The notes beneath the pieces are model-generated. The model saw only the letters and a list, made by a program, of their open reading frames with translations. It was not told the DNA's origin and ran no database searches. Positions 1 through 64,000 of a stretch of DNA of 64,000 nt are shown here, one piece after another. The position numbers and the translations under genes are program-made. The DNA is taken from contig DSAF01000158.1 in the NCBI GenBank assembly GCA_011388305.1, positions 2,212 to 66,211 of the forward strand, in the 5' to 3' direction. The number at the start of each line of letters is the position of its first letter. Within the stretch, counting starts at the first letter, position 1. This DNA is from Candidatus Zixiibacteriota bacterium. Its GTDB lineage: Bacteria > UBP14 > UBA6098.

Positions 1-1
1 G

Positions 2-865
2 GGGAAGCCCGTCATGGCCTGCCTGCGAGGCGACCACGACCTTTCCGAGGATAAGCTCCAGAGCGCGGTGGGGGAGGCCGTCCGCCCCGCCGAGCCGGAG
101 GAAGCACTCAAAATCACTGGAGCACCGATAGGGTTTTTAGGGCCGATAAGCCTTGCCGATAAGCTCGAAATCATAGTCGATTCCGCCGTGGAGGACGAGA
201 TGCCGTTCGCCACGGGCGCGAACGAAGTCGATTATCACATCACGGGATACTCGCTCGCCGACATCGGCAAACACCGAAGGGCGGACATCCGCGCGGTCGC
301 CGAGGGCGACCTCTGCATCGCATGCGGAAAAAAGCTCGACCTCGTCCCGACAATCGAGATAGGCCACATCTTCAAGCTCGGCACCAAGTATTCCAAACCC
401 ATGGGCGCGACTTTCCTCGACGAAGAGGGCACCGCAAAGCCTATCCAGATGGGAAGTTACGGCATCGGCGTAGGCAGAATCCTCGCGGGTGCGATAGAGC
501 TTTTCGCCGACGAGGACGGAATCTGCTGGCCGATTACAATCGCACCGTTCGAGGTGATTATCACGCCGGTGAACGTCTCCGACGAAGCGGTAATGTCCGT
601 TGCGATGGCGATTTACGAGGAGCTTATCGACGAGGGCGTGGAGGTCCTTCTCGACGACCGCGAGGCGCGCCCGGGCGTCAAGTTCAAAGACGCCGACCTC
701 ATCGGCGCGCCGATTAGAATCACCGTTGGCAAGGGCGTCAAGGACGGCGTTGTCGAGCTTATCGACCGCAAAGCCAAAGAGTCTGAGAATGTGCCCATCG
801 AAGACGCAGTCGAAAAGACGCTCGAACTTTGGGACCGCCTGTTCGCGGAGCTATCGGATTTGTAG
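2..865 (+). CDS. proS: prolyl-tRNA synthetase, C-terminal portion (5' end lies outside the window)
   Basis: Class II aaRS motif GHIFKLGTKYS and the ProRS anticodon-binding C-terminus. The frame is open from the window start. Confidence 0.85.
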   Translation, partial: GKPVMACLRGDHDLSEDKLQSAVGEAVRPAEPEEALKITGAPIGFLGPISLADKLEIIVDSAVEDEMPFATGANEVDYHITGYSLADIGKHRRADIRAVAEGDLCIACGKKLDLVPTIEIGHIFKLGTKYSKPMGATFLDEEGTAKPIQMGSYGIGVGRILAGAIELFADEDGICWPITIAPFEVIITPVNVSDEAVMSVAMAIYEELIDEGVEVLLDDREARPGVKFKDADLIGAPIRITVGKGVKDGVVELIDRKAKESENVPIEDAVEKTLELWDRLFAELSDL

Positions 866-877
866 GGACTTCGCCCG

Positions 878-1795
878 TTATGGGCACGTCGGGCAGTTGA
901 GCTTGCCGGTGAAAGCATTGCGATAGTGCTCGGCCTCGCGCGCAATTTCTTCATCGGGGAACTGCGCCTTTAGAACTTCGAGGCGCACCAGCCGCTCCTC
1001 GACTTCGAGGCACTTGCCGAGAACCCCCGCCGTCGCGCGGAGAACCCCCGGAAACGGCAAATACCGCGACCTCACCGAGACATCGCCGAAGTGTTCCCAG
1101 AACAGCGAGTCGAGCGCGAGAGCTTTGTCGCACATGTCGTTTTCCCATGCAACGCCACGGGCGAAAATCAGCCCGCGCGCCGTGAGCGGCGATTCTGCGG
1201 ACATCTCGACGAGTGTGAAACCCATCGCCACAGCATCATCGTGCCGCTCGACCTGATACGCGACATAGGCCTGCGCAAGACTGTCCAAAATCGGGCGCTC
1301 GGCAGTGGGCGGCTCCACAACCGTGAAATCAAGCGAATCTCCCGCCGACCATCCGCGATTATAGACGAGCCAATACTCTCCCGCCGGAAGGCACGGAAGC
1401 CCCACTTCCCGCTCATAGCTACGGACACCGCGAAACGGGTCGTGTTTGTGGCTCATGCCGTCGATGAGGATGTATCGATAGCGCACGGACTGGCCGGGCG
1501 CGAGCGTGTCGTTGGGGTTGCCCTCGGCCGGATTGATGAGCACGAAGGGGATTTCGGCCTCGACACGCACCATCGCGGGGTCGAGCTGATACACAATCGC
1601 CGAGTCGCTCGCGGTGTTCTTCGCGATAACATCGAAGGACATCGGCTCGCCCATCATAAAAGCCCGCTCGGGCGGAACCCATTCGAACTCGATAGCCTCT
1701 CGAAGAGACTGAATCGGCCCCAACACCTGCGACAACGCAAGAGGGGCGATAGTTAAACACAACACAATGATTAGCAAACACTTAAACGCTTTCAC
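878..1795 (-). CDS. hypothetical secreted protein
   Basis: 305-aa ORF with an N-terminal signal peptide (MKAFKCLLIIVLCLTIAPLALSQ). It overlaps the upstream DnaJ-like gene by 4 nt. No recognisable family. Confidence 0.6.
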   Translation of the reverse strand: MKAFKCLLIIVLCLTIAPLALSQVLGPIQSLREAIEFEWVPPERAFMMGEPMSFDVIAKNTASDSAIVYQLDPAMVRVEAEIPFVLINPAEGNPNDTLAPGQSVRYRYILIDGMSHKHDPFRGVRSYEREVGLPCLPAGEYWLVYNRGWSAGDSLDFTVVEPPTAERPILDSLAQAYVAYQVERHDDAVAMGFTLVEMSAESPLTARGLIFARGVAWENDMCDKALALDSLFWEHFGDVSVRSRYLPFPGVLRATAGVLGKCLEVEERLVRLEVLKAQFPDEEIAREAEHYRNAFTGKLNCPTCP

Positions 1796-2700
1796 AATCC
1801 CGCTTCCTCGGTAAATTTTTCGAACAACTCTCTCGACTTCTCGTCGAGTTTCGATGGGATTTCCACATTGACGACGACAAAGAAATCACCGGCCTTGCCC
1901 TTGCCCGCAAAGCCTTTACCGGGAATTCGGAGCTTCGTTCCCGGTTGCGTGCCCGGCGGGATTTTCAGCAGGACCTTCTCGCCGCGGGGCGTGCGCACGC
2001 GAATTTTCGCGCCCTCGACCGCCTGTTTGAGGCCGATTGTGACGTCGGCGAAAATGTCATCGCCCTCTCTTCGGAAGAACTTATCCTTGGCGACTCTGAC
2101 GGTGATGATGAGGTCTCCCGGTGCGCCGCCGCCGTAACCGGGCGCGCCCATCCCGCGAAGCCGAATCTTTCCGCCGTCGCGGATGCCCGCGGGGATATTG
2201 ATGTCGATGGTCTTCGGCCCCTGTCCGGGGATGTCGAACTGAACTCGGCTCTTGCCGCCCGTCACCGAGGTTTTGAACGGGACTTGGGCGACTGCCTGAT
2301 AGTCCGCGCCTTTGCTGGCGTAGCTTCGCTTTTGGCTACGCCCCCCGAAAAACTGCGAGAACAAATCGCCGAGGTTTCCGCCGCCCGCTCCGCCAAAGAT
2401 GTCCTCGAAGTTGCCCTCGATGACCGTCCCCTGCGGGTATTGGCGCCTTCCGCCGCCGGGGGGCACGCGGAAACCCGCGCCATATTTGCGAAGTTGCTCA
2501 TACTCGGCGCGCTTTTTGGGGTCGGAGAGGACTTGAAAGGCCTCGTTGATTTCCTTGAAGCGCGCCTCGGCCTCGGGCTTGTCGGGGTGGAGGTCGGGGT
2601 GGAATTCTTTCGCGAGGCGATGGAAGGCCTTCTTAATCTCAGCCTCCGATGCGCCTTCCTTCACGGATAAAATTTTGTAGTAGTCTTTGCTCGGATCCAT
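1792..2700 (-). CDS. J-domain co-chaperone (DnaJ/CbpA-like, no zinc finger)
   Basis: N-terminal J domain with HPD motif (YYKILSV...FHPDLHPD), a G/F-rich linker, and a DnaJ C-terminal substrate-binding region. At 302 aa it fits CbpA-type proteins. Confidence 0.85.
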   Translation of the reverse strand: MDPSKDYYKILSVKEGASEAEIKKAFHRLAKEFHPDLHPDKPEAEARFKEINEAFQVLSDPKKRAEYEQLRKYGAGFRVPPGGGRRQYPQGTVIEGNFEDIFGGAGGGNLGDLFSQFFGGRSQKRSYASKGADYQAVAQVPFKTSVTGGKSRVQFDIPGQGPKTIDINIPAGIRDGGKIRLRGMGAPGYGGGAPGDLIITVRVAKDKFFRREGDDIFADVTIGLKQAVEGAKIRVRTPRGEKVLLKIPPGTQPGTKLRIPGKGFAGKGKAGDFFVVVNVEIPSKLDEKSRELFEKFTEEAGL

Positions 2701-2711
2701 ATATCGTTCGG

Positions 2712-3920
2712 TTATTTATCGGCCTTCGGGTTCGATATTCTTCCCATGAAGAGGATGCTTCCGGTTTCGTTGTCGCGGATGATGAAAATGAACGGGTGGT
2801 CCGCGCGGAAAATCGGAGTGGGCTGTGGCATCGCCGCCTTCGTGGCCATCTCAACAGCGGTCGCCGCCGCGGCCTCGGTGCCTTTCTCGTTCACCTCGAT
2901 GAAAGCCTTGTGTTTAATCTGTGAAATCCAAAGCTCGCCGACCGGCCATCCCGTCCCGCTGAAATCGGCGACGTCCATCATAAACGCATCCCTCATGCCA
3001 AGGCTCTTGAATGGCGGGACGAGGCTGTAATCCGTCTTAAGCTCGAACTTGGGGATATAGAGCTTGACCTTCTCCTCCTCGTGGCTGTCGATTTCGGAGA
3101 GCCATTTGGCGAGGTTCTGCGGAGTCAGCTTGCTCTCGATTCCGGCGAGGTCGCCCCTCTCGTTCGGGAGGAAAATCACCATCGACATCGGCCTGCCCTT
3201 ATATGGCAATGAAATCGCCTGAAAGCCGTCGCCCTCGAGGAGCTTGAAACGGCTTTCTTGGAACATCATCGGGACGGAGACTTCATCATCGGGTGCAATA
3301 TAGAACGGCGCGTCGCGCGTGGCGTGGCCTTGAAACGGCGAGAGCCAATCGCCCTTGAAATAAATCGCGTTGAGGATGACGCAGACGGAGTTCGGGTCGA
3401 GCCTATCGAGGATTTTCTCAATCTTGCCGTGAGTCTTATCGCTCACCCACTCGTTGATTTTATCGAGGTCGCCGAAGAAAATTTCCGCGTGATAGTTCTG
3501 CGCGAGAAGGCTTTTGAATTCGCCGGAAACATCCCCGCCGGTGAGGGACAGCGCATTGGCGATGTCGAGCCTCGGCTCGGTTCCGACGAGGTTAGATATA
3601 AGTTCGCCGAAGGCACTATGAACGCCCTCGCCATCGGGAAGTTCCAGCGCGGAGCGCATCTCATCGGCGGTGTTCCCCCGCGCGCCGGAGAATGTCATCC
3701 CCAGCGCCGAGGACACACTGAACGGCGAGAAGAAAAGGTTGCCCTCATCGTCGCGAAGCTGGCCATACAGCTTGACCGCGAAGGCGTTATTCCCCGAAAC
3801 AAGCGCGGAGATGCCATCGGGGGGCGTGTTTTCGGGGGCTTTCGAGAGGGCAGTCGCCAGAGTCGCCAGAAGGCACATAAGTGTGAGAATAGTTGTCGTC
3901 CTGTCCATCGTCATCTCCAT
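2712..3920 (-). CDS. serpin (serine protease inhibitor) family protein
   Basis: Signal peptide, then a serpin core. The C-terminal region with a reactive-centre loop and the FIFIIRDNETGSILFMGRISNP tail is diagnostic. Confidence 0.85.
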   Translation of the reverse strand: MEMTMDRTTTILTLMCLLATLATALSKAPENTPPDGISALVSGNNAFAVKLYGQLRDDEGNLFFSPFSVSSALGMTFSGARGNTADEMRSALELPDGEGVHSAFGELISNLVGTEPRLDIANALSLTGGDVSGEFKSLLAQNYHAEIFFGDLDKINEWVSDKTHGKIEKILDRLDPNSVCVILNAIYFKGDWLSPFQGHATRDAPFYIAPDDEVSVPMMFQESRFKLLEGDGFQAISLPYKGRPMSMVIFLPNERGDLAGIESKLTPQNLAKWLSEIDSHEEEKVKLYIPKFELKTDYSLVPPFKSLGMRDAFMMDVADFSGTGWPVGELWISQIKHKAFIEVNEKGTEAAAATAVEMATKAAMPQPTPIFRADHPFIFIIRDNETGSILFMGRISNPKADK

Positions 3921-3975
3921 TGAATTATGTTTTCAATGAATTATAACGATAGTGTCAAGTCATGCAAAGAAAAAA

Positions 3976-4048
3976 TACCCCATGGAGGATTCGAACCTCC
4001 GACCCACTGATTAAGAGTCAGTTGCTCTGCCAGCTGAGCTAATGGGGC
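3976..4048 (-). tRNA. tRNA-Lys (anticodon CTT)
   Basis: The reverse complement folds as a cloverleaf: acceptor GCCCCAT, D-arm GCTC/AGCTGGCA/GAGC, anticodon stem ACTGA/TCAGT with loop CTCTTAA, and T-arm GGAGG-TTCGAAT-CCTCC. Pair 1-72 is G·U. CCA is not encoded. Confidence 0.85.
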
Positions 4049-4168
4049 ATTTCGCGGCCGGCCAATTCGGCCGATGTTCCGTCAATTTATTCCAAATGCA
4101 TTGGTATTTCAAGCTATTTGTGAAATTTTTTCGCCGGAAGCTCTCGCTTTTTTGCTCAATTTCGCCTC

Positions 4169-4304
4169 GCGCGGGGGCGTCGGCGCGCGTAAACGCGCCG
4201 CGAAGTAGTCGGAGCGCGATCCTGCACAACAAAGAAAGTCTTCCGCCCGACTACTTCGAGCCTGCCTGCGATTTGTAAATCGCAGGCAGGGCCGACGCCC
4301 CGCC
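4169..4304 (+). repeat. copy 1 of a ~135-nt GC-rich structured intergenic repeat (outer stem plus three hairpins)
   Basis: GGGGGCGTCGGC...GCCGACGCCCC outer inverted repeat enclosing three hairpins: GCGCG-TAAA-CGCGC, a 12-bp stem CGAAGTAGTCGG/CCGACTACTTCG with a 34-nt loop, and the palindrome CCTGCCTGCGATTT-GT-AAATCGCAGGCAGG. The same architecture recurs at 26711-26844 and 56386-56522. Confidence 0.8.
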
Positions 4305-4431
4305 ACGAAAAGCGTTAAAGACATCGAGTTCGCGCGAGCATAAGCACTGCTTGATTTGTCGCTATATATGGTTATATTTCGCGCTTAAAGGAGTTCAGAT
4401 ATTCAGAACGCGTTCTGAAGGACGGAGTAAT

Positions 4432-5484
4432 ATGGGGAAATGGCTTATCACAGGCGGTTCAGGGTTTCTCGGAATTAACCTGATTAGATATCTGCTCGAT
4501 AAAGGCGAGGAAATAGTCTCGCTCGACATTCTGCCATTCACATACGACGACTGCGCGGATAAAATCGCCCATGTTCGGGGAGACATTCGCGACAAAGACA
4601 CCGTCGATAGGTGCATGGAGGGCGTCGATATCGTGATGCACGGCGCGGCGGCACTGCCGCTATACTCAAAAGAGGACATCTACACCACCAACATCGATGG
4701 CACCGAGAAAGTCTTCCAGTCCGCACTCGAACACGGACTCAAGCGCGCAATCTACATCTCCTCGACAGCCGTCTATGGCATCCCTGACCATCACCCGATT
4801 TACGAAGAGGACAAGCTCATAGGCGTCGGGCCATACGGCGAGGCCAAAATCGAGGCGGAGAAGCTCGCCAAAATTTTCCGCGGGCGCGGAATGACGATTA
4901 CCACCATCCGCCCGAAATCATTCATCGGGCCGGAGAGGCTCGGCGTGTTCGGCATTTTCTACGAATGGGCCAACGAGGGGCGAAGTTTCCCGATGATAGG
5001 CAGAGGCAACAACTTATACCAGCTCCTCGATGTCGAGGATTTATGCGAGGCGATTTGGATGGCCGCGAACTTCGAGGACGAGGACGCGGTGAACACCGAG
5101 TTCAACATCGGCGCAAAGGAATTCTCGACCATGCGCGAGGACTATCAGGTCGTCCTCGATGCCGCCGGCTTCGGCAAAAAAATCAAAGGCTCGCCGGGAA
5201 ACTTGGTGGTTTTCACCCTCGAAGTCCTCGATAAGCTTAAGCTCTCGCCCTTGTATCCGTGGGTTTATAAGACCGCGACCAAAGACTCATTCGTCTCGGT
5301 GGAGAAAGCGGAAAAAGTTCTGGGGTTCACGCCGAAATTCTCGAACAAAGACGCGCTTCTTCGCAACTACGAGTGGTTTTTGGAGAATGTCGATAAATTC
5401 CATCGAGGCGACACACAAGACGGCATCACCCATCGAGTGCCTTGGAAGCAGGGCATCCTCGGCGTCATCAAGCGGTTCTTCTGA
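4432..5484 (+). CDS. NAD-dependent epimerase/dehydratase family protein (SDR, sugar-nucleotide modifying)
   Basis: Rossmann motif MGKWLITGGSGFLGINLIRYLL with a YxxxK active-site region. The start was moved to the internal MGKW, because the upstream part of the ORF is not protein-like. Confidence 0.8.
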   Translation: MGKWLITGGSGFLGINLIRYLLDKGEEIVSLDILPFTYDDCADKIAHVRGDIRDKDTVDRCMEGVDIVMHGAAALPLYSKEDIYTTNIDGTEKVFQSALEHGLKRAIYISSTAVYGIPDHHPIYEEDKLIGVGPYGEAKIEAEKLAKIFRGRGMTITTIRPKSFIGPERLGVFGIFYEWANEGRSFPMIGRGNNLYQLLDVEDLCEAIWMAANFEDEDAVNTEFNIGAKEFSTMREDYQVVLDAAGFGKKIKGSPGNLVVFTLEVLDKLKLSPLYPWVYKTATKDSFVSVEKAEKVLGFTPKFSNKDALLRNYEWFLENVDKFHRGDTQDGITHRVPWKQGILGVIKRFF

Positions 5485-5515
5485 GGGGTTTCCTGCAGAC
5501 AACTTTCCTGCCGCG

Positions 5516-6073
5516 TTAATACCTGTATCCCTGTGCCTCATCGGGGGTGAACTCCACGCCAAGCCCGAGAACTATTCTGTTCACGAAGTTGAAATATGCG
5601 GCGATAAGGGTTATTGTGAGGATCTCATCATCCGAAAGGCCTTGTTCACTAAGGGCTTTAATGCTCTGTTCGGATGCGTTGCCCGGGTTTCGGGTGAGGT
5701 TTTGCGCATACTCGCAGATGGCCGTCTCACGGTCATCGAGGCCAGCACTGCGATAATCCTCGGCGAGCAAGTCGATGCGGCGGGAGTCTTTCCAATATGC
5801 GTCGAGCGCCTCGGCGTGGTGTCGGATGCAGTATTTACAACCGTTTGCGGACGACACGACTACGGCGATAATCTCGCAAAGGCATCTTGGGAGCGAGTTT
5901 TCGCCGAACATGATGGCGCGGTAAAGGTTCATGTGCTCGCGCATGGCCTTGGGGTGCAGGCTGTGCACACGCATGACATTCGATAGTTTGCCTCGTGCGG
6001 AGATTATCTCGCGATATATCTCCTCAAGCTCGCCATCGGCGTCGTTCTCGTCGATAATTCTAATCCATGCCAT
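5516..6073 (-). CDS. carboxymuconolactone decarboxylase / AhpD-like peroxidase-related protein
   Basis: CMD-family CxxC-HH motif (CKYCIRHH). Length 185 aa. Confidence 0.7.
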   Translation of the reverse strand: MAWIRIIDENDADGELEEIYREIISARGKLSNVMRVHSLHPKAMREHMNLYRAIMFGENSLPRCLCEIIAVVVSSANGCKYCIRHHAEALDAYWKDSRRIDLLAEDYRSAGLDDRETAICEYAQNLTRNPGNASEQSIKALSEQGLSDDEILTITLIAAYFNFVNRIVLGLGVEFTPDEAQGYRY

Positions 6074-6665
6074 GTGTTTCCTCCTCGTCCAGTCCCTCTA
6101 TCCATCCTCGGACCCAGCGAATGTCGAATCTGCGGTCGGAGATGTCGCCCACCCTGTCCCAGATAAGCTCTTCGGGCGGGCCGAAATCTGTGATGTCGCG
6201 GAGGCGGAATCTGCCTCCCGGCGCACAATCTGTCACGCCGAAGAGCTGAAGCGAGTCGATGCCCTCCAAGAAGAACGGGTTCACCTCTGCGCTCATAACC
6301 CAGCTCGAGTCCGATTGGCGGAGCATCATATCACCAATGCGGTAGAAAGTGCCCTCTTGGCTACGGCGCTCAAACCCCCACGAACAAGTCTCCCAGACCG
6401 TCGAGTTGAACGTCCCCTCGCCGGGAAGCTCGTGATACTTGATTCCGAGGCTGAAAACATCCGGCGCGTCGAGGCCGTCTTTGAACAGGCGAAAGCGCAC
6501 CGCCCACTGAAACTGAAGTGCCGAACTGTCCGAGCGAACAAACTCGAGGCTATCCGGCATTTGAATGAGGTTCATCTCGGCGTAAAATGTCGTTGGCAGG
6601 GGCTTCTCCGCGATAGCGGCCATTGCCATAAGCAGGATTAGCAGTATGGCGACGCGTCCGCCCAT
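6060..6665 (-). CDS. hypothetical secreted protein
   Basis: 201 aa with a signal peptide (ILLILLMAMAAIA). No known family. It overlaps the CMD gene by 14 nt. Confidence 0.55.
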   Translation of the reverse strand: MGGRVAILLILLMAMAAIAEKPLPTTFYAEMNLIQMPDSLEFVRSDSSALQFQWAVRFRLFKDGLDAPDVFSLGIKYHELPGEGTFNSTVWETCSWGFERRSQEGTFYRIGDMMLRQSDSSWVMSAEVNPFFLEGIDSLQLFGVTDCAPGGRFRLRDITDFGPPEELIWDRVGDISDRRFDIRWVRGWIEGLDEEETHGMD

Positions 6666-7781
6666 TTATCCCGTCAATCCCTCTTGCACGGCCTCGATAA
6701 CCGCGCTCTGCTCATCGCAAGTCAGCTCCGGGAATATCGGAAGGGAGAGCACTTCATTGCACGCGCGCTCGGTTTCGGGAAGCGAAAGCTCGTCATATCG
6801 GCCGGAATATGCCGGCTGGCGATGAAGCGGCACCATGTAATACACGGCGCAACCGATGGCTTTCTCCTGCAGGTGCTTTAAGGTATCGTCCCTCTTGCCG
6901 TCCTCGATGCGAACTGTATATTGATGATATGTATGGCGATAGCCCTCAAGCTCGTGCGCTGGCTCGATGCCTCCTGCGCCCGCGAAGGCAAGGCGGTATC
7001 TCTCGGCATTGGCTCTGCGTTTGTCGTTGAAATCGTCGAGGTGGCGGAGCTTCACTTTAAGGACGGCGGCTTGGATTTCATCGAGGCGCGTGTTATATCC
7101 GAAAGTCTCGTGGCGGTATCGGTCGTTTCGTGTGCCGTGCATTCTCATCGAGACGGCGAAATCGCGGACTTCCTGCGAATTTGTCGTTATAAGGCCGCCA
7201 TCGCCCACTGCGCCGAGGTTTTTGCTGGGGAAGAAACTGAACGCGCCGGCATGACCGACAGAACCCGCTTTGCCTGACGGGCAGGCCGCGCCGATAGCTT
7301 GGCAAGCGTCCTCGATAACGGCGAGGCCGTGTTCTTCGGCAATCGCCATCACGGCGCCCATGTCGCACATCTGGCCGAAAATATGCACGGGAATAATCGC
7401 CTTGGTTTTGGGCGTGATTTTCCGGCGGATGTCCTCGGCGTCGATGTTGAAAGTTTTCGGCTCGATGTCCGCGAAAACCGGAGTCGCGCCGACATCGTCT
7501 ATGATCTCGCAGGTGGCGAAATAGCTGAACGCCGTCGTGATGACCTCGTCGCCCTCGCCCACTCCGAACGCCCGCAATGCGATGCGCAGTGCGTCGGTGC
7601 CGGAGTTCACGCCGACGGCGAACTTCGCGCCGGTGAAATCCGCCGCCTCGGCCTCAAACGCCTTGACGTTCGGCCCGAGAATATAATAACCAGAACGCAA
7701 GACGGCCAGCACCTCGCGTTCCACCTCGTCGCGAATCATCTCGTATTGCCTTTTAAGGTCGAGCAGGGGAACACTCATCAT
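6666..7781 (-). CDS. DegT/DnrJ/EryC1/StrS family PLP-dependent sugar aminotransferase
   Basis: N-terminal PLLDLKRQY...GPNVKAFE motif and a PLP-lysine region typical of sugar-nucleotide aminotransferases. Length 371 aa. Confidence 0.85.
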   Translation of the reverse strand: MMSVPLLDLKRQYEMIRDEVEREVLAVLRSGYYILGPNVKAFEAEAADFTGAKFAVGVNSGTDALRIALRAFGVGEGDEVITTAFSYFATCEIIDDVGATPVFADIEPKTFNIDAEDIRRKITPKTKAIIPVHIFGQMCDMGAVMAIAEEHGLAVIEDACQAIGAACPSGKAGSVGHAGAFSFFPSKNLGAVGDGGLITTNSQEVRDFAVSMRMHGTRNDRYRHETFGYNTRLDEIQAAVLKVKLRHLDDFNDKRRANAERYRLAFAGAGGIEPAHELEGYRHTYHQYTVRIEDGKRDDTLKHLQEKAIGCAVYYMVPLHRQPAYSGRYDELSLPETERACNEVLSLPIFPELTCDEQSAVIEAVQEGLTG

Positions 7782-8962
7782 TTTTCCTTACGCTCATGTC
7801 CACCGAGAGACTCGGCGAGCAGTTGATACTTTTCGGGCTGTTCGGTCTTCATTCGGTCGAGGAACGCCGCGCCCAGCACCCACATCGCGAGTAAAATTCC
7901 GCCGCCCAAAACCGAGAGAACGAGGATTATCGCGCGCTTGGGGCGTTCTTTCTTCTGGGGGACTTGCGCGCGAGAGAGAACCTGCAGAATCGGCGTATCT
8001 TTAAGCTCCTCGATGCGCGCCTGCTCGAACTGCTGAACGAGGAACTCATAAAGCACCTCTTGAATCATTAGCTCGCGATAGAGGCGCGCATACTCAACCG
8101 CCAGCTCGGGGATGTCGCGAAGGCCGATTTGACCTGCCGTGCCGGAGCCGGTTCTAATGATTTCGATTTGCTCGCGAAGCGATTTTATCTTTGCGCGAAC
8201 GTCCTCGATTTCGCCGTGCTCGGGTTTTCTCGTAGATGATAATATCCCCAATTCCACGTTTGCTATTTGGATTTCGGCCTCGAGTTGCGCGAGGTTTTCG
8301 ATTGTCACGCGAGTTTGGTCTTCGATGGAAAAAGCGCCGTGCTCTTTTTGGAACGCCGCGAAGGTCTCTGCGGCCTCGGCGAGTGTCATTTTTGTTTCCT
8401 CGAGCCTTGTCTCGATGAACTCCCTCGTCGCGCCGGCGCTACCCGAGCGTAAACTTCGGTTGATGTTGTCCAAATTATCGACTACCGTATTCGTTACAAA
8501 TGCGGCGAAGCGCGGGTCTTTGTCCTCGAACGATATTTTGAGAATGCCCTCGCCGGAAACATTGGCTTCCAAATGTTTGCGCACTTTTTTGCGGACTTTC
8601 TCATGCAAGTCGATTTCATACCGCGCATCCAAATCGAACTCGGAAATAAGCGTATCGACCATGGCGTTAGAATTGACGACAGCCTTCCAGAGGTCGGATG
8701 GCGTGGTCATCATAGGCAGTGAATAGTCTCCGCCGCCGCCGCCCATGCTCATTATTCCGGTGACGAGGTTGGCCATAGCTCCCATCGATGCGCTACTCCG
8801 GTAGGAGGGCATGACCTCGGCTTCGGCCTTATACCACTTCGGGAAAAGGGACGCGATGCCGAATGACAGCGCGCCGATAATTATCGAGCCTAAGATGATA
8901 AAACGCCAACGCCCGAGGAGCGTCCACACCCACCAGTAGTCATTTTTTTGAAAATCGCTCAT
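7778..8962 (-). CDS. polysaccharide chain-length determinant protein (Wzz/GumC-like)
   Basis: N- and C-terminal transmembrane segments flank a long coiled-coil periplasmic region. It overlaps degT by 4 nt and sits in a polysaccharide gene cluster. Confidence 0.7.
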   Translation of the reverse strand: MSDFQKNDYWWVWTLLGRWRFIILGSIIIGALSFGIASLFPKWYKAEAEVMPSYRSSASMGAMANLVTGIMSMGGGGGDYSLPMMTTPSDLWKAVVNSNAMVDTLISEFDLDARYEIDLHEKVRKKVRKHLEANVSGEGILKISFEDKDPRFAAFVTNTVVDNLDNINRSLRSGSAGATREFIETRLEETKMTLAEAAETFAAFQKEHGAFSIEDQTRVTIENLAQLEAEIQIANVELGILSSTRKPEHGEIEDVRAKIKSLREQIEIIRTGSGTAGQIGLRDIPELAVEYARLYRELMIQEVLYEFLVQQFEQARIEELKDTPILQVLSRAQVPQKKERPKRAIILVLSVLGGGILLAMWVLGAAFLDRMKTEQPEKYQLLAESLGGHERKEK

Positions 8963-8963
8963 G

Positions 8964-10199
8964 TTAGTCCCTGAATCCTATGACATAGATGGCCGAGGCA
9001 AAAGAGCCTGCTGAGGCGAGGCCCTTGAATGTTTCGATGGCAACATACCACGGCGAAGTTCCTACGATGATGACGTCACCTCTGCGAACTGTGCCCGCCT
9101 TATTGGGCTTCATCTTTTCGCCGCCTCGGATGATTCTAACCTGCCCAATTCCGCCCTCGGTTGAAACTCCACCGGCCATGGCGACATACGCTCTGTAGTC
9201 TGCGCCCGACACATAGGGCACCGTGCCGCCGGCCACGACCCTTCCGCCGACATAGACGGAGTCCGGCAAATCCTTGAAAAAAATGCTATCCCCTGCGCTT
9301 ATCGAGGTGCTTTTCCCATCGCCGAAGAGGTTGATAGAGAAGATTTCTCCGCCTCGAACGAGGCCGATGTCGGCGAGGTCGATATGCTCTCTGCTCGCAT
9401 CTACTCGTCGGATAAGCTCCTCGGCGGTGACGCCCGACTCGATGTTGACAATTTCGCCCGAGTATCCCGCCCCGAAAACAAAGACTGCGGGCTTCGATAT
9501 GTCTGCGCCGGGAACGACAACCAAATCGCCATCGAGGAGGTATGGATTCTGCGAGATGTCGCCAAGAGTGAGGAATCTCGAAAGGTCAAGCTCCCGCTCT
9601 GCGCCGCGGCGGATGAGCTTGACTCTGCTCAAATCGCCGGAGGGAAGCCTCCCGCCGGCCAGCTCTATCGCCGAGAAAACTCGATGCACCGCGCTGACCG
9701 TCTGGTTGCCGGGGAGGTTCACCATGCCCACGACATTGACGATGAACATGCGCGCCGATGTCAGCGAAACTGTCAGGTCGCTCTCGCGGATGACTTTGCC
9801 GAGCGCGGAGTTGATATCCGCTTTGGCCTCGGCGAGCGTTTTGCCCGCGACTTTCACGGCAGTTATGTATGGCAAAACGATTGAGCCGTCCGCGCCCACG
9901 ATGGCCTGAAACTGCTCCTCGATTCCGCCGGCGATGCTAATCGTGAACTGGTCGCCGGGGCCAATGATGTAATCGTTTTCATCGACGGCGCCCTCGAGCG
10001 GGATGTAATCCACGATGCCCTCGAGATCGGTGCGTCTTTTTTCGAGTTCTCTGAGCCTGTCCTCCAGCGGAAGCCTCGCGCTACGGACACCCGTGGTGGA
10101 AGATTCCCTTCGCTGGAGTGCGCTTGGCTGTTGCATTTGCTGTGCAAATGCCGAAACGGCTATCGCCATCGCGAGGATGGCTGTGAATGCGAGTCTCAT
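8964..10199 (-). CDS. polysaccharide export protein (Wza-like, Poly_export plus SLBB domains)
   Basis: GPGD motif (DYIIGPGDQFTISI) followed by SLBB-like repeats. The start is set at the internal MRLAFTAIL (signal peptide), which gives a 4-nt ATGA overlap with rfbB. Confidence 0.8.
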   Translation of the reverse strand: MRLAFTAILAMAIAVSAFAQQMQQPSALQRRESSTTGVRSARLPLEDRLRELEKRRTDLEGIVDYIPLEGAVDENDYIIGPGDQFTISIAGGIEEQFQAIVGADGSIVLPYITAVKVAGKTLAEAKADINSALGKVIRESDLTVSLTSARMFIVNVVGMVNLPGNQTVSAVHRVFSAIELAGGRLPSGDLSRVKLIRRGAERELDLSRFLTLGDISQNPYLLDGDLVVVPGADISKPAVFVFGAGYSGEIVNIESGVTAEELIRRVDASREHIDLADIGLVRGGEIFSINLFGDGKSTSISAGDSIFFKDLPDSVYVGGRVVAGGTVPYVSGADYRAYVAMAGGVSTEGGIGQVRIIRGGEKMKPNKAGTVRRGDVIIVGTSPWYVAIETFKGLASAGSFASAIYVIGFRD

Positions 10200-11146
10200 T
10201 GTTGCCCCCCGAATTTTTCTTTGAAGTGCAAGACTGTCTCGCGGAATCCCTCGTCCCAGCTGGTTTGGGGTCGCCATCCCAGCTCGCGGATTTTTGTCGA
10301 ATCTACCGCATATCGGAAATCGTGGCCGGGGCGGTCGGCGACATGCTCGATTCGGCTCTCGGGGATATCGAGAATCTCGAGCATCTTGCGTGCGACATCG
10401 ATGTTCTTACGATGGCAGTCTGCACCGATGTTGTAAATTTCGCCCACCTCGCCGCGGTCGAGCACGAGCTTTATCGCCCTGCAGTTATCTCGAACGAAAA
10501 GCCAGTCGCGCACTTGGTCGCCCTCGCCATAGATTGGCAAAGTCTCGCCCGCCATGGCGCGCTTGACGAAGAACGGGATGAGCTTCTCGGGGAATTGGTT
10601 CGGTCCGTAATTGTTCGTCGGGCGAACAATCACTGTCGGGACGCCCCAGCTTACGCGGTATGCGTTGCAAAGCGCATCGCCGGCGACTTTGCTGGCAGAA
10701 TACGGCGACGACGGATTAAGCGGGGACTCCTCAGTCGCACTGCCCTCGACGAACGCACCATATACCTCGTCGGTGCTGATGTGAACGAATTTCTCGATGG
10801 AAGCCTCGCGAGACTTCTCCATCAGCGCGTGCACGCCCATGATGTTCGAGCGAATGAAGGGGCTTGCCTCGGCGAGCGAGCGGTCAACATGTGTCTCAGC
10901 GGCGAAATTGACCACGTGGCGAGCGTCCTCGAGAGCACGGGCAACATCGTCCGGTTCGGCAATATCGCCTTTGAAGAAGCGGACGCGTTCGTTATCGAGC
11001 GCGCCGTCGAGGTTGTCGAGACTACCGGCATAGGTCAGCTTATCGATAATGAGGATTTCGTCGTAATCGCAGTCCTCAAGTAGCAGTTTGACGAAATTCG
11101 ACCCTATGAAGCCGGCACCGCCGGTTATTACTATCTTGTTTCCCAA
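10196..11146 (-). CDS. rfbB: dTDP-glucose 4,6-dehydratase
   Basis: MGNKIVITGGAGFIGSNFV Rossmann motif and the extended SDR catalytic YxxxK. The strong match to RmlB covers all 316 aa. Confidence 0.9.
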   Translation of the reverse strand: MGNKIVITGGAGFIGSNFVKLLLEDCDYDEILIIDKLTYAGSLDNLDGALDNERVRFFKGDIAEPDDVARALEDARHVVNFAAETHVDRSLAEASPFIRSNIMGVHALMEKSREASIEKFVHISTDEVYGAFVEGSATEESPLNPSSPYSASKVAGDALCNAYRVSWGVPTVIVRPTNNYGPNQFPEKLIPFFVKRAMAGETLPIYGEGDQVRDWLFVRDNCRAIKLVLDRGEVGEIYNIGADCHRKNIDVARKMLEILDIPESRIEHVADRPGHDFRYAVDSTKIRELGWRPQTSWDEGFRETVLHFKEKFGGQQ

Positions 11147-11251
11147 AACTTTTCCTAACTAATTATTGTTCTCCTCGAAAAACGAGCTAATTCGCTTTGC
11201 AATCTGTGTTCAGCAATTTCGAAGCCAAAAAATTTCTGCGGTGAAGCGTCC

Positions 11252-11285
11252 CCAAAAAATAAAGGGCGAGGCGCACCCCGCCCTT
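11252..11285 (-). terminator. rho-independent terminator downstream of the 11315-11848 gene
   Basis: On the minus strand AAGGGCG-(10 nt)-CGCCCTT is followed by TTTATTTTTTGG. Confidence 0.7.
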
Positions 11286-11314
11286 ATTATAGGCGTCACG
11301 AAAATCGCTCGGCT

Positions 11315-11848
11315 TTACCACCTTATTATATAGATGCACTCCGGATACTGCATTTTTCTGCAACACATATCGTCCTCGTGCTCTATCTTCACGGGCTGGC
11401 CGTCGTTATATTTTTCCATATAGGCCGAGAGAAAGCCCATGTCATAGGCGCAGGGCCTCGGGTTGTGGCTGATAATCCGCGCGGCGTTGTCCTCGAGATC
11501 GGTGAGTATGTATCTTCCGGAATCGCCGCCGTGGTGGAACGACTGGTAAAAGTCATTGAGGCGCTCAGCCGCGTCGTGCGGGTTGTCGATGTCTTCTGGG
11601 AAATCGATCACTTTTGACAGCGATCTTCCGATGGCGTAGAGCGCCGCGTCACCAAGCTCGCTGGCGATGTCCGTGAATGCGTTGAGCCAGCTCTGCTCGG
11701 GATACCATTTGTCGGGATCTATCTCCGTGATTCCGTATCGTGCAAGAACATCCCTTGCATAATCTTTGTTCATGAGACCCTCGACGATGGCGAGCATGGT
11801 TCTGCCTTTCACCACAGCCGACGGCGACAGCGCTGAATAGTCGGGCAT
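11315..11848 (-). CDS. hypothetical protein with a Cys-rich C-terminus
   Basis: 177-aa ORF with SD AGAGGAGA before the ATG. The C-terminus reads CAYD...CCRKMQYPEC. No family assigned. Confidence 0.55.
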   Translation of the reverse strand: MPDYSALSPSAVVKGRTMLAIVEGLMNKDYARDVLARYGITEIDPDKWYPEQSWLNAFTDIASELGDAALYAIGRSLSKVIDFPEDIDNPHDAAERLNDFYQSFHHGGDSGRYILTDLEDNAARIISHNPRPCAYDMGFLSAYMEKYNDGQPVKIEHEDDMCCRKMQYPECIYIIRW

Positions 11849-11974
11849 TTCTATCTCCTCTATTGATTTATGATTTGTGATTGATGATTATAGATTGGAA
11901 GGCGAGCGACTTTGGGTCGAACCCCGCCTTTTACAATCTTCAATCTCCAATCATCAATCTGAAATCCAAGTGCT
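11849..11974 (-). promoter_or_regulatory. conserved 5' leader element, copy A (shared with the secD upstream region)
   Basis: Minus-strand sense reads TTGGATT-CAGATTG-GATTGGAGATTG ... AAAAGGCG-loop-CGCC ... AAATCATAAATCAA-SD-ATG. This is about 70% identical over ~125 nt to 14897-15017. Confidence 0.6.
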
Positions 11975-12904
11975 CTATCTCTTCGCGCCGATTCTCTTGG
12001 GAGAAACATTCTCCCACGCAACAACTATCGGGCTTACGACGAAAATCGAGCTGTAAGTTCCAACGATAATTCCAATAAGCAAAGCCAGCGAGAAGTCGCG
12101 GATGACCGGCCCGCCGAAAAGGAATATACAGAGCACCACCAAGAACGTTGTCAAACTCGTAATCATCGTTCGGGTGATGGTCTGGTTGAGCGAGCGGTTC
12201 ACGAGGTCGCTGAACTTCTCTCTGAAGAGAATTCTCGCGTTCTCGCGGATTCTATCCGAAATGACAATCGTGTCGTTAATCGAGTATCCCACGATGGTGA
12301 GAATTCCCGCCACCACCGGCAGGGAAATCTCCGTGCGGAGTATAGTCAGCACGCCAACCGTGATGATGACATCGTGGAACAGCGCGACGACCGCCGCCAC
12401 GCCGAAGCGGAACTGGAAGCGAATCGTCACATAGACGAGAATGCCGATTAGCGCTAAGAGAGTAGCCCACAGCGCTTTGCTCTTAAGCTCGCCGGAGACT
12501 TTGGGCCCAACGACTTCCTTGAGGCGTAGCTCTATGGCGTCATCGCCATATTTCGCTTTAAGCTCGGCAAGAACTACTTCGCCGGCCTCTTTGCCGTCGA
12601 TTTCCATTTCCGCGGGCAGTCTGAAAACGACAATGCTTCCGTCGCCTATGGACTGTATCTCCGCGCCGGTAACTCCCGCAGTTTCGACGATAGAGCGAAT
12701 CTCGCCAACATCGACGGGCGAGTCGAAACCAATCTCGATTACCTCGCCGCCCTTGAAATCGATGCCATAGAGCATCAAATCGCCTTGGGAGATGAGGTTC
12801 ATTGCGAACGCCACAATCGCCAGAACTAATAAGATGCCGCTAATGACGAACCCGGCTTTGCGCTTGCCCAAGAAGTCCCAGTTAGTATCTTTAAGGAATT
12901 CCAT
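11975..12904 (-). CDS. secF: protein translocase subunit SecF
   Basis: Six-TM SecF topology and sequence. It follows secD directly. Confidence 0.9.
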   Translation of the reverse strand: MEFLKDTNWDFLGKRKAGFVISGILLVLAIVAFAMNLISQGDLMLYGIDFKGGEVIEIGFDSPVDVGEIRSIVETAGVTGAEIQSIGDGSIVVFRLPAEMEIDGKEAGEVVLAELKAKYGDDAIELRLKEVVGPKVSGELKSKALWATLLALIGILVYVTIRFQFRFGVAAVVALFHDVIITVGVLTILRTEISLPVVAGILTIVGYSINDTIVISDRIRENARILFREKFSDLVNRSLNQTITRTMITSLTTFLVVLCIFLFGGPVIRDFSLALLIGIIVGTYSSIFVVSPIVVAWENVSPKRIGAKR

Positions 12905-12919
12905 ATGTATCTCCTATCC

Positions 12920-14896
12920 TTATATTGAGAGCTTCTCGATGTGTCGTCTCGAGGTTATGAACTCAAATATCAGCCTTGTAACGACAATGGCCGTAATCAT
13001 GCTGATTATGATGCCCATGAACAAAGTCACCGCGAATCCTTGAACCGGCCCTGTGCCGACCATAAAGAGAATTGCGGCGGTAATGAGCGTCGTGATGTTC
13101 GCATCGACGATTGTCCTGAACGCGCGCGAATATCCGGCGTCGATTGCCGTCCGAACGGTTTTGCCGGAGCGAAGTTCCTCGCGTATTCGCTCGAAGATTA
13201 GAACATTCGCATCGACGGCCATGCCTATTGTAAGAATGATACCTGCGATTCCGGGTAGCGTCAGCGTTGCCCCGAATGCCGCCATTCCGGCCATCAGCGC
13301 GATGAGGTTTAGAATAAATGCTAAATTCGCGATAACGCCGGCCATTTTATAATAAATAATCATGAACAACGCAACGAGAATCGCCCCGAAAACGGTCGCC
13401 ATCACGCCCTTGCGGATGGAGTCCTCGCCCAGCGACGGCCCGACGGTTCTCTCGCTTTTTATATCCAATGGCACCGGCAGAGAGCCGGCACGGAGAATAA
13501 TGCTTATGAGCTTGGCCTCATCGAGGCTCGGGATGCCCGTAATTTGGGCATCGCCCTCGATTTTATTCTTTATATTGGGGGCGGAATAGACCTGCTCGTT
13601 GAGGATTATCGCCAGTTGCCTGCCAATGTTTGCACCGGTGACTTGTGCAAACATCCTGCCGCCCTGTGCGTCGAAGCCCAAATTCACTACCGGTCTTCCG
13701 TCGTTTCCAAAGCCGAAGTTCGCTTTTGAGACTCTATCTCCTGTGAGTTCCACTTTGTCGTTTAGAAGATAAAGGAAGCGATACCTAACGCCGCGGGCAA
13801 ACTCGTCTCTTGCGCCCCAAACAAACTCCGTTCCGCGCGGGAGAACATCGAGGATTTCGGGAAGGCGTATGATTCTGCTAACAGTGTTGAACTCGCTTCG
13901 AGGAACCATGATGACATCGCCGGAGACCTCGACGAGCGAGCTGAACGGCCTTGAAACTTCGATATCATCGGTAGAAAAGGGCAAGTCCTCCGAGGTAATG
14001 ATGCCCGATTCATCATCGCCGAAGATATCGGCAATGGCCGGAGCGTCCTCGGCAGGCTCTTCCTCGATAGCATCATCAGCCGCCATGAGGTCGGACGGAG
14101 GAACATCAGACTCCTCTGCCTCATCGACTTCGCGGGAAGTCCTATCTGCGTCCTCGGGGTGAGACTCGACTTTGGGCATAGTCTCGAAATCGTCTTCTAA
14201 ATGAGTGCGATACACACTTGCCAAAAGCTCGGGCCTGTCGCGAAGGAGCGCGTCGATTCTCTCGATAGCCTGCTGGACATCTCTATCTCTGCGAACAAGT
14301 TGAAACTTAAGTATCGCGGTCTCTTTGATGAGCGACCTTGCCTGTTCGGCATCTTGCACGCCCGGAAGCTCCACGACGATTCTGTCGCTACCGACCGTCT
14401 GGATTACAGGCTCGGAGACGCCGTATTGGTCGATTCTGCTTCTAACGACCTCGAGTGCGCCGTCGATTGACCTTATGCGCTCTTCGCGGATGGCTCGGAT
14501 AATCTCGCCCTCATTGCCGCCGAGATTGCTAAAATATTCCGTAAGCTCCAATCCTTGCCTGCGGAATACTCCGGGCATGACCTCGAGGAAATCCCTATTT
14601 TGTTGCTCGGACAGACGCTTCGTCTCGCGAAGTGCGGTGAGCAATTGCCCGTCGCGCTTTAAGGCGCGGCTCGACAGTAGCGTCACTAAATCCGGCTCAA
14701 GCAGAAGGTGCATGCCTCCCTGAAGATCGAGACCGAGTTTGATTGATTTTGCTGAAAGCCTTTCCTCCAACTCCGGACGCATGAGCTTTTCATCTTCGGA
14801 CATGAAGCTCAACCTGAGCGTCGGATAGAGAAAATAAAGCGATAATATCACGAGTAGCACCGTGATAATCATTCTCCATGCCTGCGCGCCGCGCAT
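12920..14896 (-). CDS. secD: protein translocase subunit SecD (with an acidic low-complexity insertion in the periplasmic domain)
   Basis: SecD N-terminal TM segment, P1 domain and C-terminal 5 TM segments. There is an ~85-aa D/E-rich insert (EVDEAEESDVPPSDLMAADDAIEEEPAEDAP...). SD AAGGAGGAG precedes the start. Confidence 0.9.
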   Translation of the reverse strand: MRGAQAWRMIITVLLVILSLYFLYPTLRLSFMSEDEKLMRPELEERLSAKSIKLGLDLQGGMHLLLEPDLVTLLSSRALKRDGQLLTALRETKRLSEQQNRDFLEVMPGVFRRQGLELTEYFSNLGGNEGEIIRAIREERIRSIDGALEVVRSRIDQYGVSEPVIQTVGSDRIVVELPGVQDAEQARSLIKETAILKFQLVRRDRDVQQAIERIDALLRDRPELLASVYRTHLEDDFETMPKVESHPEDADRTSREVDEAEESDVPPSDLMAADDAIEEEPAEDAPAIADIFGDDESGIITSEDLPFSTDDIEVSRPFSSLVEVSGDVIMVPRSEFNTVSRIIRLPEILDVLPRGTEFVWGARDEFARGVRYRFLYLLNDKVELTGDRVSKANFGFGNDGRPVVNLGFDAQGGRMFAQVTGANIGRQLAIILNEQVYSAPNIKNKIEGDAQITGIPSLDEAKLISIILRAGSLPVPLDIKSERTVGPSLGEDSIRKGVMATVFGAILVALFMIIYYKMAGVIANLAFILNLIALMAGMAAFGATLTLPGIAGIILTIGMAVDANVLIFERIREELRSGKTVRTAIDAGYSRAFRTIVDANITTLITAAILFMVGTGPVQGFAVTLFMGIIISMITAIVVTRLIFEFITSRRHIEKLSI

Positions 14897-15017
14897 ATAC
14901 TCCTCCTTGATTTATGATTTAGGATAGGTGATTTATTTGGGATTCGGGCGATTTCCTTACGCAGTAGCGCCTTTTCCAACATAAATCTCCAATCCGCAAT
15001 CTGCAATCCAATTTTTA
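14897..15017 (-). promoter_or_regulatory. conserved 5' leader element, copy B (upstream of secD)
   Basis: Homologous to 11849-11974: TTGGATTGCAGATTGCGGATTGGAGATTT...AAAAGGCG-loop-CGCC...AAATCATAAATCAAGGAGGAG-ATG. Confidence 0.6.
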
Positions 15018-15088
15018 GGCCTATAGCCTCGAACACAGAATTCATGATTATAAGATTTAACTTTGCTTTTGTCAAAGGAAAAAATCTA

Positions 15089-17884
15089 TCATTCACGCTT
15101 TGGCGCAAACTCTATCTCTACTCGGCGGTTTGTGATTCTTCCCTCGGGGAGTTCATTGTCTCCAAGTTCGATTTCGTAGGATTCCGTGCCTTTACCGCGC
15201 ATAAGCATATACGGCCTCGACGAGCCGTATCCCCGCGTGGCGATGGCGGAATTTCTCGTGGTGAGCCACGCATTCAGTTCGTCCTCTTCCGACATCCCAA
15301 GAATCTTCATTATGTATTCACGGAAAGTGAGAAGCTGTTCATCGGCACGGCGCCGGGATAGCGCCTCGTTAGCGGTCTCGACGCCCACGACATCCGTGTG
15401 GCCGCCAATTATGACATCGACACCGCCGTCTCTGTCGATTCTATCGACTATCTCCCGCGCGAGCTGTTCCATCCGAACCGATGCGTAATCCGGCTCGCCG
15501 TGTGCCCCCGCAAACGCGAATTGCACCAAAATAAGCCTTCCGGAAGATTTGCGACGCTCGGTATGCTCGACGCGGAGAGTCTCTGGCTCGGAGATAGCCC
15601 TTTGCCCGAAGTTATCGACCGCCTCCGCGCGGGCGATATAATAATCCGTAGGCTCGACAAGCGCACCGGCGGATGTCCGCCAATCCCATGCTACATCGCC
15701 GATGAGGCCGCCTTCGCTCGTGAACTCGCGGACGAGAGCGCCTCTGCTGTTCTCGATGACGACTCTCGATTCGGCGACATCTGCGCCGCCACGGACACTC
15801 ACACGGAAATTGCTTCTGCCGTATCCCGGCTCGACGATAGGTGCGCCATCGGGAATCTCCGTCGTCTTCGGCATATAGAGAATGCCTCCGGCCGTTATGA
15901 TTATCTTCGGCTCTTCGTCGTGCGCCTCTCGCGAGAACACCCTTCCGGCGAACTTCGAGCCGAGATATTCCGCGAACTTATTCTTAATGGCGAAGGCCGA
16001 GTCCAGTGAAGGCGCGACGGCGACAATCTCAAATAGCGGATTGGCCGCAAGGCGCGCTTTGATGCTCTCGACATCGAGGCTCTCGAGCGTGTTCGCCCGA
16101 AGGAGCCATTCGCTCGGTTGCGCGGGGCTAACGCGAATCTCCACGCGGCGGTTTTCCTCGGCGGTGAACTTCCCCCCGAGGCGCGTTCCCTCGAAGCGCT
16201 CCCTCTCGGCGCGCGGGCGTGCGCGGTCGTGCCATTTCGCGACATCGACTCGCCCATCGAGAGACGGCTCAATCGAGAGCAGTGCATCCCGAGTATTGGC
16301 GGCGCGGGCGTCGGCAAGGTCTCGTCCCTCGCGGTTCTGGGGGTCGTCGCCGGAGAAATAACCCTCGAAAGTGAGCGTCGCCTCCGGATTGTCGGCGAGC
16401 CTTCGGGCGATACTCCTCAGCGTGCCATGAAAACGCTCGGGGACTTCGTCCGAGCCAGCAGAGAAGAAGACTATCGGTATCAACGGCTCGTCCTCGGTGA
16501 CAGTAAGATATTGCGTCACATGAAGTTCGCGAACATCGACATTCATGCTCGCCGTGGGTGCGCCGAAAATATAGAACCCCGCCGATTGCTCGTTGTTCGT
16601 CTCATCCAACTCGAGAATTCTGCCGTCGAAGTTGGGGGAAAGCTCGCCGGTGTCATCGGCGCGGACGAGAAATTCCAGCGCGCCGGAGTCGCTCGCCGTC
16701 CACTCGAAATCGACAGTCGCGCTACCACCGGCGGGGACTCTCTTTGCGGTGAGTGACCGTATTCTCTCGCCGCGCAAGAACACCGCGACCGGAACGTCAT
16801 CCGCAGGGCGAGTGCCCTCGTTGCCAATCTCGATGCGTATCGTGAATTTACGCCCAGCGACGGGGTCGCCATCGAGGGCGATGTCGCTGACCACCAAGTC
16901 GGGATAGGCCGGCGGCGGAGGCTCGAAGCGATACGACGCGGAGACTCTGTGCGACGGGAAGTTGACGCCGGTAAGGGGTTGTGACGCCTCATACCTAACG
17001 CCGAGGCCGGCATTCGCGTCGAGATAGTATGTCGCGCCTATGCCGAAAGCCCATCTACCAAAGAACAGCCCCAGCTCGAGGTTGCCGTCCAGAAAATCCC
17101 GGCGAAAGGCCAAGTTTGGGTCGATGTCCGCCTCGAACTCGCCATACTCCGAGCGAAAATTTATCGACGGCGAGAAACGGATTTCCTCCCAGGGCAGTGT
17201 GAATTCGCCCGCAAACTGAAGCTCCATAGGCAATCTGTCGTCACCTGCGAGGCCGAGATTCGGGCGGTTGATGTCGTCGCCGACGATAGAAATCGACCAG
17301 CCCGGCTTTCGGTAAATCATTCCCGCGCCGAAAGATAGCGCCGTCGCGCTCGTGCCGCCTTCGAACAGCGGGTCGTTCGGGTCGCCGAGGCGGAACCGCG
17401 ACGCGGCATAAGCCCTTCGCCTAACTCGCGCTGTCGCACCGCCAAAGAGGCCGAGTCGCCTCGTCTCCTCGATGGGGCTGTGGGGCTTGCCCATTCGCCT
17501 CGCATAGTGCACCGCCAGAGACTGCGTCGAGAGCAATCCGCCGGCGAAAATCCCCGCCGATGCGCCCCAGCCGCTGTTTATATGCCTGTGCGCGTAGAGG
17601 ACATTCCCCGACGAAATTCCCTCGCCGATGCCCCAGTAATACCGCTGAAAATCGAACGCGGCCTGTGCCTGCGGGACAGTCGCGAGGCTCGCGGGATTGA
17701 GTAGCGACGGCCTGTGCGGCACGGCGAAAGAGCCTACGCCGCCGACGGGCATGCCATCGAGAAGGAGATTGTTTTCGTATGGGAAGAAATCGTAATTCAA
17801 AATATCGCTCTCGCCTGCAGATGCAAGAATTGCGGGCGCGATAAGCGTTACGAGCAAGAATGTCAGCGGAAAAAACTTTCTCAT
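15089..17884 (-). CDS. large OmpA-family outer-membrane protein (N-terminal beta-rich region, CARDB-like domain, two OmpA-like C-terminal domains)
   Basis: Signal peptide and a CARDB-like segment (DLVVSDIALDGDPVAGRKFTIRIEIGNEGT). The OmpA/MotB peptidoglycan-binding motif is VIIGGHTDVVGVETANEALSRRRAD, with a second degenerate OmpA-like motif upstream. Confidence 0.7.
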   Translation of the reverse strand: MRKFFPLTFLLVTLIAPAILASAGESDILNYDFFPYENNLLLDGMPVGGVGSFAVPHRPSLLNPASLATVPQAQAAFDFQRYYWGIGEGISSGNVLYAHRHINSGWGASAGIFAGGLLSTQSLAVHYARRMGKPHSPIEETRRLGLFGGATARVRRRAYAASRFRLGDPNDPLFEGGTSATALSFGAGMIYRKPGWSISIVGDDINRPNLGLAGDDRLPMELQFAGEFTLPWEEIRFSPSINFRSEYGEFEADIDPNLAFRRDFLDGNLELGLFFGRWAFGIGATYYLDANAGLGVRYEASQPLTGVNFPSHRVSASYRFEPPPPAYPDLVVSDIALDGDPVAGRKFTIRIEIGNEGTRPADDVPVAVFLRGERIRSLTAKRVPAGGSATVDFEWTASDSGALEFLVRADDTGELSPNFDGRILELDETNNEQSAGFYIFGAPTASMNVDVRELHVTQYLTVTEDEPLIPIVFFSAGSDEVPERFHGTLRSIARRLADNPEATLTFEGYFSGDDPQNREGRDLADARAANTRDALLSIEPSLDGRVDVAKWHDRARPRAERERFEGTRLGGKFTAEENRRVEIRVSPAQPSEWLLRANTLESLDVESIKARLAANPLFEIVAVAPSLDSAFAIKNKFAEYLGSKFAGRVFSREAHDEEPKIIITAGGILYMPKTTEIPDGAPIVEPGYGRSNFRVSVRGGADVAESRVVIENSRGALVREFTSEGGLIGDVAWDWRTSAGALVEPTDYYIARAEAVDNFGQRAISEPETLRVEHTERRKSSGRLILVQFAFAGAHGEPDYASVRMEQLAREIVDRIDRDGGVDVIIGGHTDVVGVETANEALSRRRADEQLLTFREYIMKILGMSEEDELNAWLTTRNSAIATRGYGSSRPYMLMRGKGTESYEIELGDNELPEGRITNRRVEIEFAPKRE

Positions 17885-18834
17885 GAAATCGGTGGCGCTT
17901 TGGAACCTGCGGATGCCGTCACGGGGGCTTTGATGTCATAGACACGAACGATGAAGCCCGCCCTCAAAGTGTCCTCCGTGATTGCCCTGCCGTTTGCGCC
18001 CTCGATTGAGAAGCGCGATATTTCTATCATCTTGCCGCTATTTTCGACAGAGCGGACGAAATTGGAAATCGCCGAGAAACTTCCGTTGCCCTTAACTCCG
18101 ATGAGATATCGGCTTCCTTCGGGGATTGTCTCGCTCCCGAGTGCGCTTGTTTTCACGGCAGACATGCCGCTGGCACGCGCAAGCGAATCGACCTCGCGAA
18201 GAACAGCGCCCCGCATATATGGCGGAACGGTCTTGGCATCGGCGGTGAGGCGCGCCGAGGGCAAAATTCCGAGAGCAATCGTATATTCCGTCTCGCCGCG
18301 CTTGATGTCGAATTCGAGAACCCGCTCGGTCACGACGACTTCCGAGCGGAAGATTCCTCCGGCTGTTTGGATGTCGATATTGACGGGCAGGAGGCCGCGA
18401 ACAAGCAAGCTTCCCTCCGCGCCGGTGGTAGCCGAAAAGACTTTGCCGCGCGCCGTCCTCAATACATCCAATATCGGCCAGACGCGCCCGAACCACGGGA
18501 CAGGAGCGGCAGTCACCGCCGCGACTGGGCGGGCGGTTTCCGAAGGCGGCCTCTCGGGGGCGCGCTCGGTCATCCGTGGCGGCGTTTCGGCGGGCGGTGT
18601 TGTTCGCGGGGGCGCCTCGGCGACGCGGGGCACACTCTCCCTCCGCGCAATCCGCCGCACACCAAACTCCGGCGCAATCTTGGGCAGTAAATTCCACCCG
18701 ACAATCGCCAGAACCACCACGACCAAGCCCGCCAAGGCGATGAGCTTCCAGCGAGGGCTTTTCTTCTCCTCAACCTCGGCGAGCACAGGCGCGGCCTGCG
18801 GCTCGATGAGCTTTATTGTGAGAAACTTAGTCAT
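17881..18834 (-). CDS. hypothetical membrane-anchored protein with a Pro-rich linker (possible pilus-assembly partner of PilM)
   Basis: N-terminal TM segment, a Pro/Ala/Thr/Arg-rich linker and a C-terminal globular domain. It lies immediately downstream of the PilM-like gene, overlapping it by 8 nt. Confidence 0.5.
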   Translation of the reverse strand: MTKFLTIKLIEPQAAPVLAEVEEKKSPRWKLIALAGLVVVVLAIVGWNLLPKIAPEFGVRRIARRESVPRVAEAPPRTTPPAETPPRMTERAPERPPSETARPVAAVTAAPVPWFGRVWPILDVLRTARGKVFSATTGAEGSLLVRGLLPVNIDIQTAGGIFRSEVVVTERVLEFDIKRGETEYTIALGILPSARLTADAKTVPPYMRGAVLREVDSLARASGMSAVKTSALGSETIPEGSRYLIGVKGNGSFSAISNFVRSVENSGKMIEISRFSIEGANGRAITEDTLRAGFIVRVYDIKAPVTASAGSKAPPIS

Positions 18835-19870
18835 ACGGCGATCTCATGGCCATCCCGAAAGGCTTAATCAGCCTCTGCCAAGGGACGGAGGTCTTGAGCT
18901 TCGAGACATCGACCCACGAGCTTTTGAACGGGTCGCCCTCGAAAATATGGAGATTCATGTAATTCCCGACCTGCGACACGAGATATGTCTCGGCGAACCT
19001 CCCGCAGGCCATCATCATGTCCGGGCTTTTCTTGCCGAGCGTGAATCCGTGGACGGCGAAATGTTTGTTGAAACTCAGCGTAAGCTTTTGCGCCAGCTCG
19101 AACGAGCCGTCCTCGCCGTGGAGCACCTCTCTCGGCGTGTTGAAATATCCCCCCGGAACGAAGACGCCCTTGACGGCCATCCCGAAACTCGTGAACGGCG
19201 CGGAAATATCGACTATAAGGAAATTCTCCGCCGGAAAGTCGAGGAAAATCACGGACAGAGCGTTGAACGCCGCCACAATGTCCGGCTCAACCGCCGACGG
19301 CGAAAGCCCGAGCGCAGTAAGCAATTTCGCACGCTCCTCGATAAGCCCCGCGCGCGATGCCACGGCGATGGACTTCCGCCCGAGCTTGCCCTCGCCAACT
19401 TCGACGGACTTAATGCAAAGCGAATCCGCCTCTGCGTTAACGTGCTGGCTCATCTCCCACTGCAGATTGTCGTTGTCGGGGGCGAAATAGCCCGCCGGGA
19501 CGTCGAACTCTTTCATCGACAAGAAGTGCGATGGAATGTTTATCGACGCGACCACGGCATTGAGTTTGGCGCGCTTTTTAATTTGGCGGAAAGCCTCGAC
19601 CAGCGCCTGTTGGTTGGCAATTCTCCCCTCGCGGACGACTCCGGACTCGAACTTCTCCTCGTCCGCGCCGGTGACGGAAATCTCCTTGCCCGAGACCAGC
19701 GCCTGAAGGACGGTAATCCTGTCCTCCTCGACTGCGATGCCCAGCGCGTTGCGCCTGTGCGTGAAATCAAAGCCCTCGGGAAAGGGGATTACCTCAGGCT
19801 CGGGAGCAGGCTTGACATCGCTGGCGGCGGGCGGATTATTTATTTTTTGTTTCTTTGCCGTCGAAAGCTC
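18827..19870 (-). CDS. PilM-like actin-like ATPase (type IV pilus assembly); the reading frame has no start codon
   Basis: The N-terminal region (ALGIAVEEDRITVLQALVSG...) resembles the PilM LGIDIG region, and the C-terminal half shows VDISAP...MMACG similarity. The frame is open from the TAG of the upstream prepilin-like gene at 19871-19873 through 19555 with no in-frame ATG/GTG/TTG. The track calls only the GTG at 19555. Confidence 0.6.
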   Translation of the reverse strand, partial: ELSTAKKQKINNPPAASDVKPAPEPEVIPFPEGFDFTHRRNALGIAVEEDRITVLQALVSGKEISVTGADEEKFESGVVREGRIANQQALVEAFRQIKKRAKLNAVVASINIPSHFLSMKEFDVPAGYFAPDNDNLQWEMSQHVNAEADSLCIKSVEVGEGKLGRKSIAVASRAGLIEERAKLLTALGLSPSAVEPDIVAAFNALSVIFLDFPAENFLIVDISAPFTSFGMAVKGVFVPGGYFNTPREVLHGEDGSFELAQKLTLSFNKHFAVHGFTLGKKSPDMMMACGRFAETYLVSQVGNYMNLHIFEGDPFKSSWVDVSKLKTSVPWQRLIKPFGMAMRSPYD

Positions 19871-20332
19871 CTACTCGTCTTCCCAAGTGAATCTTCCGTA
19901 GATTACCTGACCGTGGCCGTTCGGGCACGAGATTGAATAGAACAGCGAATCGCGGGCGTGGATGATATACTCCTCGCCGTCGAGCGGACACTTGAACGCA
20001 AAGCCGTCGGGCAGATATGGCTTGAGAAGATCGACATTGTCGGTGAACAACTTGACCTTGACCTTTGCGGAGTCGGCTTTTTCGGCTTTAGTTTTAGCTT
20101 CGGCCTCGGCGCTGTCCGGCTCCACGGGGGCGTGCAGAAGCGTCGTGTCGCCGAACGTGTCGAAGAAGCTGAGCATGGCGTTGTTGATCGACGTCATGCG
20201 CTCTCTGCACTCGGCCTCGGCCTCTAACAGCTTGCCCTCGCGTGCCTTAGGAATAAGTAGCGCGGCGAGAACGCCGACTATCAGAATCAGTATGATTACA
20301 TCCAACAGCGAGATTCCAGATTTACGGTTCAC
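19871..20332 (-). CDS. prepilin-type N-terminal domain (pseudopilin/pilin-like) protein
   Basis: N-terminus MNRKSGISLLDVIILILIVGVLAALLIP resembles a prepilin cleavage/methylation leader plus hydrophobic helix. Length 153 aa. Confidence 0.65.
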   Translation of the reverse strand: MNRKSGISLLDVIILILIVGVLAALLIPKAREGKLLEAEAECRERMTSINNAMLSFFDTFGDTTLLHAPVEPDSAEAEAKTKAEKADSAKVKVKLFTDNVDLLKPYLPDGFAFKCPLDGEEYIIHARDSLFYSISCPNGHGQVIYGRFTWEDE

Positions 20333-20347
20333 TTGACCTCCATTTTA

Positions 20348-20746
20348 TTATTCATTTGAAATTACTATCATTGGCTCGATTTTGCCGAGCGTCACCGGGC
20401 CGATGCCCTTAACGCGCAATAAATCCTCCGGCTTCTCATACCTGCCGTTTTGTTCCCTATCCTCGACTATCCTTCCGGCGATGACCGGCCCAATCGAGGG
20501 CAACTTGACCAGCTCCTCGACCGGCGCGCGATTGACGTCTATCGGCGCGCGAGGCTCGGCGGGGGCTTGCCTCGCAGAAATCTTCGGCACTGCCGATTCC
20601 GGCGAAATCGCTCGAACCGCCTCCGGCTCGGGGAAAGGCGCGGCGATTGACCTTGTGAAGTTACTCACCGCCCATCCCAAGCCAAGCCCTCCCAAAACAA
20701 ACACAAGCAGGGCGATTTCCCTCTTGGTGAATAAGTTCTTCATCAA
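20348..20746 (-). CDS. comEA: ComEA-family helix-hairpin-helix DNA-binding competence protein
   Basis: Signal/TM segment, then tandem HhH motifs (IDVNRAPVEELVKLPSIGPVIAGRIV...LLRVKGIGPVTLGKI). Confidence 0.8.
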   Translation of the reverse strand: MMKNLFTKREIALLVFVLGGLGLGWAVSNFTRSIAAPFPEPEAVRAISPESAVPKISARQAPAEPRAPIDVNRAPVEELVKLPSIGPVIAGRIVEDREQNGRYEKPEDLLRVKGIGPVTLGKIEPMIVISNE

Positions 20747-20861
20747 AAAGTCCTATTTTCAAACTATAAAATATAGCTTAAAAAGCAATCTATTCAAGAA
20801 ATATCCTTTAAAAAACGCAATTTTTTTGTATTTTATACGAAGTGAAACGAATGGAGCGCAT

Positions 20862-21938
20862 TTGAAGATACTGGACAGATACATTCTTCGAAGCTTCCTG
20901 ACCTTTGTCGGCTGGGCTTTTCTGGGTTTTTTAATTCTCTTCTACGTCGTCGATGTAGTCGAGAATGTAGATAAATTTATCGACAAAGGCGCAGGTCTCA
21001 TCGATGTCATATACTACTATATGGCCTATACGCCGTTTGTGCTCGTTCTCGTCAGCCCGATTGCGCTCCTGCTTGCGGCGAATTTCGTCTGCGGCTCGCT
21101 TTCGCGCCACAGAGAGATTGTCGCGGTTCGCTCGGGCACGATTAGCACGCTCCGAGCCGGCCTTCCGATAATCGCAGTCGGCCTGCTATGGTCGGTGGGA
21201 ATCATGCTATTCGGCGAGCTGGTTCTCCCGCGAACGAATGCCCTGCACGAGAGGATTAAGGAAGAGCGAATCAACCAAAGGCGCGCTCAAACTACAAGAG
21301 TGCGCAACCTCCTCTATCTCGGCGAGGATGGCAATGTCTATTCCGTAGGCTCTCTCGACCCACAGAGGGCCAGAGGCACGGATATTCTAATCGTGAGCTT
21401 CGGCGCCGATGACCGCGTAAGCAGAATGATTCGCGCCCGCGAGGCCAGATACGAACGCGGGCGATGGACGCTCTACGACGGCCACATCTATTCCTTCGGC
21501 AACGATTCCGCCGCTGAATACACGCGCTTTACCGAGAAAACCCTCCCGCTCCGCGAAACCCCCGAGGACCTTGCCAAACGCCGCGCCAACCCCGACGAGA
21601 TGGGATTCTTCGAGCTACGAAAATTCATCTCGCGCGTCCAGCGCGCGGGCGGCGACCCGATTCGTGAGCGCACCGACCTTCTGATGAAAGTATCGTTCCC
21701 GTTCATCAATTTCATTATCTTGCTTTTCGGAGTGCCATTGGCATTGCGCGTGCGGCGCTCGGGCTTCGTGATGGGTTTCGCGCAATCTCTGACAATAGGA
21801 TTTCTATATTTCGGCGCGATACGCATTGGCCAAGTTTTGGGATACAACGGCACACTGTCGCCATTTCTGGCCGCCACGATGGGGAACATCATTTTCGGCT
21901 CTGCGGGGCTTGTTCTTTTCGTGTCGATGAGGGAATAA
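20862..21938 (+). CDS. LptF/LptG family permease (YjgP/YjgQ)
   Basis: The LKILDRYILRSFL start is typical of LptF/G. It has six TM segments with a periplasmic beta-jellyroll insert. The start is assigned to TTG at 20862, because the upstream part of the long ORF is non-coding-like. Confidence 0.75.
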   Translation: MKILDRYILRSFLTFVGWAFLGFLILFYVVDVVENVDKFIDKGAGLIDVIYYYMAYTPFVLVLVSPIALLLAANFVCGSLSRHREIVAVRSGTISTLRAGLPIIAVGLLWSVGIMLFGELVLPRTNALHERIKEERINQRRAQTTRVRNLLYLGEDGNVYSVGSLDPQRARGTDILIVSFGADDRVSRMIRAREARYERGRWTLYDGHIYSFGNDSAAEYTRFTEKTLPLRETPEDLAKRRANPDEMGFFELRKFISRVQRAGGDPIRERTDLLMKVSFPFINFIILLFGVPLALRVRRSGFVMGFAQSLTIGFLYFGAIRIGQVLGYNGTLSPFLAATMGNIIFGSAGLVLFVSMRE

Positions 21939-21978
21939 TTTACGGGCGAGACGGGTGACTCAACCGAAATAATCCCCC

Positions 21979-22000
21979 CACCCCCTTTAACAAGGGGGTG
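21979..22000 (+). terminator. stable hairpin downstream of the lptF/G-like gene (no T-run)
   Basis: CACCCCCTT-TAAC-AAGGGGGTG forms a 9-bp GC-rich stem. Confidence 0.35.
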
Positions 22001-22070
22001 AGATAGTAGGGGCGAGGCTGAAGGAGATTGTTCGCTATCGCTCGAAATGACACAAGATTCCGGAGGAATT

Positions 22071-22673
22071 ATGATTGACGCGGCATTTTTCGAGACATGG
22101 GCATTCAAATGGGCGATTCTGCCCGCGCTGATTATCTGCGCGAGGATACTCGACGTTTCTATCGGAACTGTGCGAATTATCATGGTCTCCCGTAGGCAGA
22201 AGCTCATCTCGCCATTTCTCGGCTTTTTCGAGGTGATGATATGGCTCATCGCGATTGGCCAAGTCCTCGAAAACCTCACAAACCCGCTCTATTACGTCGC
22301 TTACGGCGCAGGTTTTGCAATGGGGAATTTCGTGGGAATCAAAATCGACGAACGCCTCGCAATGGGCTTCCAAGTCGTCCGGACAATCACCAAAAAGGAC
22401 GCGTATGAGCTAATCGAAGCCCTCCGAGATAGTGGATACATGGCGACAAACGTCCTCGCGGATAGCTCCGCAGGCCCCGTCAATGTCATCTGGACAGTGC
22501 TCCAGCGCGCCGACCTCGAAGAAGTCATCGCAATTATCAAAAGTTTCAACCCGCACGCATTCTTCTCCATAGAAGACGTCCGTTATGCCAACGAGGCCAT
22601 CCCGCCATTCAGAAGGCGTAGCAATATCGATGTCGCCCGACGCCTCATGCCGTTCGCGAGAAAGGGTAAGTAG
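22071..22673 (+). CDS. UPF0316/DUF2179 family membrane protein
   Basis: Clear similarity to the UPF0316 family (IDERLAMGF, RDSGYMATNV, SFNPHAFFSIEDVRY regions). The start is taken at MIDAAFF, which is preceded by GGAGGAATT. Confidence 0.75.
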   Translation: MIDAAFFETWAFKWAILPALIICARILDVSIGTVRIIMVSRRQKLISPFLGFFEVMIWLIAIGQVLENLTNPLYYVAYGAGFAMGNFVGIKIDERLAMGFQVVRTITKKDAYELIEALRDSGYMATNVLADSSAGPVNVIWTVLQRADLEEVIAIIKSFNPHAFFSIEDVRYANEAIPPFRRRSNIDVARRLMPFARKGK

Positions 22674-22832
22674 GCGGGCGGAGAGGCACACATCTATTTA
22701 GCATTCACAAGGAAATAGTTGCAGGTTATGACGTAATCTATGATTCGGGCAAAGAGGTTATCGACGAAATGATTAAAAAATCGAGATAAACTCATCCCCG
22801 ATATTATTTTAGATAACTCGCTAATTGCCTCG

Positions 22833-23027
22833 CTATTTCTTCCCGCGCATGTAGAACTCGACCGAGCGGTTGTATGTCCTCTCCTGCTCGGCTGTGAAGT
22901 AGCACGCCGGAAGCTCGCCGCTTCTTCGATGATACGCCAAGCACTCGCAACATTTGCCCTTGCGGGGGCAAGGATATGTGCAGTTGCACATTTGGAGGTT
23001 TTCTTGTATTTTCGGACAGTCGCTCAT
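22833..23027 (-). CDS. small Cys-rich domain protein (64 aa), translationally coupled to iorB
   Basis: Motif [30 protein letters not shown] resembles the 'cysteine-rich small domain' family. Its ATG overlaps the iorB TGA (ATGA). Confidence 0.55.
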
Positions 23028-23608
23028 CTCTCTGCGGCCTTGCGTCCAAGCTCGAACGCCTTCATGTTCATCTCGACGAATTTCGGCGGGACTTTGTTCT
23101 CGATAGCCTTCTTCCATAGTGCCTCATCGAACGGAAGAAACGCGCTGAGAGCGCCCAGAAGGACGACGTTCGTGGCCTTGACATTGCCTGCCTCTTTGGC
23201 GAGTTCCATTCCGGGGATGAGCAGGGCATTGGGGACGGCCTCGCGGACTCTGTCCCACGTGTTTTCGGGGTAGTCCATCACTCCGGCGGCAACGGGCGCG
23301 GGAGCGATCTCCTGATCGTTGACGATGACCATGCCGTCCGGCTTGACGAAATTGATATAGCGCACGGCCTCGAGCTTCTCGAACGATAGCAGAACATCGG
23401 CCTCGCCCTCGGTAATCAGCGGCGAATGCACCTCGTCGCCGAACTTGACGTGCCCCATGACCGAGCCGCCGCGTTGCGCCATGCCGTGCACCTCGCTCTT
23501 CTTGACATCCATGCCCGCGAGGCGCGCAACCTCGCTCAAAAGCTCGCTGGCGAGGATAATTCCTTGTCCGCCGACACCGGTGATGAAAACACCTTTAACT
23601 TCGCTCAT
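23024..23608 (-). CDS. iorB: indolepyruvate/2-oxoacid:ferredoxin oxidoreductase gamma-type subunit (IorB-like)
   Basis: GVGGQG motif and overall POR/KOR gamma-domain similarity over 194 aa. No partner alpha subunit lies adjacent. Confidence 0.75.
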
Positions 23609-23670
23609 AATTCCCCTTTAGATTGAGATTTCAGTAAGTTCAGACATTTCGAAAATGATTGAAATTTGCG

Positions 23671-23700
23671 GGCGAATTCAATTCGCCACATCGTTTTTTT
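23671..23700 (+). terminator. hairpin plus T-run (plus-strand intrinsic-terminator-like)
   Basis: GGCGAATT-C-AATTCGCC palindrome followed by acatcgTTTTTTT. No plus-strand gene ends nearby. Confidence 0.35.
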
Positions 23701-23729
23701 CATCTCGATCAGGCGAATGCGGCTCGCCT

Positions 23730-26597
23730 CTACTTCATATAAACTATCTTGCCTCCGGCCTGCTCGCCGCCCGATGTCACCCTGTAGAGATAAGTCCCCG
23801 TAGGGAGAAACTCGCCGTTTTCGAGCGTCGCGTTCCAGCGGATGAGGTTCGGGCCGGCCTTCGCCGACGGCAATGAGAAATTGCGCACGAGGCGGCCGTT
23901 TACGTCGAATATGTCTATCTCCACCGGCGCAGGCTCAGGAATGTCGAAGCCGAGTATCACCGCGCTGTTGAACGGATTCGGATACGGCGAGAGGAGCTTC
24001 ATCGAATACGGCCTCACCGCCTCCTCGGGAACATCCCAGAAATAGGGGACATCCGCCCACGCCAAAGCCCTCTCGAGGAAAGAGTGGCGTAGGCTATCGC
24101 TGAATCCCTCGATGCCGAACTCGAGAAGTATGCTCTTCCATCCCTCGGGGCTTTCATAGCGAACTCCGCAAGTCGAGTCGGGAAGCTCGCCTGCATTGTA
24201 GTAGAGGAACGGAATTCCGCCGCCGACTGCGCTACAGCTTCCCGTGTATCGCTGGTTAAGGGCGCTTCCGCCCCCAAACGCGATATTGTCCTCGAATCCG
24301 TCGCCGATGATGTCGCCGTCCAAGCCTTTGATGTTCATGGCCAGAGCCAGCGGGACGACATCCTCCACATGCCTCGTGCCGAAAACTCGCTCGAGCCAAG
24401 CGGGCGTGGCCATCTGGGGCATGTGTTGGCCGGTGAGCATGAGCAATCTTCCGGCTTCGGCGGAGAGCCAGCCCTCCATGTCGGCCTCGCTTGAACCAGG
24501 GAGAACCCTATGGCCGGACTCGTCGCCGGTCATGTAAATTATCACTCTATGGCGATCCATAATTTCGCGGGGGAGGCCGGTAGTTGGCACGAAAACGCTG
24601 TCGAACGGCACTCCGCCCCAGCGAAGCGATCCCATTACTTTATTTATATAGTCGAATGTCGTGTCTATCGATGCTACGAGAACCTCGGGATATCCCACCA
24701 TCGTTCTGAAATTGGCGATGTGGACGTAGCGGTCGGGCGTGGTTAACTCGATTTTGAAACTGACGAATCGTCCGTAGCGGTGCGTAGGATCCATCTTGAA
24801 AACTATCGGGTTGCCCGCGTTCGAGTTGGTTGCGCCGTTGGGAATAGAGCCGATAGTCGCGATGCTATCGAGTATTATCACGAGCGTGTCTTTGGTTGTC
24901 ACTTTGATTTGCGCGCCTGTCGCGGGCGCCCAAGTCGGGTCGGCGCTGTTCTCGTATGTGAAGAAAAGCTCGACTCTCTCGTCCGGCTCGGGGCGGCCGT
25001 TGCCGTTCTCGTCGATAAGCTCGACATCGACTAAAGACAGCGATGGGAATATGCCCGCGGCGAGTGCCCTGAAAGCGTTGACTCTGCCGGAACCGAGCTG
25101 TTCGCCCGCGGCGTATGATGCATTGCCGGGGACGTCGTATATATAGTCCGCCCAGTCCTCTAACCTCTGGCGAATCCAGTGGTTAGAGCTGTCCGGGAAG
25201 AAGCTCCATAGAAGTCCGGCGGCACCCGCGACAACGGGCGCGGCCATGCTCGTGCCATCGAAAGAGGCGTATCCGGGAGCGAAATTCGACCACCATGAAC
25301 CATCGCACGGTGCTGGTGGGCGCTCGTAGAAGCGCGGCACTGTCGAGCCCATATCCTCGCCCGGGGCCGAGATATCGACAGTTGTGCTGAAATTAGAAAA
25401 TCCCGCTTTGCGGTCGGATGGGCCGGTGGCGGCAACGGCAATAACCTCGGGATATGCCGACGGATAGTGAAGCTCATCGGTGTTGTCGTTGCCGGCGGCG
25501 GCTGTGATGAGCACGCCCCAGCTGTTGACTGCTGTGTCTATGAGAGAATGAACGAAATGGCTCGAATCCCTTCCGCCGTAGCTGAAGTTGAAAACCTTAC
25601 AACCCATCATAGTGCCGTAATGCAGAGCCTGTATGACGGCGGCGTTCTGGTTATATCCGCGACAGTCGCGCGAATAATAGCCCGTGCGGAGTGCCATAAT
25701 TTGCGTCCGCCATGTGATTCCCGCGATGCCGACGTTGTTGTTGGCCTCGGCGGTCATGATGCCCGTGCAATGCGTTCCGTGGCCGTTATATCTGAAGTCC
25801 ATCGGGTCGTTGTCGAAATCGAGGCCGTCCTCGCGGATTGTCGGGTCGGTGGGGTGGCGGTATGCATCGGTGAAAACGCCATCGACGAAATCATAACCGA
25901 TGAAGTCGTCGATATATCCGTTGCCGTCGAGGTCGAAGGATGAGTCTGGCGGAAGTGTCCAGTCTTGTTGGACATCCCCCGGATCGAATCCTACGCCGGG
26001 GATGAAGACATAGCCGTTGTCGTTCAAGTCTTCGCCGAGATTCTGCCACATAAGGTTGGTCAAGTCCTCGTGGAGATAGTCCACGCCGGAATCGCATGCG
26101 CCCATGATAATCGTCGGCTCGCCCTGCGTGAAGTCCCAGACGCGGTCTGCCTGAATTTTGCGGGCATACCATTGGTGCGACCAGTAGAACGGGTCGTTGG
26201 GCGTCGCGCACTGGACATAAACGAAATCAGGCTCCATGATTGTGATGCCCTTCGCGCCATGCAAAAGCTCCATGGCCGATGGGACGTCGATTTTTTCTTC
26301 ATCGAAATATACTTTGAACCATCTCTCGACCCAGCGCCACCTCCGGCGATATTCGGGGTTCGGAGCGATAGGGATGAGCCTCCGCCAACGATCGACGCCA
26401 ATTACGCGGAAAGCCGCGTCGATTTCGGGCCAGCCGGTTGTGACGAAGCCGTCCTCGTCGATTATAGGGTCGCCGAATTCCGTCTCTTCGATTTCCATAA
26501 GAAGTGTGCCGGAAACCCATCGTGTGGGGTCGTCTTGCGCGAAAGCGGCGAGAGCCAAAACAATCAGCGCAACAGCTATTAACATCAAACTTCGCAT
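23730..26597 (-). CDS. subtilisin-like serine peptidase (S8) with a T9SS C-terminal sorting domain
   Basis: Catalytic Asp/His/Ser motifs: DSGVDYLHEDL, HGTHCTGIM, GTSMAAPVVAGAAGLL. The C-terminus carries the T9SS CTD signature YPNPFNSAV...GTYLYRV. The start is set at MRSLMLIAV (signal peptide). Confidence 0.85.
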   Translation of the reverse strand: MRSLMLIAVALIVLALAAFAQDDPTRWVSGTLLMEIEETEFGDPIIDEDGFVTTGWPEIDAAFRVIGVDRWRRLIPIAPNPEYRRRWRWVERWFKVYFDEEKIDVPSAMELLHGAKGITIMEPDFVYVQCATPNDPFYWSHQWYARKIQADRVWDFTQGEPTIIMGACDSGVDYLHEDLTNLMWQNLGEDLNDNGYVFIPGVGFDPGDVQQDWTLPPDSSFDLDGNGYIDDFIGYDFVDGVFTDAYRHPTDPTIREDGLDFDNDPMDFRYNGHGTHCTGIMTAEANNNVGIAGITWRTQIMALRTGYYSRDCRGYNQNAAVIQALHYGTMMGCKVFNFSYGGRDSSHFVHSLIDTAVNSWGVLITAAAGNDNTDELHYPSAYPEVIAVAATGPSDRKAGFSNFSTTVDISAPGEDMGSTVPRFYERPPAPCDGSWWSNFAPGYASFDGTSMAAPVVAGAAGLLWSFFPDSSNHWIRQRLEDWADYIYDVPGNASYAAGEQLGSGRVNAFRALAAGIFPSLSLVDVELIDENGNGRPEPDERVELFFTYENSADPTWAPATGAQIKVTTKDTLVIILDSIATIGSIPNGATNSNAGNPIVFKMDPTHRYGRFVSFKIELTTPDRYVHIANFRTMVGYPEVLVASIDTTFDYINKVMGSLRWGGVPFDSVFVPTTGLPREIMDRHRVIIYMTGDESGHRVLPGSSEADMEGWLSAEAGRLLMLTGQHMPQMATPAWLERVFGTRHVEDVVPLALAMNIKGLDGDIIGDGFEDNIAFGGGSALNQRYTGSCSAVGGGIPFLYYNAGELPDSTCGVRYESPEGWKSILLEFGIEGFSDSLRHSFLERALAWADVPYFWDVPEEAVRPYSMKLLSPYPNPFNSAVILGFDIPEPAPVEIDIFDVNGRLVRNFSLPSAKAGPNLIRWNATLENGEFLPTGTYLYRVTSGGEQAGGKIVYMK

Positions 26598-26710
26598 AGT
26601 CACTCCATGACAATCTGAGTTTACAAATTTATAGATTATATTTGAATAGCATCGCAAAGTCAAACCAAAATGCAATTTGGAGTTTGTTTCGATATTTTTG
26701 TGATTTCCGA

Positions 26711-26844
26711 GCAGGGGGCGTCGGCCCTTCCTGCGATTTGTAAAATCGCAGGAAGGTGCGAAGTAGTCGGTGGGCAGTTATTTGCCACAATAAGCAATCG
26801 CGCCCCGACTACTTCGTAGCGCGTTTACGCGCGCCGACGCCCCG
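26711..26844 (-). repeat. copy 2 of the structured intergenic repeat, inverted orientation
   Basis: Module order on the plus strand is outer-D-C-B-outer: TTCCTGCGATTT-GTA-AAATCGCAGGAA, then GCGAAGTAGTCGG...CCGACTACTTCG, then GCGCG-TTTA-CGCGC, bounded by GGGGGCGTCGGC / GCCGACGCCCC. Confidence 0.8.
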
Positions 26845-26919
26845 TGAGGAGCGAAAAAACAGCTTGACTTTCATGAAGGGGATGCGTATTTTTATTAAAA
26901 GTTAGGAAGAATTAACTCA

Positions 26920-27234
26920 ATGCGGCTCGATATAATCCAAGACGGCGAATTTGCACAGGTAATCGATGTGTGCGGGCAAGGCCCTATCCGTGCGAGACTC
27001 ATGGACATGGGATTCTCCCGAGGCACAACAGTCGAGGTCATCCGCAAGGCGCCGATGGGCGGCCCCATCGAGGTGAGAGTCAAGGGAACGCTGGTATCTC
27101 TGAGGCCACAGGAGGCCATGATGGTCGAAGTCGCTCCTATCGTCCGTAGGCGAGGATATCGCCATCGCGGGCGGCGCGGATTTTTTCGCGGTTTCATGAA
27201 TTTCTTCGAAAACGGCACCGATGGAGACAAGTAG
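26920..27234 (+). CDS. feoA: FeoA domain protein with an Arg-rich C-terminal extension
   Basis: An SH3-like FeoA core (VIDVCGQGPIRARLMDMGFSRGTTVEV), then an RRRGYRHRGRRGFFRGF tail. The 3' end overlaps the feoB start. Confidence 0.8.
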   Translation: MRLDIIQDGEFAQVIDVCGQGPIRARLMDMGFSRGTTVEVIRKAPMGGPIEVRVKGTLVSLRPQEAMMVEVAPIVRRRGYRHRGRRGFFRGFMNFFENGTDGDK

Positions 27235-29257
27235 TCCCTCCCAAAAAATCCGTGTGGCCGTCGCCGGCAACCCAAATTCCGGCAAAACATCGATTTTCAA
27301 CGCTCTCACGGGGATGCGCCAGCATGTAGGCAATTGGCCGGGCGTGACGGTCGAGAAAATCGTCGGCCATGCCGTCTATGACGACATCGATATCGAGTTC
27401 ATCGACCTTCCCGGCACATACTCGCTGTCGCCATACAGCCCCGACGAGCGCGTCGCGCGGGATTTCCTGCTCTTCGAGCGGCCTGATGCCGTCTGCGTTG
27501 TCGTTGATGGCACGAGCCTCGAGCGGAGCCTCTATCTCGTCGCGCAAATAGTCGAGCTGAACATCCCATTTGTGTTGGCGCTCAACATGATAGACATAGT
27601 CGAGGCGCGCGGAATGAAGATCGACACCGAGAAACTCTCAGCGCTCATCGGCGCGCCGGTCGTTCCCACCGTCGCACGCTCGCGCAGGGGAATTCGCGAG
27701 CTGGTCAGGGAAATCATTCACATCAAAGACAACGAATATTATCCCGTCCCTGTCGATTATGGCAAAGAAACCGAGCGAGCCATCCTCAATGTTGTTGAGA
27801 AAATCTCGCTGGCACCGCAACTCGCCAAGAAGTGCCACACCGGAAGGTTCATCTCGGCCATGCTCCTCGCCGGCGACCCCGAAATCGAGGGGCTTATATA
27901 CGGAGCATCCGAAAACAGCGAGCTTGAGGCCGAAATCGCCGAACTTCGCATGAAACTCGAGGCCCGCGAGCGCACCGACGGCGAGACTATCCTCGCAAAC
28001 GCCCGCCACGGCTGGGCCAGCGGCATCTTCCACGAGGTAGTCGAACACCCCACGCACGACGAGCCGACGGTCACCGACAAAATTGACGACGTGCTACTCC
28101 ATAAATTTCTCGGCCTGCCGATTTTCGGCGTGGCGATGTTCCTCGTGTTCATGGCGACATTCGGCCTCGGGCGTTTCCCCACAGTCTGGATAGAGGCGTT
28201 TTTCGGCTGGCTCGGCGGCTCTCTCGATGGCTTGTTTGCGTCGCTCGGCGCGCCGGAGATATTGAATTCGCTCGTCGTGAACGGCATCATCGAGGGCGTG
28301 GGCGGCGTGCTGGTCTTCCTCCCGAACATAGCGATATTATTCTTCTTTGTAGCGATTTTGGAGGATTCCGGATACATGGCGCGTGCCGCATTCCTCGTGG
28401 ATAACATAATGCACCGCATGGGCTTACATGGCAAGAGCTTCATCCCGATAATACTCGGCTTCGGGTGCACCGTGCCGGCGGTCATGGCAACGCGCACTCT
28501 CGAAAACCGCGAAGACCGCCTGCTGACAATACTCATCCTGCCGTTCGTGCTGTGTAGTGCGCGCATTCCTGTTTTCGTCCTGCTGTCGAGCATATTTTTC
28601 GCGCGATGTGCGGGTATCGTTATGTTCAGCATGTATTTATTGAGCATCCTCGTGGCGATTTTCACCGCGAAACTCCTCAAAACGGCGATTTTCCCCGGCC
28701 TCACGACACCCTTCGTCATGGAGCTTCCGCCCTATCACGTCCCCAGCCTGCGCGGGATTCTGCTCCACACGTGGGAGCGGTCATGGGCGTTCATCCGCAA
28801 AGCAGGCACGGTTATTCTCGTGGGGTCTGTGATTATCTGGGCGCTGGGGAGCATGCCTCCGGGCGCGGAATACGCAAGCGAGGGCACTTGGGCGGCATCG
28901 ATTGGCAAGTTCCTTGAGCCGCTGGTTAAACCCTTCGGCTCGAACTGGATTGGCGCGGTGGCATTGCTATTCGGGTTTGCGGCGAAGGAGATAGTCGTTT
29001 CCACGCTGACTGTGTTGGCTGGCGCAGGCGATATCGCCCTCGGTGGCGCAATGCGGGAGATTTTCACGCCGCTGTCGGCTTATGCTTTCATGGTCTTCAC
29101 GCTGATTTACACGCCATGCATCGCGACGGTCGCGGTTATCAAGAAAGAGACGCAGAGCTGGAAGTGGACGGCAGTCTCGGTAGCGTTGGGGCTTGCGCTG
29201 GCGTGGATTTTGGCGACCTTGGTTTACACTGTCGGCTCAGTGCTGGGGTTTAGCTGA
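27221..29257 (+). CDS. feoB: ferrous iron transporter FeoB
   Basis: N-terminal G-domain with GNPNSGKTS and DLPGTYS motifs, followed by the polytopic membrane domain. Length 678 aa. Confidence 0.9.
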   Translation: METSSPSQKIRVAVAGNPNSGKTSIFNALTGMRQHVGNWPGVTVEKIVGHAVYDDIDIEFIDLPGTYSLSPYSPDERVARDFLLFERPDAVCVVVDGTSLERSLYLVAQIVELNIPFVLALNMIDIVEARGMKIDTEKLSALIGAPVVPTVARSRRGIRELVREIIHIKDNEYYPVPVDYGKETERAILNVVEKISLAPQLAKKCHTGRFISAMLLAGDPEIEGLIYGASENSELEAEIAELRMKLEARERTDGETILANARHGWASGIFHEVVEHPTHDEPTVTDKIDDVLLHKFLGLPIFGVAMFLVFMATFGLGRFPTVWIEAFFGWLGGSLDGLFASLGAPEILNSLVVNGIIEGVGGVLVFLPNIAILFFFVAILEDSGYMARAAFLVDNIMHRMGLHGKSFIPIILGFGCTVPAVMATRTLENREDRLLTILILPFVLCSARIPVFVLLSSIFFARCAGIVMFSMYLLSILVAIFTAKLLKTAIFPGLTTPFVMELPPYHVPSLRGILLHTWERSWAFIRKAGTVILVGSVIIWALGSMPPGAEYASEGTWAASIGKFLEPLVKPFGSNWIGAVALLFGFAAKEIVVSTLTVLAGAGDIALGGAMREIFTPLSAYAFMVFTLIYTPCIATVAVIKKETQSWKWTAVSVALGLALAWILATLVYTVGSVLGFS

Positions 29258-29412
29258 TGGAATGGCTCGTTCCGATAATCGCACTGGCTGTGGGCTTGGC
29301 CGTGCTTATTGTGAGAGTCGTCCGCGATGCGAGAAGCAAGCGATGCAGAGACTGTCCGCTATCATCCGCCTGCCCCTTGGCCAAGAACGATGAGCGGGAC
29401 GCGGGCGACTGA
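29257..29412 (+). CDS. FeoB-associated Cys-rich small membrane protein (51 aa; below the ORF-track length cutoff)
   Basis: Its ATG overlaps the feoB TGA (TGATG). It encodes MEWLVPIIALAVGLAVLIVRVVRDARSKRCRDCPLSSACPLAKNDERDAGD: one TM helix then a CxxC...CP tail, as in the small proteins found downstream of feoB in many genomes. Confidence 0.55.
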   Translation: MEWLVPIIALAVGLAVLIVRVVRDARSKRCRDCPLSSACPLAKNDERDAGD

Positions 29413-29434
29413 TAATGCGCTTTGCCCATCCCCC

Positions 29435-29462
29435 TTGACTTTTCGCGATTGAAAAGCGATAA
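29435..29462 (+). promoter_or_regulatory. sigma70-like promoter (TTGACT-16 nt-GATAAT) for the 29471 gene
   Basis: -35 TTGACT at 29435-29440 and -10 GATAAT at 29457-29462. The GTG start lies 8 nt downstream, so the transcript would be near-leaderless. Confidence 0.45.
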
Positions 29463-29470
29463 TTACAGCC

Positions 29471-29965
29471 GTGAAAAGATTTCTTCTCATACTGATTCTA
29501 TGTGCCTGCGCGTTCGGCGATGGGCGGGACACGCTCTGGCGGCCTAATCCGAGCGTTTCGGCGGGATTGTCATTAGCAATTCCCGGCGCGGGGCAAATAT
29601 ATAACCGAAGCTACTGGAAAGCCCCGATAGCCATGGCTTTGGAGGGATACTCGGTCTATGTCACCATCGCCTCGTGGCGCGAGATGAACGAGTTGGAGGA
29701 GCTGGGAAGAAGCCTCTCGGCGGGGTCGGCGGAGTTCGAGCAAGCCCGCGCCGATTGGGAGTCTGCGCGCGAGCGCCGGAACATCCATATATGGCTTTTA
29801 GCAGGCTTCGCGCTAATCTCGGCAATCGATGCATACGTCGATGCGCACCTTTACACATGGACGCGCGAAATGAGCCGCCCAATTGCGGGCACAAACGTTG
29901 CTCTATCGCCGTTGATTGACGAGCGCGGCGGCGTGGGAATCTCTCTCTCCCTCAAATTTCCGTAA
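29471..29965 (+). CDS. hypothetical membrane/lipoprotein-like protein
   Basis: GTG start, signal peptide with an early Cys, the motif AGLSLAIPGAGQIYNRSYWKAP and a second TM segment. Possibly a DUF5683-like family; not certain. Confidence 0.55.
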   Translation: MKRFLLILILCACAFGDGRDTLWRPNPSVSAGLSLAIPGAGQIYNRSYWKAPIAMALEGYSVYVTIASWREMNELEELGRSLSAGSAEFEQARADWESARERRNIHIWLLAGFALISAIDAYVDAHLYTWTREMSRPIAGTNVALSPLIDERGGVGISLSLKFP

Positions 29966-30052
29966 GAACTTCCAAACACGAGCCTTAACTCTGTAATTTC
30001 GAGTTTCTGTCATTTCGAGCGAAGCGAGAAATCTCGCAAGCTGGAAGGAGAA

Positions 30053-30580
30053 CTATCTCCTCCGAAGTAGCTTGAGGAGGTATTCTCTCTGTTCGGCGAA
30101 GAATTTTTTCGCGGAAGAATTTGCGTAATCACGGTATGTCCAAGGCGTGTTGACCCATTCCTCGTGGCGGAATATCAGCTCGGTTTCGGCGTATATGCCA
30201 TCGCGGAGCGGGATTCGCTGGGGATGGCCTTTGCAACTTGCCAGCACGACTCTCGGCAGGCCTATGAAGCCGGGGTCGATGTTGACCGTCCGGCCTTCGG
30301 GCGATGCGAGTTCGTGCTCAATCGCGTTCGACGCGATTTTCCAGTCGGCGAGTCCGGATGGGTCGGCGAGCTGTTCCGATGCAATCCAAATTCGCGTAAT
30401 ATTGCCAATCATTTCCTTATTATAATAATCGGTATGATCGAAGGGAAATGGTTCGGATGCGCGGACGAGCGCGGGGATGACTATCTCCATGCGCCTTAAT
30501 GCTTTACGCAATAAGATTTCGTCAGTGAAGAGAATCCCCACGAACGGCAGAACCGGCTGGAACGGCGACTGCTCGGCCAC
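30053..30580 (-). CDS. hypothetical protein (possibly DUF4416-like)
   Basis: 175-aa ORF with a GTG start that overlaps the TAG of the upstream QueG-like gene (TAGTG). Confidence 0.5.
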   Translation of the reverse strand: MAEQSPFQPVLPFVGILFTDEILLRKALRRMEIVIPALVRASEPFPFDHTDYYNKEMIGNITRIWIASEQLADPSGLADWKIASNAIEHELASPEGRTVNIDPGFIGLPRVVLASCKGHPQRIPLRDGIYAETELIFRHEEWVNTPWTYRDYANSSAKKFFAEQREYLLKLLRRR

Positions 30581-31254
30581 TATCGGCCCCCTTCACACGC
30601 CTTGATGCACACGCCGCAGATGAACTGCCCGATTCCGCGCATTTTCGAGAACTCTTTCAGCAGTTCGAAGCATTTCCCGACATCGCAACCTTGCTGGGAA
30701 ATTGCGCCGGCGGGGCACGCGGAGATGCAAGCGGTGCAGTCGCCGCAGAGGTTCTCCATCGGTTCGCAAGGGGGCAACGGGATGTTGGTGAGCACGGTCG
30801 CGAATCTCATCTGCGCGCCGAATTGCGGCGTGACGACGAGGCCATGCCGCCCACGCCAACCGATGCCCGCGGTAATCGCCGCCGTGCGATGGCATAAATG
30901 GCCGCGCTGGTTCTCCCAATCCACGATGACGCTCGCCGGAATGGGCATGGCTTTCGCACTGCGAAGCTCGAGAAACAGGGCAAGCTCAGTTGCGGCGCGG
31001 TCGAGCCGCCAGTTGACCTGTTGGTAGTGATGCTTGTATAGCAAATTCGGACGGTCGTCAATGGTGTCGAGAACCGCATTGGACAGCGGATGCCCAAGGA
31101 CAATTGCGAACTCAAGCTCGCGCACAGCGGGCAATATTCTCTCGTCGATTGTCTCCGCTAAATCTTCAGTTCGGCAGAAGCCGACTGCCGGAAGCCTTAG
31201 CTCATCTCCCACGAAACGGCGGACTTCGGCTGAGTTTTCGGCGGGGTCGTTCAT
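30580..31254 (-). CDS. QueG-like 4Fe-4S protein (epoxyqueuosine reductase family, short form)
   Basis: Similarity to the QueG catalytic region (AGIGWRGRHGLVVTPQFGAQMRFATVLTNIPL). Two Cys clusters: CGDCTACISACP and CGVCIKAC. Confidence 0.55.
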   Translation of the reverse strand: MNDPAENSAEVRRFVGDELRLPAVGFCRTEDLAETIDERILPAVRELEFAIVLGHPLSNAVLDTIDDRPNLLYKHHYQQVNWRLDRAATELALFLELRSAKAMPIPASVIVDWENQRGHLCHRTAAITAGIGWRGRHGLVVTPQFGAQMRFATVLTNIPLPPCEPMENLCGDCTACISACPAGAISQQGCDVGKCFELLKEFSKMRGIGQFICGVCIKACEGGR

Positions 31255-33089
31255 CGGAGCAAAACTATGGGTTTGGCGGATTCGCTGAATTTTGTGCGCG
31301 CAAGATACACGCCCGACGGCAGAGGCCTTCCGCCGCTATCCTCCGCGTTCCAGAGGACGGGTGCGCCGCCGTTTGCGGGCAATTCCGCGACGAGCCTGCC
31401 GCTCATGTCATAAACTTCCACCGGCTCATCGGTCGCGATTCGGCAAGTTGCGTTAAACGGATTGGGATAGACGGAAAGCTCCATCTGGCGGGGCTTTTCG
31501 GCCTCAACTATGCTCGATGTCGTGTCGATGGGCGCAATAATCGAGCGTTCGCTTTCGGTGAAGCGAGTCGTGCTGGTGACGAAATAGTATGAGAAAAGAC
31601 TGTCGTAATCTACTATAGTCATTGTGTCAATAAAACTCCCCAAGAACACGGCGCCCGATGAATTCACCGAGTCGGATGTCGCATAGAGACGATATTCGAG
31701 CAAATCCCAGACATCCCGCGCGCCCCACGAGACGCGGACAAGCTCGCCCTCGCGCTGTGCCTCGACGGCCGATGGCGCTTTGGGATGAAGCCAGCCCGTG
31801 CGAAGCGGGTCGTGCCGCGCCATGACCCAAGGCCTCGAATAGCGCGTGCCCGTGCCGGGGTAGTCGAATAGGTGGACTTTGCCGTCCGAGCCTATCGCGC
31901 AGATTTCGAGAGTGTTGTCGCCGTTCATGTCGGCGATTGCCGGTGTGGCAAGTTTCCAAGGCGCGCCCGCTTGCCAAGGGAATGAGTCAATCGCCGAGCC
32001 AATCGCATTGAATGCCGCCACGGTGCCCAGCGAGTCGTTTCCTAAGAATAGGATGTCCGGCCTGCCGTCGCCGTCGAAGTCGCAGACAAGCGGGCTGGAC
32101 TCGAGCGCGCCGATTCCCAGCGCCATGCTCCATGGGCTTGGCGCGGTGGCATTCGCATTGATGACGTAGCCCCTGCCGTTCCGACTGGTCGCGATAACCT
32201 CCGGAAGGCCGTCGCCGTCGATATCGCCCACCGCGGAGGAACCATAGACCCAGCTTCCGTAGCCGCCAGCGGCAATCGGCCAGCTGGAGAGCTTCTCGGC
32301 ATATGCGTTCCACGCGGAGATATACCCGCGATTCGTGCCCACGAAAGCGTGATAGCCGCAGATTATTTCGAGCGTGTCGTTGCCGGTGATGTCCGCCAAA
32401 ATGGGCGCGCTATAGCTGAAACCGGCCGTGTCGCCGAGGCTTATCGGGAAGCCGGAGAGGACTTCGCCAGTGTAATCGAATGCGTAAAGCTTGTTATATC
32501 CAATCGCGACGATTTCGGCTCTGCCATCGCCGGTGATGTCGCCTATCGCGGGCGCACCTGCCGGCCCGAACTCCGATTCTACCGTCACAGGGAAGCCGGG
32601 GATGTCGTGTCCGTCGGCGTCGAGAAGATGCAGAGACTCGCCTACGTGGGCAACAATCTCCGCCCTGCCGTCGCCGGTGAAATCCCATAATGCGACTCCG
32701 GCCGGCCCGGGCGAATAGCCGAGCGCGACGGGATATGCAGAAATCTCCGCGCCGTTGGCCTCGAGCACGTGGACGACGCCCTCGTCTGTTATTGTGACAA
32801 GCTGAAACCATGTTCCCGTCACCGGCCCGAGCGCAACCGGCGTCGATACCGCTCCCGAGAGCACGACCGGATAGCCCGGAAAGCTCGTCCCATCGAGCGA
32901 GAAGACGCGAAGCGAGTCGTCCGGCCCGGCGATGACGACCTCGAGAACATCGTTGCAGTCGAGGTCAACCAGTAGCGGCGAGCTGAGAAAAGCGCCCTCC
33001 GGCACGGGAATTTCGACCGGCCAGCCGGGCAGTTGCCCTACGGCGAGGATGGCGGTTATCAACATCGTGGTGTAAAGAAAATATTTCAT
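31251..33089 (-). CDS. FG-GAP/VCBS-repeat protein with a T9SS C-terminal sorting domain
   Basis: Multiple DITGDGRAEIVA-type FG-GAP repeats. C-terminus LSVYPNPFNATCRIA...GVYLARTKF. Signal peptide present. Confidence 0.8.
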   Translation of the reverse strand: MKYFLYTTMLITAILAVGQLPGWPVEIPVPEGAFLSSPLLVDLDCNDVLEVVIAGPDDSLRVFSLDGTSFPGYPVVLSGAVSTPVALGPVTGTWFQLVTITDEGVVHVLEANGAEISAYPVALGYSPGPAGVALWDFTGDGRAEIVAHVGESLHLLDADGHDIPGFPVTVESEFGPAGAPAIGDITGDGRAEIVAIGYNKLYAFDYTGEVLSGFPISLGDTAGFSYSAPILADITGNDTLEIICGYHAFVGTNRGYISAWNAYAEKLSSWPIAAGGYGSWVYGSSAVGDIDGDGLPEVIATSRNGRGYVINANATAPSPWSMALGIGALESSPLVCDFDGDGRPDILFLGNDSLGTVAAFNAIGSAIDSFPWQAGAPWKLATPAIADMNGDNTLEICAIGSDGKVHLFDYPGTGTRYSRPWVMARHDPLRTGWLHPKAPSAVEAQREGELVRVSWGARDVWDLLEYRLYATSDSVNSSGAVFLGSFIDTMTIVDYDSLFSYYFVTSTTRFTESERSIIAPIDTTSSIVEAEKPRQMELSVYPNPFNATCRIATDEPVEVYDMSGRLVAELPANGGAPVLWNAEDSGGRPLPSGVYLARTKFSESAKPIVLLR

Positions 33090-33420
33090 CGCTTAGACCT
33101 CCATAAATTGCGTAAAAGATATGTCTCGAATGCGATAAAGCAATACTATTCTCTATCTTCTTGGCGAAAAAAGGATTATTTTTGACAAGAAAATTTTTTT
33201 AGTGATTTTTTTTCATAATTATATATATTATTTGGATAAGCTTGAGGGCTTATCCACATTAACCGGCAGTTAAGAACTGCCAAGCCCTTACGCTCAGAGG
33301 GGTTAAGGCCGACAGGCGGGGGCTTTTAAGGTGTTCCACATAATTAAGCGACAATAGCGGCTGTGCATTCGAGCACGCCGTTCAGCTTCATATTGCATTG
33401 GCAGGCCCGAAAGGAAATAT

Positions 33421-36400
33421 ATGCCTCAGCCAAAAAAAAGTCTTCGCTTTTCCCATATCGCACTCGCAATTCTCTCACTCTGCTCTATCGCAGTAGCCCA
33501 AACGGAAATCATCTTCGATGTCATTAGCGCCGGCGGAAACGAGCATTTCGGGGTCACATCATCGAGATACAAGCTGACATCGACAATCGGCCAGTCCACG
33601 CCGATTTCGGCGGAGCCGCTGACGGGAACATCGCACAGCATCTTCCCCGGCTATCGCAAAATTGACAGGGACTACTGGTATCCGTTCAGCTGGTTCACAA
33701 TCACCGTCCACTATGCCTCGGCGACATCGTTCGAGCTTACTTGGTCGGGGATGGACACCACATCACACGATGGCGAGGGCTGGGGAATCTGGAACTACGA
33801 CCTCCAGTATCGCACCGAGGGCGGCGCATGGACAGATTGGCACATGGCCACGGTCGAGACTTCGGCGACCTTCGGGCCGTCGGCGCCGGTTGTTGTCGAG
33901 GAGGGCGAGTCGTATTATTTCCGGCTCCGCGCGAGGGACAAGGTTCGCAATGTTGCGCCGTGGACGGAGGAGAGCGGCCACGACACGACGGTCATCACGG
34001 TGAACTACACAGTGGAGTTCTGCATTCACACGCCTGCTCCGGGGCTTTCGACGGATGCGTTCAACTTCGCGACAATCGAGTATTTCCCCGTCGCCGGCCT
34101 GCCCACGAGCGTCAACCTTTGGGAGGGCGAGTGCGTAGAGCTGTCCTGCGTTCCCGGCGAAAGGGCATCGATTTCGCGGACGACATCCGACTCCGACGGC
34201 GAGGAGCGCTGGGCGGTGTCCAACATCGATGACACTGCATTCGTCATCACCGGCTCGACCGATTACGACATACCATTTTGGCATCAAATTCGCCCGACTG
34301 TCCACCTTGTCGGGACGGACATAACGCACACCGTTTCGACACTTCAGCGCGAAGAATTCGGCTCGCCGCATCTTGAGTCCGGGCTATGGGAACTTTGGAC
34401 CGATTGGCTGGATTACGGCTCGACGCTCGAATTCTCCGAGTGGACTACCGGCTCTCCCGCGCGCAGAGCCGAAGCCGACGATTCTGTCCGCTTCCGCGAC
34501 ATTACTTCGTCATTCACCGATACGATTAACTACACCGCGGCCGGCAACATGGTGACAATCCAGACGAACTTCGGCGATTCGGTATATGTCGATGGCACGC
34601 GGTTCCCAAGCCCCCACCACACGAACTGGTTCATAGGCTCATCGCACGAAATAGCCGTCTGCAGGACGGTCCATATCTCTGACTGCGAGCGCTGGGTTTT
34701 CCAGCAATGGCACGATGGCTCGATAGACACGTCCCGCATGGTCACCATCGATTCCGATACGGTGTTCACCGCTATTTTCGAGCGGCAGTTGCGCGTGGAA
34801 ATCACGAACCCATCCGGCATTGGCTACCCCATCCCGGCGGTTGGCTCGTATTGGTTTGCTGAGGGCGATACGGTCGAGGGCCACATGGATGTCACGGGCG
34901 TTGTCGATTACATGCTCGTCGGTTGGCTCGGGACGGGGTCGGCGCTCTCCGGCGGAGGGGCGAGTTTTTGGTTCATCATTCACGACTGCTCGAGCATCGA
35001 GTGGCGATGGGTCCCCGCCAGCGACGATTTGTGCACGCTCCGCGTTTATAGCCGATACGGACATCCGCACCCCAGCGGCGTTTATGTCGTGCCGAGAGGG
35101 ACTTTGGTTTGGGCGAGCGTCGAGGACAGCACTTTCGAGGGCGGCGACTGGCATCATTGCACGGGCTGGCTCGGCGATGGCGATGTCGTGCCCGCAGAGG
35201 GCGACAGCAATATATTGAGTTTCACGATGACGGACAACGGCTGGCTCGTATGGCAGTGGGATGGCAATCTCGAACTGCCGTTAGTGGTCAGCAGTTCGCC
35301 ATCGATTCACGGCCCGCCGGTGCCGCCGGTGGGGACGCACTGGTATGAGATAGACTCGCCAATCTCCGCGTTCGTCGAGGAAAACCCCGACGAAGACTGG
35401 TTCTGCACCGGCTACATCGCATCGGGCGCACTGCCTACAACGAGTGCGGACAGCGTCCACTTCATCCTCTCCGCGCCCACGGAAATCGACTGGCAGTGGG
35501 TATATTACCCATCAGGGCCGCTGGATACCGTTTGGATTTTCAGCAGATTCGGCGACCCTCTTCCCACGCGCGGCATGCACAGATACCCGCGCGGCACGGT
35601 CGTCACCGCGGTGGTCACGCCGTTCGACGGCCCGAACTATTGCTCCGGCTGGTCGGGCACGGGCAGTGTTCCGGGGTTGGGCACGGGGACTTCGGTGAGC
35701 TTCACGCTGGATGCTTTCAGCACGCTCACATGGAATTGGAACGACGAGCTACTTGTGCCGCTTGTGGTGATAAACCCCGGCGGATACGGCAATCCCACGC
35801 CGAACGAGGGCGTCCATTGGTATGAGATGTTCACGGAGGTTAGCGCATCCGTGACAAGCCCCTATTCCGGCTGGTTCTGCGTCGGGTATAACGGCTTCGG
35901 GAGCGTGCCGGGGTTCGGATATCCGCCATATTGCCACTTCACCATTGCCGTGGCCTCGGGCATCGAGTGGCTCTGGGCAGACGAGGCTTATATCCTCCGC
36001 GTAACCGCGCCGGCTTACAGCGATCCTGTTCCGCCGGCGGGGATAACATATCACCCGCCCGGGCGTCATATCGTTGCGACCAATGTCGATACCCTATGGG
36101 AGCACGACGCTTTCCGCTACGTTTGCAAAGGCTGGACGGGCGACGGCACCGTCGTGCCGATTGCCGGCACGACGAGCATGGCAGATTTCACGATGACAGC
36201 TAATGCTACTCTTGAATGGCTCTATCAAACCCAGTTCTACCTCGAACTTGACTATTATGGCCTGCCGGAGGGCATCGAGCCGGATGTCCTCGACTTCGAG
36301 GGCTGGTTCGCCCGCAATGATACGGTCGTTCTCGTCACCGACTCGGTGGTTATGGACGGCGATGATCCCTATGTCTTCCTCCGCTGGGATGATTCGGGCA

Positions 36401-37782
36401 TCGGCGCACCAATCGATAACATATTCAGCGACTCAACATTCATCGTTATCGACAGTTCATACACCATTCTCGCGGAATTCCGCGAGGCGGTTTGGGTCGA
36501 GATAATCAAAAGCCCGCCGGGCAATGACCTCGGCTGGATTAGGATAAACACCGATACTACTTATGGCGAGGCTTTCGCCGGATATCTCGTCCGCGATTTC
36601 GAATACACAGTTCAAGTCTCGCCCTATGACGCAAACTCCGATGTGATGTTCAATTTCCTGCACTGGCGCGTGGATTCACTTGCCGCGTCCCAAAGAACAT
36701 TCACCCCCCTCTCGGACACCGTGCTCTATGCCGACTATCAGAGGTTCTGGCATATCATCATCGAGAAGCATCCGCCGGACAATCACCTCGGCAAGCTCGA
36801 GGTTGACGAAATCACTTATGCCGGCGCGGCTTCCGTCCGACAGTCTTTTTGGTGGGAGGACGGGAGCATTCACCGCTTCAATGTGACAGCGAGAGATTCT
36901 ACCCCGACTATCAGATACGATTTCAATCGCTGGAACGACGGCTCGACTTCTGTCAGCAGAATTTATGGTCCGGTCACCGGCCCGGATTCACTGGCCGCTC
37001 TTTACAATAAGACCGTCCTCTGCCGCGTCGAGAAGGTGCCGTCGCAACCATACGGCGCCATCGAGATTACGGGAACGCGTTATTACGGTGTCGGCGCGGT
37101 GGATTTCTGGCATCCATGGGGCGATGCGGTCGTTTTGGCCGTGAGCAAGTATGACGCCCACGACGATTCGGTCTATATATTCTCGCATTGGGATATCCCG
37201 GGAGAGCCTACGGATAGCGCATGGACTTGGCTCGATGTGAGAGAGCCACAGACGTTCAGAGCTATATACAACGGCTCCAAAATCAACATATATTTCGAGA
37301 TTGGACAGCATGGCGTCATGCCGCGTGACAGCATTTACTGGCTTATCCCCGATTCGCTGGATTTCGGCGAGGAGAGGGTAATGCCGATTCAGGATTCTAT
37401 TAGGATAGTGAGCCTCTCGAACGTCCCAATCGACTTTTCGCTGGGCATCGACCGAATAAAGGACTTGAACACCGGCACGCTTGATCCTCATTGGACGCCG
37501 GCATATTTCGCGGGCGTCGGCAGATTTGCGCTTCATGCACAATTCACGGATCTGTCCACGCCGCCGGTGACATGGGCGAGGATCCACGATTACGTTAAGG
37601 ATACGCCGTTCTGGGCGTCATCGATAATTTTCGGACCGGGGGGACATTACATTCAGCCCGAGGGATATCCGAACAGCTCGACAATGCTGTGGTTCAAATT
37701 CACAGCGCCGCTCGCATCCGAAAACTCGACGCACCAGCGGGCGATATGCCTCAAGCTTTCGGCAAGGATGTATTTACCATAA
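33421..37782 (+). CDS. giant secreted protein (1453 aa) with an FN3-like N-terminal region and more than ten tandem InlB-B-repeat-like (Listeria-Bacteroides repeat-like) modules
   Basis: Signal peptide, then repeated ~70-aa modules with the pattern P-x-P-x-G-x-(H/Y)-W-Y/F...C-x-G-W-x-G-x-G...F-T-M...W-x-W. Examples: YGHPHPSGVYVVPRGT...CTGWLGDGDVVP...LSFTMTDNGWLVWQW and FGDPLPTRGMHRYPRGT...CSGWSGTGSVPG...VSFTLDAFSTLTWNW. Confidence 0.75.
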   Translation: MPQPKKSLRFSHIALAILSLCSIAVAQTEIIFDVISAGGNEHFGVTSSRYKLTSTIGQSTPISAEPLTGTSHSIFPGYRKIDRDYWYPFSWFTITVHYASATSFELTWSGMDTTSHDGEGWGIWNYDLQYRTEGGAWTDWHMATVETSATFGPSAPVVVEEGESYYFRLRARDKVRNVAPWTEESGHDTTVITVNYTVEFCIHTPAPGLSTDAFNFATIEYFPVAGLPTSVNLWEGECVELSCVPGERASISRTTSDSDGEERWAVSNIDDTAFVITGSTDYDIPFWHQIRPTVHLVGTDITHTVSTLQREEFGSPHLESGLWELWTDWLDYGSTLEFSEWTTGSPARRAEADDSVRFRDITSSFTDTINYTAAGNMVTIQTNFGDSVYVDGTRFPSPHHTNWFIGSSHEIAVCRTVHISDCERWVFQQWHDGSIDTSRMVTIDSDTVFTAIFERQLRVEITNPSGIGYPIPAVGSYWFAEGDTVEGHMDVTGVVDYMLVGWLGTGSALSGGGASFWFIIHDCSSIEWRWVPASDDLCTLRVYSRYGHPHPSGVYVVPRGTLVWASVEDSTFEGGDWHHCTGWLGDGDVVPAEGDSNILSFTMTDNGWLVWQWDGNLELPLVVSSSPSIHGPPVPPVGTHWYEIDSPISAFVEENPDEDWFCTGYIASGALPTTSADSVHFILSAPTEIDWQWVYYPSGPLDTVWIFSRFGDPLPTRGMHRYPRGTVVTAVVTPFDGPNYCSGWSGTGSVPGLGTGTSVSFTLDAFSTLTWNWNDELLVPLVVINPGGYGNPTPNEGVHWYEMFTEVSASVTSPYSGWFCVGYNGFGSVPGFGYPPYCHFTIAVASGIEWLWADEAYILRVTAPAYSDPVPPAGITYHPPGRHIVATNVDTLWEHDAFRYVCKGWTGDGTVVPIAGTTSMADFTMTANATLEWLYQTQFYLELDYYGLPEGIEPDVLDFEGWFARNDTVVLVTDSVVMDGDDPYVFLRWDDSGIGAPIDNIFSDSTFIVIDSSYTILAEFREAVWVEIIKSPPGNDLGWIRINTDTTYGEAFAGYLVRDFEYTVQVSPYDANSDVMFNFLHWRVDSLAASQRTFTPLSDTVLYADYQRFWHIIIEKHPPDNHLGKLEVDEITYAGAASVRQSFWWEDGSIHRFNVTARDSTPTIRYDFNRWNDGSTSVSRIYGPVTGPDSLAALYNKTVLCRVEKVPSQPYGAIEITGTRYYGVGAVDFWHPWGDAVVLAVSKYDAHDDSVYIFSHWDIPGEPTDSAWTWLDVREPQTFRAIYNGSKINIYFEIGQHGVMPRDSIYWLIPDSLDFGEERVMPIQDSIRIVSLSNVPIDFSLGIDRIKDLNTGTLDPHWTPAYFAGVGRFALHAQFTDLSTPPVTWARIHDYVKDTPFWASSIIFGPGGHYIQPEGYPNSSTMLWFKFTAPLASENSTHQRAICLKLSARMYLP

Positions 37783-37825
37783 TCAATATGCGTTATTGGA
37801 TAATTCCCAAAGACATGGAGCAGAT

Positions 37826-40111
37826 ATGAAAAAGACAATTCTTCTTGCGCTCGTGATGATGTTAGCCGTGACGGCTCTCATGGCCGAGATTCCCCGCAAA
37901 ATTAACTATCAGGGGAAGCTGGCCGACGCAGACGGCATCGGCATCGAGGACGATGTGAATATGGTGTTCTCGCTTTTCGCCGGCCCGACGGGCGGGACGC
38001 CACTCTGGACGGAAACGCACAGCGGTGTTTCGGTGCAGAAGGGGCTTTTCGATGTCCTTTTAGGTTCGGTGACGGCGTTTCCCGAAGCGCTTCGCTTCGA
38101 CGCGCCATATTGGCTGGAGATTACCGTCGATGGCGACATAATGCGGCCGAGGGTTCAATTCTATTCTGTGCCATACGCTCTCTCGGCGGGCACCGCGACC
38201 TCGGTTTCATCGAGCGCCGCCGGAAGGGGACTCTCAGTCGATGCGGGAGACTCACTACATGTGAACGTCCGCGACGGCATCGAGATTTTCAACGACTCGC
38301 TTCAGATTAAGAACGCGGGCGTCTCCTGGCCAAAGCTCGACGAGGAGGTCAAGGACAGCATTCGATACGCTATCGGCGCGGGCGGTGTGAGCAGTCTCAA
38401 CACGCTCACCGGCGACTTGTCCATTGTAGGCGAGGGGGGCGTCTCGGTGAGCGCCGAGGGGTCGAACATTGTCGTAGATCTCACGCTCGCTCCGGGGGAT
38501 TGCCCGATGCTGATTGACCTCACAGAAGGCTCGACCGGCAATCAATATGTCCCGACGAACGTTCAGACTTTCACCCCGTCTATAGGCCAGTTTCTCATTC
38601 TCGGCGACGATATTGGTTGCACCGGCGGGCGCATGTATGGCGCGACTCTCATCGCCACATCGACATCCGGCACGATACCCGATGTAGATATCTGGTTCGA
38701 CAATGTCCTCTTGAGCGACCTCTCGGGCGGCTCGGTCTTCCCGTCGGGAACGCCGATTATCTCTGGCGCAACGCTGACAATCAACCCCGACAGCACCGTC
38801 GAGCTGACCTTCCCGCGAGGCTTTGTGTATGCCGGCAATAATCTGCTTGTCACCATGCGCAAAAACAGCACCGCCGGAATCTTCTCGGCATGGGTGGGCA
38901 AGCCTACGGCGACTGTCAACGCGCGATACACACCGGACGCTTCGAGCTTCCCGATGACGCACACGGCGAATTTCCGCCCGAATATCAAGCTCAATTTCCT
39001 CGCACCGGAGATTCCCGACATCGTAAACGATGTCAACGGCATCACCGGCTCGGTGAACATTATCGGCGGAACGGCAATCAATGTCGAAACGGCCGGCTCG
39101 GACATCACCATCAATTACACCGGCGAGTTCGAGGATGACGAAAACTGGAATTTCCGCGTCACCGACGGCGCGGACACAACGCTCATCACCAGAGGTCGCT
39201 GGGGACTCGCGCGCGGCGGCAACACTCTCCACGGCAACGCCGACTCGACTCACACGAATTGGGGCATCGCTTCGGTGACGGGAACATCCGGCTCGAATTA
39301 CAAGTATGCCACTGTAGGCGGCGGCGCAAACAATTTGGCCGGACATACTTGGACGACTGTCTCCGGAGGCTCGGAGAATCAGGCGCTCGGCCCTGGCGCG
39401 ACCGTTGGCGGAGGTTTTCTCAACACCGCGAGAGACTCGGCATCCGTCATCGGCGGCGGAAGCTGGAACGAAACCAGCGGCAAGTATTCAACTATCGCCG
39501 GCGGAAATAACAACACCGCATCAGGGCTTTGGTCAACTGTAGGCGGCGGATACAGCAACTCCGCAAGCGAAATGAACGCCACCGTCGCGGGAGGATTCCA
39601 GAATGCCGCGAGCGGGCTTTGGTCTGCAATCGTCGGAGGACACAATAACCAAGCCCAGTTCGACTATGCCGCTGTCGGCGGCGGAAGGAACAACATCGTC
39701 GCGGGCGAAAGGGCTGTCATCCCCGGCGGAAGCCTTCTGAAGGTCGGCTCACGGAGCTTCGGCTTCAGAGGAGGAATCGGCGGCAATCCCACTACACTGT
39801 CCGATGTCTCCGGCTCGCCCGAGACTTTCCATATCGTCGATGCGCATTTCCACCATAATTATAATAATTCCGCGGCTCATTTCCGCGTGGACGGAACGAC
39901 GGACTTCATGATTTACATGAATGCGACATCGAACCGCATAGGCTTCAACACGAACACGATGAGCCGAATGATAGACATCAACGGCACGGTGGGAATCAGC
40001 GACACATTAGACATGCGCCAAAACCAGACGATTAACATGGTGCTCGAAAACCGCACGGACAATCCGCCGAGTCCGGTTATCGGCCAGATTTGGATGCGCA
40101 TCGACCTTTAG
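37826..40111 (+). CDS. cell-surface / tail-fibre-like protein with N-terminal beta-sandwich repeats and a C-terminal Gly-rich 'GG' head-repeat region
   Basis: Signal peptide (MKKTILLALVMMLAVTALMA) and the N-terminal module KINYQGKLADADG...TPLWTETHSGVSVQKGLFDVLLGSV...YWLEITVDG. The C-terminal half is made of repeated ATVGGGxNNxASGxWSTVGGG units (YadA-head/Hep_Hag-like). Confidence 0.65.
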   Translation: MKKTILLALVMMLAVTALMAEIPRKINYQGKLADADGIGIEDDVNMVFSLFAGPTGGTPLWTETHSGVSVQKGLFDVLLGSVTAFPEALRFDAPYWLEITVDGDIMRPRVQFYSVPYALSAGTATSVSSSAAGRGLSVDAGDSLHVNVRDGIEIFNDSLQIKNAGVSWPKLDEEVKDSIRYAIGAGGVSSLNTLTGDLSIVGEGGVSVSAEGSNIVVDLTLAPGDCPMLIDLTEGSTGNQYVPTNVQTFTPSIGQFLILGDDIGCTGGRMYGATLIATSTSGTIPDVDIWFDNVLLSDLSGGSVFPSGTPIISGATLTINPDSTVELTFPRGFVYAGNNLLVTMRKNSTAGIFSAWVGKPTATVNARYTPDASSFPMTHTANFRPNIKLNFLAPEIPDIVNDVNGITGSVNIIGGTAINVETAGSDITINYTGEFEDDENWNFRVTDGADTTLITRGRWGLARGGNTLHGNADSTHTNWGIASVTGTSGSNYKYATVGGGANNLAGHTWTTVSGGSENQALGPGATVGGGFLNTARDSASVIGGGSWNETSGKYSTIAGGNNNTASGLWSTVGGGYSNSASEMNATVAGGFQNAASGLWSAIVGGHNNQAQFDYAAVGGGRNNIVAGERAVIPGGSLLKVGSRSFGFRGGIGGNPTTLSDVSGSPETFHIVDAHFHHNYNNSAAHFRVDGTTDFMIYMNATSNRIGFNTNTMSRMIDINGTVGISDTLDMRQNQTINMVLENRTDNPPSPVIGQIWMRIDL

Positions 40112-40224
40112 GAAATATTCGTGCCGGTTATCATTTCATCGGCAAAATTCCCGTTGAACTGGATGGGAAAATTGTTATATTGCATGAAAATTTGATACGC
40201 ACTATTATAAAAGTAAGGAGAGAG

Positions 40225-41172
40225 ATGAGGGGTATTATCTTAACACTGGCGCTTATCGCGGTTGCCGGGATGGCTATCAATACGACGCCGTATTTCCCGA
40301 TAGCGCTCGGACATGAGTGGGTCTATCAGGATTCATCGGAGGCCGGATATGACACATCGCGCGCCTTAGTCAGCGGGATGACCACGATTCACGGGCACGA
40401 GACCTTTATCGTCACGAAGAGGGGCGTCGAAGGCATCGATAGCTCGTTCTATCAGGTTCGCCCCGAGGGTTTCTACGAAATGTTCAATCTTTATGTGGAA
40501 ATGGCAGACATTTCAATCGAGAACTATCCGGTGCTGTTCATGAAGAACCCAGCCGAAATCGGCGAAAGATGGGCGGCTATGTCGATTGATACGAGCATGA
40601 TGGTTATGGGTTTTCCGGTCGATCTGACCATCGATGTCATAGCCGAGTTCGAGGGCTTCCACGATTTGATTCTCCCAATCGGCGACATGCGCGACTGCAT
40701 TAAAATAACTGCCCTCGCAGACTGGAAAATCGACGCGGGCGCACTCTTCGCAGACTCCGGTCAGGATCTCTACTCGATTTCATATTATGTCGAGAATGTC
40801 GGCCTCGTCAGCCAAACGGAGTTTGACATCATGGGCGCCATGATGGGCGGCTCGATGGACGCCACCACTTCCAAGCTCATCAGCTATGACTTCTCCTCCA
40901 TTGAGGAGCTTATCGATCGTCCGGAGGGCATGGAGCTTTCCGCCTTCCCGAACCCGTTCAACTCTGCGGTGACTATCCGCCTTCCGAGCGCCGATGTCCG
41001 GCGCGTGGAAATTTTCGACGTCACGGGCAGAGTCGTCGAGACGCTCGATGTCCCTTCCGGCGCAGGCTTCGTAGGATGGGAGCCTTCGCAGACGGCGCAA
41101 TCAGGCGTTTACTTCATCAAGGCTTTTGCCCCAGCCGCCGAGTTCTCTACACGCGCAGTCTATCTAAAATAG
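40225..41172 (+). CDS. hypothetical secreted protein with a T9SS C-terminal sorting domain
   Basis: SD AAGGAGAG before the ATG. Signal peptide present. C-terminus LSAFPNPFNSAVTIRLPS...GVYFIKA. Confidence 0.75.
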   Translation: MRGIILTLALIAVAGMAINTTPYFPIALGHEWVYQDSSEAGYDTSRALVSGMTTIHGHETFIVTKRGVEGIDSSFYQVRPEGFYEMFNLYVEMADISIENYPVLFMKNPAEIGERWAAMSIDTSMMVMGFPVDLTIDVIAEFEGFHDLILPIGDMRDCIKITALADWKIDAGALFADSGQDLYSISYYVENVGLVSQTEFDIMGAMMGGSMDATTSKLISYDFSSIEELIDRPEGMELSAFPNPFNSAVTIRLPSADVRRVEIFDVTGRVVETLDVPSGAGFVGWEPSQTAQSGVYFIKAFAPAAEFSTRAVYLK

Positions 41173-41186
41173 CGGCCAAGTTTTAA

Positions 41187-42410
41187 GTGAAAAAGCTGGT
41201 CACCATCGCGGTTCTCGCCGTTGTCGTCGCCACGACGATAGCGGCGAGAACCGGCGTTGTGGTTTGGGAGACTATCAACCTGCGCGAGGGGCCGGGCACC
41301 CGCTATCACCGTCTCGGGAATTTCGAAAAGGGCAAGTATTTCGCCATTCTCGGTCAAGAGGGCAACTGGGTCGAGGTCAACGCCAACGGCATTCACGGAT
41401 ATTTCTACAAAGACGGCATCAAAGAGGTCAAGACGCTCGGAACTTACATCGTTCGCGAGGATGAAGTCCTCTTTCGCTGGGGGCCGGGAGAGCGATTCGA
41501 TACGCTCGCCATCCGAGAAGGGGGGATTGCCATCGAGGTGGTATGGGAGCACGGACAATACCTTTTCGGCCAGTTCAACGGCTCGGGCGTGTGGTTCAAC
41601 CGCGATGCGGTAATCAAGATTCTCCCCTCGGACGACGAAGTTCCCGGGCTGGAGTCGCCGCTTGTGGATGACATCCCCGAACTTCCGGAAATTCCCGAAG
41701 TGGTCGTGCCAGCGGTTGAAAAGCCTCCGGTGCGAACCGAGCCAACGGTGCAGATTACTCGGAGAGTCCCGGAACCTCCCCCGAAAACGCCCTCCCGATG
41801 GCGCTGGGGCGCGATGGTCTCCGCCAATAACGCGTGGGTTCACAGCGAGGTTGCCGATCCTTTGCAGGACATCTCCATTCCCACTATCACTATCGGCGAG
41901 GACTATCGCCAGAGCTTGCTGGGCGGCCAGTTCCGCGCGCATGTGGGGTTTTCCCCGGGGAAAAAGCGCCGATGGGAAATCGCACTTCTTCCGTCCGTCG
42001 CGTGGACGCCCAAGAGCCACATCGTCAACATCCACGGCGAAAACCACACCGTGACAGACGAATATCTTCGCGCAGGCGGCGAGCTTGGCTTGGCGTTCAA
42101 ACCTCACCGCTCTTTTGCTTTGGGGATAGGCGGCGGGTGCACAATGATAGAGCACGAGATGCGCCTTTCCAGCCAAAACGGCACGAGCGAGCAAGTCTTG
42201 ATGGACGGCTCTTTCCTTGCTCCTATGGGGTTCTTCGAGTTTCGCATTGGCGCGGGAGCTTTGAAGACCGTCGCGGGCGCGAGCTGGACGCAATGGATTT
42301 CCGACAACACGCGCTTCTTCGTCGAGCGCGACGGCACGCCGATTCCCATCGGCGGGGATGTCAACAGAGAATCGTTCGAGGTATATATTGGCCTTATGCT
42401 TTCGAAATAG
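41187..42410 (+). CDS. SH3b-domain protein with a C-terminal beta-rich (possibly outer-membrane) region
   Basis: N-terminal SH3b motif (VNLREGPGTRYHRLGNFEKGKYFAILGQEGNWVEV), a Pro/Glu-rich linker and a ~200-aa beta-strand-rich C-terminus. Confidence 0.6.
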   Translation: MKKLVTIAVLAVVVATTIAARTGVVVWETINLREGPGTRYHRLGNFEKGKYFAILGQEGNWVEVNANGIHGYFYKDGIKEVKTLGTYIVREDEVLFRWGPGERFDTLAIREGGIAIEVVWEHGQYLFGQFNGSGVWFNRDAVIKILPSDDEVPGLESPLVDDIPELPEIPEVVVPAVEKPPVRTEPTVQITRRVPEPPPKTPSRWRWGAMVSANNAWVHSEVADPLQDISIPTITIGEDYRQSLLGGQFRAHVGFSPGKKRRWEIALLPSVAWTPKSHIVNIHGENHTVTDEYLRAGGELGLAFKPHRSFALGIGGGCTMIEHEMRLSSQNGTSEQVLMDGSFLAPMGFFEFRIGAGALKTVAGASWTQWISDNTRFFVERDGTPIPIGGDVNRESFEVYIGLMLSK

Positions 42411-44313
42411 CGCGCGCTGGGCGTTTCTTTTCGCCATTCTCGCCGCCGTTTCTTGCGGATGGGAGGAGAAAAGCCCCGTCTCGCAATATCCCGAGCTTCG
42501 ATGGGGGGTGAGCTTCCACGCCGAAAGTGGCATCATCGAGGCGGAGTTCTGCAATATTCTCGTGCGCGGCGACTTCTCCCGCGACAACATCTCCGCCGAA
42601 CCGGCAGATTTCGCGGTAATTCTCACGCCGGATACCAATTACTATTTCTACTCGCCCAAGCAGGGGAATCTCGAGAATTTGAGCCTACGATTGAGCATAG
42701 ACGCGCTGATTCTGCTCCTTCGCGACCAAGGCTACTTCGGCGAAGCGCACCGGCGGCCGGATTTTTACGCGTCGCAGTTCGTCGGCATAGACATCTCCGG
42801 CGATCAGGATGCGCCCGAAAAGCTTTTCGAGAACAGGCTGAACCGATTCGCCGGCATCGTCTCCGGCGGCTCGATGAAGATTTTGCCGTCGCCTTCGGGC
42901 GGAACTTCGCTCGTTGCGCCTTTTCTCTTCGACGAGATGGGCGCGATAGTGCAGAACGACGGGCACACGGCGATGTTGCCCTGCAGGATTTCGCCGCCGC
43001 CGGACACGGCATATCTATACAACGCGAACTCGCTGGCCATGCTTCTCGAGCCGCTTTCAGCGTCCTACATCGAGGAATTCGGGGAGCTGTTTTACGAGGG
43101 TATTTCCGTTTCGCCGCCGCTGGTAGCGCGTCTCTCTATCGCCGACCAGATGGGCATTCTCGCGCTGGTTATCGATGCTTTCTCATCCGAGGCGACCGGC
43201 GATGAGAACGTCGATTCAGCCGAAGTGCGGCTTACCAGCAGAATCGAGCCTTTGGCCGAAGATTTCGACCTCTCGCTCCGTAATACATTGAGCTATCGGG
43301 AGATTTCCGCCCTCTTTCGCGAGATTATCACAGCCGATATCCTCGAACGCCTCATCGATTCCCCCGCCGAGACAACGGTTATCTCCTTTACCGCTAATGC
43401 ACTGCGGCACATATTGTTAGGCGTAGATTCGCTGGTCGGTGCCGTGGAGACATACGCGCGTCCGCCGTTCGCGAAATGGGCTGGAAGAATCCCCAGTGTC
43501 AATATCGAAGCGCCGATTTCCGGCGAGACCTATTCGCGCTCCGAGGAGGTCGAGTTCATCGGCTCTGCGACAGACCCAGAAGACGGCGCTATCCCCGGCA
43601 ATATGCTGAACTGGCGCTCATCCCGCGATGGCGACTTGGGCATCGGCGCGACGATTCGCCGAAGAATCTCCTCCGGCGACCACGAGATAATCCTCTCTGC
43701 GGAGAACTCAAACGGCTTTGTAGCTGAGGACACGGTGCACATCACAGTTGATTTGGGCAGGCCGCCTTATGTTCGAATTCTCTCGCCCGAGAGCAACTCC
43801 GAGTTTCAGAACACACTGCTGGTGGCCTTCCTCGGCCATGCCGAGGATTTCGAGGACGGCCTCCTCACCGGCGAATCGCTGGAGTGGACGTCCTCGATTG
43901 ATGGATTCTTGGGCTATGGAACTTCAATCGAGCGCGAGCTGTCCGTCGGCACACATACAATCACATTCACCGCCACTGACAGCGACGGGCTTTCCTCCTC
44001 GGACGAAATCACAATCGAGGTCATCCTCAACACGCCGCCGGATGTCTGGATTATCTTGCCACGCGACGGGGACACGCTGTCGATGATAGGCCTGAACATC
44101 TTCATCGGCGGCGCAACCGACGCTGAAGACCTCGTCATTCCGGCGGACAACCTCGTCTGGACATCGAGCCGCTCCGGCGAAATTGGCAGAGGGTTCTTCT
44201 TCCAGCTAATGTTCATGATGCCCGGCAGGCACGAGATTGTTCTCACTGCGACGGACTCCGGCGGCCTCTCCGCCGCGGACACTATCGAGGTTTTCGTCAG
44301 TTTCAGCGATTGA
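42358..44313 (+). CDS. lipoprotein with three C-terminal tandem Ig-like (~90 aa) repeats
   Basis: Lipobox LAAVSC. The C-terminal repeats follow the pattern P-x-V-x-I...G...V-x-F-x-G-x-A-x-D-x-EDG...L-x-W-x-SS-x-DG-x-LG...G-x-H-x-I. The start is uncertain: the ORF-track ATG overlaps the upstream gene by 53 nt, and a downstream TTG is possible. Confidence 0.6.
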   Translation: MSTENRSRYILALCFRNSARWAFLFAILAAVSCGWEEKSPVSQYPELRWGVSFHAESGIIEAEFCNILVRGDFSRDNISAEPADFAVILTPDTNYYFYSPKQGNLENLSLRLSIDALILLLRDQGYFGEAHRRPDFYASQFVGIDISGDQDAPEKLFENRLNRFAGIVSGGSMKILPSPSGGTSLVAPFLFDEMGAIVQNDGHTAMLPCRISPPPDTAYLYNANSLAMLLEPLSASYIEEFGELFYEGISVSPPLVARLSIADQMGILALVIDAFSSEATGDENVDSAEVRLTSRIEPLAEDFDLSLRNTLSYREISALFREIITADILERLIDSPAETTVISFTANALRHILLGVDSLVGAVETYARPPFAKWAGRIPSVNIEAPISGETYSRSEEVEFIGSATDPEDGAIPGNMLNWRSSRDGDLGIGATIRRRISSGDHEIILSAENSNGFVAEDTVHITVDLGRPPYVRILSPESNSEFQNTLLVAFLGHAEDFEDGLLTGESLEWTSSIDGFLGYGTSIERELSVGTHTITFTATDSDGLSSSDEITIEVILNTPPDVWIILPRDGDTLSMIGLNIFIGGATDAEDLVIPADNLVWTSSRSGEIGRGFFFQLMFMMPGRHEIVLTATDSGGLSAADTIEVFVSFSD

Positions 44314-44346
44314 GTGCGGTAATTGTTTTCGGCGGATGGACGCCTG

Positions 44347-47178
44347 CTATTCTTTATAAATCAGCACTGCCGGCCTGATAACTCCCGCGCGAATCTGCGT
44401 CCTTCCGGAGATGCTCGCGAGCCTGCCCGCTGAACTCTCGATGACGCCTCGAACTTGCCCGGAAACTTCGTATTCCCCAAAGCCGCTCGTAAAAATAACG
44501 GGAAAAGGCAAAGCCTCGTCGCCGGTATGCGCGAGGCCGAGTTCTCTCCCGCAGAACTTCCTCCAATCGACGCTTGGGATTGACGGCGCTATAATTCCCG
44601 CGACGGCAATCTCGGCGCATCTGCGCAGAAAATCGAGGTCGATTGGTTTCATGGAGGCAATAATTTTGCCCTCGAGTTCCGGTTTTAATGATGAAATGTT
44701 TTCGGCGATTAAGATTTCGCCTGCCGCCTCGCCCCCGAAGCCGATTTTGCCATAGATTTTGCCGGCGGTGGCGAGAATGGTGACGCTTCGTTTAGGTTCA
44801 ACAGCGGTGACTACGCCTCTAACGAAGGCTTTTAGCTCCACAGGTTCGATGTCATATTGGATGGTCACTTTGCCGCTTTTTTGGTCAATATTTTTAATGG
44901 TGCCGGTGCTCGGCGCTTTGATGATAATATTATTTCGCAGATCGCCGGCAATCATCTGGCCAGCCTCGACAAAATCTCCGAGCCTGTATCGGAGATGCCC
45001 GGCGACATGCGATGGCTTGATATGCATAAGCTTTGCGACATGAACGGTGTGCGGCCTGCCGTCATAATCTTGAATTTCTCGCATAATGATAAGGCCGGAC
45101 GGCTCGATTTTTTCAATCATCCCGCGCACCGGCGAACTGAAGTATATTTTGCTCCCGAATATGCCCTCGGTTGCGGCAAAAATCCTCTGACCGATTTTGA
45201 CCGACTCGCCCTCGGCGACGAGGATGCCTTCGGCTATATCCTCTTCACTTAAAGGTTTTTCATAGCCTGCGAGACGATTGATATCGAGAATGTAGAGGCG
45301 CGGAGGGCCGAATCGGTTCTCGCCGATAGTGTCCCATGGTTCGACAGAATCGCCTACTTTGGCCAGAATATCGCCATCGTATGGGAGCTTTCGGTCGATA
45401 GAGTATTCGCCGAACTCGGGCTTTTTTTCTTCGACCATGATTGTATCAACAACTCCGGCATCGCACTTGAACTTTGAAATCCTTCCGCCGAGGAAGAACC
45501 TTCCTCGGCCACGGCAATCAATTATTACGGACATCTCCGTGTTTATTTCGGCGGTTGTTCGGTCGTTCTCGAGGTTGAGTCTGCCATGACACTCTATCAT
45601 GAAATCGCCGCCACCATCGATGATAATCGCCTGTCCGCCTTCGACTATAAGCTTTTCGCCGGTGGTGCGATTCTTGACAGTTAGCGCGGGCTTGCCTCGA
45701 CGAACCTTCCCCAACGGCGCAACGACATGGCCGAGAGACTCGATGCACTCATCTTCGAAGAGGCGGAGGGCTTCATCCGGCTCCACCTTCGAGAAAATGC
45801 CAAGATGCGGCGATTTGAAATGCCTGTCGATTGCAAGCTCTGTGATTCCCGTCGGCATGAAGGCATCGGCAAGGATAATTCTCGCGACATCGCCGGGAAG
45901 ATGCGTGATCACGCCGCCTGCGCCGATGAGGAGCGAAATATCCGAAAGCTGAAATTTCTCCTCGTGTTTGTTCAACTGAAGCACCTCTTCCCAGCGATTG
46001 GAGTCCGCGAGGAGCTTTTTGCGGCGGTCGAGGAAACCGACTCGGCTAATCTTGAAGTTCATATCGACATGCTTTTCCCACGCCATCCGCATTCCCTCGA
46101 TAGCACAAGCATATTCTACGAGTTTCTGCGATTCGGCCTGTGGAACATGCGTAGGATTCAGTGTCTTATTCGCGATGTAATTGCGGATTTCGCCCTCGGG
46201 AATGCCTTCGATGTGCGACGAAACGGCCTCGATGCCAGCCTCCACGAGGATGTTCGACAGCGAATAGCTCATCCCGATGTTCGCCGAAACCGTGCGGTGG
46301 TGTTGCGATTTGATGACCGTGAAAATGTCCGTTGTTGCGCCGCCGATGTCAACCATCGCGATATTTCGGCCGGTTTTGTCTGCGAATGCCGAGAGCATCG
46401 CCTCGACGCCCGCGGGCGTGGGCATGATGTCCGTTTTCACGCTCGATTTCAGTTCGGAATATCCCGGCGCGCGCTCCATGACATTATCCATAAAAAGCTC
46501 ATGAATCTTTGCTTTCGCCGGTTCTGTGTTCATCCTTTCCATGTCCGGCCGGACATTCGGGACGATGTGCACATCGAAATTCTCGGCCAGCAAGTTCGCT
46601 ACAAACGCCCGCGCAGACTTGTTTCCGCAGAAAACCAGCGGAATCTTCTCGCCCTCGCGGAATTTCGGCGAGGGCTTGGCGAGGCTAAGAATCTCTGCAA
46701 GCTCGACGACCGGGGCTATCGCGCCACCATCGATGCCGCCGGCCATGAGAATCATGTCAGGGTGAAGCTCGCTCATGATGCGCATCTTCTCGACCGGCGG
46801 GATTTTGTCGTCTATCGTGAACGTCTTGAGGATGATGCCGCCGGCGCCGTATGCCGTCATCTCGGCGACCGTGCCGGTTTCGTTGGATGAGAGGCCGAAT
46901 ACTAATATCTGCAGGCCGCCACCGGCCGAGCTTGTAGTGAGAAAAGGCGCAGTGAGTTTTCCGTTGTCGTCGGTGAGGGGCGCGTCTAATCCCTCGCCGA
47001 TGCCCTCGATGAGGCGGCGCAGGCCTACCCGCACATCCTCGTCGGGCTTCTCGACGGTCGTGGCAGTGTCGAACTGTCTCAAGAAACGGAAACCGTCGTC
47101 GGTTCTTTCTAAGAGTAGCCCCTTCGTGGTAGTGCTTCCAATGTCCGTTATCAGTAAATAATTGCTGTTACGTGACAT
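44347..47178 (-). CDS. large fusion protein: GlmL/MutL-like (glutamate-mutase-L / reactivase-like) ASKHA ATPase N-terminal half plus a C-terminal half of four barrel-sandwich-hybrid-like repeats
   Basis: Two ASKHA phosphate motifs, LLITDIGSTTTKG and MVDIGGATTDIFTV. The C-terminal half contains repeated xGDxVxxGQxIA motifs: KVGDSVEPWDTIG, VAEGESVKIGQRIFAA, GDFVEAGQMIAGDL. The start is set at MSRNSNY, preceded by GGCGGAGGAAAAA. Confidence 0.6.
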   Translation of the reverse strand: MSRNSNYLLITDIGSTTTKGLLLERTDDGFRFLRQFDTATTVEKPDEDVRVGLRRLIEGIGEGLDAPLTDDNGKLTAPFLTTSSAGGGLQILVFGLSSNETGTVAEMTAYGAGGIILKTFTIDDKIPPVEKMRIMSELHPDMILMAGGIDGGAIAPVVELAEILSLAKPSPKFREGEKIPLVFCGNKSARAFVANLLAENFDVHIVPNVRPDMERMNTEPAKAKIHELFMDNVMERAPGYSELKSSVKTDIMPTPAGVEAMLSAFADKTGRNIAMVDIGGATTDIFTVIKSQHHRTVSANIGMSYSLSNILVEAGIEAVSSHIEGIPEGEIRNYIANKTLNPTHVPQAESQKLVEYACAIEGMRMAWEKHVDMNFKISRVGFLDRRKKLLADSNRWEEVLQLNKHEEKFQLSDISLLIGAGGVITHLPGDVARIILADAFMPTGITELAIDRHFKSPHLGIFSKVEPDEALRLFEDECIESLGHVVAPLGKVRRGKPALTVKNRTTGEKLIVEGGQAIIIDGGGDFMIECHGRLNLENDRTTAEINTEMSVIIDCRGRGRFFLGGRISKFKCDAGVVDTIMVEEKKPEFGEYSIDRKLPYDGDILAKVGDSVEPWDTIGENRFGPPRLYILDINRLAGYEKPLSEEDIAEGILVAEGESVKIGQRIFAATEGIFGSKIYFSSPVRGMIEKIEPSGLIIMREIQDYDGRPHTVHVAKLMHIKPSHVAGHLRYRLGDFVEAGQMIAGDLRNNIIIKAPSTGTIKNIDQKSGKVTIQYDIEPVELKAFVRGVVTAVEPKRSVTILATAGKIYGKIGFGGEAAGEILIAENISSLKPELEGKIIASMKPIDLDFLRRCAEIAVAGIIAPSIPSVDWRKFCGRELGLAHTGDEALPFPVIFTSGFGEYEVSGQVRGVIESSAGRLASISGRTQIRAGVIRPAVLIYKE

Positions 47179-47275
47179 TTTTTCCTCCGCCGTTTGAGGC
47201 GCTGTTCGACACAAATAATTCTTGATGCACAGAATATATATATTCCTGCAAGAATCTGTGGCCTATTGGAACCTA

Positions 47276-47578
47276 TCACATATTCAATGCGGCCAATATT
47301 CCGGCACCGGCGACAAGGAAGATGAGGATGTAAATCGCAAAAACTATCGCCATCCAAATAAGTGTAGCTTTGGCCCAATTGGCTTTGCTTATTGGGGTGT
47401 TGCTCCCGAAAGCCCAAACGAAAAGAAGGATGAGATTGACAATGGGAATTGCCATAAGAAGTAAGGTCACTATCCAATCGCCAACGGTGACCGGCTTATA
47501 CAGCGAATTCTGCGGTTTTTGGATTTCGTTTTCCATGAGTCTCCTTTCGGCTTCGCTAACTCTGGCGAAGCGGTTCAA
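47276..47578 (-). CDS. small membrane protein (3 TM), hypothetical
   Basis: 100 aa and strongly hydrophobic. Downstream of lemA. Confidence 0.5.
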   Translation of the reverse strand: MNRFARVSEAERRLMENEIQKPQNSLYKPVTVGDWIVTLLLMAIPIVNLILLFVWAFGSNTPISKANWAKATLIWMAIVFAIYILIFLVAGAGILAALNM

Positions 47579-47599
47579 ACGAATCTGCTAACTGATGGA

Positions 47600-48181
47600 C
47601 TATCTCCCGAAATCGACCTTCGGCGCCTCGCGCTGGGCGGTGTCGTCCAGTTCGAAATATTCTCTTTTGGCGAAGTTGAACATATTCGCCACGATGTTCG
47701 AGGGGAATTTCTCGCAAGTTGTGTTCAGGTCGCGGACGACGGCGTTGTAGTATCTCCGGCTGTCGGCGAGTGCGCTCTCGATTCTCTCCAACGCGGCCTG
47801 AAGTTCGAGGAAGCTCTGGTCGGCCTTAAGCTCGGGATAGCTCTCGGAGAGCGCGAACAGCTGGCGAAGCGCCTGCGTGAGGACATTCTCCGCCTGCGCC
47901 ATCTTTGCGACATCGTCGGTGACATTTATCGCCTGTTGGCGCGCCTTGATGACGTTTTCCAAGGTTTCGCGCTCGTGGCCGGCATATCCCTTGACTGTCT
48001 CGACGAGGTTCGGTATAAGGTCGTATCGCCGTTTAAGCTGGACATCGACATCCGCCCATGCGTTCTCGGAGCGGTTTTTCAAGCCAACGAGCTTGTTATA
48101 TAACCCTATCCCAACGACAACAATAATAACGACGGCGATGGCGAGTAGCGCCAAACACCCGACTAACAAACCAATGCCCAT
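47600..48181 (-). CDS. lemA: LemA family protein
   Basis: N-terminal TM segment plus the LemA core (NAWADVDVQLKRRYDLIPNLVETVKGYAGHERETLENV). Confidence 0.85.
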   Translation of the reverse strand: MGIGLLVGCLALLAIAVVIIVVVGIGLYNKLVGLKNRSENAWADVDVQLKRRYDLIPNLVETVKGYAGHERETLENVIKARQQAINVTDDVAKMAQAENVLTQALRQLFALSESYPELKADQSFLELQAALERIESALADSRRYYNAVVRDLNTTCEKFPSNIVANMFNFAKREYFELDDTAQREAPKVDFGR

Positions 48182-48195
48182 GAAGGCCTCCTGTG

Positions 48196-48669
48196 TTATC
48201 TCGCGGAATTTTCCATGTCGGAATTCATCTCAAATATAATCGGATAAATCCAAAAAACAATACCAAAAGCAGAAACTGCGCCCACGATAAATCGCGGGAT
48301 GTTGCCGGTGTTCCACAATCCGAAAGTCTGCGCCAGCCCGTCGATTGCAAGCGGCGCGACAAAGGCGAGCAAGCCAAGCAAGGGCAAGGCGAAGCGCCGT
48401 TTGAGCATCATCGAAAAAACGCCGAAAACGAACAGCCCCGCGAAAATTCCGGTGCATCGCGCGCAGAGGCCGAGTTTGTGCCCCATGATAGCGAAACTTC
48501 GCTCCGCGCTCTGATGACAAAGCGGCGCAAGCCCGAGATAGCATCCCGCCGAGCCGAGGGGGCAGGTCTCCGCCAATATCGGCGCCGTAATGCTCGCCAG
48601 AAGAACGACGAACCACACGGCGGTGAGAAGAAGCGCGCCGTTTCGGCCTATCCAGCGGAGTAAACGCAT
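48196..48669 (-). CDS. DUF2085 family membrane protein
   Basis: CHQSAERSF...LCARCTG motif. The start is assigned to MRLLRW, whose ATG overlaps the TGA of the upstream S8 gene (TGATG). Confidence 0.7.
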   Translation of the reverse strand: MRLLRWIGRNGALLLTAVWFVVLLASITAPILAETCPLGSAGCYLGLAPLCHQSAERSFAIMGHKLGLCARCTGIFAGLFVFGVFSMMLKRRFALPLLGLLAFVAPLAIDGLAQTFGLWNTGNIPRFIVGAVSAFGIVFWIYPIIFEMNSDMENSAR

Positions 48670-50642
48670 CAACGGACTACCGCGATTTTCTCGGTGATGG
48701 AGCCGTGCTCCGTGACGAGGCGGACGATGTAAATCCCGTTGGCGATGGGAGTGCCTTTCCCGTTTTTGAGCGGCCATACAATCTCGAACTTGTCAGCAAG
48801 CGACCATCTTTCGTCGAACACCAGCTCTCCCGATGCTGTGAACACCGAGAAATGCGCGTTTTGGCCGGCGTATGCCACAGCGCGCAAATACTCCGAGGCG
48901 GGATTTGGGAAGACCAACAGTTCTGTCTCGCCGTCGCGGTATCTTCCGAAGCGAACCGCCCTGCCCGCGCCATCTACGGTGAAGCTGATTGCTTCCGGAT
49001 AGCCGGGCATATAGAGCGCAACCGATTGCCCTGCCATAGCGAGCGGATCTACGAAGATGCCGAAGGTATCCGTGGCCGAGATTATCGTGGTGTCGTCGTA
49101 TATGAAGTGAATCTCTTTATTGGGGATGACTTCGCCGCTGAGAATATCGACCGCCCTGCCGTAGAAGCCCATCGTCAGGCCTGCGGCCACCGTGCCCTTG
49201 GGAATTCCCCAGCCATAGTCGTTGTCGGCGGAATCGGCGGGGAAGGTCGGGTCGAATGCGCGAACGCGGTCGCCGCTGGCGCGGACGGCCAGCGCAAGGT
49301 CATAGCCGGAAAGCTCGTGGTTTGCGCTTTTAACTGCGGCGCAGAGGCCAGCGATGAGCGGACAAGAGAAGCTTGTGCCGGAACTCCAAGCGATGCCCGC
49401 GTTGGCGTATGCGTTGACGATGACCGTGCCCCATCCTACGGCGGATATGTCGGGCTTGATTCTGCCGTCCGCAGAGGGGCCGGGGCTGGAGAACGAGGCG
49501 ATAACTTTGTCATGTCCAACCGCCGCCACCGCAAGCACGGAGTCGCCGTCGGCGGGGCTGATTATCGTGGGCCAATCAGGCTGTTGGCGGTAATTCCCCG
49601 CCGAATTCACCACGCAAATCCCCCGTGATGCCGCGATGTCCGCCGCGATTGTCGTCACCATCGTGTTGCCGTCGAGGTCGTTCATCGTATATGGAGTCTC
49701 CTCGTCGAATGTCGAATATCCGAGACTGCTCGATGCGATGTCCGCGCCTAAAGAGTCGAGCCACTCGATGCCCGCGACCCAGTTGTCTTCCTCGCCGCGA
49801 TATTCGGCCTCGATGTCCTCGGTTTTGGCGAGTGCCACCGACGCGCGATATGCCGCGCCGATAATCTCCCCCGGCGAGAAGGCCGCGACGCAACTCAAGG
49901 TCTGCGTGCCGTGGCGAAAGCCCATCTCATCGATGTCGCCGGCATCGGGGTCGAAATCGACCGTAGTGTCGTTGTGAACGAAATCATAGACGGCGACTAT
50001 GTCGAGGCTGTCGAACGCTCTATGCGTTGTCCGAAAGCCCGAGTCGAGCATCCCCACGAGCACGCCTTGGCCGGCAAAGCCTCGCTGGTGCAGGTCAATC
50101 GCGCCAATCATCTCCAGTTGCGCACGGGATGCGCCGTAAAAATCGTCCACGCTGTCCACCTCGGAGGGGCGCATGAGCGAGACCGGCTCTATCGGCCTGC
50201 GATATGTCCGCACGGGGCGAATCTCGCGGACGAATGGAAGTTCGGCGATGTTGTGCAATGCCGCCTTGGGCGTGATGAACGACGCCGAGTTCAGCCATCG
50301 GCTGGTTCGTCTGTGGCGCGCGCCGAGCGCAACCACCTGCTCGATATAGCGCGTATTGACGGGCACATCGTGGATGTCCAGCTCGAGGCCGTCCTTGGCT
50401 CTTCTTTCGAGCGCTCTCTCAGAGAGGGTCAGGCGGGCGACTGCGGCTATGCTCATGCCGTCCAAGGGCTTGTCCTCGAAAAACACCCACACCATAAGGG
50501 AGTCTTTGCTCGATGCAAGCAGTCCGGGCGCGATTTTGGGCGAAGCTCCGGCGGTGGCGGAGATGACTGCTATTGCGATTATTGCTGTGATGATGGCTAT
50601 TCTCATGTTGCCTTTCAAACTGTTAAGCGACGGGCGATGCAA
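48669..50642 (-). CDS. subtilisin-like serine peptidase (S8) with an N-terminal fervidolysin-like propeptide and a T9SS C-terminal sorting domain
   Basis: Motifs DSGFRTTHRAFD, HGTQTLSCVAA, GTSFSCPLIAGLCAAV. C-terminus LLVFPNPASEYLR...GIYIVRLV. An alternative start at MRIAIITAI (50606) is possible. Confidence 0.85.
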   Translation of the reverse strand: MHRPSLNSLKGNMRIAIITAIIAIAVISATAGASPKIAPGLLASSKDSLMVWVFFEDKPLDGMSIAAVARLTLSERALERRAKDGLELDIHDVPVNTRYIEQVVALGARHRRTSRWLNSASFITPKAALHNIAELPFVREIRPVRTYRRPIEPVSLMRPSEVDSVDDFYGASRAQLEMIGAIDLHQRGFAGQGVLVGMLDSGFRTTHRAFDSLDIVAVYDFVHNDTTVDFDPDAGDIDEMGFRHGTQTLSCVAAFSPGEIIGAAYRASVALAKTEDIEAEYRGEEDNWVAGIEWLDSLGADIASSSLGYSTFDEETPYTMNDLDGNTMVTTIAADIAASRGICVVNSAGNYRQQPDWPTIISPADGDSVLAVAAVGHDKVIASFSSPGPSADGRIKPDISAVGWGTVIVNAYANAGIAWSSGTSFSCPLIAGLCAAVKSANHELSGYDLALAVRASGDRVRAFDPTFPADSADNDYGWGIPKGTVAAGLTMGFYGRAVDILSGEVIPNKEIHFIYDDTTIISATDTFGIFVDPLAMAGQSVALYMPGYPEAISFTVDGAGRAVRFGRYRDGETELLVFPNPASEYLRAVAYAGQNAHFSVFTASGELVFDERWSLADKFEIVWPLKNGKGTPIANGIYIVRLVTEHGSITEKIAVVR

Positions 50643-50649
50643 TTCGCCT

Positions 50650-51078
50650 CTACATTTGGCGAACGGTTATTTTTCGCTCGCTATCGCTGATTCTATCAAT
50701 CGACACGCGGATAACCCTTTGCGGAAGTAGCTCCTCCCCCCTATCTGCCCATTCTACCAGCGAAATGCCCTCGCCCTCGAAAATCTCCCAAAGCCCGAGT
50801 TGCGCAATATCCTCGTGCTTCTCGACTCGATATAAATCTATGTGATAAATTATCTTATCCGCAATATATTCATGTATTATCGCAAATGACGGACTTGAAA
50901 CCTCTGTCTCGTTGAATCCTAACGCCCTCGCGATGCCCTTAATCATCGTAGTCTTGCCTGCGCCCAAATCGCCGGTAAACGCCACGACATCGCCCTCGCG
51001 GAGATATCCGGCGAACTCTCCGCCAAAACCTGAGGTCTGCTCGGCGGAGCGGCTTATGAAATCGAGCCTCAGCCTCAT
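50650..51078 (-). CDS. tsaE: tRNA threonylcarbamoyladenosine biosynthesis ATPase TsaE
   Basis: Walker A GDLGAGKTT and YjeE-family similarity over 142 aa. There is a 4-nt overlap with porX. Confidence 0.85.
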   Translation of the reverse strand: MRLRLDFISRSAEQTSGFGGEFAGYLREGDVVAFTGDLGAGKTTMIKGIARALGFNETEVSSPSFAIIHEYIADKIIYHIDLYRVEKHEDIAQLGLWEIFEGEGISLVEWADRGEELLPQRVIRVSIDRISDSERKITVRQM

Positions 51079-52634
51079 TTCGGCCTCAGAACCGCCACGG
51101 GAACCACCATCTCCTCGATGCTAATTCCGCCGTGGAGGAAGCTGTTTCGATATTGCCGCTCGAACTGCGAGAAATTCGTCGGATAGACGAAGTAATAATC
51201 CTCTTTGGCGATGATGAAGTTCGTAGTCCGCGTGAAGCTCGGAAGGCGCCAGTCTTTTGGGTTTCGGATGAAGATGCCGCCCTTTTCATCGCAGTTGATG
51301 TTGTCGCCGAATTTATATCGAAGGTTCGGCGATGTGTCTCTCTTGCCGAATGCCTTCGTGCCGCGTCTTCCAATGGTGCTCCCGTGGTCTGTCGTAATTA
51401 CAACGGTGACATTCTCGCGCGCAATCGCCCTAAGAGCTTTGAGCAGGCTCGAATGCGCGAACCAAGTCTTCATTACGCTACGGTATGCGCCCTCGTCAGG
51501 GGACATCTCGCGAAGCACCTCGTTGGCGGCTCTACTGTGGGCGAGGATGTCCAGAAAGTTCGCTACCACGCTGGTCATCGGCGCGGAGAGGTAGCTCTTC
51601 AGCCGGTGGACGAGGCTCTCGCCCTCCTCGGGGTCGAGAATTTTGATGTATTTGGTATCGCCGGGGAGGTCTATGCCGTTTTGGGCTATGAGCTTATCCA
51701 GAAGCTGGTGCTCATAGCGGTTGCGAGAGCTGGAGTCATCCAGCGGATTTATCCACAGGTCGGGGTATCGTTGGGAAATTTCATAGGGGAAAAGCCCGCT
51801 GAACACAGCATTGCGCGCGTAAGGCGTCGCCGAGGGCAGAAGGCTGAAGAACACGTCCGTCTCGATGTTGTAATAGTCGCTGAGGAGAGATTCGACAGTG
51901 AGCCACTGGTCGAGGCGCATGCAGTCGATGACGACAAAGAACACCTTCTCGCCCGCGCCGAGTGCCGGAATCACGTGTTCCCCCGCAACATCGACGGAGA
52001 GCATCGGTCTGTTTTCGCGCTCGCTCCAAATCCATTGTTCCCAATTGCTTTCGATGTAGCGCGAGAACTCGCCGTTGCACTCTCTGCGGAAATCGCGGTG
52101 TGTCCGCGTGAGGCCGAGTTCCGAATGACTGTCGAGGATGACGTCCCATTCGGCCAGCCAGAACGACAGCTCGAGCCACTGCTCGGGAGATGCTTTCTGC
52201 GAGGGCCGCATGACCATATCGCGGTATTCCGTCGTGTAATCACGCGTGAGTTGTTGGCCTACGATGCGTCCCGAGTCGAAAATTCTCTTCAGCGTGGAGA
52301 GTATCTGATGCGGATTGACGGGCTTGACGAGGTAATCTGCGATTTCTTTGCCGATTGCGTCCTCCATCAGCGTCTCCTCCATCGATTTGGTAATCATGAC
52401 GACGGGGATGCGCTTGTCTATTTTGCGGATTTCCTCGAGCGTGGTAAGCCCGTCCATTCCGGGCATCATTTCGTCGAGGAGGACGAGGTCGAATCCGCCG
52501 CTCTGCACCAGCGCGACGGCATCCTCGCCGGAGTGGACGCCCTCGACGGAGTATCCCCTTTCCTGAAGGAAGATTATGTGCGGCTGAAGTTGGGCGATTT
52601 CGTCATCTGCCCAAATAATTCGTTTTTCTGTCAT
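51075..52634 (-). CDS. porX: PorX-like response regulator (CheY receiver plus PglZ/alkaline-phosphatase-like domain), T9SS regulator
   Basis: Receiver domain with a phospho-acceptor Asp (DLVLLDEMMPGMDG) followed by a ~390-aa PglZ domain. At 519 aa it matches PorX architecture. T9SS cargo genes and a histidine kinase are adjacent. Confidence 0.8.
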   Translation of the reverse strand: MTEKRIIWADDEIAQLQPHIIFLQERGYSVEGVHSGEDAVALVQSGGFDLVLLDEMMPGMDGLTTLEEIRKIDKRIPVVMITKSMEETLMEDAIGKEIADYLVKPVNPHQILSTLKRIFDSGRIVGQQLTRDYTTEYRDMVMRPSQKASPEQWLELSFWLAEWDVILDSHSELGLTRTHRDFRRECNGEFSRYIESNWEQWIWSERENRPMLSVDVAGEHVIPALGAGEKVFFVVIDCMRLDQWLTVESLLSDYYNIETDVFFSLLPSATPYARNAVFSGLFPYEISQRYPDLWINPLDDSSSRNRYEHQLLDKLIAQNGIDLPGDTKYIKILDPEEGESLVHRLKSYLSAPMTSVVANFLDILAHSRAANEVLREMSPDEGAYRSVMKTWFAHSSLLKALRAIARENVTVVITTDHGSTIGRRGTKAFGKRDTSPNLRYKFGDNINCDEKGGIFIRNPKDWRLPSFTRTTNFIIAKEDYYFVYPTNFSQFERQYRNSFLHGGISIEEMVVPVAVLRPK

Positions 52635-52700
52635 ATTTTCTCCGGAAAAATAAAAATCTTAACTGTCATCACTGGCGAGCCACCGTCTCGCCCCTACGGG

Positions 52701-52785
52701 TTGTCATTGCGAGACCTGAAAGGTCGAAGCAATCTTGAATGAATTGAGGAGATTGCTTCGTCGCTGTTCTCCTCGCAATGACAAA
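52701..52785 (-). ncRNA. Y-shaped nested hairpin in the porY-porX intergenic region (candidate attenuator/processing site/small RNA)
   Basis: Outer stem TTGTCATTGCGAG/CTCGCAATGACAA (13 bp) encloses GACC-tgaaa-GGTC and GAAGCAATCT-(14 nt)-AGATTGCTTC. Confidence 0.4.
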
Positions 52786-52816
52786 CACTACCTATCACCC
52801 ATAACCCAATACCCTA

Positions 52817-54079
52817 TCACACTTTCGCGCTCTTTGGGAAAGTAATCACAAAGGTCGTCTTTTCGAACGGTTTGCTCTCCAGAAGCGTGAGCCGGCCGAA
52901 ATGATATTCCTCGACGATTCTTTTAGCAAGGGAAAGGCCAAGCCCCCATCCGCGCTTCTTGGTTGTGTATCCGGGGGAGAAAATTTTACGGTAGTTTCGG
53001 GCAGAAATTCCCTTGCCGTTGTCCGTAACGATTATCTGGACATCCTCGCCATCGACGTCCATTCGTGTGGCGACCTTGATTTTTGCGCCATCTTGAGGCG
53101 CGGCCTCCATCGAGTTTCTGATTAGGTTCTCGATTGCCCACGAGAGGAGCATCTGGTTGGCCATCACCGGCGGGACGGGATAATATTGCTCGACTATCTC
53201 CATCCGGCCTCGAAGGCGCGGCATACGCTGGCGGAGATACGCCACAGACTGGTGGATAAGCGATGGCAGTTCTGTAGGCTCCAGCTCGGGCGTCGAGCCG
53301 ATTTGCCCGAAGCGCATGACAATCTTGTTGAGGATTAGTATATCCTCTGAGATTCTGTCGATGATGTCTTGCGGCGAGCGGTTGGAATGCCGGAACGCGC
53401 CGGCGATTTCGGCCTCTTTGATTTCGTCTTTGAGAAGCTCGTTCCATCCCATCATGCTCGAAATGGGCGTGCCGAGCTGATGCGCTGTCTCGCGCGCCAT
53501 TCCCAGCCAGATGTTCTGTTCTTCGTAGAATTTTAGGCGGTTGTATGAGAGATACGAGAACACCAGTAGCAGTGCGACGAGCGTCAGAATGCCTATCGGG
53601 ATGACTCTGAACCATTTAGCAAACGGCGGCTCGCCGAAATAAATATATCCGAGCAACCTGTCTGTTCTGCCGACATAGATTGGCACCGGCGATTGCGCCT
53701 GCCGCATCTTGGCGACCTCCGCGCGGAGCCGCTCGCGGGCTTCCTCGGTTGTATCGTTTCGGGCGATGCCCACATTGCGCCACGACATAGGCTGACCTTC
53801 GACTGATGTGAGTATCATCGGGAAATCGCTTTTGTCTATAATCTCCTCGAAAAAAATTGAAATCTCCGCCGCGCCGGCCGTTCTCAAAGCCGCGAGCGAC
53901 CAAAGTCGCGCATACGCGCTGACGACTCTTCGGTTGTGCTGGGATGTCCTCTCGCGGCTGTAGTTGACTATGTAAAATATGCTCACTACAATGAGAAACC
54001 CCGCAACGACTGCCGTAAGAGAATAGAAGAACGGCACTCCCATATAGGTGATGCGGTATTTTGACCTCGAATTTTTCAA
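52817..54079 (-). CDS. porY: sensor histidine kinase (PorY-like; partner of PorX)
   Basis: Two TM segments, a HisKA H-box (HQLGTPISSMMGW) and a HATPase_c domain (motifs DNGKGI, GLGLSLA). It lies immediately upstream of porX. Confidence 0.75.
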   Translation of the reverse strand: MKNSRSKYRITYMGVPFFYSLTAVVAGFLIVVSIFYIVNYSRERTSQHNRRVVSAYARLWSLAALRTAGAAEISIFFEEIIDKSDFPMILTSVEGQPMSWRNVGIARNDTTEEARERLRAEVAKMRQAQSPVPIYVGRTDRLLGYIYFGEPPFAKWFRVIPIGILTLVALLLVFSYLSYNRLKFYEEQNIWLGMARETAHQLGTPISSMMGWNELLKDEIKEAEIAGAFRHSNRSPQDIIDRISEDILILNKIVMRFGQIGSTPELEPTELPSLIHQSVAYLRQRMPRLRGRMEIVEQYYPVPPVMANQMLLSWAIENLIRNSMEAAPQDGAKIKVATRMDVDGEDVQIIVTDNGKGISARNYRKIFSPGYTTKKRGWGLGLSLAKRIVEEYHFGRLTLLESKPFEKTTFVITFPKSAKV

Positions 54080-54082
54080 CGG

Positions 54083-55363
54083 CTATAACCTCGGGGAAAT
54101 CTCCTCTTGCCCGTGCATATACGGCCTCAACGCGCGGGGAATTTGCACCGTCCCTCGGGCGGTTTGATACGATTCCCATATCGCGACTAAGAGCCTCGGG
54201 AGTGCCACGCCGCTTGCGTTTAGCGTGTGGACGAACTGCACCTGTCCGCCGCTTTCCGGGCGGAAGCGAATGTTCGCTCTCCGCGACTGGAAATCGAGGA
54301 AGTTGCTACAGCTGGATACCTCGAGCCACCTGCCTTCGCCGGGCGCCCAAAGCTCGATGTCATAGACCTTTGCCGACGCGAATGACATGTCGCCCGTCGC
54401 CAGAAGGACGACGCGGTAGTGAAGTTCGAGCGCCTGAAGGACTTTCTCGGCCTGCGCGAGAAGCGACTCGTGTTCCTCCCACGATTTATCGGGATGCGAG
54501 AACTTGACAAGCTCGACCTTGTCGAACTGGTGAACGCGGAGAAGCCCGCGTGTATCTGCACCGTATGAGCCGGCCTCCCTTCGGAAATTGGCCGTGTATC
54601 CCGCGTAGTATATCGGGAGGTTCTCCTCGCGGAGCATTTCGCCGGCGTGGAGATTGGTGATTGGCACCTCGGCGGTGGGGATGAGGAAGAGGTCTTCCTC
54701 GGGGAAGTGATACATGTCGCCTTCGAGCTTAGGGATTTGCGCGGTGCCGGTCATCGCTTGCCTGTTCGCGAGGAACGGGGGCGCGATTTCGAGAAAGCCC
54801 GATTCGCGGTGAATATCCAGCATCATCGCGATAAGGGCGCGGGACATGCGGGCGCCATCGCCGGCGAGGAGCGAGAAGCCGCTACCGGCGACTTTCGCGC
54901 CAAGTTCCATATCGAGCATGCCGAGCATGTCGCCGAGATCGATATGGTCGCGCGGCTCGAAATCGAACTTCGGCGGACTTCCCCACTCGCGGAGAATCAC
55001 ATTTGCCGAAGCATCGCCCACGGGGACGTCATCCGCGGGGATGTTCGGGACTTTGATAAGCAATGCCGACCATCGTGTCTCGGCTTCGCGCTGTTTTTCC
55101 TCGAGGGCTTTCACGCTGTCGGAGAGGGCTTTGGCCTCGGCCTTGAGTTTTTCGGCCAGCTCGCGGTCTCCGCCGGCGAACGCCGCGCCGACTTGCGAGG
55201 ACAATTCTTTTTGCCGATGGCGAAGCTCGTCGCCCTCGGCCTGAAGCGCGCGCCGCTCGGCATCGGCAGTGAGGATTTCGTCAACCACATCTGGCTCGTT
55301 TTTGTTGGCGCAGGCTGATTTTACTAACTCGGGATTTTCTCGAATGATGTTAATGTCTATCAT
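54083..55363 (-). CDS. serS: seryl-tRNA synthetase
   Basis: N-terminal coiled-coil arm and the class II catalytic core. The SerS match covers all 426 aa. Confidence 0.9.
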   Translation of the reverse strand: MIDINIIRENPELVKSACANKNEPDVVDEILTADAERRALQAEGDELRHRQKELSSQVGAAFAGGDRELAEKLKAEAKALSDSVKALEEKQREAETRWSALLIKVPNIPADDVPVGDASANVILREWGSPPKFDFEPRDHIDLGDMLGMLDMELGAKVAGSGFSLLAGDGARMSRALIAMMLDIHRESGFLEIAPPFLANRQAMTGTAQIPKLEGDMYHFPEEDLFLIPTAEVPITNLHAGEMLREENLPIYYAGYTANFRREAGSYGADTRGLLRVHQFDKVELVKFSHPDKSWEEHESLLAQAEKVLQALELHYRVVLLATGDMSFASAKVYDIELWAPGEGRWLEVSSCSNFLDFQSRRANIRFRPESGGQVQFVHTLNASGVALPRLLVAIWESYQTARGTVQIPRALRPYMHGQEEISPRL

Positions 55364-55364
55364 A

Positions 55365-55474
55365 GTTGGGTTTTGGGTTATGGGTTTTGGGTTTTGGGTT
55401 TTGGGTTATGGGTGATTGGGAAAAGGCTAAGGGTTAAAGGTTAAGGGTTAAGGGTAAATGGGTCATGGGTTTGG
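55365..55474 (+). repeat. telomere-like G-rich minisatellite: (GGGTTTT/GGGTTAT)x7 followed by (GGGTTAA)-type units; 14 G3 tracts in 110 nt
   Basis: Direct reading gives GGGTTTTGGGTTATGGGTTTTGGGTTTTGGGTTTTGGGTTATGGGTGATTGGG...AAGGGTTAAAGGGTTAAGGGTTAAGGGTAAATGGGTCATGGG. It fills the whole interval between the stop of the 55475-56305 gene and the serS ATG. Confidence 0.85.
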
Positions 55475-56305
55475 TCATTTTTTTACAGTGAAACGAAATG
55501 CGCAGAACGGCGCGGTCGTGTTTTCCACGCGAAATTCGACGATGTTCTCGCCTTTGGGGAGTTCGATGTCAAAGCGCCGCGCCCTCGCAGGAATAACGCT
55601 CGGCTCGTTCTCGAAAATAGCTGTCTCGGAGATAGACGCGCGGAGCCTCGTGCGCGTCTCCGTTCCGTCCGCCCTCCTAACAACGACGGTGTAATTCTGC
55701 GCGCCCTTCATCGTCTTGTCGAAAGCGAGCCTCGTCCATACGGTTAGCATCCCCGCGCCATTATATTTGATGGTGACCGCCTTCTTGCCTTTGCCGGTGT
55801 AGTAAGTCGAACGGGTGTCCCCAACTACAAGCGCAAGCGCCTTGTCATATCGTTCGGGCGTAATGCGCGATGGGCTTCGCGGGATAGCGATTAGCCGCGC
55901 AAAAAGCTCGCCGTCGGTGGTCATCTTCAGCTCGCGCTTGCCGCGCTCCAGCTTGATTTTCAGTATTTTCGCCTGAGTGACCGGCACGGGCTTGGCCTTG
56001 CCAACCTCCATGCGGTATTTCTTCGATGGCCTCTCCGAGAAAGTGAAGCGCTTGAACTCCGCGCCATCGATGTGGAGAACAAAATCTGCGGACTTGCCCG
56101 CCTCGGCGCGAACATATAGGTGCACATATCCCGGGCCTTCGGCCGTCCACTCAATTGGGGTTTTGGCTGTAAGTTGTGAATATGAGTATCGTCCGTCGCC
56201 GCCGATAAGCCTGCACTGTGTGCCGGCCCTCTTCGGCTGAATCAACTGCGCAGTCGCCGTGAAGGCGAGCGCAAATATCGCACCGACGATGATTGTCTTC
56301 CGCAT
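55475..56305 (-). CDS. hypothetical secreted protein
   Basis: 276 aa with a signal peptide (MRKTIIVGAIFALAFTATAQ). Lys/Arg-rich; no family assigned. Confidence 0.55.
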   Translation of the reverse strand: MRKTIIVGAIFALAFTATAQLIQPKRAGTQCRLIGGDGRYSYSQLTAKTPIEWTAEGPGYVHLYVRAEAGKSADFVLHIDGAEFKRFTFSERPSKKYRMEVGKAKPVPVTQAKILKIKLERGKRELKMTTDGELFARLIAIPRSPSRITPERYDKALALVVGDTRSTYYTGKGKKAVTIKYNGAGMLTVWTRLAFDKTMKGAQNYTVVVRRADGTETRTRLRASISETAIFENEPSVIPARARRFDIELPKGENIVEFRVENTTAPFCAFRFTVKK

Positions 56306-56385
56306 CTTTCCTCCGAAAAAATGACATCACTATATGATAGGCCGAAGTCCTGCCTATGTCAAACAGCTAATTTCGCTTTCAGCCC

Positions 56386-56522
56386 GCAGGGGGGCGTCGG
56401 CGGCCGTGAACGGCCAGCGAAGTAGTCGGGGCAGAATCGTCGCTTTGTGCAAAAAATCTCCCCCGACTACTTCGCTCTCACCTGCGATTTGTTAAATCGC
56501 AGGTGAGGCCGACGCCCCCCCC
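56386..56522 (+). repeat. copy 3 of the structured intergenic repeat
   Basis: GGGGGGCGTCGGC / GGCCG-TGAA-CGGCC / GCGAAGTAGTCGGGG...CCCCGACTACTTCGC / CTCACCTGCGATTT-GTT-AAATCGCAGGTGAG / GCCGACGCCCCCC. Stems are kept by compensatory substitutions relative to copy 1. Confidence 0.8.
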
Positions 56523-56544
56523 GTTTGCACGCGCGAAAATCGAA

Positions 56545-57894
56545 TTAAATCTCGCCGTATTCTTCAAGCTTGCGGTAGAGCGTTCTCAGGCCTATGCCGA
56601 GAATTTCGGCGGCGCGCTTCTTATCGCCATCGCACTCTTCGAGCGTCTCGAGAATGGCAGTGCGCTCCAAATCGCGAATCGGAATGCCCCCGAGCTTGCC
56701 GCTATCGAACGAGCGCTCGACTCGAATCGTCTCGGGGACATTCGACAGCACCGGCTCCGGGCTGAAAATCGCCATCTGCTCGAGCGCGTGCTTTAACTCG
56801 CGGATGTTTCCCGGCCATTTATATTCCATGAAGACCTCCATCGCCTCCTCGGAGAGGGCCTCGAGCTTGCGGTTGAGTTGCACCGAGAGGCGGTTGAGAA
56901 AGAACTCCACGAGGCGCGGAATGTCCTCTTTGCGCTCGCGAAGCGGCGGTAGGTCTATTGTGACAACGCGCAACCGATACAGCAAATCCTGACGGAATTC
57001 GCCTTTGCGGACGGCTTCGTCGAGGTCGCGGTTAGTCGATGAGACGACGCGCAAATCGAGCTGTTTCGAGCCTCTTCCGCCGAGGCGCTCGACCGTGGAG
57101 TTCTCGAGCACACGAAGAAGTTTCGGCTGAAGCCTCAACGGGACATCGCCAATCTCATCGAGGACGATAGTTCCGCCGGATGACTGCTCGAATTTGCCCG
57201 GCCTGCTGTCGGTGGCACCTGTGAAAGCGCCCTTTTCATGGCCGAAAAGCTCGCTCTCCATGAGTGTCTCCGGTATCGCCGAGCAGTTAACCTTGACCAG
57301 CGGGCCTTCCGCACGCGATGACACCTTGTGAATCGCGTCGGCGACCAGCTCTTTGCCGGTGCCGCTTTCGCCGGTGATGAGCACCGTTGTGTCAATCGGC
57401 GCGACGGCCTTGACTTGCTCGAAAACTTTGACGATGGCCGGAGATTCCCCCACGATGCCCATCCACGCGCCCTCACCACGAAGCGCCGACTCGAGTTCCT
57501 TCTGCCGACGAATCATGTGCGACACCTCGAGAGCCTTGTCGGCCAACGCGCGGAGACGGCGTATATCGACGGGCTTCGTGAGATAGTCGTATGCGCCCTT
57601 CTTCATCGCCTCGATTGCCGTATCGACGGAGCCGTGGCCGGTGACGAGGATTACCTCCGCCGGCGACTCGGCGGTTCGCGCCATTTCGAGAAGGTCGATG
57701 CCGCCGATAGTCCCCGGAAGCATGAGGTCGGCAATGAGGAGGTCGATGTCGAGCTTCTCGAAGAGCTTTTTGGCCTGTTCGCCGGTCTGGGCGGTATGTA
57801 TAATTCGGTCTTCGGTTTCGAGAACTTCGCTCAAAGTCTCGAGCTGAGCCGGTTCGTCGTCAACTACGAGCAGGTGATTCTTATTGTCTTGCAT
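56545..57894 (-). CDS. sigma-54-dependent response regulator (NtrC family: receiver, AAA+ and Fis-type HTH)
   Basis: Receiver Asp (DLLIADLMLPG), Walker A GESGTGKE, the GAFTGA motif and a C-terminal HTH. Confidence 0.9.
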   Translation of the reverse strand: MQDNKNHLLVVDDEPAQLETLSEVLETEDRIIHTAQTGEQAKKLFEKLDIDLLIADLMLPGTIGGIDLLEMARTAESPAEVILVTGHGSVDTAIEAMKKGAYDYLTKPVDIRRLRALADKALEVSHMIRRQKELESALRGEGAWMGIVGESPAIVKVFEQVKAVAPIDTTVLITGESGTGKELVADAIHKVSSRAEGPLVKVNCSAIPETLMESELFGHEKGAFTGATDSRPGKFEQSSGGTIVLDEIGDVPLRLQPKLLRVLENSTVERLGGRGSKQLDLRVVSSTNRDLDEAVRKGEFRQDLLYRLRVVTIDLPPLRERKEDIPRLVEFFLNRLSVQLNRKLEALSEEAMEVFMEYKWPGNIRELKHALEQMAIFSPEPVLSNVPETIRVERSFDSGKLGGIPIRDLERTAILETLEECDGDKKRAAEILGIGLRTLYRKLEEYGEI

Positions 57895-57920
57895 GGCCTC
57901 TTCTGGTTATGTGATTATCT

Positions 57921-59192
57921 TCATCTTGGCAATGATACCGTGAAAGTCGTCCCCACACCGGGCTTGCTCTCAACGCGAACGCTCCCGCCGTGGTCCATCG
58001 CGACGCGCCGGACAATCGCCAGCCCAACGCCGGTGCCGGTTTCTTTGTTTGTTGTGTATGGCTCGAAAATCCGCTCCATCTGCTTTTTCTCGATGCCGCA
58101 CCCCTCGTCGATTATAGCGACATGCACCCTCCGCGAAGTTTTGCTTATCGAAACGACTATATCGTCGCCGGACTGGCATGCATCGCGGGCGTTGAGAAGC
58201 AAGTTCAAAAAAAGTTGCCGAAGCTGTTCGGCATCGCCGCGAATCTCGGGGATTTCCTCCTTGACATCGATTCGAATGCGCATTCCCGCGCTCTCGAACT
58301 CCGGCCCGACGAACTCGGCGAGCCGCGTCAGGGCATCGACTATGTCCATCTTCGCGAGATTGAGTTTCGGCGGGCGCGCAAACCTCAGGAAGCTCGTCAA
58401 AATGCTGTCGAGGCGCATGACCTCCGAGCGGACACGCGAGAGCTTGAGGCGCGTCTTCTCGTCCTCACCGCCGAGCTTCTCGTCGAGAAGCTGAATGTTC
58501 ATGTTAATAGTATTCAAAGGGTTACGAATCTCGTGGGCGAGGCTTCCGGCGATTTCGCCTAAATATGCCAGCCGGCTCTGCCGCTCGATTTCCTGCCTAA
58601 GCCTTCGAACCCTCCGCACCATAAATCCGCCATAAGCGATTGCCACGGCTATCGCGCCCAGCGCGAGCGCAAACAGCACGCGCAGTAAATTCCCCGCGCG
58701 GTCGGTGACCTCGGCAAGCTCGGGCGTCAGTCCCTCCTGCGGAATCCCCGCGTGGAGCACTCTTCCGCCAGGCATGCCCACGGCGATGTCATAGACGGGG
58801 ATTCGCACGCCCGGGCCGGTCAGCACCAGCGGCTGAATGCCCTTGTCCTGAATCTTCCCGAGCGCAAGCGCCTGCGGGATGCCCATGTTGAAAACAACGC
58901 CGCCGTCGGCATCCGCGGCCACGATGTAGATGAACCCGTATTTCTCCATAATCGTGCGGATTCTCGCGCGGTCGTTGGGCGAAATGAATCCCTCGGCGAG
59001 GCGCTCGGCGATGAAATCCCCAAGCTCGCGCGTGTCGATTAGAGCATCATTGAGCGTCGCCTCGAGAAGCTTCTCGGAGAAATCCGACAAATAGAACTGG
59101 CTGATACCATAACCGCCGGCCACCACCGCGACGAACATCACCGCAGTCCGCATGGCTAAATGTATCACGCGCTTTCTGTCTTCGGGTATCAT
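57921..59192 (-). CDS. sensor histidine kinase (NtrB-like partner of the sigma-54 regulator)
   Basis: TM-anchored sensor, HisKA H-box (LAHEIRNPLNTI) and a HATPase_c domain (motifs DEGCGI, GTGVGL). Confidence 0.85.
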   Translation of the reverse strand: MIPEDRKRVIHLAMRTAVMFVAVVAGGYGISQFYLSDFSEKLLEATLNDALIDTRELGDFIAERLAEGFISPNDRARIRTIMEKYGFIYIVAADADGGVVFNMGIPQALALGKIQDKGIQPLVLTGPGVRIPVYDIAVGMPGGRVLHAGIPQEGLTPELAEVTDRAGNLLRVLFALALGAIAVAIAYGGFMVRRVRRLRQEIERQSRLAYLGEIAGSLAHEIRNPLNTINMNIQLLDEKLGGEDEKTRLKLSRVRSEVMRLDSILTSFLRFARPPKLNLAKMDIVDALTRLAEFVGPEFESAGMRIRIDVKEEIPEIRGDAEQLRQLFLNLLLNARDACQSGDDIVVSISKTSRRVHVAIIDEGCGIEKKQMERIFEPYTTNKETGTGVGLAIVRRVAMDHGGSVRVESKPGVGTTFTVSLPR

Positions 59193-59341
59193 CTGACCTT
59201 ACCTAAATATACATAGCTGTCAATTGTCGTTTAGTTGAACGGCTGTAAAGAGAAGAACATCTTTATGAGGAAGAGATTTCTCCTTCGCTATCGGCGTCGT
59301 CGTAATTACGGATAGCATATCGCTTCTAACTCTATGATTCA

Positions 59342-60967
59342 TCATACTTTGCCCAATATCGCATAGGCGATGTAAGAGATGTGTATCGCGATTCTCGACA
59401 AGTCGGAGATGAGATCGAGGTGAATCGCGCTCGTGTCGGCGGAAAATTTCACGCCGGCGTGGAGACGCTCGATGTGACTACGGTTGAGGCGTCTCTGCTC
59501 TTGGGCGATTTCCTTAGTTTCCTCGATAATCGCCTTCGCCATGTCCTTGTCCCGAAGGGCAATCAAATCGAGCGTATTGCAGAGTAGCTCGCGAACTTTG
59601 CAGTGGAAGCCTTGTATTTCGGCGATGCCCTGCTCGGAGAAGAAGTAGCCGTCATCGAGGCGCTTTTCCACGTATGTAGAGAGGTTTTTGCTGATTACAT
59701 CGGCGATATGCTCAAGCTCGAGTGTAATCGTGAGAAGCTCCATCTCTGTGCGGGATTCTTTCGTGGAAAGTTCCGAGCCGGTGAGCTGTGTGAGGTATTC
59801 GGTAATCGCCTCCTGCTCTATATCCACCAAGTCGTCCCGCGCTATGACCTCCTCCAGTAGCGCTCTGTCGGATTGGGCGAGGGCGATGTAAATGTCGTCC
59901 ATCATCGAGAGCACGATATCGCCCTGGCGGAGAATCTCGCGCGCCGCGCTTCCGAGCGCGATGGGCGGGTTGCTCGTGGCGTTCGGGTCGAGATATTTCG
60001 GCCTAAAGAGCTTCTCGGATGCGCCCGACGGCACCATCCTTTCGATAAGCTTCGCCAGAGGCCTGTTGAACGGCAGGAATAGAACGCCCGCCGTGAGCGC
60101 AAAGAGTGTATGAACATGCGCGATTCCCCTCGCGGGGTCGGCGGAGAGTGTCTCGGCGAGCGATGTGTATGCCCCTGCGAACAGGAAGACGACAATACCC
60201 GCCGTGGCGCGGACTATAAGCTCCGTCCACGCGATGCGCTTGCCGCGGGAGCTTCCGCCCGCGGAGCCGATGAACGCGATTCCGCAACTTCCAATATTCG
60301 CCCCGATGATGAACGGCAGTGCCGACGAGACATTCATGACGCCCGCGAACCCCAGCGTGAGCAATAGGCCGAGCGTCGCGGCGCTGGACTGGAACAGGAG
60401 CGTCATTCCCGCCGCTATCACCGCCGCGAAAAACGGCGTCCGCGCGAAAAACGCAATCGCATCCGGGAAGAAGTCCTCGCCCGTCAGCGGCTCCGTGCCC
60501 ATGGTAATGAGGTGCATGCCCAAAAACACCAACCCGAACGAGAAAATTGCACTGCCTATATCGCGAAGACGCTCGGCGCGTGTGATTCTCATTAGTATAA
60601 AGCCCGCGAGCAACATCGCCGGCGCCCACGCGTGGATTCTGAAAGCGAGAAGCTGAACCGTCAGCGTCGAGCCGACGCCCGCGCCGAGGATTATCCCCAC
60701 TGCGTTCGCCAGAAGTATAAGCCCGTTGTTCGAGAGCGCGACAATCATGAGCATAACCGCCGCCGAAGACTGAAGCGATAGCGCCACTACCAGCCCCAAC
60801 AGAAACCCGCGAATCCGGCTCGATGTCATCCGCGTGATGACCAGCCGAAGGCTCGCGCCCGCGAAATCCTCCAACGATTTTGTCAGCTTGCGGATGCCAT
60901 AGAGAAACAGCGCAACGCCGCCGAGGATTTCGAACAACAGTAGTGTTATGCTCTGCTCGTTTGTCAT
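59342..60967 (-). CDS. Na/Pi cotransporter family protein (NptA-like with C-terminal PhoU-like domains)
   Basis: Duplicated Na/Pi-cotransporter membrane repeats (LLGLVVALSLQSSAAVMLMIV...) plus a C-terminal PhoU-like helical domain. Length 541 aa. Confidence 0.8.
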   Translation of the reverse strand: MTNEQSITLLLFEILGGVALFLYGIRKLTKSLEDFAGASLRLVITRMTSSRIRGFLLGLVVALSLQSSAAVMLMIVALSNNGLILLANAVGIILGAGVGSTLTVQLLAFRIHAWAPAMLLAGFILMRITRAERLRDIGSAIFSFGLVFLGMHLITMGTEPLTGEDFFPDAIAFFARTPFFAAVIAAGMTLLFQSSAATLGLLLTLGFAGVMNVSSALPFIIGANIGSCGIAFIGSAGGSSRGKRIAWTELIVRATAGIVVFLFAGAYTSLAETLSADPARGIAHVHTLFALTAGVLFLPFNRPLAKLIERMVPSGASEKLFRPKYLDPNATSNPPIALGSAAREILRQGDIVLSMMDDIYIALAQSDRALLEEVIARDDLVDIEQEAITEYLTQLTGSELSTKESRTEMELLTITLELEHIADVISKNLSTYVEKRLDDGYFFSEQGIAEIQGFHCKVRELLCNTLDLIALRDKDMAKAIIEETKEIAQEQRRLNRSHIERLHAGVKFSADTSAIHLDLISDLSRIAIHISYIAYAILGKV

Positions 60968-61051
60968 TTTGACAATATGATATTGCTTTCGCGCGAATAA
61001 TCAAGCTTAAACTTTCGCGCGAGAGAGAAATGCGACGGATAGTTTTCGTTA

Positions 61052-61681
61052 TCAGGTAGTTCCGTAGTGGCGGTCGCCTGCGTCGCCGAGGCCGGGGCGG
61101 ATGTATGCGTTCTCGTCGAGGCGCTCATCCAGCGCGCCGAGGAAGACGGCCATGTCGGGGAATTCGGAGGTGAGGCGGCGGACGCCCTCCGGAGCGCCGA
61201 TAATCCCGCAGAAGACTATCCTGTCGGGATTGAGCGCGGAGAGGCGTTTTGCCGTGAAAATCGCGCTTCCGCCGGTGGCGAGCATGGGGTCGAGGATTAT
61301 CGCCGTCTTGCCGGAGAGGTCTTCGGGGAGCGAGTCGTAGTAGTAGTTTGGCTCGAAAGTCGCCTCGTCTCTTCGGACGCCGATGTGATGCACCGGTGCC
61401 GAGGGGATTAGCCTCAAGAATGCGCGCTCCATGCCCATTCCCGCGCGAAGTATCGGCACGCCCACGACATCTCGCTCGATGATGCGCCGGATATGCGCCG
61501 GCTCGAGCGGCGTATCGACGACGGCTTCCTCCGACGGTGCCAAATCCAATGCCCGTGCGATAAGTAGCGTCGCGAGCGTCTCGGTCCGCGCGACGAACTC
61601 GGCGGCGGATGTCCGCTTGTCGCGAAGAACGGACAGAAGGTGCGAAACGGCAAGCTCTTCCTGCAAAACGGTCGGCATCAT
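61052..61681 (-). CDS. upp: uracil phosphoribosyltransferase
   Basis: PRPP-binding motif (AIILDPMLATGGSAI) and UPRTase family similarity over 209 aa. Confidence 0.9.
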   Translation of the reverse strand: MMPTVLQEELAVSHLLSVLRDKRTSAAEFVARTETLATLLIARALDLAPSEEAVVDTPLEPAHIRRIIERDVVGVPILRAGMGMERAFLRLIPSAPVHHIGVRRDEATFEPNYYYDSLPEDLSGKTAIILDPMLATGGSAIFTAKRLSALNPDRIVFCGIIGAPEGVRRLTSEFPDMAVFLGALDERLDENAYIRPGLGDAGDRHYGTT

Positions 61682-61977
61682 GTTTCTCCTTTGCGGTTGT
61701 TTATGATAAAATATCGAGGAAGTCGCCCTAAGGCAAGGCGAATCTGCGTGCGCTTGAATTTTTTAGGACAAATCCGTTCCCGCACAAATAGCATCGTCCT
61801 ATTTCGATGAAGATGAGCCTGCGCAACCTCTTTGTTGACAACCTATTAGGCCACTTTCGAGACACAATTGGTGCAACATAACGGATGGGGTTTTTCGTCG
61901 GAATGCGGCCTCTACTGTGGTAATTGGGAGGCAAATCCATATATTAGGCGGATAAAATTGTTTGAAATGGAGCTTGT

Positions 61978-64000
61978 ATGTCTAAAGTCAAATATCTCCT
62001 GCTTCCGTTATTATTCGTTTTCCCACTCATCGCCGGTTTTATGGAAATCGAGATTGTTCGCTCGGCGAACGATTTCGAGGTCGTCTCCGGCGATTTCGTT
62101 CGAGTATTTTCGGATGATTGCGTGGTGTGGGGCGAACCGGGGACGCCGCAAATTTTAGCGGAGGCGCTCCAAGTTCTAATTCCGCAAGGATTTGCGCTAA
62201 CCGACGCGAGCATTGATTCGGAGGTGTGGCGGCCATTGGCGGAGGGAGTTCCCTTTCCCGCGCAGAGTCCGGCGATTTTGTCCATACCCTCGCCGATGAT
62301 TGCCCCGCCGACTCCATCGGACTATCGCGCCGACAGGTGGTTTCCCGAAAACCCGCTTCTGGGCGCATCTTCGGGCAACATGTCGGGTTTCTCCATAGGC
62401 TCTGTCGTCCTATCGCCAATTCGCTGGAATCCCGCGATGGGCATCTGCGAGTTCCTCGAATCCGCGCGAATTACCATCGAATATGCACCGAACACATCGA
62501 TTTCGCCATCGCGAAGAACACCTCACAGCGATAGACATTGGCGGGAATCTATCGCCGGGATCGTCATAAATCCTCAAGAGATAAACAGTTATAGCTTCTC
62601 CGTCGATCCCTCTGCGTTCGATTACGCGATAATTTCGCCGCCGGCTTTCGAGCATCATTTTGCGCAACTTCTCGACCTTCGCCGAAGCTGGGGGCTACGC
62701 GACACGGTGCTCATCACGACGGATATTTACGCCTCTTTTCCGGGAATCGACCGCGCGGAAAAACTCCGCAACGCCATCAAGGATATCTTCATCGAGGAGG
62801 GGATAAGCTTCGTCCTGCTTGCGGGCGACACATCGCACATTCCGGCGCGCAAAGTCTTCGCGATGGACTGCCTTGCGGGCTTCTACCCCGACGAGAACGA
62901 GATTTTTGCCGACCTCTATTTCGCGGATTTGGACGGCGATTGGAATTTCAACGGCGACACTATTTTCGGCGAAATCGCCGACTCGATCGACATGTTCGCA
63001 GATGTCCACATCGGGCGCCTCTCACTCACAAATACGACCCAGCTCGCCGGGATTATCGGCAAACTCACGCGATACGAGAACAACCGCTCGGAGCATTTCG
63101 CCAATAGCGGCCTCATGCTTGCGCAAGTCCTCTGGCACGAACCATACACCGACGGCGCAATCTTCAAAGACGACCTCGTCTCGAATGTCTTTCCGGATCA
63201 TTTCGACTTCGGGCGCGTCTATGGCTCGCTCGGCGGAGACGCGCCCACCGCCCTCGACAGCATGAACACCGGCGCGAACTTCATCAACCATGCGGGGCAC
63301 GCGAATATTGCGGTGATGTGCATTGACCACGGCAGTTGCCTTTTCCTGACGGATATGGAACTTCTCGGCAATTTCGACAGACCGTCGATTCTCTACTCTA
63401 TCGGCTGTTGGCCGGCGGCGTTCGATAAGGACTGCATCGCCGAGCGATTCGTGAACAACCCGCATGGCGGGGGCGCGGCGTTCATTGGCAACAGTCGCTA
63501 TGGCTGGGGTTCGCCGGGCAACCCCGGGCGCGGATACTCCGAGGTGCTCGATAAGGCTTTCTGGGAGGAGATTTTCCGCGGGAATTACACACTCGGCGCG
63601 GCGCACGATTTGTCGAGGGCGCGCTATGTCCCGTTCGCGCAATGGGAGAACGTCTGGCGATGGGTCATCTATGAGCTGAATATCATCGGCGACCCCGCGA
63701 CGGGGGCCATCACCGGCTTCTCGCCGATTGGAATTACCTGCGATGTCGAGGGCGCGGATGTCGGCGTTCGTGTCGAGAGGTTAGGCGGCGCACCGGCAGG
63801 GGGGGCAATCGTTTCCGCACGAGACACTTACGGCCTCATTGATGAGGCGATGACCGACGCGCTCGGCTTCGCGGGATTGTCCATCGCGGGGGGAGTGCCG
63901 CCGATTATCATCACCGCGCGCCTCGATGGCGAGGGCGTTATCGCTGAGACGCTATGGGTCGCCGGCTCGGCGGGGTTTTTCCGTTGGGGATACTCGCCGG
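61978..64000 (+). CDS. peptidase C25 (gingipain-like cysteine peptidase) family protein, 3' partial; absent from the ORF track because it has no stop in the window
   Basis: ATG at 61978 with a signal peptide (MSKVKYLLLPLLFVFPLIAG). The frame is open for more than 670 codons to the window end. C25 signatures: FVLLAGDTSHIP, DLYFADLDGDWNFNGDTIFGE, VHIGRLSL, NHAGHAN, YSIGCWPAAFD. Confidence 0.8.
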   Translation, partial: MSKVKYLLLPLLFVFPLIAGFMEIEIVRSANDFEVVSGDFVRVFSDDCVVWGEPGTPQILAEALQVLIPQGFALTDASIDSEVWRPLAEGVPFPAQSPAILSIPSPMIAPPTPSDYRADRWFPENPLLGASSGNMSGFSIGSVVLSPIRWNPAMGICEFLESARITIEYAPNTSISPSRRTPHSDRHWRESIAGIVINPQEINSYSFSVDPSAFDYAIISPPAFEHHFAQLLDLRRSWGLRDTVLITTDIYASFPGIDRAEKLRNAIKDIFIEEGISFVLLAGDTSHIPARKVFAMDCLAGFYPDENEIFADLYFADLDGDWNFNGDTIFGEIADSIDMFADVHIGRLSLTNTTQLAGIIGKLTRYENNRSEHFANSGLMLAQVLWHEPYTDGAIFKDDLVSNVFPDHFDFGRVYGSLGGDAPTALDSMNTGANFINHAGHANIAVMCIDHGSCLFLTDMELLGNFDRPSILYSIGCWPAAFDKDCIAERFVNNPHGGGAAFIGNSRYGWGSPGNPGRGYSEVLDKAFWEEIFRGNYTLGAAHDLSRARYVPFAQWENVWRWVIYELNIIGDPATGAITGFSPIGITCDVEGADVGVRVERLGGAPAGGAIVSARDTYGLIDEAMTDALGFAGLSIAGGVPPIIITARLDGEGVIAETLWVAGSAGFFRWGYSP

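Follow-up and report, generated by a model that had tools for sequence, protein, structure and literature searches.

The hairpin that separates a sensor histidine kinase gene from porX in the 64-kb window (the whole stretch of DNA analyzed here) is probably a REP/BIME-like insertion into a gene cluster that is conserved in the FCB superphylum, and not a conserved regulator of the PorXY pair. Because it is a copy of a repeat from unrelated bacteria and, among the related loci, is found only in this genome, a purpose-built control element is unlikely.

The gene cluster around porX

The features of the cluster, all on the minus strand, are as follows.

55475..56305, minus strand: secreted-looking protein of 276 aa, family unassigned; an ORF, probable first gene of the cluster
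55364..55474, minus strand: C3-tract heptamer repeat (AACCCAA / TAACCCT type) filling the spacer before serS; direct reading
54083..55363, minus strand: serS, seryl-tRNA synthetase (PF00587, E = 4e-39; PF02403, E = 3e-27)
52817..54079, minus strand: membrane sensor histidine kinase of PorY-type architecture (HATPase_c, E = 1e-18); tandem stops TGA and TAG
52786..52816, minus strand: G3-tract repeat (TAGGGTATTGGGTTATGGGTGATAGGTAGTG), of the same type as the repeat before serS but reverse-complemented; direct reading
52701..52784, minus strand: 84-nt nested palindrome that belongs to a dispersed family (one copy), by sequence, fold and family blocks
52782-52772, 52760-52750, 52735-52725 and 52713-52703, minus strand: palindrome blocks GTCATTGCGAG, CGAAGCAATCT, AGATTGCTTCG and CTCGCAATGAC, respectively
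52674..52697, minus strand: second hairpin, GTAG-GGGCGAG-ACGGT-GGCTCGCC, of REP-like form (GTAG head plus palindrome)
52635..52660, minus strand: A/U-rich stretch, then GGAG; direct reading
51075..52634, minus strand: porX, response regulator with a PglZ / alkaline-phosphatase-like domain (NF052313, PDB 7PV7)
50650..51078, minus strand: tsaE / ubK-family ATPase; start overlaps the porX stop (ATGA)
48669..50606, minus strand: S8 subtilase (PF00082, E = 6e-32) with an N-terminal signal peptide and, at the C-terminus, a T9SS sorting domain of type A
48196..48669, minus strand: DUF2085 membrane protein (PF09858, E = 8e-23); start overlaps the S8 stop
47600..48181, minus strand: LemA-family protein (PF04011, E = 3e-60), 14 nt past DUF2085

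The gene order proposed in the initial annotation (serS, histidine kinase, a 182-nt spacer, porX, tsaE, S8 protease with a T9SS sorting domain, DUF2085) was borne out, and the genes are packed closely enough for the single transcription unit that it assumed. The product of the 276-aa gene had no NCBIfam match; a sigma-70-like site with 11 of 12 positions matched lies near this gene, at 56362-56334. In two related loci, L308 and L310, a gene for a protein of 278-279 aa without a Pfam match ends 4 nt before serS, a junction that is filled by the C3-tract repeat in the window.

All junctions downstream of porX had been described as overlapping. Two of them do overlap, porX/tsaE (ATGA) and S8/DUF2085 (TGATG). 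The third, tsaE/S8, does not: a gap of 43 nt lies between the tsaE stop (50652-50650) and the S8 ATG at 50606, the start chosen by the gene caller on an independent contig, and 7 nt would still separate the two if an upstream TTG start were used. Because of this gap of 7-43 nt there is no unbroken chain of overlaps from PorX to the protease, and the suggested translational coupling of PorX to a T9SS substrate breaks at this junction.

As first annotated, the response regulator is a genuine PorX. It scored 626.7 bits against the NCBIfam equivalog NF052313 (cut-off 300) and matched the solved PorX structures PDB 7PV7 (E = 5e-131 over residues 5-519, the full length) and 8TED (E = 7e-129), with a receiver domain (PF00072, E = 4e-24) and a PglZ domain (PF08665, E = 2.5e-16). 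Its D54 aligns with the phospho-acceptor D58 of P. gingivalis PorX, and this column is invariant in 82 sequences.

PorY has two transmembrane segments, a periplasmic region, and phospho-acceptor and ATPase domains (PMC4800418). The kinase adjoining porX, which had been called porY, has this type of architecture: two hydrophobic segments (approximately residues 15-37 and 158-180, read from the translation), HATPase_c, and HisKA at 23.4 bits, slightly below the cut-off of 26.9. Its start is at 54079 or at the annotated ATG at 54043, which gives 408 aa; the 408-aa protein P0001 is 100% identical to it. The name PorY was absent from its NCBIfam matches, its PDB matches and its best 120 kinase homologues.

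TsaE matched PF02367 (E = 2e-37, 128.5 bits, cut-off 26.6) and TIGR00150 (118.2 bits, cut-off 60.1). The motif set of the TsaE/YjeE/UbK family consists of Walker A, SPT/S, HxDxYR and EW (PMC13241743), all present in the translation as GAGKTT, SPS, HIDLYR and EW. Of the claim that PorX is coupled to a housekeeping tRNA-modification gene, the ATGA overlap stands, but the label should be reworded to a member of the TsaE/YjeE/UbK family. According to a 2026 paper (PMC13241743), 81 strains of P. gingivalis encode their family member, UbK1, downstream of porX, and UbK1 can phosphorylate PorX in vitro. A functional lead for the porX-tsaE linkage has therefore been published already. At the position of the UbK1 target, Tyr79, PorX of the window has Arg; Tyr occupies this column in 5 of 82 aligned PorX sequences, the P. 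gingivalis reference being one of the five.

The T9SS sorting domain predicted for the S8 protease was recovered with TIGR04183 (29.0 bits, cut-off 23; residues 565-643 of 645), while Pfam PF18962 was not reported for this protein at E <= 0.001. Its N-terminus, MRIAIITAIIAIAVISATAGA, is signal-like as read from the translation. Two proteins in the window exceed the type A sorting-domain cut-off of 23, at 29.0 and 33.4 bits. A PorP/SprF-like protein stays below its cut-off (57.7 vs 90.6), and T9SS core machinery genes were not seen within the 64-kb window.

Conservation of the cluster and of the kinase-porX junction

A comparison of porXY loci in related phyla had been suggested, and the serS-kinase-porX-tsaE core recurs across FCB phyla. 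In 34 of 63 loci porX is directly preceded by the kinase, in 65 of 75 it has tsaE downstream, and serS directly precedes the kinase in 31 of 57 related loci. The syntenic loci come from UBP14, Zixibacteria, Ignavibacteria, Gemmatimonadota and Eisenbacteria. The core cluster is old and has been conserved widely in the FCB superphylum. In the lineage of the window, whose closest genome is labelled UBP14, it is extended by the S8 cargo protease, DUF2085 and LemA; these three genes follow tsaE in L001-L005. The closest relatives are 75-85% identical at the protein level.

The kinase-porX spacer of the window (182 nt, 52816-52635) is the longest seen; in 36 other loci its median is 9.5 nt (range -9 to 99), with overlap in many of the gene pairs. 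The two genes overlap by 14 nt in L308 and by 8 nt in each of L310 and L311. Such overlap or near-contact, with the genes at most a few bases apart, makes coupled translation of kinase and porX probable in the relatives. The adjacency and frequent overlap of the two genes also lend indirect support to a putative phosphotransfer from the kinase to PorX.

The hairpin was absent from this junction in all nine relatives with kinases 58-75% identical to that of the window (L001-L005 and L308-L311, with L308 and L309 being two assemblies of one sequence) and from the 36 other kinase-porX junctions. None of its blocks was found at the junction in L001-L005, and no copy was found in approximately 0.8 Mb of related FCB loci.

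Structure of the spacer

A hairpin between kinase and porX is present where the initial annotation had placed it (52701-52784). Its RNA fold has a free energy of -36.6 kcal/mol, compared with -16.8 +/- 3.0 for shuffled sequences (z = -6.7; 0 of 200 shuffles as good). The outer arms of 13 nt (52701-52713 and 52772-52784) enclose inner arms of 11 nt. The predicted structure of the element is branched: its outer and inner stems are both conserved, and small side hairpins are attached. A mini-hairpin can form from ACCTTTCAGGT (52724-52714), the middle segment on the 3′ side, and the Y-shaped fold that includes this mini-hairpin lies 1.8 (RNA) or 0.3 (DNA) kcal/mol above the minimum-energy fold. 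The hairpin had no Rfam match at E <= 1, and 13 canonical copies of its family gave only sub-threshold matches, to models of microRNA-precursor hairpins.

Palindromes are prone to misassembly, so that the hairpin might be an assembly artefact or a chimeric join. We regard this as very improbable because the 182-nt spacer recurs without any difference, and between the same genes, in an independent Logan assembly (run SRR7787372), and these flanks are syntenic with the relatives.

It had been proposed that the hairpin sets the stoichiometry of kinase and regulator. A dedicated attenuator or RNase-processing site, selected for this ratio, would agree with the very stable fold, with the location between two genes whose dosage ratio normally matters, and with the second hairpin and U-rich stretch downstream. 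However, AACCCGUAGG follows the 84-nt hairpin, the U-rich run begins 16 nt past the second stem, neither stem has a U-tract directly after it, and a scan of 52635-52816 found no intrinsic terminator. Two-component systems usually hold the regulator in excess over the kinase, and a dedicated attenuator would do the reverse, cutting the regulator relative to the kinase. With its absence from 9 of 9 relatives and from 36 other junctions, and its membership in a dispersed repeat family of unrelated phyla, we consider such a site quite improbable and do not retain the stoichiometry claim.

A dispersed family of nested palindromes

The pattern CATTGCGAG..CGAAGCAATC..GATTGCTTCG was found in more than 120 metagenome contigs (a lower bound, among the matches listed) and in 105 viral contigs. 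Four blocks are common to 168 full copies, and the copy in the window matches all four exactly (11/11 in each outer arm and 10/10 in each inner arm). The chance expectation for a 29-base pattern in 64 kb is approximately 3e-10. The second hairpin (52674..52697) was found in only one other locus, L307, which is from the same genome as the window.

The variable bases that adjoin the inner stem can pair over 2 bp or more in 78% of copies (approximately 6% expected), long middle segments close into a mini-hairpin in 74% (8% of shuffles), and copies from Novosphingobium show compensatory changes in the inner stem. Named hosts are Novosphingobium, Methylosinus, Methylocystis, Methylobacterium, Aulosira, Halomonas and Legionella. 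The element occupies at least 40 places on Novosphingobium resinovorum pSA1 and has one copy in the window. It is intergenic in all four annotated records and starts 13-20 nt past a stop codon in three of them; the Aulosira copy is 191 nt from the nearer gene, and one annotated copy lies within a co-directional run of dioxygenase genes. Some copies form tandem arrays in which the element alternates with a second hairpin. No transposase (including the RAYT type) or recurrent neighbor gene was found in 225 loci, a weak test based on six-frame ORFs.

Alphaproteobacteria, Gammaproteobacteria, Cyanobacteria, an FCB candidate phylum and contigs classed as viral share an almost identical core of approximately 42 nt. 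DNA mini-hairpins of the GCGNAGC type are extremely stable and are known from single-strand replication-initiation signals. We tentatively raise the possibility that the hairpin represents a class of branched palindromic DNA elements not described so far. Their branches would be such mini-hairpins, and they would spread horizontally and act as single-stranded DNA, unlike the lineage-bound REPs.

Possible effects of the insertion

In the reading that we prefer, an insertion into the conserved cluster, a repeat mosaic made of the G3-tract repeat, the 84-nt palindrome and the GTAG-headed hairpin would have pushed the junction to 182 nt. The new A/U-rich stretch and GGAG site downstream of the mosaic would serve porX; this GGAG (52643-52640) is 5 nt before the ATG and gives porX a ribosome-binding site of its own. 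From the arrangement of the sequence we infer that the insertion broke the ancestral translational coupling of kinase and porX, whose translation would now be independent of the kinase.

By analogy with enterobacterial REPs, so stable a hairpin may, as a side effect, influence read-through or the decay of the mRNA. Such mRNA effects of REP elements are established in enterobacteria, for example in the E. coli malEFG operon. The hairpin might even have been co-opted to stabilize the serS-kinase mRNA against 3′ exonucleases or to terminate transcription partially, which would result in differential expression. Its stability, its REP/BIME-like position past a stop codon between co-directional genes, and the separate ribosome-binding site of porX are consistent with co-option, but it starts approximately 32 nt past the kinase stop codon, and a single copy in a single lineage gives no sign of selection. 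Co-option is thus possible but doubtful.

An internal promoter in the 182-nt spacer, making porX, tsaE and the downstream genes a separate transcription unit, would suit the A/T-rich end of the spacer and the loss of coupling to the kinase. It appears unlikely, as the spacer has no minus-strand sigma-70-type site in a scan that omits the promoter types of the phylum and is therefore a weak test; the nearest such site (52929-52901, 9 of 12 positions) is inside the kinase gene.

Implications

What is useful for T9SS biology here is the comparison of loci rather than the hairpin. Outside the class Bacteroidia, many FCB phyla have porX directly after a dedicated sensor kinase and directly before tsaE/ubK. 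The field treats porX and porY as orphans, and a structural study questions whether PorX is truly partnered by PorY (PMC9757075). The conserved kinase-porX pair provides a concrete candidate for this partnership. The porX-ubK link, reported in 2026 in a single species, extends across phyla, whereas the mapped tyrosine site does not. A further, tentative possibility is that the PorXY system descends from the arrangement serS-kinase-porX-tsaE as its ancestral form. If so, the true cognate kinase of PorX would be identified, and the partnership of PorX with TsaE/UbK would be far older than the Tyr79 site.

For genome annotation, the case is a caution: what stands out as a striking hairpin within an operon may be one copy of a repeat that is promiscuous. 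The nested-palindrome family merits a census of its own.

Comparison with known systems

The locus resembles the PorX/PorY/UbK1 system of P. gingivalis in the full-length homology of PorX, in the tsaE/ubK gene directly downstream and in the presence of T9SS cargo. In P. gingivalis, however, porX and porY are "orphans" at separate loci, whereas the window has a kinase and serS directly upstream (PMC4800418, PMC9757075, PMC13241743). The Tyr79 targeted by UbK1 also differs, being Arg in the window.

Like the REP/BIME elements of enterobacteria and pseudomonads, the hairpins are imperfect palindromes in short intergenic spacers past stop codons (PMC2817692). Both types have many copies in some genomes and occur in mosaics or tandems with other hairpins. 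Unlike REPs, for which GTAG/GGAG head sequences are listed (PMC2817692), the main element is approximately 65-100 nt long, nested and branched, and starts with GTCATTGCGAG without such a head. Its GTCATTGCGAG / CGAAGCAATC core is near-identical across phyla, whereas REPs are lineage-specific. It also differs in being without an association with RAYT-type transposases, by the weak six-frame ORF test on 225 loci.

Rhizobium-specific intergenic mosaic elements (RIME) reportedly form a separate sequence family whose host range is restricted. As far as the title of Osteras et al. 1995 indicates (PMC177356, cited in PMC10459465), RIME lies within the chvI-exoS two-component operon, and the likeness is that of a palindromic-repeat mosaic between genes of an essential two-component system.

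A further parallel is with the DNA mini-hairpins GCGNAGC / GCGNNAGC (PMC13037366). The copy in the window departs from them, with a degenerate 5′ branch (GAGAACAGCGA) and, as its 3′ branch, another 4-bp hairpin with a TTC loop. Canonical copies fit the motif exactly: their short middle segment, CGNAG, is flanked by G and C, their side branch reads GA-GCGNAGC-GA, and each of the four bases occurs at N.

Gene order and junctions of the porX operon

The kinase gene and porX lie in a tightly packed run of co-directional minus-strand genes that extends from a 276-aa ORF through the LemA gene.

Genes of the run, in reading order (ORF prediction for the first; Pfam and NCBIfam for all other genes)
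56305-55475, minus: 276-aa protein, no family assigned
55363-54083, minus: serS
54079 or 54043 to 52817, minus: membrane histidine kinase
52816-52635, minus: kinase-porX spacer, 182 nt
52634-51075, minus: porX, response regulator with PglZ domain
51078-50650, minus: tsaE
50606-48669, minus: S8 subtilase
48669-48196, minus: DUF2085 protein
48181-47600, minus: LemA protein

The gene order proposed in the initial annotation was borne out, each assignment being backed by Pfam and NCBIfam. The regulator scored 626.7 bits against the NCBIfam PorX equivalog (cut-off 300) and aligned over its full length with the solved PorX structures of P. gingivalis and F. johnsoniae (E = 5e-131). The S8 protein carries a T9SS type A sorting domain (29.0 bits; curated cut-off 23). 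No PorY was found in the PDB or named among the NCBIfam matches, and the best 120 matches listed in a homologue search with the kinase were all close relatives.

Overlapping stop and start codons had been described for every junction after porX. They are present between porX and tsaE (ATGA) and between the S8 and DUF2085 genes (TGATG), but one junction of the three was wrong: tsaE and the S8 gene are separated by 43 nt when the S8 gene starts at ATG, the choice of the gene caller on an independent contig, or by 7 nt when it starts at an upstream TTG. As either gap breaks the chain of overlaps, the suggested coupling of PorX to the protease through such a chain fails.

Just upstream, on the same strand, is another two-component pair (56545-59192). 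The translation of ORF 56545-57894, read by eye, resembles a sigma-54-type response regulator (receiver, AAA+ and HTH), and ORF 57921-59192 is histidine-kinase-like. Directly downstream of the cluster is a 955-aa protein (44347-47214) with a long C-terminal extension without assignment; its N-terminal 385-490 residues resemble GlmL-family models (methylaspartate mutase accessory/ornithine degradation) below their cut-offs.

The kinase-porX junction in relatives

A scan for PorX relatives, with one genome per species, gave 80 loci. The closest relative is a genome labelled UBP14 (PorX 85% identical); the identical kinase protein carries the NCBI label Zixibacteria. Among the five closest species, the spacer between the kinase gene and porX measures -8 to 29 nt and holds none of the hairpin blocks. 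In three more relatives, reached via the kinase, the two genes overlap by 14, 8 and 8 nt. Spacer lengths in 36 loci have a median of 9.5 nt and reach at most 99 nt, making the 182 nt of the window an outlier. The same 182 nt recur unchanged in a second, independent assembly of this organism; the insertion is therefore real.

The C-terminal tail of the kinase is 8-20 residues shorter than those of its relatives, which extend into porX; this fits an insertion that cut off the old 3′ end of the gene. The kinase gene closes with tandem in-frame stops, TGA TAG (52814-52819).

By the most likely course of events, the kinase and PorX genes overlapped in the ancestor and a mosaic of repeats then pushed them apart. 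Gene overlap normally means coupled translation. A GGAG of its own now stands 5 nt ahead of the porX ATG and is preceded by an A/U-rich stretch.

Sequence and fold of the hairpin

The inserted mosaic consists, in order, of a G3-tract repeat, the 84-nt palindrome (52701-52784) and a GTAG-headed hairpin. The outer arms of the palindrome (13 nt; 52701-52713 and 52772-52784) and its inner arms (11 nt) are exact complements. As RNA, the 85-nt stretch first marked as the hairpin (52701-52785) folds with -36.6 kcal/mol, as compared with -16.8 +/- 3.0 for shuffled sequences (z = -6.7). The minimum-energy fold is one long hairpin with an internal loop. A Y-shaped fold with the side hairpin ACCU-UUC-AGGU is less stable by 1.8 (RNA parameters) or 0.3 (DNA parameters) kcal/mol.

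A second stem follows downstream, GTAGGGGCGAG-ACGGT-GGCTCGCC (52697-52674), headed by GTAG in the form of a REP (compare PMC2817692). It is a singleton, which rules it out as a repeat family. No U-tract follows directly after the hairpin or the second stem, and a terminator scan found no site anywhere in the spacer.

A dispersed family of branched palindromes

The palindrome of the window is one copy of a dispersed family, a membership settled by exact block matches. The pattern CATTGCGAG..CGAAGCAATC..GATTGCTTCG was found in more than 120 metagenome contigs among the matches listed and in 105 viral contigs; 168 complete copies were found in 225 loci. A copy begins with GTCATTGCGAG, a middle segment, CGAAGCAATC and 2-4 variable yet complementary bases, continues with a copy-specific loop of 6-35 nt and ends with the first three parts mirrored. 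The variable bases extend the stem by at least 2 complementary bp in 78% of copies (about 6% expected).

Two kinds of middle segment occur, CGNAG (5 nt) and segments of about 11 nt that belong to the GA-GCGNAGC-GA type and its relatives; GCGNAGC is an exceptionally stable DNA mini-hairpin motif (PMC13037366). Among 84 distinct long segments, 74% fold back into a stem of 2 bp or more, as against 8% of shuffled sequences, and their stems vary in a compensating fashion (e.g. GCC/GGC, GGC/GCC and GCAC/GTGC). A pairing of short with long middle segments was considered and dismissed: complementarity of the variable base holds in only 13 of 24 informative cases, and folding of the long segment on itself is the better fit. 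The complementary stem extensions, the self-closing long segments and their compensating stems point to a structure that matters to the element; the family is thus a branched palindrome, three- or four-way. The Y shape of the initial annotation holds at the level of the family. In this copy the four core blocks are complete, the 5′ branch is degenerate and the 3′ branch is an intact 4-bp hairpin.

The Rfam scan suggested with the initial annotation gave no family for the window copy, and a scan of 13 canonical copies also gave none. The core sequence was not found in searchable full text, where searches with its blocks matched only unrelated primers.

In a plasmid search, the atypical window copy gave one partial match; the hosts named here were found with a canonical copy as query. 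Among plasmid and chromid records, they are Novosphingobium (at least 40 places on one replicon), Methylosinus, Methylocystis, Methylobacterium, the cyanobacterium Aulosira, Halomonas and Legionella. The copy lies between genes, convergent or co-directional, in each of four annotated records. It begins 13-20 nt past a stop codon in three of them, and in Aulosira it lies 191 nt from the nearer gene. One annotated copy is inside a run of dioxygenase genes, as the window copy is inside an operon. The intergenic placement is taken from these four records because ORF-based tests were unreliable on high-GC contigs: six-frame stop-free stretches and greedy longest ORFs scored 91% and 83% of random positions, respectively, as coding. 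By the greedy-ORF test, unreliable as it is on such contigs, 32% of copies were intergenic as compared with 6.5% of random positions. Clustering of ORFs detected no transposase or recurrent gene beside the copies, only phage/GTA-like structural proteins, which reflect the sample of viral contigs.

On some contigs the element is repeated in tandem, each copy being followed by another hairpin unrelated to it, with periods of 121, 124 and 157 nt.

Tandem arrays in three loci
L115, 3970-5020 (at least 8, up to 9 near-identical units)
L148, 1895-2265
L267, 3050-3440

In this alternation the arrays are like BIMEs, and the spacer of the window is a mosaic of the same kind. By analogy with REP elements, the hairpin may stop transcription in part, block 3′ exonucleases or have no effect on the transcript. 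The initial annotation had proposed that it sets the stoichiometry of kinase and regulator. A device built for that purpose is unlikely, as the hairpin is a lone copy, not conserved, of a promiscuous repeat and is missing at the same junction in relatives, and the proposal is unsupported. An incidental, perhaps co-opted effect is possible, though less likely than not. Apart from this interpretation and the one wrong junction, the initial annotation was largely correct. Of all the items here, the family of palindromic repeats is the least explained and most merits follow-up.

Other repeats of the window

The G3-tract repeat of the spacer occupies 52786-52816, and its reverse-complement form fills the 111-nt spacer before serS (55364-55474), a junction of 4 nt in two relatives reached via the kinase (L308 and L310). 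Its units are telomere-like heptamers (AACCCAA and TAACCCT; GGGTTAT on the other strand), and such C3/G3 tracts could form G-quadruplex or i-motif structures. A distinct structured repeat of about 130 nt has three copies (4167-4308, 26712-26846 and 56389-56520), the third a short way upstream of the cluster's probable promoter. Its inverted repeats are nested (outer GGGGGCGTCGGC/GCCGACGCCCC, inner CGAAGTAGTCGG/CCGACTACTTCG, also ..CTGCGATTT/AAATCGCAG..). Another inverted repeat, with 26-nt arms and A/T-rich GATTG-type units, lies in a spacer, at 11872-11966.

Conserved synteny and comparison with P. gingivalis

A second S8 protease of the window (23730-26675) scores 33.4 bits for the T9SS type A sorting domain (cut-off 23), and a 931-aa protein (15089-17884) has a PorP/SprF-like region, below cut-off, together with OmpA-like repeats. 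Judging from PorX, the two S8 proteins with sorting domains and the PorP/SprF-like protein, the organism evidently has a T9SS. In the relative L308, a divergent gene for a C25 (gingipain-family) peptidase with a T9SS sorting domain (1-164) lies just upstream of the same cluster.

Comparison of porXY loci showed that the linkage serS-kinase-porX-tsaE recurs across phyla. The tsaE gene follows porX in 65 of 75 loci, a kinase gene directly precedes it in 34 of 63, and serS stands before the kinase in 31 of 57. The form with the kinase occurs in UBP14, Zixibacteria, Ignavibacteria, Gemmatimonadota and Eisenbacteria; the porX-tsaE pair by itself was further found in Cloacimonadota, KSB1, Marinimicrobia and Calditrichota. 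The added S8, DUF2085 and LemA genes are confined to the UBP14-like lineage, with the S8 gene also in L308. The operon belongs to a known system, in an arrangement that is conserved and has drawn little notice, and this synteny is a more robust biological result than the hairpin.

According to a 2026 study, 81 P. gingivalis strains have ubK1, the sole TsaE/YjeE-family gene, downstream of porX; UbK1 phosphorylates PorX Tyr79 in vitro, and Y79A had no effect on secretion (PMC13241743). The translation of the window tsaE contains all four UbK motifs, and the window PorX has an Arg (in ...IDKRIPVV...) aligned with Tyr79. Among 82 PorX sequences, this column holds H (22), S (16), N (10), A (10), R (7), Y (5, including the P. 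gingivalis reference) and others, whereas the phospho-acceptor Asp never varies; despite the variation at the Tyr79 position, most of the aligned loci have tsaE after porX. With synteny so broad and Tyr in only 5 of 82 sequences, the porX-tsaE adjacency is much older and broader than the mapped site. It reflects either another site, another type of partnership or historical linkage alone.

PorA, a cargo protein of P. gingivalis, has a sorting domain that serves as a ligand of PorY (PMC12152298), and one might speculate that the co-encoded cargo protease takes part in a similar feedback. One structural study doubted PorY as the physiological partner of PorX (PMC9757075). The P. gingivalis porX and porY genes are at separate loci and have been termed orphans (PMC4800418, PMC10951265); in the window, by contrast, the kinase gene adjoins porX.

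Follow-up and report, generated by a model that had tools for sequence, protein, structure and literature searches.

Tandem repeats with a period of seven nucleotides are familiar from cyanobacteria, where the STRR heptanucleotides of Calothrix and Nostoc lie between genes and several unit families occur per genome. Among the long simple repeats of prokaryotes, heptamers are the most frequent, and slippage has been proposed as their cause, at least as Mrazek (2007) is quoted in two later papers (PMC4679880; PMC4692102). G-rich heptameric repeats have been described for Xanthomonas (GGGAATC) and Nostoc (GGGGA(C/T)T), and they follow a strand rule: the G strand is non-coding where an array lies at most 50 bp upstream of an ORF, and coding where it lies at most 50 bp after a stop codon (Rehm 2015; PMC4692102). 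In marine Beggiatoaceae, heptamer arrays of the unit TAACTGA lie directly against start codons, where they take the place of a Shine-Dalgarno sequence (MacGregor 2015; PMC4679880). We describe here a G-rich heptamer tract from an uncultured bacterial lineage, found in a 64-kb stretch of DNA (the window). The tract is the complete 111-nt spacer that reaches from the stop codon of a gene for a 276-aa protein (TGA at 55475-55477, minus strand) to the ATG of serS (Table 1).

Table 1. Features of the serS locus, in positions of the 64-kb window.
Feature	Position	Strand	Description
Heptamer tract	55364..55474	G-rich strand is +	Sequence reading, repeat and G4 scans; 15 units, 13 G3 runs
Near-perfect core, called young	55366..55413	+	GGGTTTT and GGGTTAT units; Tandem Repeats Finder score 82
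Degenerate half	55414..55474	+	(GGGT)GAT T GGGAAAA GGCTAA GGGTTAA AGGTTAA GGGTTAA GGGTAAAT GGGTCAT GGGTTTGG
serS, seryl-tRNA ligase, 426 aa	54083..55363	-	Start MIDINIIRENPE conserved in orthologs; ATG at 55363
276-aa signal-peptide protein, conserved, no Pfam family	55475..56305	-	Directly upstream of serS in all relatives
Histidine-kinase gene	52817..54079	-	Directly downstream of serS, 3-nt spacer
Putative sigma-70-like promoter, TTGACA-17-TATCAT	56334..56362	-	11/12 matches; upstream of the 276-aa ORF
Inverted mini-array, GGGTATTGGGTTATGGGTGATAGG	52791..52814	-	G-rich on the minus (coding) strand; 24 nt
Enlarged histidine-kinase/response-regulator spacer	52635..52816	-	182 nt vs overlap to +25 nt in relatives

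The repeat array that the sequence-only reading had placed at 55365-55474 is real and spans 55364-55474. It also makes up the entire region upstream of serS, as had been claimed, however the reported 14 G3 tracts are 13 runs of three or more G, to which two degenerate units (GGC and AGG) add to give 15 units. The unit types are GGGTTTT, GGGTTAT, GGGTGAT, GGGTTAA and GGGTCAT. Tandem Repeats Finder recovers the core (55366-55413, TTGGGTT) with period 7, 6.9 copies and 92% matches, and extends the array to 13.7 copies at 78%; the longest run of perfect units is 3.7, and the degenerate GGGTTAA array continues as far as 55471. In the degenerate half the GGGT core is retained while positions 5-7 vary, and over all units mismatches hit 3 of 60 core positions compared to 17 of 45 positions 5-7 (Fisher p=3e-5). 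The pattern GGGTTNNGGGTT with at most one mismatch occurs 15 times where 2.3 matches are expected, a count that none of 100 shuffles reaches. At high stringency the tract is the sole locus of the window with lag-7 autocorrelation, the same scan found nothing in the window for periods 5, 6, 8 and 9, and any other 111-nt segment holds at most seven G3 runs. With head-to-tail units above chance and a wholly non-coding position, the tract is a long heptanucleotide simple sequence repeat.

When the same heptamers were sought elsewhere in the window, one inverted copy came to light 2.6 kb away. This mini-array begins 2 nt past the histidine-kinase stop codon, is 92% complementary to 55396-55419 and has an exact 16-mer in common with the tract, a length reached in none of 200 null sequences. 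The window thus contains two loci of G3N4-type arrays, which bracket serS and the histidine-kinase gene as a two-gene unit. The enlarged spacer in which the mini-array lies also contains two hairpins.

How close is this locus to the described repeats? As in the Xanthomonas and Nostoc class, the unit is a G3 run followed by four bases, at least four G runs are consecutive, and tract and mini-array are intergenic between co-directional (minus-strand) ORFs. The strand rule of Rehm (2015) is kept at both: the G strand of the tract is the template strand and its final unit stops 4 nt short of the serS ATG, while the G strand of the mini-array is coding and starts 2 nt past the kinase stop. Inverted copies, a putatively transcribed position, a length or presence that varies between close relatives, and a location not linked to surface genes are further likenesses. 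Differences are the units (GGGTTTT, GGGTTAT and GGGTTAA), the host (an uncultured UBP14 / 'Zixibacteria'-labelled lineage), the length of 15 units compared to a mode of 4, and the fact that the tract took the place of a ribosome-binding site before the essential serS. The described class has hundreds of copies per genome, whereas we see two loci, in 64 kb. Judged by analogy, the tract belongs with the Xanthomonas/Nostoc class, and because its units differ from GGGAATC and GGGGA(C/T)T it ranks as a member with its own unit. The G-rich heptamer class would thus extend to an uncultured phylum-level lineage. The view that such a tract is unusual in a bacterial chromosome does not fit with this: heptamers are common, as far as the survey quoted above goes, and arrays matching in strand and position exist in Xanthomonas and Nostoc (PMC4692102). 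The proposed resemblance to telomere repeats (TTTAGGG, TTAGGG, TTTTGGGG) is superficial and compositional. Both are tandem units of a G3 run and a T/A-rich tail with quadruplex potential, but the tract is internal to a bacterial operon, flanked on either side by genes in synteny with six relatives, measures 111 nt, consists of mixed units and has no telomerase context.

Repeats are prone to mis-assembly, and an assembly or chimera artefact has to be considered. The tract is not an artefact, since it is byte-identical in two further assemblies, one of which (L077) differs by 11 SNPs over 19.9 kb (99.945% identity, no gaps) while the other (L078) is 100% identical. Three assemblies, which derive from two or more data sets, give the same 111 nt between the same syntenic flanks; this effectively refutes the explanation and leaves it next to no probability. 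Tract length is the same in all three assemblies. In the six relatives that we compared (SerS 67-81% identical) the genes follow the order 276-aa ORF, serS, histidine kinase, response regulator with PglZ domain, TsaE and S8 peptidase, and the spacer before serS is 4-21 nt long, purine-rich (AAGAGG, GAGAGG, AAGGGA) and free of repeats. A period-7 scan of these orthologous loci found no arrays. Comparison of the serS loci, which the sequence-only reading had proposed as a check, thus finds the tract missing from all six relatives and present in one lineage. Given these short junctions, the tract is a lineage-specific insertion or expansion within an operon junction, confined to one species-level lineage. 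A metagenome scan with SerS found no close relative (best 58%), and scans of the collection found no additional contigs of the source organism. We also considered a composite transposon that carries serS and the kinase gene; this was rejected because the relatives share the gene order without the repeats.

The tract had been taken for the place where the serS promoter must be. A promoter scan found no sigma-70-like hexamers in or around it. The region's best promoter-like site is found ahead of the 276-aa ORF, and TTGACA or TTGACT sites occur at the equivalent place in the three nearest relatives (L001, L079, L081). From its sequence, this putative promoter is likely the source of a transcript that crosses the tract. 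The tight junction in the relatives, the absence of hexamers from the tract and the conserved promoter farther upstream all argue against a serS promoter here; judged by these sequence features, the tract is an intercistronic spacer between presumably co-transcribed genes, not a promoter. A Pfam survey of 43 ORFs of the window returned no rho, reverse transcriptase, recombinase or obvious repeat-binding protein. Rfam gave no match to the tract, either for the whole window at gathering threshold or for 52600-56600 at E <= 1; at gathering threshold the single match of the whole window is a tRNA. A tRNA/tmRNA scan likewise finds one tRNA-Lys only, far from the tract.

Since serS is encoded on the minus strand, the G-rich strand is the template and the mRNA leader is C-rich. 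The 111-nt leader is composed of CCCAAAA, CCCATAA or CCCTTAA units and contains 47 C, 41 A, 21 U and 2 G. The C-rich leader without Shine-Dalgarno sequence that had been predicted is borne out by this composition and by an anti-Shine-Dalgarno duplex of +2.0 kcal/mol, the worst of 44 genes in the window. With a minimum free energy of 0.0 the leader is the least structured 111-mer of the window (mean -32.7), and accessibility of the serS start site is 0.78, the highest of 41 genes (median 0.50; orthologs 0.42-0.62). For genes without a Shine-Dalgarno sequence it is the local absence of structure that determines translation (PMC3121790). Similar to the TAACTGA arrays, the tract ends few nucleotides from a start codon, covers the expected position of the ribosome-binding site and has little Shine-Dalgarno character, and some TAACTGA arrays precede essential genes as well. 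However, TAACTGA arrays have neither G/C runs nor quadruplex potential, are short (2-6 copies) and occur about 170 times in a genome. A leader mini-ORF of ten codons, ATGACCCATTTACCCTTAACCCTTAACCTTTAA, was examined as a leader peptide and rejected; it lacks both a Shine-Dalgarno sequence and serine codons.

Taken together, we favor, with a probability of roughly 60%, a slippage-born G3N4 heptamer repeat that sits inside an operon junction and is tolerated there as an open, Shine-Dalgarno-independent start for serS. The tract would most likely have grown by replication slippage. When we scanned 556 kb of unrelated loci ourselves, we found 12 arrays with period 7, 6 with period 8 and 0-2 with any other period, all of them intergenic. 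A transcript that starts at the putative promoter ahead of the 276-aa gene would then run across the tract as an unstructured, nearly G-free spacer. Because the tract took the place of the ancestral purine-rich ribosome-binding site, translation of serS would begin at a fully open, C/A-rich landing pad, independently of any Shine-Dalgarno sequence, and initiation at serS may be uncoupled from the 276-aa gene upstream. The openness of the leader is probably the reason why the insertion was tolerated before an essential gene. We infer co-transcription, Shine-Dalgarno-independent initiation and near-neutrality of the tract from this evidence. Some points sit less well with it. An open, C-rich, untranslated stretch should attract Rho, which is costly unless ribosomes outcompete it, and the origin of the second, inverted copy 2.6 kb away is not explained by slippage alone. 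That the GGGT core is retained, and that the only two copies bracket one two-gene unit in complementary orientation, may be signs of a constraint or a pairing that neutral slippage does not account for. The serS locus is a natural before/after case, with a tight ribosome-binding-site junction in six relatives and a 111-nt repeat in one lineage. It raises three questions: how such repeats come to be tolerated, whether a leader that is open and almost free of G can stand in for a Shine-Dalgarno sequence, and whether such a site is acted on by Rho or by quadruplexes. Should none of this hold, the tract would be an ordinary microsatellite that recently expanded.

Slippage in a tandem repeat, or recombination between its inverted copies, might also vary expression, which would make the tract a contingency locus or recombination hotspot. 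The tract is a tandem repeat close to the 5' end of a gene, as phase-variable simple sequence repeats are, it contains 3.7 perfect units, and the inverted copy lies at 2.6 kb. Against this, its length and sequence are constant in assemblies that are 11 SNPs apart, no inversion was seen, and the majority of the units is imperfect. Furthermore, the tract lies neither in an ORF nor between promoter hexamers, serS is a housekeeping gene, and phase variation was considered unlikely for the analogous class (PMC4692102). The phase-variable tract that had been suggested is therefore at odds with the position, the gene and the absence of length polymorphism; of the suggested hotspot, the inverted copy is real, whereas no rearrangement was observed. 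We regard such a locus as highly improbable. Another possibility is that GGGT cores (on DNA) or ACCC cores (on RNA), spaced by 7 nt, bind a protein cooperatively, for example a ribbon-helix-helix type protein that recognises DNA heptads, or a KH, cold-shock or S1 type protein that binds C-rich RNA. The conserved core next to variable positions 5-7 is in line with this, and RNA binders have been suggested for the TAACTGA arrays (PMC4679880). However, no candidate gene is found nearby, there are two loci only, the relatives lack the array and the unit families within one genome differ, so that a protein-binding array appears very unlikely.

The high G-quadruplex potential ascribed to the plus (template) strand is confirmed. 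The tract has a mean G4Hunter score of 1.16, its best 50-nt window (1.30) is the highest in the 64 kb, and the tract contains six overlapping canonical (G3+N1-7)x4 motifs, out of seven in the whole window. The G-rich template, once unwound, might fold and slow or block entry of RNA polymerase into serS, as a roadblock or switch. Such folding would be served by the 13 G3 runs with their 4-nt loops and the six motifs, by a G strand in which no Watson-Crick structure competes (DNA minimum free energy 0), and by the preferential conservation of the GGGT core; oligonucleotides of the analogous GGGAATC and GGGGAYT units do fold as quadruplexes in vitro, yet the authors identified no regulatory role for that class (PMC4692102). 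Moreover, the G4Hunter score reaches the lenient threshold only, a template strand that is being transcribed is already engaged by the polymerase and the RNA-DNA hybrid, and the C-rich leader mRNA is unable to form a quadruplex. There is neither a sensor nor an alternative state, and six relatives do without the tract. Nothing points to the transcriptional switch raised by the sequence-only reading, which is unsupported, and a roadblock at this site is quite unlikely.

A further possible consequence of the leader composition is termination. Criteria for RUT sites are a C/G ratio above 1 over 78 nt and regularly spaced C residues (PMC6407284). The best 78-nt window of the tract RNA has 33 C and 1 G (C/G = 33), while the next best windows in the 64 kb, on either strand, have 34/13 or 31/7. 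The published criteria are satisfied with 17 regular-C matches, and the RNA is untranslated with a minimum free energy of 0. If the tract RNA is a rut site, Rho would load whenever ribosomes miss the serS start and terminate inside serS, so that expression of serS, the kinase and the regulator would depend on translation status, a form of intra-operon attenuation. Like rut sites, the tract is at least 78 nt long, unstructured and untranslated, with C in large excess over G and regular C spacing. Natural rut sites, in contrast, are not tandem repeats, and their C/G ratio is seldom above 3. The false-positive rate of RUT predictors is high, with 23,930 calls in E. coli (PMC6407284). In addition, the ORFs of the window include no rho gene and the next 150 nt downstream of the tract lack the pause consensus. 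A strong constitutive terminator before the essential serS, with no promoter downstream, would be harmful; nevertheless, two populations are fixed for the tract. Overall, we consider a Rho entry site unlikely.

Apart from the GGGTT-type arrays, the window contains a second heptamer family, GATTnnn units around secD-secF. The occurrence of several unit families is common to this window and the cyanobacterial STRR repeats, whereas units and phylum differ, a comparison made by description only. For the GATT-type hairpins, strand asymmetry, which would separate selection at the RNA level from selection at the DNA level, was absent (element A -41.3 vs -39.4, element B -27.7 vs -30.5).

Both arrays at serS may lie on one transcript, and the C-rich leader and the G-rich mini-array could then pair over about 25 bp. 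Such pairing would enclose serS and the kinase gene in a loop of 2.6 kb, with the duplex acting as a stalk for processing of the RNase III type or as end protection. The 24-nt arms, 92% complementary around an exact 16-nt core that none of the 200 null sequences attains, have a predicted energy of -39 kcal/mol, and both lie in spacers that are inserted relative to the orthologs. The other heptamer family also brackets a two-gene unit, with a C/A-rich arm before the start and a G/U-rich arm after the stop of secD-secF. However, the strand rule known for the heptamer class produces this arrangement by itself, and each secDF element has its own local partner arm. In a duplex-energy test for a unique long-range partner the tract came first, but the test does not discriminate because another window (-36.5) is just 2.5 kcal/mol weaker. 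The trailer is also partly engaged in predicted local structure, and the duplex is not conserved. A bracketing RNA duplex at serS is therefore distinctly improbable.

Little probability can likewise be given to a broader reading, in which the heptamer arrays of this lineage are polar transcribed spacers that act as complementary pairs around two-gene units, a C/A-rich array directly ahead of the first start codon and a G/U-rich one directly behind the last stop codon. If it were true, pairing of the ends (about 25 bp and -39 kcal/mol at serS) would excise, circularise or stabilise a sub-operon mRNA, and the C-rich arm, when unpaired, would be a ribosome landing pad and a Rho entry site. The arrays would then be a repeat-built device that sets expression inside operons. 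The paired arrangement itself is visible twice in the window: GGGTT-type units flank serS and the kinase gene, and GATT-type units flank secD-secF.

From the TGA stop of a 276-aa signal-peptide ORF to the ATG of serS (seryl-tRNA synthetase), the spacer consists entirely of a tract of G-rich heptamers. At 55364-55474 its plus strand reads AGTT GGGTTTT GGGTTAT GGGTTTT GGGTTTT GGGTTTT GGGTTAT GGGTGAT T GGGAAAA GGCTAA GGGTTAA AGGTTAA GGGTTAA GGGTAAAT GGGTCAT GGGTTTGG. The sequence-only reading had proposed that repeats fill the region before serS, and this is borne out by the sequence, by Tandem Repeats Finder and by autocorrelation: at lag 7 and high stringency the tract is the sole locus singled out in the window, and lags 5, 6, 8 and 9 gave no loci in the same scan. 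The G3+ runs number 13, not 14 as first counted, against at most 7 in other 111-nt windows of the 64 kb, and GGGTTNNGGGTT, with one mismatch allowed, occurs 15 times (2.3 expected). The high G-quadruplex potential claimed for the plus strand likewise holds as a prediction, with a mean G4Hunter score of 1.16, a best 50 nt of 1.30 (the window maximum) and all but one of the seven canonical quadruplex motifs predicted in the whole window; no Watson-Crick structure is predicted for the G strand itself. A quadruplex on this template strand acting as a roadblock is nevertheless improbable. The GGGT core has mismatches at 3/60 positions versus 17/45 at unit positions 5-7 (Fisher p = 3e-5); scoring each half against its own consensus, our own count gives about 3/60 versus 11/45. 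Because the core is better kept, other readings stay alive, among them an array of protein-binding sites, which we hold to be quite improbable.

Positions of the features discussed (window coordinates unless a comparison locus, L, is named)
Feature	Position	Strand	Remarks
Tract core array	55366-55413		period 7, 6.9 copies, 92% identity; Tandem Repeats Finder
Looser GGGTTAA array	extends to 55471		Tandem Repeats Finder
276-aa signal-peptide ORF	55475..56305	minus	TGA stop borders tract
serS	54083..55363	minus	ATG borders tract
Mini-ORF	55434-55466	minus	10 codons, inside the C-rich leader
Promoter-like site	56362-56334		just upstream of 276-aa ORF
Response regulator with PglZ domain	51075-52634	minus	519 aa, kept in all relatives
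536-aa ORF	51132-52742	plus	shadow ORF
Kinase-regulator spacer hairpin	52700-52785
Related motif TGTCATTTCGAGCGAAGCGAGAAATCTCGCAAG	~30005-30040
~146-nt repeat	~4180-4310; ~26700-26860; 56385-56530		three copies, all intergenic
GATTnnn-type elements	11855-11972; 14905-15016		flank secD-secF
NAD-dependent epimerase/dehydratase	10278-11140	minus	Pfam match over 287 aa
Period-7/8 arrays	L022 3603-3668; L037 2789-2823; L026 1189-1229, 2007-2042; L060 4287-4326; L036 2-38, 1737-1772; L089 15052-15131

The locus was compared in six relatives with SerS 67-81% identical (L001, L079/L080, L081/L082, L083, L084 and L085/L086). All six have the gene order 276-aa-type ORF, serS, histidine kinase, response regulator with PglZ domain, TsaE and S8 peptidase in common, and their pre-serS spacers are purine-rich stretches of 4-21 nt (e.g. 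gttAAGAGGtaacactATG, tcGAGAGGttcgATG), none with repeats. These short, repeat-free spacers argue that the tract was inserted or expanded in this lineage specifically, at a position precisely between the stop and the final bases ahead of the ATG. A database entry labelled as a MAG of 'candidate division Zixibacteria' has exactly the same SerS protein, while that of the nearest species representative, UBP14 bacterium UBA6098, is 81% identical. Two other assemblies hold the same locus, one 100% identical (JGI 3300022547) and one 99.945% identical over 19.9 kb (ENA ERZ27245514; 11 SNPs, 0 gaps), none of the 11 SNPs lying in or near the tract. As both carry its 111 nt byte-identical, an assembly or chimera artefact can practically be dismissed. 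No variation in tract length was seen across the three assemblies and the tract does not qualify as a contingency locus, which makes phase variation or recombination, also suggested from the sequence, very unlikely. The likeness to telomeres does not extend to identity, since the tract is internal and syntenic.

The tract had also been taken as the site of the serS promoter. Consensus scans found no sigma-70-like site in it on either strand; the best regional site is TTGACA-17-TATCAT (11/12 matches) ahead of the 276-aa ORF, and the three nearest relatives have TTGACA or TTGACT in the corresponding position. Hence we infer that serS shares a transcript with the gene before it, the tract being a spacer between the two cistrons. 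The secD promoter, TTGACA-17-TATAAT, is kept in the window and in three relatives with small variation of the -10 hexamer, so that, by its sequence, the lineage clearly uses sigma-70-like promoters of this kind. The minus-strand transcript of the tract (A41 C47 G2 U21) has a predicted minimum free energy of 0.0 and is the least structured 111-mer predicted in the window (mean -32.7 kcal/mol). The anti-Shine-Dalgarno pairing of serS is the poorest of 44 genes (+2.0 kcal/mol) and its start region is predicted to be the most accessible of 41, with a mean unpaired probability from -20 to +13 of 0.78, where the median is 0.50 and the six orthologs span 0.42-0.62. Absence of local structure is a recognised requirement for translation of mRNAs without a ribosome-binding site (PMC3121790). 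The leader also contains a mini-ORF (MTHLPLTLNL-stop) without ribosome-binding site or serine codons, which is probably meaningless.

With a probability of roughly 0.6, we favour slippage growth, operon transcription, lost coupling and ribosome-binding site, and a tolerated open start acting jointly. The array would have grown by slippage, with the near-perfect left half young and the degenerate right half older; transcribed within the operon, it would have abolished translational coupling together with the ancestral ribosome-binding site, and it would be tolerated because C/A-rich, nearly G-free RNA leaves the start of serS entirely unobstructed, so that initiation can do without a Shine-Dalgarno sequence. 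In decreasing order of our confidence, the rivals are Rho entry, quadruplex, RNA duplex, protein array, phase variation or recombination, and artefact. Rho loading sites are defined as 78 nt in which C/G exceeds 1 and C recurs at regular intervals (PMC6407284), a definition to which the tract RNA conforms to an extreme degree (33 C versus 1 G, 17 regular-C matches); however, no pause consensus follows downstream of this putative loading stretch, and we regard a Rho entry site as possible but unlikely.

A second, inverted copy, TAGGGTATTGGGTTATGGGTGATAGG, lies on the minus strand 2 nt past the stop of the histidine-kinase gene. This mini-array has an exact 16-mer in common with the tract, and 52791-52814 is 92% complementary to 55396-55419 over 24 nt; no inverted repeat of the region is longer. 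Among 200 first-order Markov versions of the window, no match to the tract in either orientation was longer than 14 nt. The tract is thus one of at least two members of its family, between which serS and the kinase gene lie as a unit. Since complementary copies bracket one gene pair, here too other readings stay alive; an RNA duplex between them, predicted at -39 kcal/mol, has a low probability, just below that of the quadruplex. The kinase-regulator spacer, two junctions beyond that of the tract, is likewise enlarged in this lineage and measures 182 nt versus overlap to +25 nt in relatives. It contains a long hairpin (outer arms TTGTCATTGCGAG / CTCGCAATGACAA, inner arms CGAAGCAATCT / AGATTGCTTCG), to which TGTCATTTCGAGCGAAGCGAGAAATCTCGCAAG is related and which presumably resembles a widespread intergenic repeat giving spurious 'RFARND'-type ORFs. 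The 536-aa ORF should stay unannotated, as it overlaps the real regulator gene.

G-rich heptamers have been described in Xanthomonas (GGGAATC) and Nostoc (GGGGA(C/T)T); they are abundant, intergenic with a preference for gaps between aligned ORFs, transcribed, form quadruplexes in vitro and differ between close relatives, while a surface-gene link is absent and the authors identified no function (Rehm et al., 2015, PMC4692102). Tract and mini-array obey exactly the published rule (G strand non-coding within 50 bp upstream of an ORF, or coding within 50 bp after a stop). By this shared rule and the literature match the tract would belong to the same known kind, although its unit and host lineage are new. 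Among the long simple repeats of prokaryotes, heptamers rank first in abundance, with polymerase slippage proposed as their cause (Mrazek, 2007, as summarised in PMC4692102 and PMC4679880). In agreement with this abundance, our scan of unrelated loci totalling 556 kb returned 12 period-7 and 6 period-8 arrays and 0-2 each of periods 5, 6, 9, 10 and 11, all intergenic and several adjoining serS. TAACTGA arrays end a few nt before start codons, in place of a Shine-Dalgarno sequence (MacGregor, 2015, PMC4679880). Period-7 and some period-8 arrays also occur in spacers at or near serS in unrelated uncultured lineages (Gracilibacteria, Peribacteria and others): in L022, inverted arms GAATTAA / TTAATTC precede serS by 12 nt; in L037, a CTCTTCA array devoid of G precedes it by 14 nt; and in L026, TGATTTG units resemble the GATTnnn family of the window. 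Where arrays lie within 15 nt of the start codon, the mRNA is G-depleted in 3/3.

This GATTnnn family is the second heptamer family of the window, (GATTnnn)n and inverted (nnnAATC)n arms, five units each, around a GC-rich hairpin. Its two copies, in the secD 5' UTR and between secF and a 177-aa ORF, are 79% identical over ~125 nt. The element ends in AAATCATAAATCAA, immediately 5' of the Shine-Dalgarno sequence, and the first copy is predicted to form a hairpin of ~100 nt (-41.7 kcal/mol, z = -4.0). Both copies are absent from the three relatives keeping the secD promoter. In this genome, small repeats of several kinds have thus been gained in putatively transcribed spacers, which speaks for a mutational or selfish origin rather than for a regulator dedicated to serS.

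In the ~146-nt repeats an outer stem GGGGCGTCGGC / GCCGACGCCCC surrounds the arms CGAAGTAGTCGG / CCGACTACTTCG, which make up a long hairpin, and smaller hairpins (CCTGCGATTT..AAATCGCAGG and GCGCGTTTACGCGC, or GGCCGTTCACGGCC) that switch position from copy to copy. Rfam gave no match except a sub-threshold miRNA. One copy separates the 276-aa ORF from a sigma-54 activator gene, a junction at which relatives have a spacer of 22-208 nt, and the copy at 56385-56530 is predicted at -109 kcal/mol (z = -14.4). Finally, a 1-kb 'gap' of the greedy ORF map was rejected as spacer, because the Pfam match marks it as coding for the epimerase/dehydratase.

Follow-up and report, generated by a model that had tools for sequence, protein, structure and literature searches.

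An interspersed, pairing-preserving palindromic repeat with a predicted four-way junction in candidate division Zixibacteria

The repeat and its copies in the window

The window, the whole 64-kb stretch of DNA analysed here, contains three copies of a palindromic repeat. The third has the stop codon of a sigma-54 response-regulator gene on one side and the next gene's promoter on the other. The original prediction had put copy 3 at 56386-56522, and these bounds bracket the true core at 56389-56520. The core consists of an outer stem that closes three arms (A, B and C), with the long central stem in arm B. The parts of copy 3, the adjoining gene and the other two copies are as follows.

56389..56520, plus strand: core of copy 3, predicted four-way junction with arm order A-B-C; covariance model score 153.8 bits
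56389..56401, plus strand: 5' arm of the outer stem, GGGGGGCGTCGGC; partner at 56508-56520, 13 nt, 100% complementary
56402..56415, plus strand: arm A, 5-bp hairpin GGCCG-TGAA-CGGCC
56416..56476, plus strand: arm B, 16-bp stem AGCGAAGTAGTCGGGG / CCCCGACTACTTCGCT enclosing a 29-nt variable loop
56477..56507, plus strand: arm C, 14-bp hairpin CTCACCTGCGATTT-GTT-AAATCGCAGGTGAG
56508..56520, plus strand: 3' arm of the outer stem, GCCGACGCCCCCC
56363..56388, plus strand: left flank, placed within the inserted block by the empty-site comparison and by a flank motif seen across copies; holds TAATTTCGC, half of a weak terminal inverted repeat
56521..56544, plus strand: right flank, within the inserted block; holds GCGAAAATCG and extends up to the response-regulator gene's stop codon
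56545-57894, minus strand: sigma-54 response-regulator gene
4173..4302, plus strand: copy 1, oriented as copy 3, between a tRNA-Lys gene (3975-4049, minus strand) and a plus-strand gene; 140.5 bits
26714..26844, minus strand: copy 2, inverted, with arm C first on the plus strand; upstream of feoA/feoB; 153.9 bits on the minus strand

All three copies fold on either strand as a four-way junction with practically no unpaired bases at the junction. Their minimum free energies lie between -88 and -109 kcal/mol, with z-scores of -7.7 to -14.4 (both strands). The copy 3 region gives -100.9 kcal/mol (z = -13.9) on the plus strand and -109 kcal/mol (z = -14.4) on the minus strand, and on each strand none of 200 shuffles folded as well. 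The outer stem of the window copies is GGGGGCGTCGGC/GCCGACGCCCC, arm B is GCGAAGTAGTCGG ... CCGACTACTTCGC enclosing a loop of about 30 nt, and arm C is a hairpin of 13-14 bp, CTGCGATTT-nnn-AAATCGCAG. Copy 2 is the reverse complement of copies 1 and 3; because the outer and central stems are palindromic, its inversion appears as two side hairpins trading places. A covariance model of the family (see below), run with filters off over the whole window, detected no copies beyond these three.

The case for a structural constraint was first made from copies 1 and 3, and re-examination leaves it largely intact. The short hairpin does change from GCGCG-TAAA-CGCGC in copy 1 to GGCCG-TGAA-CGGCC in copy 3 (56402-56415), and the long central stem of arm B gains GG/CC in copy 3 (TCGGGG...CCCCGA), both as described. 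At the base of the same stem, a G.A mismatch in copy 1 is replaced by a proper pair. The description of the arm C palindrome (56477-56507) needs one correction: CTCAC/GTGAG is right for the outer arms of copy 3, with three compensated pairs, but the 5-mers given for copy 1 were one base out of register and should read CCTGC/GCAGG. Pairing is kept by every change from copy 1 to copy 3, all of them being complementary, just as had been claimed.

Compensatory variation across the family

Metagenome contigs were scanned with a pattern derived from the central stem, which gave 45 loci, 37 of them with full copies. OMKS01 contigs supply nearly all of the metagenome copies, and Ga0209614 adds a few identical loci. 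Removal of duplicates left 41 distinct full copies, namely the three in the window and 38 from metagenome contigs (mostly OMKS01). The sequence surveyed from element-bearing or related genomes comes to about 680 kb, a fraction of each genome, with crude gene calls in the loci; the density in the window is 3 copies per 64 kb, and a second genome carries at least 38. Neither partial copies nor solo arms were found in these ~680 kb of loci. The other eight of the 45 loci (L011, L015, L022, L030, L032, L034, L035 and L047) are unrelated, the seed having matched by chance. Most of the eight (L034 being the one not so listed) are long perfect fold-back palindromes, several of them at contig ends, and are probably artefacts of assembly or amplification. 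A scan of a genome collection with the outer and central stems combined returned six matches, and the three inspected (L002, L004 and L005) proved to be chance matches inside coding sequence. Among viral contigs, plasmids and phages there was no match to the repeat.

RNAalifold recovers the same four-way structure from the 41-copy alignment, with double-sided changes at 14 pairs. Of the 1802 stem cells in the 41 copies, 98.7% are paired, compared to a mean of 93.3% in shuffles (none of 500 reached the observed value) and to 35-48% in a control in which the pairing partners were slid. Both sides have changed at 16 pairs and in 97 cells, versus 7.2 pairs and 23 cells in the shuffles, and again none of 500 shuffles reached the observed figures. 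The remaining mismatches comprise 5 G.T, about 13 of other kinds and 10 A.C, the last confined to a single pair near the junction. In arm B, none of the 41 copies varies in the 11-nt core GAAGTAGTCGG, in its partner CCGACTACTTC or in one additional pair; this is by construction, since the core was the scan pattern. The 41 copies are mutually related, so that the shuffle controls overstate their independence. We argue that the covariation signal is nevertheless real, given the outcome of the slid controls and the large number of private compensations that are independent of one another. The family is thus pairing-constrained, as the original prediction held: instead of mostly non-compensatory changes, the 38 further copies show stem variation that is almost all compensated on both sides.

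A good number of the compensated changes are transversions (GC to CG, TA to AT), for which no wobble intermediate is possible. In arm A, nine copies other than copy 3 carry GCGCG/CGCGC where copy 3 has GGCCG/CGGCC (GC to CG at columns 33/53 and 34/52 in 9 copies). The four outer pairs of arm C are hypervariable (columns 121-124 with 146-149), with four pair types at 123/147, and arm C occurs in twelve stem haplotypes across the family. Private compensations are found in the outer stem (L027, with G to T matched by C to A; L043; L036), in the central stem (L019, L031) and in arm C (L024). Larger replacements also leave the structure in place, with arm A swapped for a longer hairpin in L008 and L009 and the core of arm C replaced in L049. 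Between copies, identity averages 91% in paired columns, 54% in unpaired columns and 55% in the central loop. Unpaired parts that have diverged to about 54% identity argue that the copies are old, and yet the stems are still paired.

Several features bear on the level at which pairing is constrained. The covariance model also matches the opposite strand of the element, at 60-72 bits, and the five G.T cells, which would be G.U in RNA, are not favoured over the 10 A.C and about 13 other mismatches. Element orientation is unrelated to the direction of the flanking genes. The near-absence of G.U, the equal folding of the two strands and the lack of orientation bias indicate a DNA-level rather than an RNA-level constraint, and we therefore favour a constraint that acts on DNA, not RNA. 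Aligned flanks contain no consistent promoter or terminator. An intrinsic terminator was considered and rejected, because on both strands a T-run precedes the structure and an A-run follows it, with no U-run after it. In an Rfam search over the whole window only tRNA-Lys reaches the gathering threshold, and in a permissive search of the element the best score was 25 bits against a 100-bit threshold (a microRNA model).

The 3-nt loops of arm C also flip between orientations. In 28 of 36 copies the loop has its reverse complement among the other copies, which involves 12 of 18 loop types (GAT/ATC, GGA/TCC, GTC/GAC, GGC/GCC, TAT/ATA and GTA/TAC), and this flip/flop occurs even within one stem haplotype. 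Its significance is only moderate: nulls matched for composition give P of about 0.003-0.03. When replication switches template from one arm of an inverted repeat to the other, the arms are homogenised and the spacer is inverted, and template switching is known to preserve inverted repeats in bacteria (PMC8604942, PMC5941160). Loop inversion combined with arm homogenisation is the published signature of this process, so the flip/flop fits template switching. One caveat should be attached to the word "constrained", which need not mean selected: template switching could produce compensation of the Watson-Crick type only, with no help from selection.

Insertion sites and divergent variants

Comparison with two relatives provides direct information on the arrival of copy 3. 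The seryl-tRNA synthetase (SerRS) encoded in the window is 100% identical to a protein that NCBI assigns to a candidate division Zixibacteria MAG. The spacer at this site is 239 nt in the window, as opposed to 69 nt in DIWU01 (L055/L056; SerRS 81% identical) and 25 nt in CAZSHG01 (L061; SerRS 70% identical). The C-terminus of the response regulator can be aligned in both relatives, and the downstream promoter (TTGACA-N17-TATCxT), which adjoins the extra block, can be aligned in DIWU01. The absence of copy 3 from the orthologous site in both relatives argues that it is an insertion of ~180 nt. The extra block runs from 56363 to 56544 (182 nt), so that the full copy 3 unit is longer than its core and the mobile unit would add about 25 nt to either end of the 130-nt core. 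No target-site duplication was seen at the one empty site compared, where the junctions are blurred by about 20% flank divergence. Upstream of feoA, at the copy 2 site, synteny is not conserved in the relative compared. Window positions 55364-55474 and other spacers are 100-180 nt longer than in DIWU01 (L052 versus L055) even where they hold no repeat copy.

The full unit of about 180 nt carries weak, A/T-rich terminal inverted repeats, GATTTTCGC ... GCGAAAATC, located 10-20 nt beyond the outer stem. When this motif was considered as an independent small repeat, a strict search found few pairs outside the elements. The outer stem itself is 11-13 bp long, and many copies extend it with covarying GCTCG/CGAGC or GCGCC/GGCGC. 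The 130-nt core is rich in G+C, and the stem of arm B within it measures 13-16 bp. The sequence GGAAGGTGCGAAGTAG resembles the IS5 terminal repeat. It is internal to the element and occurs in one stem haplotype only, so the resemblance was taken to be a coincidence.

All 41 copies of the main variant are intergenic, and by the crude gene calls the neighbouring genes are divergent in 15 cases, tandem in 16 and convergent in 6. Neighbouring genes carry type IX secretion C-terminal domains. No transposase or other partner gene was found: a tblastn over 680 kb with RAYT and IS200 TnpA sequences had a best E-value of 1.6, though this is a weak test that covers a fraction of the genomes. A parent insertion sequence was sought as well, and no ORF flanked by the element's ends was found in the ~680 kb of loci. 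In the two main-variant genomes the copies are 84-89% identical to each other, and two relatives from the same clade hold no copies, or only a divergent variant, in 43-53 kb. The repeat could therefore have spread horizontally or very unevenly.

A covariance model built from the 41-copy alignment, which represents the main variant (V1), matches three divergent variants.

L055:3843-3990: V2, 39 bits
L044:1200-1345: V3, 70 bits; its genome also carries many V1 copies
L064:4205-4392: V4, 56 bits, within the gene L064:3323-4480

V2, V3 and V4 all fold as four-way junctions, with z-scores of -9.5 to -11.2. They share with V1 the outer-stem core GCGTCG/CGAC(G)CC, the order of the arms and their approximate sizes, and the sequences of the arms are unrelated. 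Only the outer-stem core, and perhaps part of the central loop, is conserved across all variants. The proposed pairing constraint extends to these variants as well, in that whole arms have been replaced and the four-way architecture has been kept.

The gene that contains V4 codes for a 385-aa protein, and V4 lies in frame in the part for its type IX secretion C-terminal domain (Pfam Por_Secre_tail, E = 2e-6). The conserved motif IFDISGKLV is encoded by the central loop of V4, which aligns with the coding DNA of a paralogous neighbour. The domain that hosts V4 is only about 21 nt longer than that of the neighbouring paralogue, which has no stems. An in-frame location with no gain of element length is not accounted for by a simple insertion model; V4 seems to have arisen or been remodelled within coding sequence with no net insertion of element length. 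A derivation of the main family from the coding DNA of such secretion domains was also considered and rejected: scored with a position weight matrix of 16 coding segments, the 41 loops were not above shuffles (mean z = 0.43).

A second locus bears on the age of the element. The V1 copy at L021:8662-8792 and V2 (L055) both lie directly 3' of orthologous radical-SAM genes, with flanking proteins that are 65-85% identical. A third genome of the same clade has a 405-nt spacer 3' of the radical-SAM gene, with degenerate inverted repeats that include GATTTCGCT/AGCGAAATC; the degenerate, element-like structure is at L065:10180-10331. In more distant relatives the spacer 3' of this gene is short or missing, and the element is absent. 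The pattern hints at an element that has long persisted at the radical-SAM locus; independent insertions into a hotspot are the alternative.

Origin and maintenance of the repeat

The repeat is multi-copy, its copies are complete and preserve their pairing, and it is inserted relative to two relatives. This previously undescribed repeat is most likely a small palindrome that acts as DNA and is mobile or corrects itself, and not an RNA gene. We lean towards the view that copy 3 belongs to a lineage-specific family of interspersed DNA palindromes in candidate division Zixibacteria, non-autonomous and MITE- or REPIN-like, whose arms are kept by folding and template switching. Such an element would be mobile but non-autonomous and would spread the way MITEs or REPINs do. 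A putative enzyme would recognise it as folded single-stranded or cruciform DNA, most likely at the outer-stem core GCGTCG/CGAC(G)CC and possibly also at a portion of the central loop. The arms would be held exactly complementary by the need to fold together with template switching during replication, which would copy one arm onto the other and now and then invert a loop. Any effect on adjacent transcripts, through a very stable RNA structure in their UTRs, would be secondary. Several results count against a mobile element. No target-site duplication and no partner gene were found in the material described above, V4 is in frame, and the spread is uneven. In addition, there are no decayed or partial copies, which is not what a selfish MITE family usually shows; this suggests active maintenance of every copy, whether through host selection or through self-correction.

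The principal alternative is an RNA element in 5' or 3' UTRs that is under host selection and whose stable four-way structure would shield mRNA from exonucleases or insulate transcription units. Protection of mRNA and insulation of transcription units have been proposed for REP/BIME and ERIC sequences. An RNA of this kind would account for stems held in every copy despite loop divergence, for folding energies of -88 to -109 kcal/mol, for an architecture that survives in the divergent variants, and for copies that lie between genes, often just past a stop codon or just upstream of a promoter. We nonetheless consider it somewhat unlikely. The indifference to G.U pairing and the lack of orientation bias speak against it, as does the loop flip/flop, which is a DNA-level signature; the six convergent and fifteen divergent contexts provide no single transcript context, and no U-run follows the structure on either strand. 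A multi-copy family of small-RNA genes, each producing its own structured transcript of about 130 nt, is less likely and indeed highly improbable. Such a family would fit the strong covariation and the compact multi-helix fold, but the element matches no Rfam family, has no consistent upstream promoter or downstream terminator, leaves G.U pairs unused, and folds equally on both strands, with the model matching the opposite strand at 60-72 bits. Its junctions are also perfectly stacked, with no conserved unpaired nucleotides.

The repeat might also be purely a by-product of mutation, with template switching keeping the arms of any long quasi-palindrome identical, with no function and no dedicated enzyme, and with spread by rare recombination. 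The mechanism is published and known to preserve bacterial inverted repeats (PMC5941160, PMC8604942), and it would explain compensation that is Watson-Crick only and includes transversions, loops that invert, and a V4 that seemingly arose or was remodelled in coding sequence. What it leaves unexplained is the arrival of at least 41 complete copies at unrelated intergenic sites, the conservation of outer-stem core, arm order and arm lengths across variants with unrelated arms, and a block that is cleanly missing from orthologous sites; on these grounds it too ranks below the UTR element and is quite unlikely. Arms A and C look like classic palindromic operators (GGCCGTnnACGGCC; CTGCGATTTnnnAAATCGCAG) and many copies lie near promoters, so one might think of clustered duplex operators for dimeric DNA-binding proteins, in which the hairpins never form. 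An operator conserves sequence, however, and here the arms change freely while their halves stay complementary, and whole arms are replaced in the variants, which makes this less likely suggestion very improbable.

One further reading treats the four-way junction as a functional nucleic-acid device. A cloverleaf of folded DNA (or RNA) would be read by a putative junction-specific protein through its shape and its outer-stem core, and would stay at fixed loci as its arms turn over. The occurrence of V1, V2 and a degenerate relative 3' of an orthologous radical-SAM gene is evidence for such persistence, and such a device might even run in frame through the coding sequence of a secretion-signal domain, as in V4. 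This seems unlikely; if true, the junction would represent a new class of structure-defined genomic element and not a variant of MITEs or REPs.

The repeat was compared with known systems. MITE families normally hold decayed copies, and their internal pairing is imperfect. Our repeat resembles MITEs (e.g. Correia elements, ERIC, Nezha) in being 130-180 bp long, non-coding and multi-copy with strong predicted secondary structure, in having terminal inverted repeats, and in its intergenic location, in either orientation, with presence or absence between related genomes (239 versus 69 and 25 nt). It differs in that no target-site duplication was seen (one empty site) and no parent insertion sequence is known to share its ends. 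Moreover, the 41 copies have 98.7% of their stem cells paired, and they fold into a branched structure instead of a single long hairpin. Rickettsia palindromic elements (RPEs) can sit in frame in protein-coding genes and add a peptide segment. V4, in frame in its type IX secretion C-terminal domain, recalls them; however, the host domain of V4 is barely longer than the paralogue, and all 41 main-variant copies are intergenic.

REPs and REPINs are likewise short, G+C-rich, extragenic, multi-copy palindromic DNA (Bertels & Rainey 2011, PMC3116915). In a REPIN, an inverted doublet, the ends are conserved and the hairpin spacer varies; compensatory changes across the hairpin are common, and an alternative "clover" fold of REPINs with such changes in the hairpin has been proposed as a transposase substrate (PMC3116915). 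Arm B has a comparable plan, with an invariant 13-mer that includes GTAG, a variable spacer of ~30 nt (55% identity) and the inverted 13-mer. A REP, however, is an imperfect palindrome of 20-40 nt with GT[A/G]G at its 5' foot, whereas the 13-mer GCGAAGTAGTCGG is not self-complementary, pairs only with its distant inverted copy, and has its GTAG within a stem, where a REP has it at a hairpin's foot. Unlike a REPIN, the element also has two more hairpins, unrelated to each other, and an outer stem that makes the whole a closed four-way junction. REPs are mobilised by RAYT (Y1 HUH) transposases, whose gene lies in the same genome and typically has REPs on either side; no RAYT gene was found here (680 kb), and there are no REP singlets or ordered clusters. 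REPINs and MITEs are thus the closest described elements, and their defining features either fail here or are not demonstrable: there is no REP unit, and neither a RAYT, nor a target-site duplication, nor a parent insertion sequence was found. For this reason the repeat is not filed as either.

Other systems are more distant. Quasi-palindrome correction (the Ripley model; PMC5941160, PMC8604942) predicts both signatures observed here, Watson-Crick-homogenised arms, with multi-nucleotide changes and transversions among the corrections, and loop inversion; it is a mutational mechanism, however, and not an element, and leaves dispersal, four-way architecture and outer-stem core unexplained. PATEs derived from IS200/IS605 have subterminal hairpins, lack terminal inverted repeats and insert 3' of a fixed tetra- or pentanucleotide, whereas our element is closed by an inverted-repeat outer stem, has unrelated arms A and C, and shows no fixed upstream tetranucleotide in the aligned flanks. 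The attC site of integrons forms one imperfect hairpin, carries R''-L''/L'-R' boxes and extrahelical bases, and lies at cassette boundaries next to intI; in contrast, this element is a branched four-way structure with perfect stems, and its copies are scattered among housekeeping genes.

Most of what is known of interspersed palindromic repeats comes from Proteobacteria and a small number of other cultured groups, and their movement and role are debated. A family from an uncultured phylum provides an unusually clean natural data set, with 41 old copies, paired stems and drifting loops, four hypervariable base pairs, loop inversions, and variants whose arms are wholly replaced. Such a data set can distinguish selection for folding from self-correction by template switching, and the short conserved outer-stem core is a candidate recognition site for a putative enzyme. 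On a practical level, repeats of this sort interrupt assemblies, give rise to spurious ORFs and can change how neighbouring genes are expressed; the neighbours here include feoAB and a sigma-54 two-component operon.

Other repeats in the window are distinct from this family. Positions 52688-52797 contain an unrelated nested hairpin, TTGTCATTGCGAG ... CTCGCAATGACAA, with a 12-bp inner stem (GAAGCAATCT.../...AGATTGCTTC) and z = -4.9; its CATTGCGAG/CTCGCAATG motif resembles a repeat of many environmental genomes. An A/T-rich imperfect inverted repeat (26-nt arms, 85% complementary) surrounds a G+C hairpin at 11872-11966, in the spacer between two minus-strand genes (z = -5.0), and may be a terminator or another type of repeat. 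Within the 1453-aa ORF at 33421-37782, a 40-nt segment occurs three times (34972-35977) at a spacing of 477-489 nt, probably reflecting tandem protein domains. Finally, a near-perfect 21-nt palindrome (90% complementary, 3-nt spacer) is found at 41209-41253, where the ORFs 40090-41172 (plus strand) and 41160-42638 (minus strand) meet.
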